Origin: Phyllobates terribilis
Taxonomy: Eukaryota
Reading direction: 5' to 3'
DNA: 64,000 bases
Assembly (NCBI RefSeq): GCF_046119375.1
Contig: NW_027362769.1
Span: forward strand, 373,364,001 to 373,428,000
Every line of letters begins with the position of its first letter. The stretch's first letter is position 1. The position numbers were made by a program, and so were the translations under genes. Positions 1 to 64,000 of this stretch are shown in pieces. The notes under the pieces were generated by a model that worked only from the letters and a program-made list of their open reading frames with translations, was not told the origin of the DNA and made no database searches.

Positions 1-68
1 GGAACGACGACGGCGTCTCGAGGTCGGGAGACTTGATTTGACACCTTACAGGAAAAATCACTACTCAC

Positions 69-8377
<8,309 letters not shown>

Positions 8378-8399
8378 CCCTCGCCAGGACTTCTCCTCC

Positions 8400-8570
8400 T
8401 TCTGTCGCAACGAACGAGCGCACAGCGGCAACAACACAACACAAAATGGCGACTTTACGACCGTGTCGTCATAACAACGGAGCGAAGTGTTGGCACGTAA
8501 AGGAGAAGGCAAGAGTGAGAACGTGACGTCGCGACGCAAAGGAGGCGGAGCGGCCATATTGGTTACGGGC
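8400..8570 (-). promoter_or_regulatory. E4F1 proximal CpG-rich promoter
   Basis: YY1-like motifs AAAATGGCG (8443-8451) and GCGGCCATATT (~8550-8560); CRE-like GTGACGTC (8523-8530). Lies directly upstream of the ATG at 8377. Confidence 0.6.
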
Positions 8571-9574
8571 AGAAAATGCCAATAGTTGTAGCAGGTGATG
8601 AAATTATGCTAAAGAGGGTGTTACCACAGCTACATGAGTGTAGGAAATAAAAGAAAATGCTCTAACCTCTTTATATATTTTAGTGACTTAAAAAATTTAG
8701 AAATATTTAGTTTGGTCACTTTTTTGTATATTTATATGGGGTGAGATGAGTCTTTTAACGATACCATTTTAAGGTGCATTACGTAATTTTGATTGTTTTT
8801 TTGTGGGGGGGAGGGGGACAGTGCTTCAACCAACAAATAGCAATTCAGGGTTTTTAATTATTTATTTTTATTTCTTTATGATGATTATTTCTTTTTTTTT
8901 TTTTTTTTTATAAATCGGACTTTTACAGACATGACAATACCAAATGTAATTTTTCATTATTTTTCTATTGTGGAAAAAAGGGGAGATTCAAACTTTTATG
9001 TTTTTTTGCAGATTTTTTTCTCCTTTTTTATTATTTTTCACTATCTTATTTCAATCTCCTTTTCTAGATTTTTTTTTTCAACTTTTTTTTATTATTTTTC
9101 ACATCCCTTTTGTAGATTTTTATATATTTATTTTTTCAACATTTTGTAATTATTTTTCTCTTTTTTTTAACCCCCTTTGATTGTTTGATTGCTTATACTA
9201 TATACTGGAATAACCCGGTCAGGGCCGGCGTCAGAACCAGGCGCACCCGGGCAAGTGCCGAGGCCCTGAGCAGGCGAGGTGCCCGACCGCAAGTAGGCCC
9301 CCCGCTTGCTCAGGGCCCCGGCAGCCGGATACTTACCTCTCCCCGTGCCTCCACAGTTCTGTCTTCCTGCTGTGCGCTCCCTGTGACGTCTCAGGTCAGA
9401 GGGTGCGGTGACGTCTTTCCACTGCGCCCTCCCCTGAGCCGTCACAGGCAGCGCAGAGCGGGAAGACGCCGGCGACGCTGGAGTACAGACCTGAGCAGCG
9501 GCAGCAGGTGAGGAGGCGTGAGGTGAGCATTTGATTTTTTTTTTTTTTTTTTTTTTAATCTATGGAGGCATGGG

Positions 9575-10690
9575 GCATTATATGGGGGGTGACATCCTGC
9601 ATGGCACATTATATGGGGGGTGACATCCTGCATGGGGCATTATATGGGGGGTGACATCCTGCATGGGGCATTATATGGGGGGTGACATCCTGCATGGGGC
9701 ATTATATGGGGGGGCTGACATCCTACATGGGGCATTATATGGGGGGTGAAATCCTGCATGGGACATTATATGGGGGATGACATCCTGCATGGGGCATTAT
9801 ATGGGGGGTAACATCCTGCATGGGGCATTATATGGGGGTGACATCCTGCATGGGGCATTATATGGGGGGCTGACATCCTGCATGGGGCATTATATGGGGG
9901 GTGAAATCCTGCATGGGACATTATATGGGGATCCTGCATGGGGCATTATATGGGGGGCTGACATCCTGCATGGGGCATTATATGGGGGGTGACATCCTGC
10001 ATGGGACATTATATGGGGGGGGTGACATCCTGCATGGGGCATTTTAAAGAGAGGGGGCTGACATCCGGCATTATATGGTGGGGGAAAGGGATATCCTGCA
10101 TGGAGCATTATATGGGGGGGAAAGGGGCATTATATGGGGAGGGGGGGACATCCTGCATGGGTCATTATATGGGGATTAGAAGTGACATCCTTCCTGGGGC
10201 ATTATATGAGGGGTGACATCCTGCATGGGGCATTATAAGGGAGGGGGGAACAGCGTGCATAGGGAATTTTATGGGGGAAACAGCCTGTATCGAGCATTAT
10301 ATGAGGGCCAGTATCTTCTATGGAGCGTTATAAGGGGACCAGTATCCTGCACGGAGCGTTTTATGGTGGCCAGTATCCTGCACGGAGCGTTTTATGAGGA
10401 CCAGTATCCTGTACGGAGCGTTTTATGGGGGCCAGTATCCTGCATGGAGCGTTTTATGGGGGGGCCAGTATTCTGTATGAAGCGTTATATGGGGCCAGTA
10501 TTCTGTATGGAGCTTTATATGGGGGCCAGTATTCTGTATGAAGCGCTATATGGGGCCAGTATTCTGTATGGAGCGTTATATGGGGGGCAGTATTCTGTAT
10601 GGAGCATTTTATGGGGGCCAGTATTCTGTATGGAGCATTTTATGGGGGCCAGTATTCTGTATGGAGCATTTTATGGGGGCCAGTATTCTG
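9575..10690. repeat. Two ~31-bp minisatellite arrays inside the hAT-like element
   Basis: Units GGGGCATTATATGGGGGGTGACATCCTGCAT (~9575-10050) and GGGGCCAGTATTCTGTATGGAGCATTTTATG (~10410-10690), with a degenerate linker between them. Confidence 0.85.
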
Positions 10691-10778
10691 TGTGGAGCGA
10701 ATCGCCAGTTTCTGAGCTATTGTAGAATTTACTATAGATATCGCTCATGTAATGTAAGAAGTGATATCTTTGGCATTC

Positions 10779-10822
<44 letters not shown>

Positions 10823-10982
10823 TGCAGACCAAAAGTTTGGACACACCTTCTCATTTAAAGATTTTTCTGTATTTTCATGACCATGAAAATTGTACATTCA
10901 CACTGAAGGCATCAAAACTATGAATTAACACATGTGGAATTATATACTTAACAAAAAAGTGTGAAACAACTGAAAATATGTC

Positions 10983-12035
10983 TTATATTCTAGGTTCTTC
11001 AAAGTAGCCACCTTTTGCTTTGATGACTGCTTTGCACACTCTTGGCATTCTCTTGATGAGCTTCAAGAGGTAGTCACCGGAAATGGTCTTCCAACAATCT
11101 TGAAGGAGTTCCCAGAGATGCTTAGCACTTGTTGGCCCTTTTGCCTTCACTCTGCGGTCCAGTTCACCCCAAACCATCTCGATTGGGTTCAGGTCTGGTG
11201 ACTGTGGAGGCCAGGTCATCTGGCGTAGCACCCCATCACTCTCTCCCTTGGTCAAATAGCCCTTACACAGCCTGGAGGTGTGTTTGGGGTCATTGTCCTA
11301 TTGAAAAATAAATGATGGTCCAACTAAACGCAAACCGGATGGAATAGCATGCCGCTGCAAGATGCTGTGGTAGCCATGCTGGTTCAGTATGCCTTCAATT
11401 TTGAATAAATCCCCAACAGTGTCACCAGCAAAGCACCCCCACACCATCACACCTCCTCCTCCATGCTTCACGGTGGGAACCAGGCATGTAGAGTCCATCC
11501 GTTCACCTTTTCTGCGTCGCACAAAGACACGGTGGTTGGAACCAAAGATCTCAAATTTGGACTCATCAGACCAAAGCACAGATTTTCAGTGGTCTAATGT
11601 CCATTCCTTGTGTTCTTTAGCCCAAACTTGTCTCTTCTGCTTGTTGCCTGTCCTTAGCAGTTTTTTCCTAACAGCTATTTTACCATGAAGACCTGCTGCA
11701 CAAAGTCTCCTCTTAACAGTTGTTGTAGAGATGTGTCTGCTGCTAGAACTCTGTGTGGCATTGACCTGGTCTCTAATCTGAGCTGCTGTTAACCTGCGAT
11801 TTCTGAGGCTGGTGACTCGGATAAACTTATCCTCAGAAGCAGAGGTGACTCTTGGTCTTCCTTTCCTGGGGCGGTCCTCTTGTGAGCCAGTTTCTTTGTA
11901 GCGCTTGATGGTTTTTGCAACTGCACTTGGGGACACTTTCAAAGTTTTCCCAATTTTTCGGACTGACTGACCTTCATTTCTTAAAGTAATGATGGCCACT
12001 CGTTTTTCTTTACTTAGCTGCTTTTTTCTTGCCAT
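10983..12035 (-). pseudogene. DD38E transposase pseudogene (two in-frame stops, no frameshift)
   Basis: MARKKQLSKEKR...; TGA at 11586-11588 (expected W before KSVLWSDESK); TAG at 11298-11300 (expected Q in FQQDND). 38 residues counted between the second D and the E of DLNPIE. Confidence 0.88.
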
Positions 12036-12243
12036 AATACAAATTCTAACAGTCTATTCAGTAGGACTATCAGCTGTGTATCCACCAGACTTCTGCACAA
12101 CACAACTGATGGTCCCAACCCCATTTATAAGGCAAGAAATCCCACTTATTAAACCTGACAGGGCACACCTGTGAAGTGAAAACCATTTCCGGTGACTACG
12201 TCTTGAAGCTCATCAAGAGAATGCCAAGAGTGTGCAAAGCAGT

Positions 12244-13271
12244 TGTGTCACCCTGGCCTGGATGCCACAAGTGTAATTAAAGCTGTGTCTGAGAGCAAGG
12301 GGGAGGTTCTCTAGTCAGGGGAACATTAGCATGCAATGCCTCCTGTCTCAGGCCAGTAGGGGGAGCTGGCTGCCCCTATAAAAGCTGGTACTGGGGGCAG
12401 GGTTAGAGAGAACTGGATGGCCTGTCTCAGCACTGAGACGTGTCCCAGAGTGGAGCAGGGACAGAAAGTTGATTGCACCTAAGAGGAAGTGTGGCAGTAG
12501 GAGAGCCACCAGCCAGAGACGAGAGGCGAAGAGAGCCTGTCTTGGCAAATCAGAGACTGACCTTACCAGACTTTGGTGTCTGAGGCTAGAAGGATTCCAC
12601 ATCCCCCAGCAGAGAACCAGTCCGCAAGGGACTGTATATTCCTTGGCCTAAGAAGCCTGGAGGCCCTGCCACAACTGAAGGGACCAGTAAAGCCGTACAA
12701 GGCTGGGAGCAGAAAGGAACCCACGTCGCAGGCCATACAGGCGAGAATACACGGAAAGCTCGGAAACGTGGGCTGTTACCCTATAACGAGGAGATGCACA
12801 GAAAGCACGGTAGGCCTACACCCTCACCCTGACCAGGGCCAATTTCCCCATTGCTCTCGGACATCCAGGTCCCCTCCTAGCTGGGACTGTTTATGGGTCA
12901 GTTTACCTGTTTCAGTAAAGACCCTGGACTGCAACCTGTTGTCTGTGTGCTCCTTGCTCCTCCAGCACTATCAGCACTGGGATTCTCACTACCATCACTC
13001 CCACCATCCATTATACTGCCCTGGGGCCGCACTCTTCCCGTGGGGAGTCACACTACCCTAGCTGCACACCTCATCAGCCCCAGCGGTCTGCATGCAGCGG
13101 CGGTTCCTAATAACTGCAATCCACGGGTGGCGTAGTCGGACATAAACATCAGCACATAACGGACTACCACTGGCCTGACCACCCTGAGCTACGGAACCGG
13201 GTTGCCACTACTACTCCCATCGTTCCCCTACTGCCCGGATCCGAGTGCCCCACGGCCCAGGGGGCGAGTCA
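12244..13271 (+). repeat. 5' LTR (1028 bp)
   Basis: TGTGTCACCC...GGCGAGTCA; TATAAAA at 12377-12383; about 99% identical to the 3' LTR. Confidence 0.95.
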
Positions 13272-13275
13272 GCTT

Positions 13276-13293
13276 TGGCGTAGTCGGCAGGAT
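13276..13293 (+). other. Primer-binding site complementary to the tRNA-Ser 3' end
   Basis: TGGCGTAGTCGGCAGGAT is the reverse complement of ATCCTGCCGACTACGCCA, the recalled 3' end of vertebrate tRNA-Ser. It starts after a 4-nt spacer following the LTR. Confidence 0.88.
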
Positions 13294-13710
13294 TTCGTGC
13301 CCGCAACCACCGGGTACTGCGTGCCTGAAAAAGACTTTTGTAACTTACCTGTGGCGAAGTTTCCCGCTGTCCGGAGTCGTTTCCCGCCATCCAGAGCCGA
13401 TTCCCGCCATCAGACGCCATCTTGGACCGTTTCCCGCCGTCTTCCCGCCATCCGCAGCTGTTTCCCGCCATCGGACGCCATCTTCAGGACGCCGCGCGGG
13501 AAGAAGAGGGGCGTGGACGCCGAAAGCGCGCGAGACCCGAAGCTCCGCCCCACGCACCGACGCTGCGCAAGGTCCTGGAAGGGAGAGAGAGCGACGCTGA
13601 CGTCATCAGGACGCGACGCCAGGTCCTCGTCCATAGCAGCAGCAGCGGAGCCGCGGCCTACAGAAGAGGATCGTTGGAAGGTAGGCCACGCTTAACTAGG
13701 GGGGAGGAAG

Positions 13711-14703
13711 ATGTCGGACACGGAGGCGCCCACTACCACCAGCGCAGCTGCAGCAGCGGTGATGCCCTTTTCCCTGCCCTACATCTCTGGAGCGGCCTGG
13801 CTGCCCAAGTACTCAGGGGAGCCCCATGCCCTAACTGACTTCAAGGAAAGGCTGTACAGTTTGTTCCAAGTCTACCCCCTGACAGAGGAACAGAAGGTCA
13901 GCATATTAACAGGGCAGTTAACTGGCGCAGCCCAAAGGGAGGTAAAATCATGGCCCCCTGAGGAGAAAAGGACTGTGAGGGGTATTCTGGCCCGGCTGCG
14001 GGGTACCTTTGACACACGTACCTCCGCTGAAATTAAAATGAGGTTCTATGGATGTAAGCAGCGGGTACAGGACAGCATCAGAGACTATGCCCTAAATCTG
14101 CAGGAAGCCCTGAGGGCTATCCAACAAACTGACCCTGGCAGTGTGCAGGAAACGGATAAACTGCTAACAGAACAATTCATAGAAGGTCTGCTGTCCAGCG
14201 CCCACAGGGCCCAGCTGCGCCTCATGTTCTTTCAGAACCCCGACCTGACCTTTGCCCAATTTAAGGACAGGGCCATAAGGGTGCTCCGTGAATCTGCAAC
14301 CAGTGGCGCTATAAACCCCCGGCGCCCTGCTCTCACCTACCACCAGGAGGCGGCGCCCTCCTCTATGGACCCCGTGGGGGCTGATGCACAGGCCCTGAAC
14401 CAAGCCCCGTCGAAAGATCTGCACCGCCAAGTCCAGGAGCTGACCAGGAGTGTCGCGGCGTTGACCAGGACCGTCCAGGCGTTGCAAGTGGACCCGTCAA
14501 GACCCATCGAGCTGGCTTCAAGTCCGGAGGATGTCCCGTGGCGTCGACAGAGGAGGATCCCGTCGTTCCGAGGGAGGCCCACAGACCGCTACGCAGAGGA
14601 TGGACAGCCCATTTGCCGTCGATGCAACCAGCCCGGACACATTTCCAGGTACTGTAATTTAAACGGGTCCAACCTGGGGCAGAGGGCCAACCCCCAGGCA
14701 TAA
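13711..14703 (+). CDS. Gypsy gag (PNMA/Ma-like capsid with a CCHC zinc knuckle), 330 aa, intact
   Basis: CRRCNQPGHISRYC knuckle near the C-terminus; position directly after the PBS. Confidence 0.88.
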   Translation: MSDTEAPTTTSAAAAAVMPFSLPYISGAAWLPKYSGEPHALTDFKERLYSLFQVYPLTEEQKVSILTGQLTGAAQREVKSWPPEEKRTVRGILARLRGTFDTRTSAEIKMRFYGCKQRVQDSIRDYALNLQEALRAIQQTDPGSVQETDKLLTEQFIEGLLSSAHRAQLRLMFFQNPDLTFAQFKDRAIRVLRESATSGAINPRRPALTYHQEAAPSSMDPVGADAQALNQAPSKDLHRQVQELTRSVAALTRTVQALQVDPSRPIELASSPEDVPWRRQRRIPSFRGRPTDRYAEDGQPICRRCNQPGHISRYCNLNGSNLGQRANPQA

Positions 14704-14718
14704 GATCACCAGGCCCTT
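14658..14718 (+). promoter_or_regulatory. Predicted -1 ribosomal frameshift signal (slippery heptamer plus H-type pseudoknot)
   Basis: T TTA AAC in the gag frame at 14658-14664; 8-nt spacer; stem 1 14673-14679/14692-14698; stem 2 14683-14688/14712-14717. The -1 frame is open into the protease. Confidence 0.75.
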
Positions 14719-17700
14719 ACAATTGGCGTAAAAAGTACGTTGGGGGGCGCCCGGTTTTACCCATGGTGCTGGACGGTATCCCCATGAGCGCCTTGCTGGA
14801 TACAGGGTCACAAGTAACCACTATCCCTTATGTACTTTTTAAGCAGTATTGGACTGATGCTGATATCACACGGTATCCAGACAGTAACTTGAGCATCATC
14901 GCCAGTAATGGCTTACCCGTGCCGCAGATGGGGTTCAAGGAGATGACCATTAAAATTGGTAAAGTTGAACTGCTGGCACAGGGAGTGATTATTGTGGACA
15001 TTGACCGTCGTGAAAGTCACCCTAAAATAACTGTGGGTACTAACGTAATTGAAAATTGTCTTTCAGAGGTAATTGTAATCTTACAACAGGTGGCGGTGAA
15101 TGCTAGTTCCAGCCAACAGAGAGTCCTCAACAAGGAGTTAAAAGCCCTGATGAGACGGCAGCAGGTAGAACTGTCTGGTGGTGAGATCGGTAGCGTAAGA
15201 CTGAGTGACCCATTCCCCATTTCCATGCCTCCCAAAAGTGAAATGATGATCTGGTGTCGGACTGCAATCGGGTTGTGAGGTAGAGACTGCCAAGCCATGG
15301 TAGAACCCGTGTACTCGGACAGCAGGCCCACCATTTTGACAGCCCGGGGGGTGGTTGATGTCCGTCATGGGAGGGTGCCCGTCCGCATCCTCAACATTGG
15401 GGAGAGGGAAGTACACTTACCCAGGTACGCTACACTCGCCAAACTGTTTGTTGTCGAACACAAAGCTATCAGGGCCGTGGAACCCTTGCCTCCATCTCCA
15501 CAGGCGGAGGGTAATGGCTCCCAGAAACAAAAGGAGGACTGGTGCCAGAAACTCCATGTGGGTGCTGACTCCACTCCCCTGCACCAAAAACAAGGAGTCT
15601 ACCGGGTGGTACAGGAGTACGAGAGAGTCTTTAGTAAGCACCCGCTAGACTTCGGCCGAGTAAAGGGGATAGAACACCACATCCCCACAGGGAGCCACCC
15701 ACCGATAAAAGAAAGACACAGACCTGTACCCCCTGCACATTATCAGAATGCAAAGGGCATGCTAAGAGAGATGAAAGAAGCTGGGGTCATTAGAGACAGC
15801 TGTAGCCCCTGGGCAGCCCCCTTGGTTCTGGTGAAAAAGAAAGACGGCACCATGAGAATGTGCGTCGACTATAGACAAATCAACCGTATCACCCACAAAG
15901 ACGCATATCCGCTGCCTAGAATAGAGGAGTCTTTAGCCGCACTAAAATCTGCTAACTTCTTTTCTACTTTGGACCTTACTAGCGGGTACTGGCAGGTTCC
16001 TGTGGCAGAGGCTGACAAGGAGAAGACCGCCTTCACCACCCCGATGGGACTGAGTGAGTTCAACTGTATGCCCTTCGGGCTCTGCAACGCACCAGGGACC
16101 TTCCAGCGGCTGATGGAATGCTGTCTAGGGCACCGAAACTTCGAGACGGTTCTCCTTTACCTGGATGACGTGATCGTCTATTCGAAGACCTACGAGGACC
16201 ACCTAAAGCACCTGGCCGAGGTGTTCGAAGCCCTGGCAGGCTATGGCCTGAAGGTGAAACCATCGAAGTGTCACCTGCTGAAACCAAAGGTCCAGTACCT
16301 AGGGCACGTGGTAAGTGCAGAAGGAGTGGCCCCCGACCCTGACAAGGTCACGGCAATCAAGAGCTGGCCAAGCCCCTCGAACATCAAAGAGGTGAGACAG
16401 TTTCTCGGGTTGGTAGGCTACTACCGAAGGTTCATCCCAGGGTTCACTAAGATGGCAGCTCCTATGCAGGACCTCCTGATCGGACAATCTAAGTCCAGGA
16501 GTCAAAAGCCACCGTTCAAGTGGGATAAACCGGAAGAGGAGTCCTTCCGCCAGTTGAAGATGGCCCTCACGGGGGATGAGATCCTGGCCTACCCTGATTA
16601 TGGTCAGCCTTTTATTCTCCACACGGACGCCAGTAATGTGGGACTGGGAGCCGTACTGTCCCAAAACCAACAGGGCAGAGAAAGGGTGATCGCGTACGCC
16701 AGCCGGAAGCTGAGGCCCACCGAGAGGAACCCGGAGAATTACAGTTCCTTCAAGCTAGAATTCTTGGCAGTGGTGTGGGCCGTGACGGAACGCTTCAAGC
16801 ATTACCTGGCCTCCGCAAAGTTCACCGTGTACACGGACAACAACCCGTTGACACACCTGGACAATGCAAGACTGGGTGCCCTAGAACAGCGGTGGATGGC
16901 CCGTCTCTCCAACTATGACTTCGTGATCAAGTACCGGGCCGGCAAAACCAATGCCAACGCTGACGCCCTATCGAGGATGCCTCACTTACCTGAAGGTGAC
17001 GAAGACCCAGAAGAGCTGGAGGAGGTAGAACTCCCCGCGTTTCACCGGTATGGAGCCGCTCAATACTCCCACCGTGTGAAGGAGGAGGATCTAACAACCG
17101 TGATGATCAATCCCCTACCTCACCACAGCTGGGCCGAGACCCAAGATAGTGACCCTGCCATCCGTCTGGTGAAAGAACTGCTGACCCAGAAAGACGCCCG
17201 CATGAATCCGGATGCTCCAGAGGAAGCTAGACAGCTATGGAAGGAGAAGAGCAAGCTGTTCCTCTACGAAGGCAAGTTGTGCAGAAGGATTGTCAACCAC
17301 CGGACTCACGAGCTGACCTGGCAAGTCGTGGTCCCAAGGCGGGATGCAGCTATGGTCCTGGGGGCTTACCATGACAGAGCGGGACACTTCGGTTGGAAGA
17401 AACTGGAGTTCCTGCTAAGAGGAAGGTTCTTTTGGGTCGGCATGAGAGGAGCTGTAGAAAAGTGGTGCAGAGACTGTGGCCCTTGTCACCTGAGGAGGAA
17501 GGACCGCACCAGCCAGAAGACACCCTTGAGGCCCATCGTCACCACGCAGCCTCTTGAGCTGGTAGCTCTGGACCACGTCAAATTGGCTCCAAGCCGGTCT
17601 GGATACATCTATGCCCTGACAATCGTGGACCACTATTCCCGTTTTCTAGTGGTGGTCCCGGTAAAGGACTTGATAGCCCAAACAGCGGCTAGAACCTTCC

Positions 17701-18827
17701 AGCAATATTTCTGCCGTCCACACGGGTATCCGGAACAGGTCCTGACAGACCAGGGTCCAGCGTTCGAGGCTGAAATCTTCCAGGAGTTCTGCAACCTCTA
17801 TGGCTGTAAGAAGATTCGGACAACGCCTTACCATCCACAAACCAATGGGATGTGTGAGAAGATGAACAATATAGTCATTGATCTCCTGAAGACGTTGCCC
17901 CTGGAGGAACGCAGCCTGTGGCCAGAAAAACTGCCGGACCTGATAGACCTATACAACAATATCCCGGTGAATGCTACAAACTGCACCCCGGCTTACCTGA
18001 TGTGAGCTAGACCAGGTAAGCTGCCCGTAGACCTGGAGATGGGAGTCTTAATACCTGAGGACACCTCCCCGGATGCGGACTGGGATACGGAAAGGCAACT
18101 GCAGTACAAGAAGGAACAGGAGAGTGCGGAGAAGAGCCTGGCCCAGGTGAGAGAGATGCAAGAAAAACTCTTCAATCAACACGCCCCTGCTGGTCCCCTA
18201 GAACCTGGTGAGCAAGTCCTAAAGCGAAAAAGAAGGCTACATAAGTTGGACGACCAGTGGGAAAGGGAACCCTACACCGTACTGCAGTCTGACCACGACA
18301 ACCCAAAGGTGTGCGTAATCACCAAGGACGGAGGAGAAACCACTAGCGTCGTCTCCAGGGACCACCTCAAAAGATGCCCCGAGCAACTCCGTAGTGCAGA
18401 AGAGGATCAGAGTGACCTTGAACCCGCAGAGGACAAGGAAGAAATGATCAGCACCGTTCTCGGAGAGTTCCCTCAGTCCTGGACTCGCATAAATGATGCC
18501 ATAGTGGTACCTGTCCTGCATTTCCTGCAACCGGCACAGCAACAACCAACACCAGAGCCGGAAGGTGAAGAAGAGCAAGCGGTTCCAGAGGCAGAAGAGC
18601 CTGTACCAGCAGCCCAGGAGAGTCAACCCTCTGCTGACAGTGAGCCTGCCATGCCTGCGGTAAGCCAAAGAACCCTCAGACAGCTGCCTGCCCTACCTGT
18701 ACACCCAGCTGGTAGCTGCACTCCTAACGCTAGTGGGGAAAGCCAGGTTGGTCCACCACCAGACAGTGGGTTAAGGAGGTCAACCAGAAGCACAAAGGGG
18801 CAGATACCCGCTCGCTGGAGAATATAG
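14658..18827 (+). pseudogene. Gypsy pol (protease, RT, RNase H, integrase) in one frame, broken by two TGA stops
   Basis: LDTGS protease; YLDD RT; TDAS RNase H; HHCC-like HDRAGH...CRDCGPC; integrase D (ALDH), D (TDQG), E (CEKMN). The three track ORFs share one frame, with stops at 15276-15278 and 18003-18005. Confidence 0.92.
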
Positions 18828-19205
18828 AGTGTACTAAACTTGTAAATGACCCTGTTGCCAAATGTTGAATTGTTTGCCAAGTTACATGCATGTTTGGTAA
18901 TTCTGTGTTTCAGTTTATTGCAGCTACCGTAAGGACTCACAGGTTATGGACTTTTTTATAACCAGGACCTTGCATGGACTGCGTTCGGAGCCTAACCCAG
19001 GAATGAACTAAGACTGTGAAGGACTTGGGGTAGGACAGACCCCCACCTGGTTAAGGCTCCCCGTTGTATTGGTGATATGGACACCCGGTCACAGACCACA
19101 CTGTGACCTTAAGAACTCAATCTGTGCGTCGTTTGTCTATTAATGTTTTATAGTCATGCATATTGTCTTTGTGTATTGTTTAGTCCCGGAGTACTAAATT
19201 TTACT

Positions 19206-19214
19206 AGGGGGGAA
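19206..19214 (+). other. Polypurine tract
   Basis: AGGGGGGAA immediately before the 3' LTR. Confidence 0.85.
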
Positions 19215-20253
19215 TGTGTCACCCTGGCCTGGATGCCACAAGTGTAATTAAAGCTGTGTCTGAGAGCAAGGGGGAGGTTCTCTAGTCAGGGGAACATTAG
19301 CATGCAATGCCTCCTGTCTCAGGCCAGTAGGGGGAGCTGGCTGCCCCTATAAAAGCTGGTACTGGGGGCAGGGTTAGAGAGAACTGGATGGCCTGTCTCA
19401 GCACTGAGACGTGTCCCAGAGTGGAGCAGGGACAGAAAGTTGATTGCACCTAAGAGGAAGTGTGGCAGTAGGAGAGCCACCAGCCAGAGACGAGAGGCGA
19501 AGAGAGCCTGTCTTGGCAAATCAGAGACTGACCTTACCAGACTTTGGTGTCTGAGGCTAGAAGGATTCCACATCCCCCAGCAGAGAACCAGTCCGCAAGG
19601 GACTGTATATTCCTTGGCCTAAGAAGCCTGGAGGCCCTGCCACAACTGAAGGGACCAGTAAAGCCGTACCAGGCCTGGAGCAGAAAGGAACCCACGTCGC
19701 AGGCCATACAGGCGAGAATACACGGAAAGCTCGGAAACGTGGGCTGTTACCCTATAACGAGGAGATAGCCAGAAGGAGCACAGAAAGCACGGTAGGCCTA
19801 CACCCTCACCCTGACCAGGGCCAATTTCCCCGTTGCTCTTGGACATCCAGGTCCCCTCCTAGCTGGGACTGTTTATGGGTCAGTTTACCTGTTTCAGTAA
19901 AGACCCTGGACTGCAACCTGTTGTCTGTGTGCTCCTTGCTCCTCCAGCACTATCAGCACTGGGATTCTCACTACCATCACTCCCACCATCCATTATACTG
20001 CCCTGGGGCCGCACTCTTCCCGTGGGGAGTCACACTACCCTAGCTGCACACCTCATCAGCCCCAGCGGTCTGCATGCAGCGGCGGTTCCTCATAACCGCA
20101 ATCCACGGGTGGCGTAGTCGGACATAAACATCAGCACATAACGGACTACCACTGGCCTGACCACCCTGAGCCACGGAACCGGGTTGCCACTACTACTCCC
20201 ATCATTCCCCTACTGCCCGGATCCGAGTGCCCCACGGCCAAGGGGGCGAGTCA
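19215..20253 (+). repeat. 3' LTR (1039 bp)
   Basis: Copy of the 5' LTR with an extra 11 bp (AGCCAGAAGGA); TATAAAA at 19348-19354. Confidence 0.95.
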
Positions 20254-21035
20254 CAGTCATCAAAGCAAAAGGTGGCTACTTTGAAGAACCTAGAATATAA
20301 GACATATTTTCAGTTGTTTCACACTTTTTTGGTAAGTATATAATTCCACATGTGTTAATTCATAGTTTTGTTGCCTTCAGTGTGAATGTACAATTTTCAT
20401 AGTCATGAAAATACAGAAAAATCTTTAAATGAGAAGGTGTGTCCAAACTTTTGGTCTGTACTGTATATATACATATATTTCTCTGTGGTATCTGTGCATC
20501 ATGAATCATGGTATGTGTTAAAGGGGCCCACTGAGACTCTTTCGCCTGGGGCCCAGAAAAACCTGGAGCCGGCCCTGACCCCGGTGTTGTATTTTGTAAT
20601 CAAATTTATCCTCTTATTCTGGGCTTCATAGGAGTATAAAGATGGCGGCACAGGGAAAGACTCCTCAGGAGAGCCAGGGCCGACACCGCAGGAATGGCGT
20701 CGGTACTGGAGGTGAATATAGGTGTTATTATTTTACATACGGGAGACATAGGGAATGAGAAGGGGTGATCTGAGCAATGGACAGCCCCTTTAATTGCTGC
20801 CGTCAGCCCGCTCCATGCACGCGCACCCGACATCCACTGTATATATATGGCGAGGTGAGACCCCCGAAGCGAGCCTGGAGCCGGCCCCGTATGGGATAAT
20901 GGGATAACATGGAGTAACTCGAGTATATACCCTTAATACTATGTAATTGTTCCCTAATGTCACAATTATTGGGGCTCCATGGCTGGATCTCGAGGGCAAC
21001 ATGAGGTCAGCAAGGGTTGCATTCCTCGCCGCCCA

Positions 21036-21224
21036 TGACGTCGCCATCTCCTGGTGACGGAGTTAATGAATTGTTAATGCTCCTGGTTAATTTATTATCT
21101 CGGCTGTTTCCCTTGTGGTCAGCGATGTGACTCCGCCATGTGATACCCGGGGTCCTCCCTGTTGTTTACATTAATCACCTGGTTGCCATGATCTGTCCCC
21201 GTCTCCTGGGGTTGCTATGGAAAC
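21036..21224 (+). promoter_or_regulatory. Motile-cilia/sperm-type promoter of the TEX47-like gene
   Basis: CRE-like TGACGTC 21036-21042; forkhead TGTTTACA 21163-21170; half X-box GTTGCCATG 21182-21190; full RFX X-box GTTGCTATGGAAAC 21211-21224, ending 64 bp before the ATG. Confidence 0.7.
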
Positions 21225-21288
21225 CTAGGAGCTGCTCGCCGTGCCGGCAGGTTCTTATGCAGCATCTGTGACCTACAGAGCATCAGTC

Positions 21289-24200
21289 ATGGCCGCTTAT
21301 ATGAGACCCTCGTCCACACCGGGTCTCCCCCGCATCTCAGCCCTGACCGTGCTCCTTGAAGCCCGGCACATGGTTCGTGTTATCTGTCCGCTTTCCTAAT
21401 ATTGTCCAGCCACTTTTGGTTGTAGAGAATTAGAAAAACATGTCTGCTTTATTCCAGAAAAACAGCGCCACACCTGTCCATGGTTGTGTCTAGTACTGCA
21501 AGTCAGACTCATTCACTTCAGTAGAGCTCAGCTCTAATACCAGACTCAGCCCACGGACAGGTGTGGCGCTGTTTTTTTTGTTGTTTCAAGAAATCAGTCA
21601 TTTTTTTGTAATCGTGTATGTTATGGGTTCCCCTGGTGAGGTTGGTTTGCTAATCCATTTCACCAGGAGAGTAATTGACTAGAGCGAGGTACAGCGGATT
21701 GGGATGAACCAGATGGCTCTGGAACAGCAGAGCTGGATATGCAGGTCGCTATGGGAACAGCAGTGCTGGATATGCAGGTCGCTATGGTAACAGCAGTGCT
21801 GGATATGCAGGTCGCCATGGGAACAGCAGTGCTGGATATGCAGGTCGCTATGGGAACAGCAGTGCTGGATATGCAGGTCGCTATGGGAACAGCAGTGCTG
21901 GATATGCAGGTCGCTATGGGAACAGCAGTGCTGGATATGCAGGTCGCCATGGGAACAGCAGTGCTGGATATGCAGATCTGCACTGGAGTGGTGTGGAACA
22001 GCAGAACTGGATATGTTAATCAGCACTGGAGTGACGTGAAACAACCGAGCTGGATACATGTAGGTGAGCACCTGGACCAGCAGATTTGGATATGCAGGTT
22101 GGCACTGGAGCAGTGTGGAACACCGGAGCTGGTATGTAGGTCAGTACTTGGACCAGCATGGAACAGCAGATTTGGATATGCAGATCGGCACTGGAGAAGC
22201 GTTGAACAGCACAGCTGAATATGCGAGTCAGCACCTGGAATAGTGGAGCTGGATATGCGGGTCGGCACCTGGAGCAGCATGATACAGCAGAGCTGGATAT
22301 GCAGGTGGACACTTGGAGCGGCTTGGAACAGTGAAGTTGGATATGCAGGTTGAAACGATGGAACAGCAGAACAGAGTGTGCAGAGAGGCATCTTGGAACA
22401 GCAGAGTCGAGTAAGAGGACAATAAACACGAAGACATCTGTCCAGTGTTGAAACGCAAAGCTCTTTTTCATTTAATAAATTCTTATAACGATATTAATGC
22501 CTGTCCGTCTTACTCAGCAGCGCTTATATTACCCCATTATTTATTAGAATTTTTTAACTATTTATCTGAGTAAGAGCACAGGCACCTTGGAACAGCAGAG
22601 TCGAGTGTACAGTATAGCTGAGATGAGTATGTCAGAAGACACACTTTAGAATAAATGTACCAGAGTCCAGTACTGGGTACGCAGAGTTCAGGTATTTAGT
22701 AGCTAGCCTGGGCACTGAACCACGTGAATACTCTGCCTGGGCCAGCCTAGGCCTAGGGGAACGAAATCAGAGGTGCACACTGGGTTGTCAAAGTATCCAT
22801 TTTATTCATCTAATCTTTGTGCCATCATTTCTGCAGAAGTCAATAACTCATAGGCTGATCTACGTAGCGAGGATGACTCCAGAGCAAGCGCATCGCAGGG
22901 ATATACCAGGTAACTGTGCAAAAGTACAAACTTTGAAAACTTTTTTCTTACATAATTGCATGTACTTTGAGCTACAAATTTTTTTTTGGAAATGGGTTTC
23001 CTTAAAAATTGTGCACCGTTTTGCTTTTACAGGCTCTTTCTTTCCCTGCACATTCAACTTTGAAGCACTTTCAGAGGTGTGCCGAAAAAAAGATAGATAA
23101 GAGATCCAAACCCTCTTGTAAGATCAGAACTCACTGATGTATTCTCAGTGAACTCATTCTGCAGCCAGGGAAACAAAAAGTCTGTAAAAGCCAAACGGTG
23201 CAATTTTTTTTAAAGGGAATCTGACAGGTGATTCATGTTGAAGGAACTGCAGCAATCATGACAAACCTGTGACTCGCGGGAAGCGGGGGATGGAGGGGAA
23301 GCCATCTGAGCAAGGTGGTCCTAAATTGCCTTTTTAATGTTTCTTTTTTTCTGAAACAATGCAGGATTTCAGAGTAAAACATACGTGGCTGAAATGCTAA
23401 GCCGCATTCTGATTCAGTCGTCAGTTTCCCTTTAATTCAAAAACTTATTTTTATCCCCAAATTTATTCATTAAAAAAAAAATTCCCCTGTGGGGGTCCAT
23501 ATTTAAAGGGGTTTTCCAGGGCATTCCTTTATTTATTTATTTTTTTAAAGCAGATCTATCACCAGATTTTACAATATCAACTGCACACATTAATAAATAG
23601 ATCTTAGACCTAAGGAGGCCGGTGTACTTACTTTTAAAATCCATGCCTTTATACAGTAGCACAAGATTTCTTGTATAAAAAAAAACATAATAATGATTTA
23701 TTTTTCTCTGCACACAGATCATTACGAAAGATTATTTAATCGACTGATAAAATCCAACCTTGGAGAATCCATCTCCGGATTACTGCTGCTCTACCCCAGC
23801 TGTGTCATTCATATGATCGAGGTTAGTGCTATGAAATGGGAATGTGGACTGGGAATTAAAGGGGTGTTCCAGGAATGTAATATCTTTTTTTAATAAGTCA
23901 TTGATATCTGGAGGGTGGGGTCCTCCCCAAGTGAATGGGAAAAATTGCAGTACCGTTCCTAACCACTATACGTTGAACTTTTGTGACAGTTTTTGGTATA
24001 AACTAAGTCCTAAAAAGTCGCAAACTGCACAAAATCTTCTAAAAAGTTGCAAATTGCTAATTATTTTTACAGCATTCTTGCCAAAAGTTGAAAAAGTAGG
24101 CAAAAAATACAAGGAGGGGGTATGTCCAAAAAACTTTTTAGGCAGACTTATTAAGCCTTAAGCCAGAAAATGTCACACATTTTCCACCTGCATCTATGCC

Positions 24201-26539
24201 TTTTAACCCCTTTTGTGGCGTGATTTTTCTTTTTTGCACTTTTGTTTTTTCCCTCCCCTTCTTACAAGAGCCATGCCTTTTCATTTTATTCTTCTATCAT
24301 CATATCTTATATAAAAAAAAATGGTTTATGTCACCGTTTCCTGAGACCCGTAACTTTTAATTTTCAGTCGATGGAGCTGTGTAACGGCTTGTTTTTTTTT
24401 ACATGACAAACTGTAGATTTTATTGGTACCATTTTTGTGTACATACGGACAATACCAAATATGACAATTTCTATCTCATTATTTTTCATCTGAAAAAAAG
24501 AGGGATTGACTCAAGCTTTTGGATTTTTTTTGTAATATTTCTTAAAACATTTTTACTTTATTTTCCACTTCATAAATGGGCATTGTTGGATAGGGCTTGT
24601 TAAAACAACCAATTTTACAATTTACTGCTTCTTAAACTTTCCAGCCGTTCTTGAGATATTAACACTTTTCTTTTGTTTAGATCTTGTTTCCATGGAGACC
24701 GAGCACCACTGCTGGACAGCAGAACATGCGCAGTGCTTACAAGCTAGTTCAGCAGCGGTGGTCGGTCTCCTAGGCAACGAGCTGTAAACAAAAGTGTTAA
24801 TATCTCAAGAACGGCTGTAGATTTTAACAAGCAGTAAATTGCAAAAGTGCTTGATTTTACAAGCTCTATCTGACAATATCCATCTGTGAAGATGGGAATA
24901 ACCCCTTTAATTCTATAGTATTGCAGTATATAGTAGAAATGACAATCTCCTATGAAGTCCTACGTAACTGTTCTGTATGTTGTTAATGCATCCCTATTTA
25001 CTGCTTCCATAGGCTTCTTCCGAAATCCTTTCTGGGATAAATCAAGACCTCATCCAGATCCAGAATCAGGGTGCAAAGTACGTGATTATTATTTTTTGTT
25101 AGAACCAATACCGAAATAAGTGTTTTCTACCACTGCTGGAATAATTATGTAAAACCTCATGCAGCCTGCAGGTCTGATCCTCACAATTTACTGTGTCCGC
25201 ACACAACTCATCCATGTTTTTCTAGCTCACTTCTGCAGGACATCAAAATCCTTGTGATCTCCCACGACATCCGGAGCCGGCTGCTTCCGCAGTGGTATTT
25301 CCACATGGTGAGGCTGCCGTCACAGTACCTGGGTGACTTTGGGTCTGGACAGTCAGAGGAGACCGTGGTGGAAGAATGTCTCACTCTCATGTTGAAGTTA
25401 GGAGTCTTCTTGGCTCAGACTCTAAGTGTAAGTTCACACATAGCAGAAAAAAAACACAGTGGATTTTATCCGCTAGTAGAAAATTAGCTTTTTGCATTTT
25501 ACTGTCATTAGTTTCTGCAGCGTGATTGCAGTCACACACATGCTCCGGTGTTTCAGAGAAAAGTTTGAAAAGCTGACCGGGGACCACTCGGGCTGAAACC
25601 TGACCATTTAGATGTGGATCTCCAGCTGGCTTATCCCCCCCCCAGCACCGGGTGATTGACAGGTTTTTCCCTATATACACACACAAGGCCTGTCACGCAA
25701 TTGGCGTGGGGCTGGAAGAAGCTTTACAAACTGCTCATATATCAGCACAGCTTCTATCCTGCACTTATTTACTTTCCACCTTATCTGCAGCATTTTTTTC
25801 TGCTCTCCATAAGACTTTAGATACTTTCTCCCCTGTCCGCTGCACATCTGTGTGCACCTACCTTCCTGCTGCTACCTCTAGCACTGGGTGAAGGGAGGTG
25901 AGAGCAGATAGAGCCTGGAGCAGGAGTTCTGATCCACTCGTATCAGTTTTGCAAAAGCACTCAGCTAGATAAAGGATGTCACAATCTGCAGCAGCAAAAC
26001 GGTAGAAAATCTTTAATGAAGACTATTTAGAAAGTTTCTTAACTTTGCACTTAACAAATGAACAACAAAGGTTAAGATGTATAGGACAGTGATTATAGGA
26101 CGTAATATATTGGAAGCCGAAGTTCTGGACCTGTGGTAAAGCTTTTATTATAACCGAATGTATTTCTACAGCCTGGCAGCAAAGGTCCGGGAGGAAATCT
26201 GCATGACTTAGTGCCAGACCTGATGGTCAGAGAGGAGAACATCGACTTTCTTATTCGCTCCGAGAGGTTTCTCACACCAGAAGAGTTCCTCAAAATGTAT
26301 AACAAGCCAGTCAACAGTTCTGTTGCTTCAGGTAAACCTGTAGAGAGCGCGGCATGGGGTCACCTCTCCTGCCAATAGGATAGGACGACGCATGCTGATA
26401 ACAAATGTAACCTAGCGGGTATCAGTGACGTCACCAACACCCGGTCACTTTTTTATGCGGAACTGATCACAGATCACATTTATATCCTTGTTTCCTTACA
26501 GATCTTCTATGGCCCGCTCCTCAGCATCTGTATGTATAG
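21289..26539 (+). CDS. TEX47: TEX47 (C7orf62)-like protein, 7 coding exons, 241 aa, BLUF-like N-terminal domain
   Basis: Exons 21289-21372, 22837-22909, 23718-23821, 25013-25077, 25226-25427, 26172-26331, 26502-26539. All are GT-AG with compatible phases, 726 nt in total, no internal stops. Protein blocks match recalled human TEX47: HRLIYVAR; HYERLF...LGESISGLLLLYPSCVIHMIEASSE; KILVISHDIRSRLLPQW; GSKGPGGNLHDLVPDL; FLKMYNKP; LLWPAP. AATAAA at 26613-26618. Exon 1 is the least certain (weaker donor GTTCGT). Confidence 0.87.
21720..21975. repeat. 33-bp minisatellite in TEX47-like intron 1, with a degenerate tail to ~22400
   Basis: Unit GAACAGCAGTGCTGGATATGCAGGTCGCTATGG, about 8 copies. Confidence 0.9.
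24596..24910. mobile_element. Small palindromic MITE remnant with a CCCCTTTAA end
   Basis: CAGCCGTTCTTGAGATATTAACACTTTT (~24642) is inverted against AAAAGTGTTAATATCTCAAGAACGGCTG (~24791); ends ACCCCTTTAA. Confidence 0.55.
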
Positions 26540-26612
26540 AAGACATCCCGGCTCCTCCTCGGCTCCTAGATCCCTTCATTCACTGCTCGCGGTTTTCTTC
26601 AATATTTCACAA

Positions 26613-26618
26613 AATAAA
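26613..26618 (+). terminator. Poly(A) signal of the TEX47-like gene
   Basis: AATAAA starting 74 nt after the stop codon. Confidence 0.7.
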
Positions 26619-27149
26619 CAAAATACAAGAATTAAACTATTGTGGTGACTCTTTATTGTTCAGTAACACGAAGACATTACTCCTAGGCTGCGTTATCCAA
26701 TGTGCACGTACTGCCGGCTTCACCCCCGGCATTGCAGTGAAGTCCATGGTGGATAAGCAGCATGAACTCACATTGGCGCTGCTCAGTGGCAGAGATTCTC
26801 ACCCACAATGCAGGTCTGTATCTTCCAGACTGACAGTCGGCAGCGCATCCATCCTGTACGAATACAGACTGAGAGGGTAGTCTACTACAGCAGTCTTCAG
26901 GGCCAGATGTATCCAGCTGGATTTGCAGGAAGTGAATCACAAAAAATGTGGTTGCCGGTAAATAATAATCTTTTTATTTATATAGCGCCAACATATTCCG
27001 CAGCGCTTTACAATTCAGACAATTTATCAGCACTGTCCCCATTGGGGCTCACAATCTAGGTAAATCAAAGCAAATTGGATTGGTGCGGAACTAATCAGCT
27101 CATCCCCACTGACGCCCCCTCGTCTCCACCGCTATCCCCATAGACGGTC

Positions 27150-27690
27150 TCTAGTCTCAACCGACGTCCGCTCGTCCCCGTCGATGTTCCCTCCTCCCCA
27201 CCGACGTCCACTTCTCCCCATCGATGTTCCCCCGTCCCCACCGACGTCCGCTTGTCCCCATCAATGTTCCCTCGTCTCCGCCGACGTCCGCTCGTCCCCA
27301 TCGATGTTCCCCTGTCCCCACCGACGCCCTCTCATCTCCATTAATGTTCCCTCGTCCCCATCGATGTTCACTCGTCCTCGTCCGCTTGTCCCCATCGATG
27401 TTCCCCCGTCCCCACCGACGTCCGCTTGTCCCCATCGATGTTCCCCCGTCCCCACCGACGTCCGCTTGTCCCCATCAATGTTCCCTCGTCTCCGCCGACG
27501 TCCGCTCATCCCCATCGATGTTCCCCCGTCCCCACCGACGTCCGCTTGTCCCCATCAATGTTCCCTCGTCTCCGCCGACGTCCGCTCATCCCCATCGATG
27601 TTCCCTCGTCCCCATCAACGTCCGCTCATCCCCATGTTACCTCATCTCCACCAACGTCCACTCATCCCCATCGATGTTCCCTTGTTCCCA
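27150..27690. repeat. CpG-rich ~40-bp minisatellite just upstream of PGP
   Basis: Unit CCCATCGATGTTCCCCCGTCCCCACCGACGTCCGCTTGTC (40-bp period between 27391 and 27431). Confidence 0.88.
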
Positions 27691-27887
27691 CCGATGTACC
27701 CTCCTCCCTACTATCATTATGTGCGATGTTGCCTTTCTGATCGACCAGTTTTCCCTGCAGCCATGAGACGGTGTAGTATCGCGCAGACATTGATCTGCGG
27801 CCTCGGTCGGTGACTGAGCTCCTCGGTCGGTGACAGATCTCCTCGGAGCCGCCTCTTCCGATCCCTCCCGGCGTCCAGTGAGAAAAC

Positions 27888-30800
27888 ATGGCGGCCTCCA
27901 AGTGCTCGCGGCTGAGCGGGGAGCTGTCCCGCCGGGTGCTGGCCTCGGTGGACACGCTGCTCTTTGACTGTGACGGGGTGCTGTGGCGGGGGGACGAGGC
28001 GGTGCCGGGGGCCCCGGAGCTGGTCACCGCCCTGCGGAGCAGCGGGAAGCGGGTCTTCTACCTGACGAACAACAGCACCAAGACCCGGGCCATGTACGCC
28101 GAGAAGCTGGGCCGGCTGGGCTTCGGAGCGGAGCCGGGGGAGGTGTTCGGCACCGCGTACTGCACGGCCCGGTACCTGCGGGACGAGGCGCGGCTGCAGG
28201 GGAAGGTCTATCTGATCGGCGGCACGGCGCTGAGCCGGGAGCTGGAGGCGGCGGGGATCCCGCATGTGGGCAGCGGCCCGGAGCCGGTCACCGGCGGGAT
28301 GAAGGACTGGGCGGCGCTGGAGAAGGACCCGGATGTGCGGGCGGTGGTGGTCGGCTTCGACGAGCACTTCAGCTACATGAAACTGACGCGAGCGCTCCAC
28401 TATCTGCAGGACCCGGAATGTCTGTTCATCGCCACCAACACCGACACCCGCCTGCCGCTGGAGGGAGGACGCGTCATCCCCGGTACTGACCTGACGGGAC
28501 TGAAGCAGACGCCGCTCGGCCTCCTATATAAAGACTGACATTGATTCCCATAACAATCAATCAGAGCGCAGCTCTCAATTGTACTGAGCACTGTAAAGAA
28601 TGAAAGCTGCGTTCTGATTGGCTGCAATGAGTAACTAAGACAGTTTTCTTTTGACGCTGAGCTCTGATAGGTTGCTATGGTTATCCAGGGAAGCTTTCTG
28701 TTATTTATATTTGCCCAGCGGTGCTGGCACCGCCCCCCATTCTGTATGGAGGACTATGTGGGGCCCATTATTCTGTATGAAGGACTATGTGGGGCCCATT
28801 ATACTGTATGGAGGACTATGTGGGGCCATTATTCTGTATGGAGGACTATGTGGGGCCCATTATACTGTATGGAGGACTATGTGGGGTCATTATTCTGTAT
28901 GGAGGACTATGTGGGGTCATTATACTGTATGGAGGACTATGTGGGGGCCATTACACTGTATGAAGGACTATGTGGGGCCCATTATACTGTATGGAGGACT
29001 ATGTGGGGCCCATTATACTGTATGGAGGACTATGTGGGGCCCATTATACTGTATGGAGGACTATGTGGGGCCCATTATACTGTATGGAGGACTATGTGGG
29101 GCCCATTATACTGTATGGAGGACTATGTGGTGCCATTATTCTGTATGGAGGACTATGTGGGGTCATTATTCTGTATGGAGGACTATGTGGGGCCCATTAT
29201 ACTATATGGAGGACTATGTGGGGCCCATTATACTGTATGGAGGACTATGTGGGGCCCATTATACTGTATGGAGGACTATGTGGGGCCCATTATACTGTAT
29301 GGAGGACTATGTGGGGTCATTATTCTGTATGGAGGACTATGTGGGGTCATTATACTATATGGAGGACTATGTGGGGCCCATTATACTGTATGGAGGACTA
29401 TGTGGGGCCCATTATACTGTATGGAGGACTATGTGGGGTCATTATACTGTATGGAGGACTATGTGGGGTCATTATACTGTATGGAGGACTACGTGGGGTC
29501 ATTATACTGTATGGAGGACTATGTGGGGTCATTATACTGTATGGAGGACTATGTGGGGTCATTATACTGTATGGAGGACTATGTGGGGTCATTATACTGT
29601 ATGGAGGACTATGTGGGGTCATTATACTGTATGGAGGACTATGTGGGGCTATTATTCTGTATGGAGGACTATGTGGGGTCATTATTCTGTATGGAGGAGG
29701 ACTATGTGGGGTCATTATACTGTATGGAGGAGGACTATGTGGGGTCATTATACTGTATGGAGGAGGACTATGTGGGGTCATTATACTGTATGGAGGAGGA
29801 CTATGTGGGGTCATTATACTGTATGGAGGAGGACTATGTGGGGTCATTATACTGTATGGAGGAGGACTATGTGGGGTCATTATACTGTATGGAGGAGGAC
29901 TATGTGGGGTCATTATACTGTATGGAGGAGTATGTGTGGGGCCCCCCCCATACTGTATGGAGGAGTATGTGTGGGGCCCCCCCCCATACTGTATGGAGGA
30001 GTATGTGTGGGGCCCCCCCCCCATACTGTATGGAGGAGTATGTGTGGGGCCCCCCCCCATACTGTATGGAGGAGTATGTGTGGGGCCCCCCCCCCCATAC
30101 TGTATGGAGGAGTATGTGTGGGCCCCCCCCCCCATACTGTATGGAGGAGTATGTGTGGGCCCCCCCCCCATACTGTATGGAGGAGTATGTGTGGGGCCCC
30201 CCCCCATACTGTATGGAGGAGTATGTGTGGGGCCCCCCCCCATACTGTATGGAGGAGTATGTGTGGGGCCCCCCCCCATACTGTATGGAGGAGTATGTGT
30301 GGGGCCCCCCCCCCATACTGTATGGAGGAGTATGTGTGGGGCCCCCCCCCATACTGTATGGAGGAGTATGTGTGGGCCCCCCCCCCATACTGTATGGAGG
30401 AGTATGTGTGGGGCCCCCCCCATACTGTATGGAGGAGTATGTGTGGGGCCCCCCCCCATACTGTATGGAGGAGTATGTGTGGGGCCCCCCCCCATACTGT
30501 ATGGAGGAGTATGTGTGGGGCCCCCCCCCATACTGTATGGAGGAGTATGTGTGGGGCCCCCCCCATACTGTATGGAGGAGTATGTGTGGGGCCCCCCCCC
30601 ATACTGTATGGAGGAGTATGTGTGGGGCCCCCCCCCATACTGTATGGAGGAGTATGTGTGGGGCCCCCCCCATACTGTATGGAGGAGTATGTGTGGGGGC
30701 CCCCCCCATACTGTATGGAGGAGTATGTGTGGGGCCCCCCCCCATACTGTATGGAGGAGTATGTGTGGGGCCCCCCCCCATACTGTATGGAGGAGTATGT

Positions 30801-33800
30801 GTGGGGCCCCCTCCCATACTGTATGGAGGAGTATGTGTGGGGCCCCCCCCCATACTGTATGGAGGAGTATGTGTGGGGCCCCCCCCATACTGTATGGAGG
30901 AGTATGTGTGGGGCCCCCCCCCCCCATACTGTATGGAGGAGTATGTGTGGGGCCCCCCCCCCCATACTGTATGGAGGAGTATGTGTGGGGCCCCCCCCCC
31001 CCATACTGTATGGAGGAGTATGTGTGGGGCCCCCCCCCCCATACTGTATGGAGGAGTATGTGTGGGGCCCCCCCCCCCATACTGTATGGAGGAGTATGTG
31101 TGGGGCCCCCCCCCCCCATACTGTATGGAGGAGTATGTGTGGGGCCCCCCCCCATACTGTATGGAGGAGTATGTGTGGGGCCCCCCCCCCATACTGTATG
31201 GAGGAGTATGTGTGGGGCCCCCCCCCATACTGTATGGAGGAGTATGTGTGGGCCCCCCCCCCCATACTGTATGGAGGAGTATGTGTGGGCCCCCCCCCCC
31301 ATACTGTATGGAGGAGTATGTGTGGGGGCCCCCCCCCCATACTGTATGGAGGAGTATGTGTGGGGGCCCCCCCCCCATACTGTATGGAGGAGTATGTGTG
31401 GGGCCCCCCCCCCATACTGTATGGAGGAGTATGTGTGGGGCCCCCCCCCCATACTGTATGGAGGAGTATGTGTGGGGCCCCCCCCCCCATACTGTATGGA
31501 GGAGTATGTGTGGGGCCCCCCCCCATACTGTATGGAGGAGTATGTGTGGGCCCCCCCCCATACTGTATGGAGGAGTATGTGGGGCCATTATGCTGTATGG
31601 AGGAGTATGTGGGGCCCCCCATACTGTATGGAGGAGTATGTGGGGGCCCATTATGCTGTATGGAGGAGTATGTGGGGCCCCCCATGCTGTATGGAGGAGT
31701 ATGTGGGGCCCCCCATGCTGTATGGAGGAGTATGTGGGGGGCCCCCCATGCTGTATGGAGGAGTATGTGGGGGCCCCCGTTATACTGTATGGAGGAGTAT
31801 GTGGGGGCCCCCGTTATACTGTATGGAGGAGTATGTGGGGCCCCCGTTATACTGTATGGAGGAGTATGTGGGGGCCCCGTTATACTGTATGGAGGAGTAT
31901 GGAGGGCTGTTAATACATCTCAAGGTTGACCCGTGACTTTTATTTTGTCCATCTCTGTAGTTGACATCCCTGCATTAGATGTACTGAATGATTGTGACAG
32001 CGGAGGAAGTGGCTCCATCCCGTCAGGCGCTGTCGTGTCCCCGATGCTCGGCTCGTTGCTGCATATCTTACATAAGACTGGTGATGGGTGACGCAATCAA
32101 ACACATCAACTCTTGTATGCGTCCGGTTATTGCAGAACCTAATTACTCTGTTCACACTTGCACTAATGTGACAGATGGCATCAGCCGATAACGGCCAAGA
32201 TCTGGAAAGAAACTTGCTGACGGCTTCACCCATGGAGCTGCTGATGCCAGCACTAGGCGGGTGTAATCTACAGCCTTATCTGTCAGCAGTGCTATTTTTG
32301 GACCTTAAAGGGGTTTTCCACTACTATTTTATTTTAATATATAAATCTTGCCCAGGTTGGTGTAGAAAGTGGGTTTTTTTGGGGGGTTTTTTTTTTACAC
32401 CATACTGGGCCAGATCTTCATGTAAATATTAGTCAAGGACAATCCCTTTAAGCTGGCCACACACTAGAGATATTTTACAAGGCCGATTTAGACAAAGTCC
32501 ATTCATCCGTCAGCGCCTTTTCTTGGCTCAAGATGGAGCTGATGGCAGATATGTTAGATTTTTTCCGCTTGTGATCTGGTGATCTAGTTTATTTATAGGG
32601 ATTGGTGTCAAACTACAGATCTACATTCCATCACCCGAAGACCGGGCTGCAATAGAGACTGAGCCATCGTTTTGTCCAGATTGACCATTCGCTTGTGGCA
32701 TTGTCGTCCACAAGATGGCGACCTTCACAGCACGAGATTTTCAGAAATCTGCTGTCTCAGGTCCCTAATGTGCGTCCAGCATTATCTTGGCTTCCAGCAG
32801 GGTTGTCATTAGATTTCACAATGCAAATGAAATACATTACTCTGAGGCTGGTGTACTTGCTGGAATAATCCATGTCAGCATAACTGTATGATCCTTTATA
32901 AAAGTTAACAGTTCAGTGTCCCTCCTCCCTGCTACTGAATCTGTACCAACATTGCCTGATTGACAGCCCATAAGTGCCCTCATCCCTGCTGCATCATCTC
33001 CACCCACCTAGTGTGATTGACAGCTCAAGTGCCACCCACATATCCTGATTGAAAGATCCTCAGAGCCCCTCCTCCTTACAGCTGCAGAATCTCCATCCAC
33101 CTATCCTATTCTGATTTACAGCGCCTTAGTGCCCCTACTGCGGAATCCCCACCCACCTAGCATGATTTACAGCGCCTCCGTGCCCTTCCTCCCTGCTTCT
33201 GCATCTACCAACATTGCCTGATTGACAACCCCTCAGTGCCCCTCATCCCTGCTGCAGAATGTGCCACCCACCTAGCCTCATTGACAGCCCCTCAGTGCCC
33301 CTCGTCCCTGCTGCAATCTCCACCTACCTAGCGTGATTGACAGCTCCTCAGTGTCCCTCCTCCCTTGTACTGCAGAATCTCCACCCACCTTGCCTGATTT
33401 ACAGCACCTGAGTTCCCCTTCTCCCTACTGCAGAATCCCCACCCACATAGCGTGATTAACAGCTCAGTGCCTCTCCTCCCTGCTGCAGAATCTCCACCCA
33501 CCTTGCCTGATTGATAGTGCTTCAGTGCTCCTTTTCCATGCTGCAGAATCTCCACCTAGCCTGATTGACAGCTCCTCAGTGTCCCTCCTCCCCGCTGCAG
33601 AATCTTCACCCACCTAGCCTGATTGACAGCTCAGTGTCCCTCCTCCCCGCTGCAGAATCTCCATCCAACTAGCCTGATTGACAGCTCAGTGTCCCTCCTC
33701 CCTGCTGAGATCTCGCTGCAGCTGTCAGGCTGGCTGGGCGGAGACTGAATACATTGGACTCATTCTCTCTCACTTTTTAGCTGGACTCCTAAAATGAGCT

Positions 33801-34189
33801 GTCCGGTTTGGATTTTCTTTAGCAGCGCTCAGGCTTTTTACCTGTTGTCCGTCTCTTCTTTAGGAACCGGCTGCATGGTGCGAGCAGTCGAAACTGCAGC
33901 TCATCGCAAAGCGCAGGTGATCGGGAAGCCCAACTCTTTCCTCTACGACTGCGTTGTCAAAGAATGTGGCTTGGATCCGTCAAGTACCGTGATGGTGGGA
34001 GATCGCCTGGACACAGACATCCAAATGGGATCCACCTGCGGGATCCGGACACTCCTGACCCTGACCGGATTCTCCAGTCTTGAGGAAGCAAAGTCTCACC
34101 AAGAAAACGGCTCCCTCTCCTTGGTCCCTGACTTCTACGTGGACTCTGTTGCCGATCTGCTTCCGGCGCTGTCTCCTGCCGATCAGTGA
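27888..34189 (+). CDS. PGP: Phosphoglycolate / glycerol-3-phosphate phosphatase (HAD family), 2 exons, 306 aa
   Basis: Exon 1 27888-28482 (FDCDGVLW DxD motif, [29 protein letters not shown]; donor GTACTG). Exon 2 33864-34189 ([24 protein letters not shown]). Phase-1 intron, as in the recalled two-exon human gene. Confidence 0.96.
28735..31900. repeat. 3.2-kb minisatellite in the PGP intron (30-39 bp units)
   Basis: Units shift from GGGGCCCATTATACTGTATGGAGGACTATGT (31 bp) to 30-bp and 33-bp variants, then to poly-C units GGGGC(n)ATACTGTATGGAGGAGTATGTGT. Confidence 0.97.
32930..33705. repeat. Degenerate ~55-65-bp tandem repeat in the PGP intron
   Basis: Recurrent CCTGATTGACAGCTCAGTGTCCCTCCTCCC...GCTGCAGAATCTCCACCCACC. 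Confidence 0.75.
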
Positions 34190-34357
34190 CCAGTCCGTTG
34201 CGGTTCCGTACTGCCTCCTTGTCCGGGGAGCGATCACCTGCAGCTGAATTTACATAGAATGAAAAATTATATCTGTATTATTTATTTTACAAAATATTGA
34301 ATTATTTTACAGAAACTGCGTTCAATTTCAGTTCATTTTTTTGCGGGGGAGCGAAGA

Positions 34358-35045
34358 GGGAACGAGACCCTTACAGGATAGATTACACTCATATATTGTA
34401 GTTCTTGGTTCCATCCCATCCATAGGGATGAAAACTAAAAATAAACTTCCGCTAGGAAGAAAGACGGCCCCATACTTCCTGCTCACTGCAGACACACTTG
34501 ACCACTGCAGTCAATCACTTTAGTCACTTTTATAACCAGTGATCGGATGCAGCGGTCAAACAGGAAGAATGGAGACCGGTAGCGGACCTAGCTGAGGCGC
34601 ATCGGGAGTATTAGGTTACAGCATCCTTAGTGCTGTAAGGGATATATATGATTGATAGGTTGGGGTCCCTTTCTGCCGCTGCATTTAGAAAGGGGTGACA
34701 AAATGCAGAGCTGCCGTGTAGGCCCTCCATAATAGGAGCTATGGAAAAAGCAGAGAGGTGACGCCTAAGGGATTAGGAATACTCCGGTAACACTTCCAAT
34801 ACTTTGGGCTAATTTTGCCCATGTTACCTGGCAGTAAGTGTTGCAGCTCTTTACTGCAGCCACCTTAAGTTTGGGGTATACGGAAAGTGATTGGCTGCAG
34901 TGGTCAAGTGTGTCTGCAGTGAGCAGGAAGTATGGGGCCGTCTTTCTTCCTAGCGGAAGTTTATTTTTAGTTTTCATCCCTATGGATGTGATGGAACCAA
35001 GAACTACAATATATGTGTAATCGATCCTGTAAGGGTCTCGTTCCC
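34358..35045. repeat. Long inverted repeat (arms ~163 bp, ~97% identical, 362-bp spacer) downstream of the PGP stop
   Basis: 34358-34521 versus the reverse complement of 34884-35045: 3 substitutions and one 2-nt indel by eye. Confidence 0.92.
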
Positions 35046-35498
35046 CCATGCACTCTCACGCAACGCACGCTCGCCCTATGCACTCTCACGCAACGCATGC
35101 TCGCCCTATGCACGCTCGCCCACGGGCGTGCGTTGCGTGAGCGTGCGTAGGGCGAGCGTGCGTGCATTGCGTGACCGTCCACAGGACGAGCATGTGCCGT
35201 TCTGCTGGATGTCGTGGGAAATGTAGTTCTCAATGGCAAGGCTGCCTGATCGACCATTCTGCTGTCTCTGCCTCCACCTGTAAGTGTGACTGTCGTACGG
35301 AGGACACAGAGGAGATGGGTGAAAGGTTATTGATCATTTACAATAATTAATTGGTCCTCGTATTTCCAGACATTTGATAATGTGATAAATAGATAAATCG
35401 GAAAATTAATTAATTTATAAATAATATCCTATCACCCTTCCCCCACCCCCTCCAAAAAAAAAAGCGCCGACTACTACCCTTCTCCCAACCTGCTGTCC

Positions 35499-38400
35499 AG
35501 AAGTGGGGCGGGTCTATGTCTACAGGAAGTGGGGGCGGGTCTATACAGGAAGTGGAAGCAGGTCTATAGCTACAGGAAGTGAGGGTGGGTCTATGTCTAC
35601 AGGAAGTGGAAGCAGGTCTATAGCTACAGGAAGTGGGGTGGGTCTATGTCTACAGAATGTGGGAGCAGGTCTATAGCTACAGGAAGTGGGGGCGGGTCTA
35701 TACAGGAAGTGGAAGCAGGTCTATAGCTACAGGAAGTGGGGGCAGGTCTATAGCTATAGGAAGAGTGGGCGGGTCTATTTCTACAGGAAGTGGGGGTGGG
35801 TCTAGTTCTACAGGAAGTGGGGGCTGATCTATATTTACAGGAAGTGGGGAGCTGGTCTATATCTGCATAAAGTGAGGACGGGTTTATATCTACAGGAAGT
35901 GGTAGCGAGTATATTTCTACAGGAAGTGTGGGTGGGTCTATATAGCTCTACAGGAAGTGTGGGCGGGTCTATACAGGAAGTGGGGGTGGGTCTATATATC
36001 TACAGGAAGTGGGGAGCTGGTCTATATATAAAGTGAGGACGGGTCTATATCTACAGGAAGTGTGGGTGGGTCTATATCTCTACAGGAAGTGTGGACAAGT
36101 CTATACAGGAAGTGGGGTGGGTCTGTATCTACAGGAAGTGGGAGCTGGTCTATAGCTACAGGAAGTGAGGGCGGGTCTATTTCTACAGGAAGTGGGGACG
36201 GGTTTATATATCTACAGGAAGTGGGGGTGGGTCTATACAGGAAGTGGGGGCAGGTCTATATCTACAGGAAGTGGGGGCGGGTCTATACCTCTACAGGAAG
36301 TGGGGGCGGGTCTATACTTCTACAGGAAGTGGGGGTGGGTCTATATTTACAGGAAGTGGGGTGGGTCTGTATCTACAGGAAGTGGGAGCTGGTCTATAGC
36401 TACAGAAAGTAAGGGCGGGTCTATTTATACAGGAAGTGGGGGCAGGTATATATATCTACAGGAAGTGGGGGCAGGTCTATAACTACAGGAAGAGGGGGGT
36501 GGGTCTATACAGGAAGTGGGAGCGGGTCTATAGCTACAGAAAGTGGGGATGGGTCTATATCTACAGGAAGTGTGGGTGGGTCTATATATCTACAGGAAGT
36601 TTGGGCGGGTCTATATGTCTACAGGAAGTGTGGGCAGGTCTATATCTACAGAAAGTGGGAGCGGGTCTCTACAGGAAGTGGAGGCTGGTCTATATCTCTA
36701 CGAGAAGTGGGGATGGGTTTATATCTACAGGAAGTGGGGGCGGGTCTCTATCTCTACAGGAAGTGGGGGCGGGTTTATATCTACAGGAAGTGTGGGCAGG
36801 TCTATTTCTACAGAAAGTGTGGGCGGGTCTATATATCTACTGGAAGTGTGGGCGGGTCTATATCTCTACAGGAAGTGTGGGCTAGTCTATGTATACAGGA
36901 AGAGGGGGTGGGTCTGTATCTACAGGAAGAGGGGTGGGTCTATATCTACAGGAAGTGGGAGCGGGTCTATAGCTACAGGAAGTGGGGGCGGGTCTTTCTA
37001 CAGAATGTGGGGGCGGTTCTATTTCTACAGGAAGTGTGGGCGCGTCTATATGTCTACAGGAAGTGGGGGCAGGTCTATTTCTACAGAAAGTGGGAGCGGG
37101 TATATACAGGAAGTGGAGGCGGGTCTATATTTCTACGAGAAGTGGGGATGGGTTTATATCTACAGGAAGTGGGGAGCAGGTCTATACAGAAAGTGGGGGC
37201 GGGTCACTAGCTCCACAGGAAGTGGGGGTGGGTTTATATTGACAGGAAGTGTGGGCGGTCTATATATCTACAGGAAGTGTGGGCGGGTCTATATCTCTAC
37301 AGCAAGTGTGGGCGAGTCTATATCTACAGGAAGTGGGGTGGGTCTGTATCTACAGGAAGTGGGGGCGGGTTTATATATCTACAGGAAGTGGGGACAGGTC
37401 GGTCTATACAGGAAGTGGGGGTGAGTCTATTTCTACAGAAAGTGTGGGCTGGTCTATATCTACAGGAAGTGGGGTGGGTCTATCTACAGGAAGTGGGAGC
37501 TGGTCTATAGCTACAGGAAGTGAGGGCGGGTCTATTTATACAGAAAGTGGGGGCGGGTTTATATGTCTACAGGAAGTGGGGCAGGTCTATAGCTACAGGA
37601 AGTGTGGGCAGGTCGGTCTATACAGGAAGTGGGGGTGAGTCTATTTCTACAGAAAGTGTGGGCGGATCTGTATATCAACAGGAAGTGTGGGTTGGTCTAT
37701 ATCTCTACAGGAAGTGGAGGCGGGTCTATACAGGAAGTGGGAGCTGGTCTATTTCTATAGGAAGTGGGGGCAGGTCTATATATCTACAGGAAGTGGGAGC
37801 GGGTCTATAGCTACAGGAAGTGAGGGCGGGTCTATTTCTGCAAGAAGTGTGGGCAGTTCTATTTCAACAGGAAGTGTGGGGGGGTCTATATGTCTACAGG
37901 AAGTGGGGGCAGGTCTATATCTACAGAAAGTGAGAGCGAGTCTATACAGGAAGTGGAGACGGGTCTATATGAGAAGTGGGGATGGGTTTATATCTACAGG
38001 AAGTGGGGAGCAGGTCTATATCTACAGAAAGTGGGGGAGGGTCTATACAGGAAAGTGGGGGCAGCTCTCTACAGGAAGTGGGGGTGGGTCTATATCTACA
38101 GGAAGTGGGAGCAGGTCTATATCTACAAGAAGTGTGGGCGGGTCTATACAGGAAGAGGGGGTGGGTCTATTTCTATAGGAAGTGTGGGTGGGTCTCTATA
38201 GGAAGTGAGGGCAGGTCTATAGCTACAAGAAGTAGGGAGCATATCTATATCTCTACATAAAGTGGGGATGGGTCTATATATACAAGAAGCGGGGGCGGGT
38301 CTATATATACAGGAAGTGTGGGCAGGTCTATATATCTACAGGATGTGTGGGCGGGTCTATATCTCTACAGGAAGTGGGGGTGGGTCTATATCTACAGAAA

Positions 38401-40895
38401 GTGGGAGCGGATCTAAACAGGAAGTGGAGGCGGGTCTATATCTCTACAAGAAGTGGGGGTGGGTTTAAATCTACATCTACAGGAAGTGGAAGCAGGTCTA
38501 TAGCTACAGGAAGTAAGGGCGGGTCTATTTCTACAGGAAGTGGGGGCGGGTCTATACAAGAAGTGGAGGCGAGTTTATATCTCTACAAGAAGTGGGGGTG
38601 GGTCTATATCTACAGGAAGTAGGGAGCGGGTCTATATCTACAGGAAGTGGGGGCTGGTCTATACAGGAAGTGGGGGCGGTCTATATCTACAGGAAGTGGG
38701 GGCAGGTCTATATCTACAGGAAGTATGGGCGGGTCTATACAGGAAATGGGGGTGGTTCTATTTCTATGATGAGTGGGGGCGGGTCTATATATCTACAGGA
38801 AGTGGAGGCAGGTCTATATCTCTACAGGAAGTGGGGAGCAGGTCTATATCTCTACATAAAGTGGGGACGGGTCTATTCAGGAAATGGGGACAGGTCTATA
38901 TCTATAGGAAGTGGGGGCAAGTATATCTACAGGAAGTGGGGGCGGGTCTATATCTCTACAAAAAGTGGGGGTGGGTCTATATCTCTACAGGAAGTGGGGG
39001 CAGGTCTATATCTCTACAGGAAGTGGTAGAGCAGGTCTATATCTACAGGAAGTGGGGGCGGGTCTATATCTACAGGAAGTGGGGGCAGGTCTATATCTCT
39101 ACAGGAAGTGGGGCGGGTCTATATCTACAGGAAGTGGGAGACGGTCTATATCTACCAGAAGTGGGGGCGTGTCTATATCTACAGGAAATGGGGGCAGGTC
39201 TATATCTATAGGAAGTGGGGGCAAGTATATCTACAGGAAGTGGGGGCGGGTCTATATCTCTACAAGAAGTGGGGGTGGGGCTACATCTCTACAGGAAGTG
39301 GGGGCAGGTCTATATCTCTACAGGAAGTGGTAGAGCAGGTCTATATCTACAGGAAGTGGGGGCGGGTCTATATCTACAGGAAGTGGGAGCAGGTCTATAT
39401 CTCTACAGTAAGTGGGGCGGGTCTATATCTACAGGAAGTGGGAAATGGTCTATATCTACCAGAAATGGAGGCGTGTCTATATCTACAGGAAGTGGGGGCG
39501 GGTCTATACAGGAAGTGGGGGTGGGTCTATATCTACAGGAAATGGGGGCGGGTCTATAAATCTACAGGAAGTGGGAAGCAGGTCTATATCTCTACATAAA
39601 GTGAGGGCGTGTCTATATCTACAGGAAGTGGGGGCGGGTCTATATCTACAGGAAGTGGGGGTGGGTCTACATCTCTACAAGAAGTGGGGGTGGGTCTATA
39701 TCTCAACAAGAAGTGGGGGCGGATCTATATCTACAGGAAGTGGGGGCAGGTTTATATCTACAGGAAATGGGGGCGGGTCTATACAGGAAGTGGTAGCGGG
39801 TCTATATCTACAGGAAGTGGGAGCGGGTCTATATCTACAGGAATTGAGAGTGGGTCTATGTAGCGCCCCGAGGGTTCGGTCGCTACAGAGGTATTGCATC
39901 TCACCCAGAGGTGTGGTATCTCACTTCCAGGTAAGGATGGAGTATGGCTCAGGACCCTAACACCCACATGCACTACGCCACATTTCCGGGGGGCAGGGCG
40001 ACAATGCTCCCAAGAGTGAGCACAACTGTCCCTGTCCCTGGCTGGAGTGGGGGTCTATATCTCTACAAGAAGTGAGGGTGGGTCTATATCTACAGGAAGT
40101 GGGGAACGGGTCTATATCTTTACAGGAAGTGGAGGCAGGTCTATATCTCTACAGGAAGTGGGGAACGGGTCTATATCTCTACAGGAAGTGGGGGTGGGTC
40201 TATAGCTACAGGAAGTGGAGGCAGGTCTATACAGGAAGTGGAGGTGGGTCTATCTACAAGAAGTAGGGAGCTGGTTTTTATCTCTACAGGATGTGGGGAG
40301 CGGGTCTTTATTTCTACAGGAAGTGTGGGCGGGTCTTTATTGCTACAGGACGTGTGGGCAGGTCTTTATTTCTACAGGAAGTGGGGGCGTGTCTTTATCT
40401 CTACAGGAAGTGTGGGTCTTTATCTTTATAGGAAGTGGGGGCGGATCTCGATCTCTACATGAAGTGGGGGCAGGTATTTATCTCTACAGGAAGTGGAGGC
40501 GGGTCTATATCTCTACAGGAAGTGGAGGCGGGTCTATATCTCTACAGGAAGTGGGGGCAGGTATTTTTCTCTACAGGAAGTGTGGGTGGGTCTTGGTCTC
40601 TACAGGAAGTGGGAGCTGGTCTATTTCTACAGGAAGTGGGGGCAGGTCTATATCTCTACAGGAAGTGGGGGCAGGTCTATATCTCTAAAAGAAGTGGGGG
40701 CGGGTCTATATAACTTCAGGAGGTGGAGGTGGGTCTATTTCTGCAGGAAGTGGGGGCGGGTTTATCTCTCTGTCCCGAAAGTGGGGGTCTCTTTACAGGA
40801 TGTGAGGGAGGTCTTATGTCTCTCTACAGGAAGTGGGGGGTGGCGATCCTTTATCTCTACACAAAGAGGGTATAGGTCATCTCTCTACAGGAAAT
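35499..40895 (+). repeat. 5.4-kb G-rich ~25-29-bp minisatellite
   Basis: Unit consensus ACAGGAAGTGGGGGCGGGTCTATATCT; interrupted at 39859-~40045. Confidence 0.97.
39859..40045. mobile_element. Unique ~190-bp insert in the satellite, possibly an LTR 5' fragment
   Basis: Non-repeat block that starts TGTAGCGCCCC (TG start typical of LTRs). No closing CA end or TSD identified. Confidence 0.35.
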
Positions 40896-41822
40896 GGGAG
40901 TGGGTCAAACTGCATACAGACATAAGAAAGTGTCGTTTTTTTCTTTCCAGGGCACCAGGAGAATGGCAGGTGCAATGCATGCTGGGAAAAAAAAAACATG
41001 AAGTTCCAGCTCCTAATGTGCTGGCAGAATGCTAAAGAAGAGGAACTTCCAATTATAAAACAGTGGAAGGCAAATGAGAATCGGGACACTTCCAGGACAT
41101 ATTATACAGCTATGTGCACCAGGAGCAGATTTACCTTGTTTTTGGGGATGAGGGCGACTTTTATGCCTTTATAATTTTGGACCCTTTTTTTTTATACAGG
41201 CATCCACTTGGGTGCAGACTGACCAGGAAAAGCTGAAGTAGATGGGCAGACATATAGATATAGTAACGGGCTTGACGTTCACCTCTCGGGGAGGACGGCG
41301 CAGATCTCTGCAGCTGTCAGTCTAGGTTGGATCTGGCCGTCCTTCACGGTAGGTGACCCCTGTGTTACTGCCTGGCACATGGCCCTGTAGGATCTGTCCT
41401 TTTCCTTGTAGTTGTCTTTCTTCCCGTCCGTCCCTGGTTCCTGCACACTGTGTCTTTTGTGACTTGCTGAGAGGCAGGAATGTGCGCACTTGGCGTCCTC
41501 TCCATCCTGCCACCGATAACGCCTTTCTTTTTTTTGCCTTTTCCCCCCTTAGTACAAAGCCCGGGTTTGTGTTTCCATCTCACTGCTTCCAGTTCCAGGG
41601 GGGCTCTTTCTTTTCTCGTCTTCCAGTTTCTCATCACAGCTCGGCCATTGTTACATTCCTGCCTCTCGAGTTTCTCAGGTGGAGCCTGGCGGAGAAGGTG
41701 GCTCTGGAGGTGCGAGCTTCCCGGGTGCTGATGGACGTGCCCTTCACCCCTCGCCGTCCCCGGACGACCATGCACAATCTGCACATTGCAAGGACTGGCG
41801 GAGATTGGGACTGTAGCACAGC

Positions 41823-51003
<9,181 letters not shown>

Positions 51004-51511
51004 GCCGAACATACGCCACCCCCCCACCCCAAAAAAATGGACTCCTCCCAGCACGGCCGATCCCTACCTAGCAAATTTTGCACAAATTGTGGGAGGAGTT
51101 ACTTTCGGATTGATCGGTACGGTTTCCTGTTAACTCTTTAGTGACAGCTGGACTGTGCAGTGCATCAAGTCTCCGGCAACATGGACGACTGATCGACAAA
51201 TCGGATGTTGCTTATGTACAGTTTACGGATTTCCCCCGCCGGTGACAGAAGTGGGGGATGAATATACACCGAGATGCCAGACTCCTGTCTGTATACTCCA
51301 CCTTGTATGTGTGATTACATATTAAAAATACATCACTTTTCAGCGCCGGACTCCGCTCATTTACTGCTTTATTACACCGCAAGAGAGGGACGTCCTGTAG
51401 ACAAATCCTCAAAACAAGAGTCCGCTGTGATCACAATCATATAATCCTCGGTCCGGTGTAAGCTCAGGCCGAAGAGTAAAGTCTCATATAAGGTATAGCG
51501 CCGCCACCGGG

Positions 51512-54500
51512 TCACCCCAGGACACTGTCATTAAAAGCCAGGCTGACCACCGCCTTCTGGTGACCGCTGTACTCCCTCTTGATCTCTCCGGTCTCCACAC
51601 ACCAAAGCCGGGCCAGGTTATCAGACGAGGCTGGAGGAGAAAGCAGAAGGCTAAATATACATCTCCACCGGCAGAATAGTGAGCGCAGCTCTGGAGTATA
51701 ATACAGGATGTAACTCAGGATCAGTAATGTAATGTATGTACACAGTGACTGCACCAGCAGAATAGTGAGTGCAGCTCTGGAGTATAATACAGGATGTAAC
51801 TCAGGATCAGTAATGTAATGTATGTACACAGTGACTGCACCAGCAGAATATTGAGTGCAGCTCTGGAGTATAATACAGGATACAACTCAGGATCAGTACA
51901 GGATCAGTAATGTAATGTATGTACACAGTGACTGCACCAGCAGAATAGTGAGTGCAGCTCTGGAGTATAATACAGGATGTAACTCAGGATCAGTAATGTA
52001 ATGTATGTACACAGTGACTGCACCAGCAGAATATTGAGTGCAGCTCTGGAGTATAATACAGGATACAACTCAGGATCAGTACAGGATCAGTAATGTAATG
52101 TATGTACACAGTGACTGCACCAGCAGAATAGTGAGTGCAGCTCTGGAGTATAATACAGGATGTAACTCAGGATCAGTAATGTAATGTATGTACACAGTGA
52201 CTGCACCAGCAGAATATTGAGTGCAGCTCTGGAGTATAATACAGGATACAACTCAGGATCAGTACAGGATCAGTAATGTAATGTATGTACACAATGACTG
52301 CACCAGCAGAATATTGAGTGCAGCTCTGGAGTATAATACAGGATGTAACTCAGGATCAGTAATGTAATGTACAGGTGCATCTCACTAAATTAGAATATCA
52401 TCAAAAAGTTAATTTATTTCAGTTCTTCAATACAAAAAGTGAAGCTCCTATATTATATAGAGTCATTACAGACAGAGTGATCTATTTCAAGTGTTTATTT
52501 CTGTTAATGTTGATGATTATGGCTTACAGCCAATGAAAACACAGAAGTCATTATCTCAGTAAATTAGAATACTTTATAACAACAGCTTGAAAAATGTTCT
52601 TAAAATTGGAAATGTTATCCTACTGAAATATATGTTCAGTAAATGCCCTCAATACTTGGTCGGGCTCCTTCTGCATCAATTACTGCATCAATGCGGCAAT
52701 GTGGCATGGAGGCGATCAACCTGTGGCCCTGCTGAGGTGTTATGGAAGCCCAGGTGGCTTTGATAGCAGCCTTCAGCTCGTCTGCATTGTTGGGTCTGGG
52801 GTCTCTCATCTTCCTCTTGACAATAACCCATAGATTCTCTATAATAGATTCTCTATGGGGTTAAGGTCAGGCGAGTTTGCTGCCAATCAAGCACAGTGAT
52901 ACTGTTGTGTGTAAACCAGGTATTGGTACTTTTGTCCGTGTGGACAGGGGCCAAGTCCTGCTGGAGAGTGACATTTCCATCTCCAAAAAGCTTGTCGGCA
53001 GAGGGAAGCATGAAGTGCTCTACAATGTCCTGGTAGACGGCTGCGCTGACTTTGGTCTTGATAAAACACAGTGGACCTACACCAGCAGATGACATGGCCC
53101 CCCAAACCATCACTGATTGTGGAAACTTCACACTAGACCTCCAGCAGCTTGGATTGTGGCCTCTTCCTCCAGACTCTGGGACCTTGTGTAGTGTGCCAGT
53201 GACTGCCTTCTAGACATCTGTCACGTCAGCAGTCTTCCCCATGATTGTGGACCCTACTGAAACAGACTAAGGGACCCTTTTAAATGCTTAGGAAGCCTTT
53301 GCAGGTGTTTTTTGTTAATTATTCAAATTTATTGAGTTAATGACTTTTGTGTGTTCATTGGCTGTAAGCCATAATCATCAACATTAACAGAAATAAACAC
53401 TTGAAATAGATCACTCTGTATTGACTATATAATATAGGAGTTTCACTTTTTGTATTGAAGAACTGAAATAAATTAACTTTTTCATGATATTTTAATTTAG
53501 TGAGATGCACCTGTATGTACACAGTGACTGCACCAATAGAATAGTGAGTGCAGCTCTGGAGTATAATACAGGATGTAACTCAGGAGCAGTACAGAATAAG
53601 TAATGTATGTACACAGGGATTGCACCAGCAGAATAGTGAGTGCAGCTCTGGAGTATAATACAGGATGTAACTCAGGATCAGTAATGTAATGTATGTACAC
53701 AGTGACTGCACCAGCAGAATAGTGAGAGCAGCTCTGGAGTATAATACAGGATGTAACTCAGGATCAGTACAGGATCAGTAATGTAATGTATGTACACAGT
53801 GACTGCACCAGCAGAATAGTAAGTGCAGCTCTGGAGTATAATACAGGATGTAACTCAGGATCAGTAATGTAATGTATGTACACAGTGATTGCACCAGAAG
53901 AATAGTGAGTGCAGCTCTGGAGTATAATACAGGATGTAACTCAGGATCAGTAATGTAATGTATGTACACAGTGATTGCACCAGAAGAATAGTGAGTGCAG
54001 CTCTGGAGTATAATACAGGATGTAACTCAGGATCAGTAATGTAATGTATGTACACAGTGACTACATCAGAAGAATAGTGAGTGCAGCTCTGGAGTATAAT
54101 TCAGGATGTAACTGGGGTAAATATGTAAGAACACTATTCCTACCTGTTACAATGTACTGGGAGTCCCCTGAGAAGGCGCAGTCCCACATCCAGCCCCGTG
54201 ACGTCTCTCCTGGGTTATTACTCTTGATACTCAGCTCTGTCATCAGAGAGAAGTTTGACGTCCTCCATATCTTGCAGGTCTGGTCGGCAGAACACGTGGC
54301 CAGCAGCCTGGAAGGGGGGAAAGGGCGTCACATCCAAAGTCGCTAAGCACAATTGTACTGTGACTATAGATGACATACGTGCACGTTCACACTGGGTATT
54401 GGTACACGAGTGCGCACTCACGTGGAATCCGGGCTGAATTTACAGCTGAGCGCGCAGCGACTGTGAGAAGGAATCTTCGTTTTCGGGATGAGCTGTGTGA

Positions 54501-57500
54501 GATCTTCCCCGAGGCCTCCTGTCAGGTTCCAGACAAAGCAATTTCCCTAAGATGAAGTATAAAGGTTAGGAGACAATCCGCACTCGTCAGTCTTCCTTCC
54601 TGATCCCTCATACACGTGCACGCTGGGATTGGTCAAGCATGCATGTCTTCTCAGTGGGAAGAGTTGGATATGTTGAAAACAAGGTGCCTGATCCTTCTCT
54701 TCCCAGTTATCTGCTGTCAGGGAGGGGAAGAGCTAAGGGGCTCCTCATCCACATTAGATGGTGGGCTGCACATAATAGCAAAATCAAGTGTGAATTACGG
54801 CCAATAAAACCTCAGCAGGTTTGCAGTGCCAGAGACCACCCCTTTAAGACTGTGGAAGTATCATCATTTGGCCACAACTTTAGCAAACAGTGCAGCGAAG
54901 AAATGATTTACCAGGGAGGGTGGGATGATAGGTACACATAATATTCTACTAAGTGCAAAACCAAGGTGAGGACCTGGGGCCCTTAAAGGATTTATCCATC
55001 TGACTGCAGGAACAATTCTCAGCAGCCCATTGTGCAGGGAAATGCAGCAAGACACCCTCTGAAATAAATGGGGCGGACTACACTTTACTGCCCAGCCAGG
55101 CGGCAGTTCTTCACCCCCCTTCATTCTCAGGATCAGTGAGGGCCCCATAAGCTACACGCCGGCACTCACAAAGCTGTTGACGGCGGCCATGTAACTGGCG
55201 TCTGGGTCTATGTGGACGGCGTTGACGGCTGCATCGACTTCAGGAATAAGCTGCTCGTTCTGATCTGTTTTGAGGTCCCATATGTGGATCGCTCCGCTCT
55301 GGTCGCCCACGATGAGCTCGGCCTAAGGAGAGAATAAAAAAAATAGGAAGTGATAGGAGCGTGGAACGGTGAATCCTCTTGGACCGCTAGCTTCAAATGC
55401 CACAGTTAGACAGTCATAGCAGCAATTAAGGCGTTAACAGCAGCAGGAGGAGATCATCTTAGAGGCAGATGCCGACTATGTAGCACAGCCATCATCTTCT
55501 GGATATGGTGCAGACTCTGTTCCTGAGCCTGCATCATACACAGGGTCCCAACATAGGATGTACTAGTACACCAAATATCAAGAAAGTTGCAAGAAACTCA
55601 CTTGGCACAATTGGGAAAGTTATCACCGATCCACTTGCTGAAACCCTCGATCACAAAAACAGGGCTCTGAATTACAGCCCTCAGCTGTCTCCATTTGTCC
55701 CGTACACAACGATTGGAGCATGGGCTCAAATGCACGACCTCCGAACCCTTTTAATGGGACATTTCAGATCCCCATTAATATATTTTCTAGCTGGATTAAA
55801 GGAATGTAGAATTCTAGACTTTTTTTTTCTTTCTTCATCTCTACCCTTGTAACCTTGACACTGTCCCTTTAAATAGTCTGGGGGCAGAATGTCCTACATC
55901 CGTAAGATAAGTTCCCAGGACCGGCCCAGGGGCTTGGAGTAAGGATTACATTTTTGTTCTGTTTAGACACAAAAGAGCTTTGTATGAGGGGAAATCTCCC
56001 AAATAACAAGGTGGCATTGTGTCTGCGGGCTTATCTCCCGTGTAAAGCGCAGCTGCCTGCACACACCTGGCCGACTTACCTTACTAAAAGACAACTTTCA
56101 CAGCGCCGCGAGAACATTATGTGCACGTGTCGAAAGAAAGGGGAACTGGGGTCTGCGCCGATCACATCCAGATATATAGGATAAGGTAACGCGCCACAAA
56201 AGCTTAGTCTGAGACTTGGTAGAAAAATCAGCCTAAAGGGTCAAGGAGCCTTAGAAAAAGTTCAAAAACTTTCTAATAAACTTTGTTTCAACTCCTCGGC
56301 TTGTTGCCAGTGAATAGAAAGCTGCTTGTCCAGGAGAACAAAGCGAGCGGGCAGTGTAAAATCAGACATGTCCGATCGACATCTCCCCCGACGATCAGTT
56401 GGCCGGCGCCCCCATACACAGAGAGTCGGCTGAACCCGTCGATATTAGTCTGATGTGTGTGGGGGGCTTTAGTTATGTCCATCCAGAGATATCAAGAAGA
56501 ATTCTTAAAAACATTAAACAAAACACAAAGGACTCAATTCAGTATTGAGGTTTTATTTTTCAAAGTCCTTTTCTTTTTTTTTGTCTTCTGGTATTCATGG
56601 ACAATTTTTTTTTACACCAAATTCTTCCAAAATGCTGCACGTGGTTCATGAATTTCGTGCGACATCAAAAATTCTCTTTATTTTTGTCATTTAGAGCAAG
56701 AGAGCCGCATGTTCTGCTAAAATGTAGAAAAATGTTCAGGCGCGCATAAAAAAAAAAAAAATCATTCCAGGAGGAATGGACTGGATTACAATTTGCAACT
56801 TTTTTTTTTAAAGAAGTCGCAATTGATCAATCGGTCACAGACATATGGAAATCCCTAAACCTTGCCCACAATGGCAAATATAAAAACACACACACACACA
56901 CTAAGAAGAATGAAAAGAACGGAAGAAAGACACCAAAAAAGGAGACAGGTCCAGAGGCTCCCCAGACAGGCCGCGGCCAGGGCCTCACCCGTCACATTTT
57001 AGAGGTGATATTTAGTCACTTTATATTTCGGTTTTCCGTGGCAGTCTATGTATGAAGATGGTACAGCATAGTGACTCCTAGGAGCACAGTCCATACCCCA
57101 GGACCTGGCCGTGCTCCAGACAGCCATGCCAAACCTAAATGATAGTTTCCTTGTTGATTTTCCTCTTTGTGAACACTGGCTATTCATTACAATTGCTGAG
57201 GGCCTGACCACCCAGACCCATCCCAAGAATGAGGCTTTACAGAGACCCTCTGTCTTAACCACCAGCGATCAGTAAGTTCTCTTCTATCCCATGCATAGGG
57301 TAATAGGGTAGAACTTTCAATCTCTGGAGAAACCCCCTTAAAGGTGTGAATATACCTCAAGACTGGCTGCAGGGCACTTACCTGGTTGGGATGGAGAACG
57401 ACACAATTGATTGGAGCATTTACTTGGAAGATTCGCTGACACTGAAGGTTCCTTGACCTGCGAATAAAACAAATAATAAATCAGAAGACTCAATGTGGTA

Positions 57501-59646
57501 GATGCGAGTGATTAAAGGGGTTGTCAAATAAAGACCCATAAAAGATCTTCTGCGCAGGAAGCTCTTTCACAAGTCAGAAATATTTAGGTGGCTGCCACTG
57601 TGCCCATAAAATCGCCAGCGGCTGTAATACAAAGCCACGACTGCCCGGATCAGAGAAAATTTTTATCACGGCGGTATACAAACACCTTGTAGCCATGATC
57701 GCTGGGGATTACAGACCAGGTCCATGGCGCTCAGCTGATCGCAGGCTGTCTTTATTTTATGTATTGATTTTCATATAATGATATAATTATATGGGAGCAT
57801 AAATCCACCAAAAGCAATAAAAATCCTCAAATACTAATGAAGTGGAAGCAGGGAGCTGTCATACCTCAGGTCCCATATCCGGGCCATGCAGTCTTCTCCG
57901 CCGGTATACATCCAGCGTCCATCCTCGTGGAATCCGACAGATGTGATGTTCTTGCTGACGCCGTCGTAGTTTATAACAGGATTGGGGTTGTTGGAGTTCA
58001 GATCGTACATTCGGATGTGCTGATATCCTAGGAACAAGAGCACAAGGCCGGGGCGGATTAAGAAATTGGGTGAATGCAACGTGTCAGAATTATAAGATAT
58101 TTATTACAGTTAAATGGGTTATCCGGGACCCCCACTGATCAGCAGAAAGGGGGAGTAGTGCTCATTTGGGCACTGTGCTGTCAATATAAGCGCCCATCCA
58201 GCACCACTGCAATACCAGACACAGATATATGGCAGTGGTGTCAGGTACGATAGGAGGGACCATTAGGAATCATACATTGAAGGCTTATCCTCAAAGGGGT
58301 TAGCGCCTCTCATGCAGAGGGTCCCCTAAGGTTGCCCTGAAGGCCACTTGCCCAAAAGTATCATGTGCAAGTCCTACTCTAGTTGATCGGACGATTAGAT
58401 AATACCTTATGGTTGTGCATGAGACCTGTCACTATCCAGCAGGAGGAAGTCACTGTAACACCAGCTGCACCCCTTCCAATGTGGAAGTGTAAACCACCAG
58501 TTAACCCCTTAAAGTTCCCTACACACAAAATATTAATCATCTAACATGTATGGGAAGAAAAGGTGCAAATCGATTCACAGGACCCGGTTCACTGTCCACG
58601 TCAATAATCTGCGGTCACCGGACGGAAGTCCTGAGAACCGCTTCCTATCTGACGACATCCACGACTCCTCTCTTGATTAGCCAGCCTGGTGCAACAACAA
58701 CGTCGGGGCGTGACGGACATACAACATCACACGAGGTTTGCTAATCAATAGAAGAGCCATGGATGCTAGCAGGTAGGAAGTGGTTCCTTGGCCCCTCGTC
58801 TGGTGACCACAAATTATTGACGTGGACACTTGACCGGGTCAATAAGTTGATTCGCACCATCTCTAGTATGTGGGGCATTCAGGACCCTCACTCGAAGTCT
58901 GGTTTTAAACATCTAAAATTCATGGTTCTAGGTATGGACCGTAATGTCCAGACTGGTTGCCCCCAAATTCAACAGACTCATGTATTCCTGTGTGGCTGTT
59001 GAGTTCAAAACAGACCTGCAACCATATTCCGTACTAGGACCACGACGGTCAGATAAGTAATACCGGCCTAATGATGACCGAGGAGAAGAGAAGGATGGGG
59101 CATGTTGAAGTAAAATGCCTGATCCTTTTATCACCCCAGGGAGGTCGCTGACAGAGGTGACATCGACTTATTCTACTCACCCTATTGAAAACAAATTAAT
59201 TGAGCATATATGTGTATGAGGGAGGGTGTCTGACCGCTATCCAAGGTGTATGGCCGCCCCTTATCAGATGGAAATCACTGCCGGTCGCTCACCTGCAGCT
59301 GCAATCATGCTTCGATCCGGAGTCACTTCCAGAGAGTTTACTTGCTAAAACTTTCAGTCAAGGAACACAATGAAGCAGAAACACAACCTGCGTGAGGTCA
59401 GAGACACTGAACAATAGGACTATAAACAAAGGAATGGACATAAAAACCCCACACATGTATTCGACAATGGGTGACTAGTCCTGCCCTATAATAAAGAAAA
59501 CGTCTGAAGGATACAGAGTCCTGGTGCTGGACGGTCCGCGTGCAGATGCCGCTATGGGCTTGCCAAAACCTCACCGTGTGGTCATATCCGGCTGTGGCGA
59601 GAATGACGGGATCGCTGCCCACGGTGCCCTGTGAGGAGTTCAACAT
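51512..59646 (-). CDS. MLST8: MTOR-associated protein LST8 homolog (WD40), 8 coding exons, 327 aa
   Basis: Exons 59646-59515, 59344-59293, 58027-57865, 57457-57382, 55322-55170, 54546-54422, 54307-54144, 51630-51512 (984 nt, all GT-AG). Sequence runs [33 protein letters not shown]...[23 protein letters not shown] on the minus strand at 51373-51368. Confidence 0.98.
51671..54113. repeat. 86/97-bp satellite filling the last MLST8 intron, split by a Tc1 insertion
   Basis: Unit CAGTGACTGCACCAGCAGAATAGTGAGTGCAGCTCTGGAGTATAATACAGGATGTAACTCAGGATCAGTAATGTAATGTATGTACA; unit starts at 51743, 51829, 51926, 52012, 52109, 52195, 52292. Confidence 0.95.
52372..53513 (-). mobile_element. Internally deleted Tc1 element (1142 bp, ~200-bp TIRs)
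   Basis: TA TSDs at 52370-52371 and 53514-53515; TIR CAGGTGCATCTCACTAAATTAGAATATC; transposase remnant [16 protein letters not shown]...QQDLAP with a frameshift near [10 protein letters not shown]. Confidence 0.93.
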
Positions 59647-60166
59647 GGTTCCTAAATATAGGAAAAAGATTAATGAAAAAGAATGAATGTTTGCAGCAGC
59701 AGCAGCAAACACCCCCTTCCTCTTTTGGACCCTCCAATATCAACACCGCTCCTCTTGGCTTGGATTGACAGCTATACTGCCCCGATATGTCCTGTCTTCA
59801 TTGTGCCTTCCTGCATTGGCTCATGGGCAGTACGTGCCATACAGTAAGAAGACAATCGTGCTGAATTTTGGGGGCAAATTGCCTTACCACCCCTCTGCCG
59901 CTATCTTTCCAATGCAAACTGGGTCCTCTGCCAGTCTCATTACACAGGAAAAGCTAAGAGATGTCCAATCAGCCAGCCCCCATAAAGGACCTAGGGGACG
60001 GGAGCAGAGGGGTACGGGCGAGTATCGCTTTATCCTTCCTACAGACTATTTCCGCAGTTTTGTGCCAAAAGTCTGCAGAGGTAAAATCCATGGAGTTTTC
60101 CGCAGGTCTAAATGGAAATCAATGTGGAATTGCAGCTGTGGATTTGTCTTGGTACACCTATATATA

Positions 60167-61296
60167 TCTTCTGTATAAATAAAAATGTAAATGTTCATTT
60201 GTTCAAAATCTTAAATCTCCGAAAGTTCTTCACCGATTGCTTTGAAATTTTGACATAACGTTGCATTCGAATACATGCATGTTTTTATATACCTACTATG
60301 TTTTTATATACCAGCTGTTGGAAGTAAAAGCAACAGCAAGAGGGGGGTGTTACGAGCTCAGTCCCAGGCTGACTCTCCTCGGCCGCTCGGCATTCTCCCT
60401 CCCCTTGTTGACATCTCAATCATAAACCCTTCTCCCTCTCCTTCATTCGCCCCAGCCGCTGCCTGTGCTCTGTTCCTTTCCTGTCCCGTGTGGGGGTTAG
60501 GGGGAAGGGGAATGACGAGACCGTCTGTTTGAGGCCAAAAGATGCTGCTGCTCATCACCACCACTGCTTGAGAGGCGGCGGCCTCTGCTCTCTGGCACCG
60601 CTGCTGCGGCTTCTTCTCCAGCAGGTGAGTCTTATTTCCGACTGCGCAACAAACGGGGGAGGGAGGGAAGGAGAGAGGGAGGCTGCACGGAGAGGCGGAG
60701 GCCACGGCCTCCGCTTTGGGCGCTGAGCTTGGCCCATGCCTCGCAGCAGTGGGCGGATAGTGAGCGAGTGCAAATCCCACTGCGCCACCGGCGGAAGTGG
60801 CACTGTGACCTGGCCGGTACCGGCACGGGACATGTCAAGCGGATCACCCCCTCCTCCTCTGCCGCCGCCTGCCTTCATCTCTGCGCCCCCTCCAGTCACA
60901 ATCCCTTGGTACTAGGGAATTGCATAACTAGCAATCCCTGACATGACCGGCTCCATTGTCACACCTGACGGTGTCAAAATTTCAAAAGGAATCGGTGAAC
61001 AACTTTTGGAGATTTACGATTTTGAAATTTGCAATCACCATCAATAAAGCTCAGGACCAATCTTTACAATTGTGCGGTTCACATCTAGACACGGATTGCT
61101 TCTCACATGGACAATTAATTATATGTTGTGTGTTCTAGAGTCGGCAAATCAGATAATCTCTATATCTACACAGACAATGGAACAACAAAAAATATTGTAT
61201 ACCCACAAGCATTGTGAAATTACATATTTTAGAAACGTGCGTTCTTTTCCATTTAACCAGACTGAGCCACAGTAACGCGTGGCCGGGTACAGCTAG
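60167..61296 (+). mobile_element. Probable non-autonomous Helitron in the MLST8 5' region, carrying a GC-rich insert
   Basis: 5' A|TC start (60166|60167); 3' CTAG|T end (61293-61296|61297); hairpin GCCAC-8nt-GTGGC (61266-61283) ending 9 nt before CTAG; no TSD. Confidence 0.62.
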
Positions 61297-61729
61297 TCTG
61301 TAATAAAGATTTAAAGGGTTTTCCAGTTTCAGAAAACCCCTGTCCCTTTACTGCATTTTTTTCTACTCACCCTCCCCTGGTCCAACTACTGCTCCCTATG
61401 TCTTATTGTCTGCAGTGCTCACATCATCAGCGCTGCCACCAATTATTCAATTCGACTCAGCTCATGCTGTGGAGCCGCTGAGCTCACGGATTGGCTGCAG
61501 TGCTGTTGATGTGACTTCAGCGCTGTAGACAATAACGGACATAGGGAGCAGCAGAGATTTAGCGCTGGACCGGGGGAGGGTGAGTAAATAATTGCTTTAA
61601 TTTAAAAAAAAAAAAAAAAAAACAGGATTTTTTTTAAACTCTACAGTAAGTTTCCATAAAAATCCACAACATAAATGAACACATAATATCCACAGATAAT
61701 CTGCTAAAACCCAGTAACTGTAGGACTGC

Positions 61730-61970
61730 TCACATCTGAGGGTTTGTTACAATGGCAGCAGCCAGGACAGGAAGACTAAACAACTCCCTGCCAAATCCAG
61801 CAGCTGCAGAACTACAAGTCCCAGCAGGACAGTCCAAGCCAGGGTGCTCGCCCACCACCTCCCTCTGCACATCTCCCGGGCCTCCCATCCCTCCTGCGCC
61901 TCCTCACCTCCAGTCCTGCACTGCACGTCTGCGCACAGGGATGACGTCATAGGCTCTGCTCACGTGTCCA
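61730..61970 (-). promoter_or_regulatory. Putative MLST8 promoter and non-coding first exon
   Basis: Palindromic CRE ATGACGTCAT 61941-61950; E-box CACGTG 61961-61966; candidate minus-strand GTGAG donors at ~61733 and ~61908. The coding exon has an acceptor 5 nt before the ATG, so an upstream UTR exon is required. Confidence 0.5.
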
Positions 61971-62265
61971 GAGTAAGTCTCCAGCCACAACCGTGTTGTT
62001 TTTGCAAATAGACGAGACTAGACAGTAGAAGTTTTTTCCGAAAATTGTCGTCTTCCTATATGGAGCCATTTTTCCGAGGTCCAATGTAAAATGATAGGAA
62101 AGGACTCAGGAAAAATGGCCGCTGCCAAGGTAAAGACCGAGAAGTGACAGTTTGTCCTCTAGTGACTGAAGCTATATTTGTTGCCTGGCAACCGGAAAAG
62201 ACGGTAAAGAACATACGGAAGAAGGTGTGGGGGTTATAATAGAATATGGAGCGTAATAAGGATAA

Positions 62266-63010
62266 TTAACCCCTTCCCTCCTCAGCTAATTTTCGTTTTT
62301 GTTCTTTCCTTTTTTTTTTCCTTTTCTTCCAAGAGCTGTAAAGATTTGTTTTGTTATTTTTCCATCCTCATTGCCAGACGAGGTCTTGTTTCTTGTGGGA
62401 CTGGTTGTATTTTCGAATGACACCGTTCACTTTACCATATAATGTCCTGAAAAACTGGGGGGAAAAAAAAGCCCAAACGTGGTGAAATGGGGAGAAAAAA
62501 AACCATTGGTTTTACGGTGTACAATCTGCGGTAAAAACGAGCCGGTAACGCGACTCTCCCGGGCGGTACGATTACGGCAATACCAAATTTTTTTATTTAT
62601 GTGGTGAAAAAAAAAATAAAATCAGAATTTTATAAAGAATACGACTTTTTGCCGCCGTTTTCCAAAATCCGTAATGTTTTTTTCTGCCGTCGGTGGAGCC
62701 GTGTGAGGGGATTGCTGTTCTTTTTTTTAGTGGAGTTTTTATTGATATCATTTTGGTAGATCTGACTTTTTTCGCTTTTCGAATAACAGCAATATCGGCG
62801 TCTCTAATTTTTTTTTACTTCTATCGTACGGATTAAATAATTGTATATTTCGATAGACCGGACTTTTGCAGACAAGGCGATACGGAACATGTTTAATTTT
62901 ATTTATTTATTTATTTTTATTTGAATTCTTTTTTTTTTCTTTTTATTTCATTAATTTTTTTTTAATGATTTTACTAATTTTTAAACCTTTTTTTTTTTTT
63001 TAAATGTATA
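62266..63010. mobile_element. Left-end fragment of the TTAACCCCTT-type non-autonomous element
   Basis: Starts TTAACCCCTT; similar to the reverse complement of 7522-8180. Confidence 0.5.
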
Positions 63011-64000
63011 TTCTTCTTTGCAGAATCCATTTCTCAACAGTCAGACCCACTGGTGGACACTGACAGAAAAGGACCCCTGTGCAAGGGCAATATGTACAAT
63101 ATGGGCCCTTTGGAGGCCAATAGCTCATCACAATGCACAATTCCACTTATTTTGGAGACTCAATATATACAATTCTACATTGTTCACATGTCCTCCATTT
63201 AAACTATATTCCTATAAATATGACATGGAAACTTATATTGTTTAAAACATAGCATTTATTAATAGAATAATTAAAATTACATAAAAATCACAAAAGAGAA
63301 AAGGGAAGAGGCCCACATAATAAAGAAGATCAGTCTCAGGGGTATAAAAAGATAAATACAGTCAGAAAATTATCCTAGAAACACCATGTGTTTGGTTATC
63401 TTTGACAAACGTTATTGATAACGATATAGCACTGTACCACAGAATAAAGCATTATATGGCTCTCATGGACAGAGGGGGAGAGAGTATAAGTCAATAAGGT
63501 GCATATGCATAAAGTGCTAAGTGCCTAGTGCGTCCAGACCCACTCTCCACCCCTCTCCAAGAACCTCCAACATAAAGACCTGTGGTACAAATAAAGAGCT
63601 TAATGGAGATAGAACGATTGTCATCGATTAACCAGTCAGATTAACTATTATTATCATGGTGACATACAGTATATAGAAGAGGTGAAATAAGGATACATGA
63701 TGTGAATACTGACCCGTGAGTACTGACGCGCGTTTCGCCACTGGCTTTGACGAGGATATATTGTGAGACCATTGAGGTAAATATTTAAAGAAAGCCTGAC
63801 CAATCCTGGGCATACGTTTAATGAGACAGGTGTAACCGTTTGGGGATGTTTGTTTGGTGGGCAGACACATGGTACCATGCTTATAGTTGACCGATCGTGG
63901 CATCCACATGCGAGCTGCGTCTAGTGAAAGCGCAGCATCGTATTCGGAGGCAGCGTCGGCATGCATGTCACAGTGGAACGCACGGGGCGGAAGTCACTGT

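Follow-up and report, generated by a model that had tools for sequence, protein, structure and literature searches.

A seven-exon TEX47 orthologue in Phyllobates terribilis and the residues of its BLUF-like pocket

Gene structure and transcripts

The window analysed here is a stretch of 64,000 nucleotides from Phyllobates terribilis (assembly GCF_046119375.1, contig NW_027362769.1, positions 373,364,001 to 373,428,000), and all coordinates below are counted from its first letter. On the forward strand, positions 21289-26539 hold seven exons with GT-AG splice sites and compatible phases, giving a coding sequence of 726 nt, i.e. 241 amino acids and a stop (Table 1). This gene is the frog's orthologue of TEX47, the protein called DYBLUP in Ciona and MOT7 in Chlamydomonas. 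The uninterrupted 241-aa frame across seven exons that had been read from the letters was confirmed by its canonical splice sites and by the NCBI protein "testis-expressed protein 47-like [Phyllobates terribilis]", to which 241 of 241 residues (100%) are identical. The original prediction had called the gene hidden; this does not hold, since NCBI has already annotated it with exactly this 241-aa product, and the reading as an unannotated gene was dropped.

Table 1. Exons of the TEX47 gene in window coordinates, with the residues and elements that they encode
Feature	Position	Strand	Content
Exon 1	21289..21372	+	Start codon, residues 1-28; N-terminus disordered in the AF2 model
Exon 2	22837..22909	+	Residues 29-52 and one base; beta-1 strand with Tyr37 (position of the BLUF photoactive Tyr)
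Exon 3	23718..23821	+	Residues 53-87; alpha-1 (Asn66), beta-2 (Gly73), beta-3 (His84, Glu87)
Exon 4	25013..25077	+	Residues 88-108 and two bases; helix alpha-2
Exon 5	25226..25427	+	Residues 109-176; beta-4, beta-5 (Arg127, Trp132, Phe134), first C-terminal helix
Exon 6	26172..26331	+	Residues 177-229 and one base; C-terminal helical part of the TEX47 domain
Exon 7	26502..26539	+	Residues 230-241, TAG stop; conserved C-terminal W-P-x-P motif

The junctions were compared with RNA-labelled contigs from the same organism. Five of the six were bridged: exon 1-2 and exon 6-7 by contigs of run X2, exon 3-4 by a contig of run X4, exon 4-5 by a contig of run X5, and exon 5-6 by contigs of runs X1 and X3. 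The spliced RNA contigs at the locus come from seven runs of one study, with undisclosed tissue, and their depth is low (2-5x). The exon 2-3 junction was absent from these contigs, where depth was very low; the RefSeq product, being identical, supports it. The run X2 contig across exon 1-2 begins at 21253, hence the 5'UTR extends at least to there. Frog and turtle TEX47 are both split into several exons, with introns at shared positions, whereas in the pig the coding sequence has no introns and is nested in an intron of a ZNF804-family gene.

Family membership and fold

The Pfam profile PF24787 (TEX47) matched the frog protein with 215.7 bits (E 5.8e-64; gathering cut-off 25 bits), aligning residues 33-221 with profile positions 3-192 of 192. 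A sequence search of the PDB returned bovine sperm TEX47 (9fqr_H0, E 2.5e-47, residues 11-237) and, over nearly the full length, the Chlamydomonas "inner-arm dynein f/I1 light chain" (8glv_D9, MOT7; E 1.2e-15). These three matches bear out the TEX47-like identity that had been suggested. Foldseek with the AF2 model placed 9fqr_H0 first (E 1.3e-16, target TM 0.92) and 8glv_D9 second (E 2.2e-14), followed by the Leishmania chain 9y6s_7M and then by BLUF structures. When exon 5 alone was searched against the PDB, the genuine match was again 9fqr_H0; the top matches, dTor designed helical-repeat proteins, were rejected as spurious, since they came from 3-bit matches to a single helix, repeated many times over.

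The frog protein carries all the family invariants, which among 135 members are found as follows: Arg34 in 132, Gly73 in 135, Tyr78 in 129, His84 in 134, Glu87 in 135, Arg127 in 128 and Trp132 in 131. Its identity to the orthologues of over 25 species of frog is 57-86%. Mammalian TEX47/C7orf62 (9fqr H0) belongs to the same full-length PF24787 family and has Gly73, Tyr78, His84, Glu87, Arg127 and Trp132 in common with the frog protein, but it has Leu for Tyr37 and His for Asn66. DYBLUP, MOT7 and LAX28 share with the frog the BLUF fold and the helical C-terminal architecture, and MOT7 (8glv D9) further shares Tyr37, His84 and Trp132, with Ser at the position of Asn66.

In the AF2 model (pTM 0.75) the N-terminal half has the BLUF topology beta-alpha-beta-beta-alpha-beta-beta, a mixed sheet of five strands plus two helices, with strands at residues 32-41, 72-77, 81-88, 112-124 and 132-136 and helices at 50-65 and 90-105. 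Foldseek matched it to more than 40 BLUF chains (Tll0078, PixD, AppA, BlrP1, bPAC and others) with E from 8e-7 to 1e-4 and probability 1.00, and the TEX47 family profile found the BLUF domain of bPAC at E 9e-4 with the Tyr, Asn and Gln/His in register. The predicted BLUF fold of this half is thus borne out by topology, structural search and family profile. Pfam gave a different result: the BLUF profile PF04940, which was to have been part of the check, did not match the frog protein even at E 10. Among 20 relatives five matched it below threshold (best E 0.0011, at most 17.8 bits against 25). As PF04940 is silent on the frog protein, the BLUF homology rests on profile, fold and literature and not on Pfam. 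A homologue search seeded with E. coli BluF recovered almost only enterobacterial BluF fragments and made a poor BLUF profile; the hhalign match between the TEX47 alignment and this shallow enterobacterial BluF alignment (E 0.0033, probability 9.7, a local match of 41 columns) served for the residue register only.

The BLUF-like fold of the TEX47 family is already known, having been published in 2019-2021, and the domain is therefore not new as such. DYBLUP in Ciona and MOT7 in Chlamydomonas have been described as a subunit with a BLUF fold, part of the tether/tetherhead complex and a regulator of inner-arm dynein f/I1 (PMC7909887), and the fold has also been described for LAX28/TEX47 (bioRxiv 10.1101/782888). 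The original prediction had remarked that databases might already record it, and UniProt indeed names orthologues "BLUF domain-containing protein".

Pocket residues compared with BLUF photoreceptors and across the family

The residue numbers given earlier for Y37, N66, G73, H84, E87 and W132 are exact in the spliced product, and the alignment with AppA was reproduced by way of the BluF register: Y37 corresponds to Y21, N66 to N45, H84 to Q63 and W132 to W104. Tyr37 aligned with the photoactive Tyr of bPAC in the motif R-L-V/I-Y-V. Asn66 aligned with BluF N31, which equals AppA N45 at an ungapped offset of +14, and with the latter of the two Asn residues in the bPAC motif K-N-N; His84 aligned with Gln49 of bPAC and Q49 of BluF. 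The Trp of beta-5 (AppA W104) is kept as Trp132, and the position of the Met (AppA M106) is Phe134 in the frog and Phe or Tyr in 106 of the 135 family members. The D-x-R-H stretch that follows alpha-2 in BLUF domains has no counterpart in the family-profile alignment.

The bacterial and euglenid BLUF photoreceptors (AppA, PixD/Slr1694, Tll0078, BlrB, BlrP1, bPAC and OaPAC; PF04940) match the frog protein in fold and topology, and are in register with it at the Tyr of beta-1, the Asn of alpha-1, the T/S-G motif, the L/I-E motif and the Trp of beta-5. The frog protein differs from them in having His for Gln and Phe for Met, in the unaligned D-x-R-H, in a PF04940 score below threshold, and in an extra helical C-terminal half of about 100 residues that is specific to TEX47. 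The exchanges of Gln and of Met make a canonical BLUF photocycle unlikely in frog TEX47. Canonical photoswitching had been doubted from the Gln-to-His exchange already; that view stands, with the Met position being Phe as well. The invariance of His84, Trp132 and Tyr78, which line the pocket, speaks for its being more than a relic of the fold.

Comparison of the orthologues at the Tyr, Asn, Gln, Trp and Met positions, another of the proposed checks, covered the 135 family members. His occupies the position of the BLUF Gln in 134 of these, hence His84 is invariant family-wide and not a deviation of the frog. Mammals have Leu at the Tyr37 position and His at that of Asn66 (bovine 9fqr_H0 and the pig, warthog and opossum-like sequences), just as the original prediction had stated for the human protein. 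This Tyr is ancestral and has been lost several times: mammals, birds, reptiles, teleosts and sharks no longer have it. Asn66 is limited to neobatrachian frogs, oysters and one annelid, and is in the frogs a neobatrachian substitution of an ancestral His or Tyr. The statement that the frog protein keeps both the Tyr and the Asn of the flavin pocket is therefore right for Tyr37 and wrong for Asn66, which was derived within frogs. Elsewhere among amphibians, and in most vertebrates, the residue is His or Tyr, and the reading of Asn66 as a leftover of a BLUF ancestor was rejected. Tyr37 and Asn66 are two flavin-contacting residues of true BLUF domains, and neobatrachians are nearly the only sampled animals with both: the pair occurs in 24 of the 135 sequences, 23 of them from neobatrachian frogs.

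A reading from sequence alone had recovered the correct seven-exon model and the remote-homology alignment. What is added here is the residue map over 135 orthologues, with its invariant His, its ancestral and repeatedly lost Tyr and its neobatrachian Asn. This map bears on whether animal DYBLUP binds a flavin-like ligand, and points to natural variants for comparison (frog Tyr/Asn against mammal Leu/His). From Ciona, a species of ~684 Da has been reported.

Proposed function and alternative readings

The axonemal location, the partners and the function of frog TEX47 are proposed by orthology. MOT7 lies centrally in the T/TH stellate (PMC10266980), and TEX47 has been reported as a sperm-specific T/TH subunit that touches the f-beta linker (PMC11779644). 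A place in this complex next to CFAP43/CFAP44, in contact with inner-arm dynein f, is known from bovine sperm, Chlamydomonas and Ciona (PMC11779644, PMC10266980, PMC7909887). By orthology, the frog protein of 241 aa would be the small subunit at the centre of the axonemal tether/tetherhead complex (CFAP43/CFAP44). In bovine sperm this subunit contacts inner-arm dynein f/I1 at the linker of its f-beta heavy chain; a frog protein that does likewise would help to regulate the flagellar waveform. Residues ~30-137 are modelled to adopt the BLUF fold, followed by the helical C-terminal half. The BLUF-like pocket is a family-specific variant with the photocycle Gln as an invariant His, the Met as Phe or Tyr, and an invariant Trp, which makes an adaptor role likelier than a canonical blue-light switch. 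The domain may bind a ligand, and is most likely a structural or regulatory adaptor.

We consider it very probable that the whole explanation is an ordinary TEX47 orthologue, in which the BLUF-like domain most likely acts as such an adaptor and not as a canonical switch. That the frame arose by chance, belongs to a pseudogene or was spliced wrongly in the prediction would agree with the very low RNA depth (2-5x) and the one unseen junction, but is hardly credible against an uninterrupted frame over seven canonical GT-AG exons, five junctions in RNA, intron positions common to the turtle, and the identity of 57-86% to orthologues from over 25 species of frog, every family invariant being intact. 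A canonical BLUF blue-light photoreceptor, working by proton-coupled electron transfer between Tyr, Gln and flavin, would account for the BLUF fold with its Tyr, Asn and Trp in place, and the Chlamydomonas mot7 mutant is reported to have a blue-light phenotype (PMC7909887). Within the family, light dependence has been reported for this algal member only. With the photocycle Gln as His in 134 of 135 members including the frog, the Met as Phe and PF04940 below threshold, we find such a photoreceptor highly improbable.

A flavin-binding or redox-sensing module without the canonical photocycle, tuning dynein f/I1 in sperm flagella or motile cilia, is a reading that we hold to be unlikely; neobatrachians would then be better flavin binders than mammals by virtue of Tyr37 and Asn66. 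It draws on the alignment of Tyr37, Asn66 and Trp132 with their counterparts in the flavin pockets of bPAC, BluF and AppA, on the near confinement of the Tyr and Asn pair to neobatrachians, and on the family-wide invariance of the pocket residues His84, Trp132 and Tyr78. Further, FAD was detected by HPLC in the f/I1 fraction of Ciona, and MOT7 is a weak binder of FAD/FMN whose phenotype is redox-dependent (PMC7909887). On the other hand, the same study finds flavins "unlikely to be an intrinsic ligand" (PMC7909887), Asn66 is derived from His or Tyr, the light-responsive MOT7 has Ser there, the essential Gln and the Met are replaced by His and Phe, D-x-R-H is unaligned, and the Pfam BLUF profile is silent on the frog. 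More speculatively still, the neobatrachian His-to-Asn change may have improved a candidate binding of flavin or a derivative, giving frog sperm a dynein regulator that can bind a ligand and responds to redox state or light; we think this improbable. If true, the frog would be the best animal DYBLUP in which to find the family's ligand.

The TEX47 gene and its transcripts

The seven predicted exons splice into a coding sequence of 726 nt, i.e. 241 codons and a TAG stop. Upstream of every internal exon there is a polypyrimidine tract ending in AG, a GT follows each of these exons, and the phases are compatible. The spliced product was identical (100%, 241/241 residues) to the NCBI protein 'testis-expressed protein 47-like [Phyllobates terribilis]' (P0072); the residue numbers originally given (Y37, N66, G73, H84, E87 and W132) are exact. 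The gene is not hidden, as had been claimed, since the NCBI annotation already carries exactly this product, and the frog TEX47 locus is an ordinary, annotated gene. A search with exon 5 among 1.84 billion representatives gave 67 relatives, the matches of a follow-up search included named anuran proteins, and more than 25 frog species have annotated TEX47 orthologues (57-86% identity).

RNA-labelled contigs of the same organism (seven runs from one study, depth only 2-5x) span exon junctions 1-2, 3-4, 4-5, 5-6 and 6-7, all at the predicted GT..AG, and junction 2-3 was absent from these contigs; five of the six junctions are thus seen in RNA. Set beside the unbroken frame and the bridged junctions, a non-gene at this locus is extremely improbable.

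Coordinates of TEX47 exons and neighbouring elements in the window
Feature	Position	Strand	Remarks
PNMA/gag-like ORF	13711-14703	+	Ty3/gypsy-type element
pol ORF	15297-18005	+	Ty3/gypsy-type element; 902 aa, unbroken; RT, RNase H, integrase zinc-finger and integrase core domains
Ty3/gypsy-type retroelement	13711-18827	+	upstream of TEX47
TEX47 exon 1	21289-21372	+	
MITE-like inverted repeat	21458-21576		intron 1
Minisatellite	21721-22350		intron 1
TEX47 exon 2	22837-22909	+	
TEX47 exon 3	23718-23821	+	
MITE-like inverted repeat	24568-24891		intron 4
TEX47 exon 4	25013-25077	+	
TEX47 exon 5	25226-25427	+	
TEX47 exon 6	26172-26331	+	
TEX47 exon 7	26502-26539	+	
Satellite arrays	27135-27500, 28742-31901, 33032-33714, 35500-40769		downstream of TEX47

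In pig, TEX47 is encoded by a single unbroken, intronless block of 762 nt (pig locus L002:3001-3762), which lies within a ZNF804-family gene of opposite orientation, whereas the frog (21289-26539) and turtle genes are multi-exon; the spliced turtle gene covers 7.7 kb (turtle locus L004:3001-10678), and its introns agree in position with those of the frog over exons 3 to 6. Given the single block in pig and the introns shared by frog and turtle, mammalian TEX47 appears to have arisen by retrocopying from the multi-exon gene still present in these two.

The BLUF-like N-terminal half

P0072 scored 215.7 bits on Pfam PF24787 (TEX47; cut-off 25) and gave no match to PF04940 (BLUF). PF04940 matched 5 of 20 relatives, all sub-threshold (best E 0.0011), and precomputed matches are present on some oyster and sea-anemone orthologues; UniRef names several orthologues 'BLUF domain-containing protein' (the frogs Engystomops and Pyxicephalus, Latimeria, salmonids and molluscs). 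By sequence, P0072 matched bovine sperm TEX47 (9fqr_H0, E 2.5e-47) and Chlamydomonas MOT7 (8glv_D9, 'inner-arm dynein f/I1 light chain', E 1.2e-15) over almost the full length, and a profile of 20 family members extended to the true BLUF domains of bPAC (E 9e-4 to 6e-3), OaPAC (0.04) and BlrP1 (0.4).

The AlphaFold2 model built on these 20 aligned members (pLDDT 76, pTM 0.75) contains beta(32-41), alpha(50-65), beta(72-77), beta(81-88), alpha(90-105), beta(112-124) and beta(132-136), then helices at 153-219; in this model the element order of the N-terminal half is that of the BLUF topology. Foldseek against the PDB ranked 9fqr_H0 highest (E 1.3e-16, target TM 0.92), followed by 8glv_D9, the Leishmania axonemal chain 9y6s_7M and more than 40 BLUF chains (E 8e-7 to 1e-4, probability 1.00), among them Tll0078, TePixD, AppA, Slr1694, BlrP1, bPAC, OaPAC, BlsA and BlrB. 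Model, structural matches and profile thus agree on the predicted BLUF-like half, which is established knowledge: BLUF folds for LAX28/TEX47/MOT7 were predicted with Phyre2 in 2019 (bioRxiv 10.1101/782888), and with the publications up to 2025 discussed below the central claim was already known.

The residue register was taken from the profile-to-bPAC alignment. Here Tyr37 corresponds to the photoactive Tyr (R-L-V-Y-V), Asn66 to the second Asn of K-N-N, Gly73 to the T-G motif, Glu87 to the conserved BLUF Glu and Trp132 to the beta-5 Trp; in contrast, His84 stands in place of the photocycle Gln (F-F-Q-I-L-E) and Phe134 in place of the beta-5 Met. The D-x-R-H stretch that follows alpha-2 in BLUF has no frog counterpart in this alignment. 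An independent hhalign comparison with an alignment based on E. coli BluF paired N66 with BluF N31, H84 with Q49 and E87 with E52. The BluF profile fell on AppA (2iyg_A) as 5-94 on 19-108, a gapless offset of +14, hence BluF Y7, N31, Q49, E52 and M92 equal AppA Y21, N45, Q63, E66 and M106. The AppA alignment of the original prediction was correct.

Pocket residues across lineages and possible function

We aligned 75 named orthologues and then all 135 family members covering the domain. His84, as predicted for the frog, occurs in 134 of the 135 and also in Chlamydomonas MOT7; judged from these alignments, Gln-to-His is a family-defining change and no frog peculiarity. Near-invariant are Trp132 (131/131), Gly73 and Glu87 (135/135 each), Arg34 (132/135), Tyr78 (129/135) and Arg127 (128/135). 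At position 134, 106/135 members carry Phe or Tyr; a single named orthologue (1/75, the bird Indicator) has Met.

Tyr37 is present in 70/135 members, including MOT7, lamprey, amphioxus, echinoderms, several molluscs, Actinia, Latimeria, Amia and all amphibian sequences with an intact N-terminus; mammals have Leu instead, birds and teleosts Val, turtles and geckos Phe, and cartilaginous fish Leu, Phe or Val. By this distribution frogs keep an ancestral Tyr lost in several lineages. The Asn was said to be kept as well, but was gained. Asn66 (33/135) is confined among vertebrates to neobatrachian frogs; of the non-neobatrachian frogs, Ascaphus has Tyr, Discoglossus, Bombina and Spea His, and Rhinophrynus Arg, while caecilians, axolotl and two ranoid frogs (Rana temporaria and Pyxicephalus) have His and most other vertebrates His or Tyr. 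Its codon in the window, AAC, is one base from CAC. By this pattern the Asn is a derived residue, substituted at the origin of Neobatrachia, and no flavin-pocket residue carried over from an ancestor. The Tyr37-Asn66 pair occurs in 24 of the 135 sequences, 23 of them neobatrachian. The sole non-frog is P0147, a JGI metagenome-derived protein that carries a precomputed PF04940 match. Only this lineage map, with the Asn gained and the His universal, is new here.

The frog protein is very probably the orthologous tether/tetherhead subunit regulating inner-arm dynein f, its BLUF-fold domain being incapable of the canonical Tyr-Gln-flavin photocycle. The Ciona orthologue was purified together with f/I1 dynein and named DYBLUP for its BLUF domain, human C7orf62 and mouse Tex47 being noted as its homologues (Kutomi et al. 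2021, PMC7909887). MOT7 was placed in the centre of the FAP43/FAP44 stellate, and no TEX47 equivalent was seen in human respiratory cilia (Walton et al. 2023, PMC10266980); TEX47 was modelled as a sperm-specific tether/tetherhead subunit contacting the f-beta linker (Leung et al. 2025, PMC11779644; PDB 9fqr). By orthology, frog TEX47 would sit in this complex and act on inner-arm dynein f.

Canonical photoreception, for which the matching Tyr and Asn might speak, is highly improbable with His84 in place of the Gln. A true module for flavin binding or redox sensing, perhaps improved in frogs by Tyr plus Asn, with the invariant His/Trp/Tyr pocket as putative ligand site, is an unlikely though less remote reading. 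Kutomi et al. 2021 wrote that flavins 'are unlikely to be an intrinsic ligand' and proposed a 684-Da flavin-derived species and a redox role (PMC7909887); flavin or redox sensing in flagella, as originally proposed, restates this published hypothesis. Overall, the observation was confirmed, and its interpretation is partly supported and already known.

Repeats around the gene

The minisatellite of intron 1 (33-bp unit, 7.7 copies, 97% matches) grades into degenerate 43-44-bp units and produces spurious ORFs on both strands. The MITE-like inverted repeats of introns 4 and 1 have arms of 106 nt (84% complementarity) and 26 nt (96%). RNA-contig depth is very high over both; at the intron-4 element the summed word depth reaches ~1,800 while the adjoining intron is silent, which points to a high-copy element that many transcripts carry. 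The upstream Ty3/gypsy-type element may be a young copy, as its pol ORF is unbroken. Downstream satellites include 30- and 36-bp units (95% matches, 3.2 kb) and a 27-bp unit of ~194 copies (5.3 kb) with strong GC skew, and from these arrays arise kilobase-long false ORFs in several frames.
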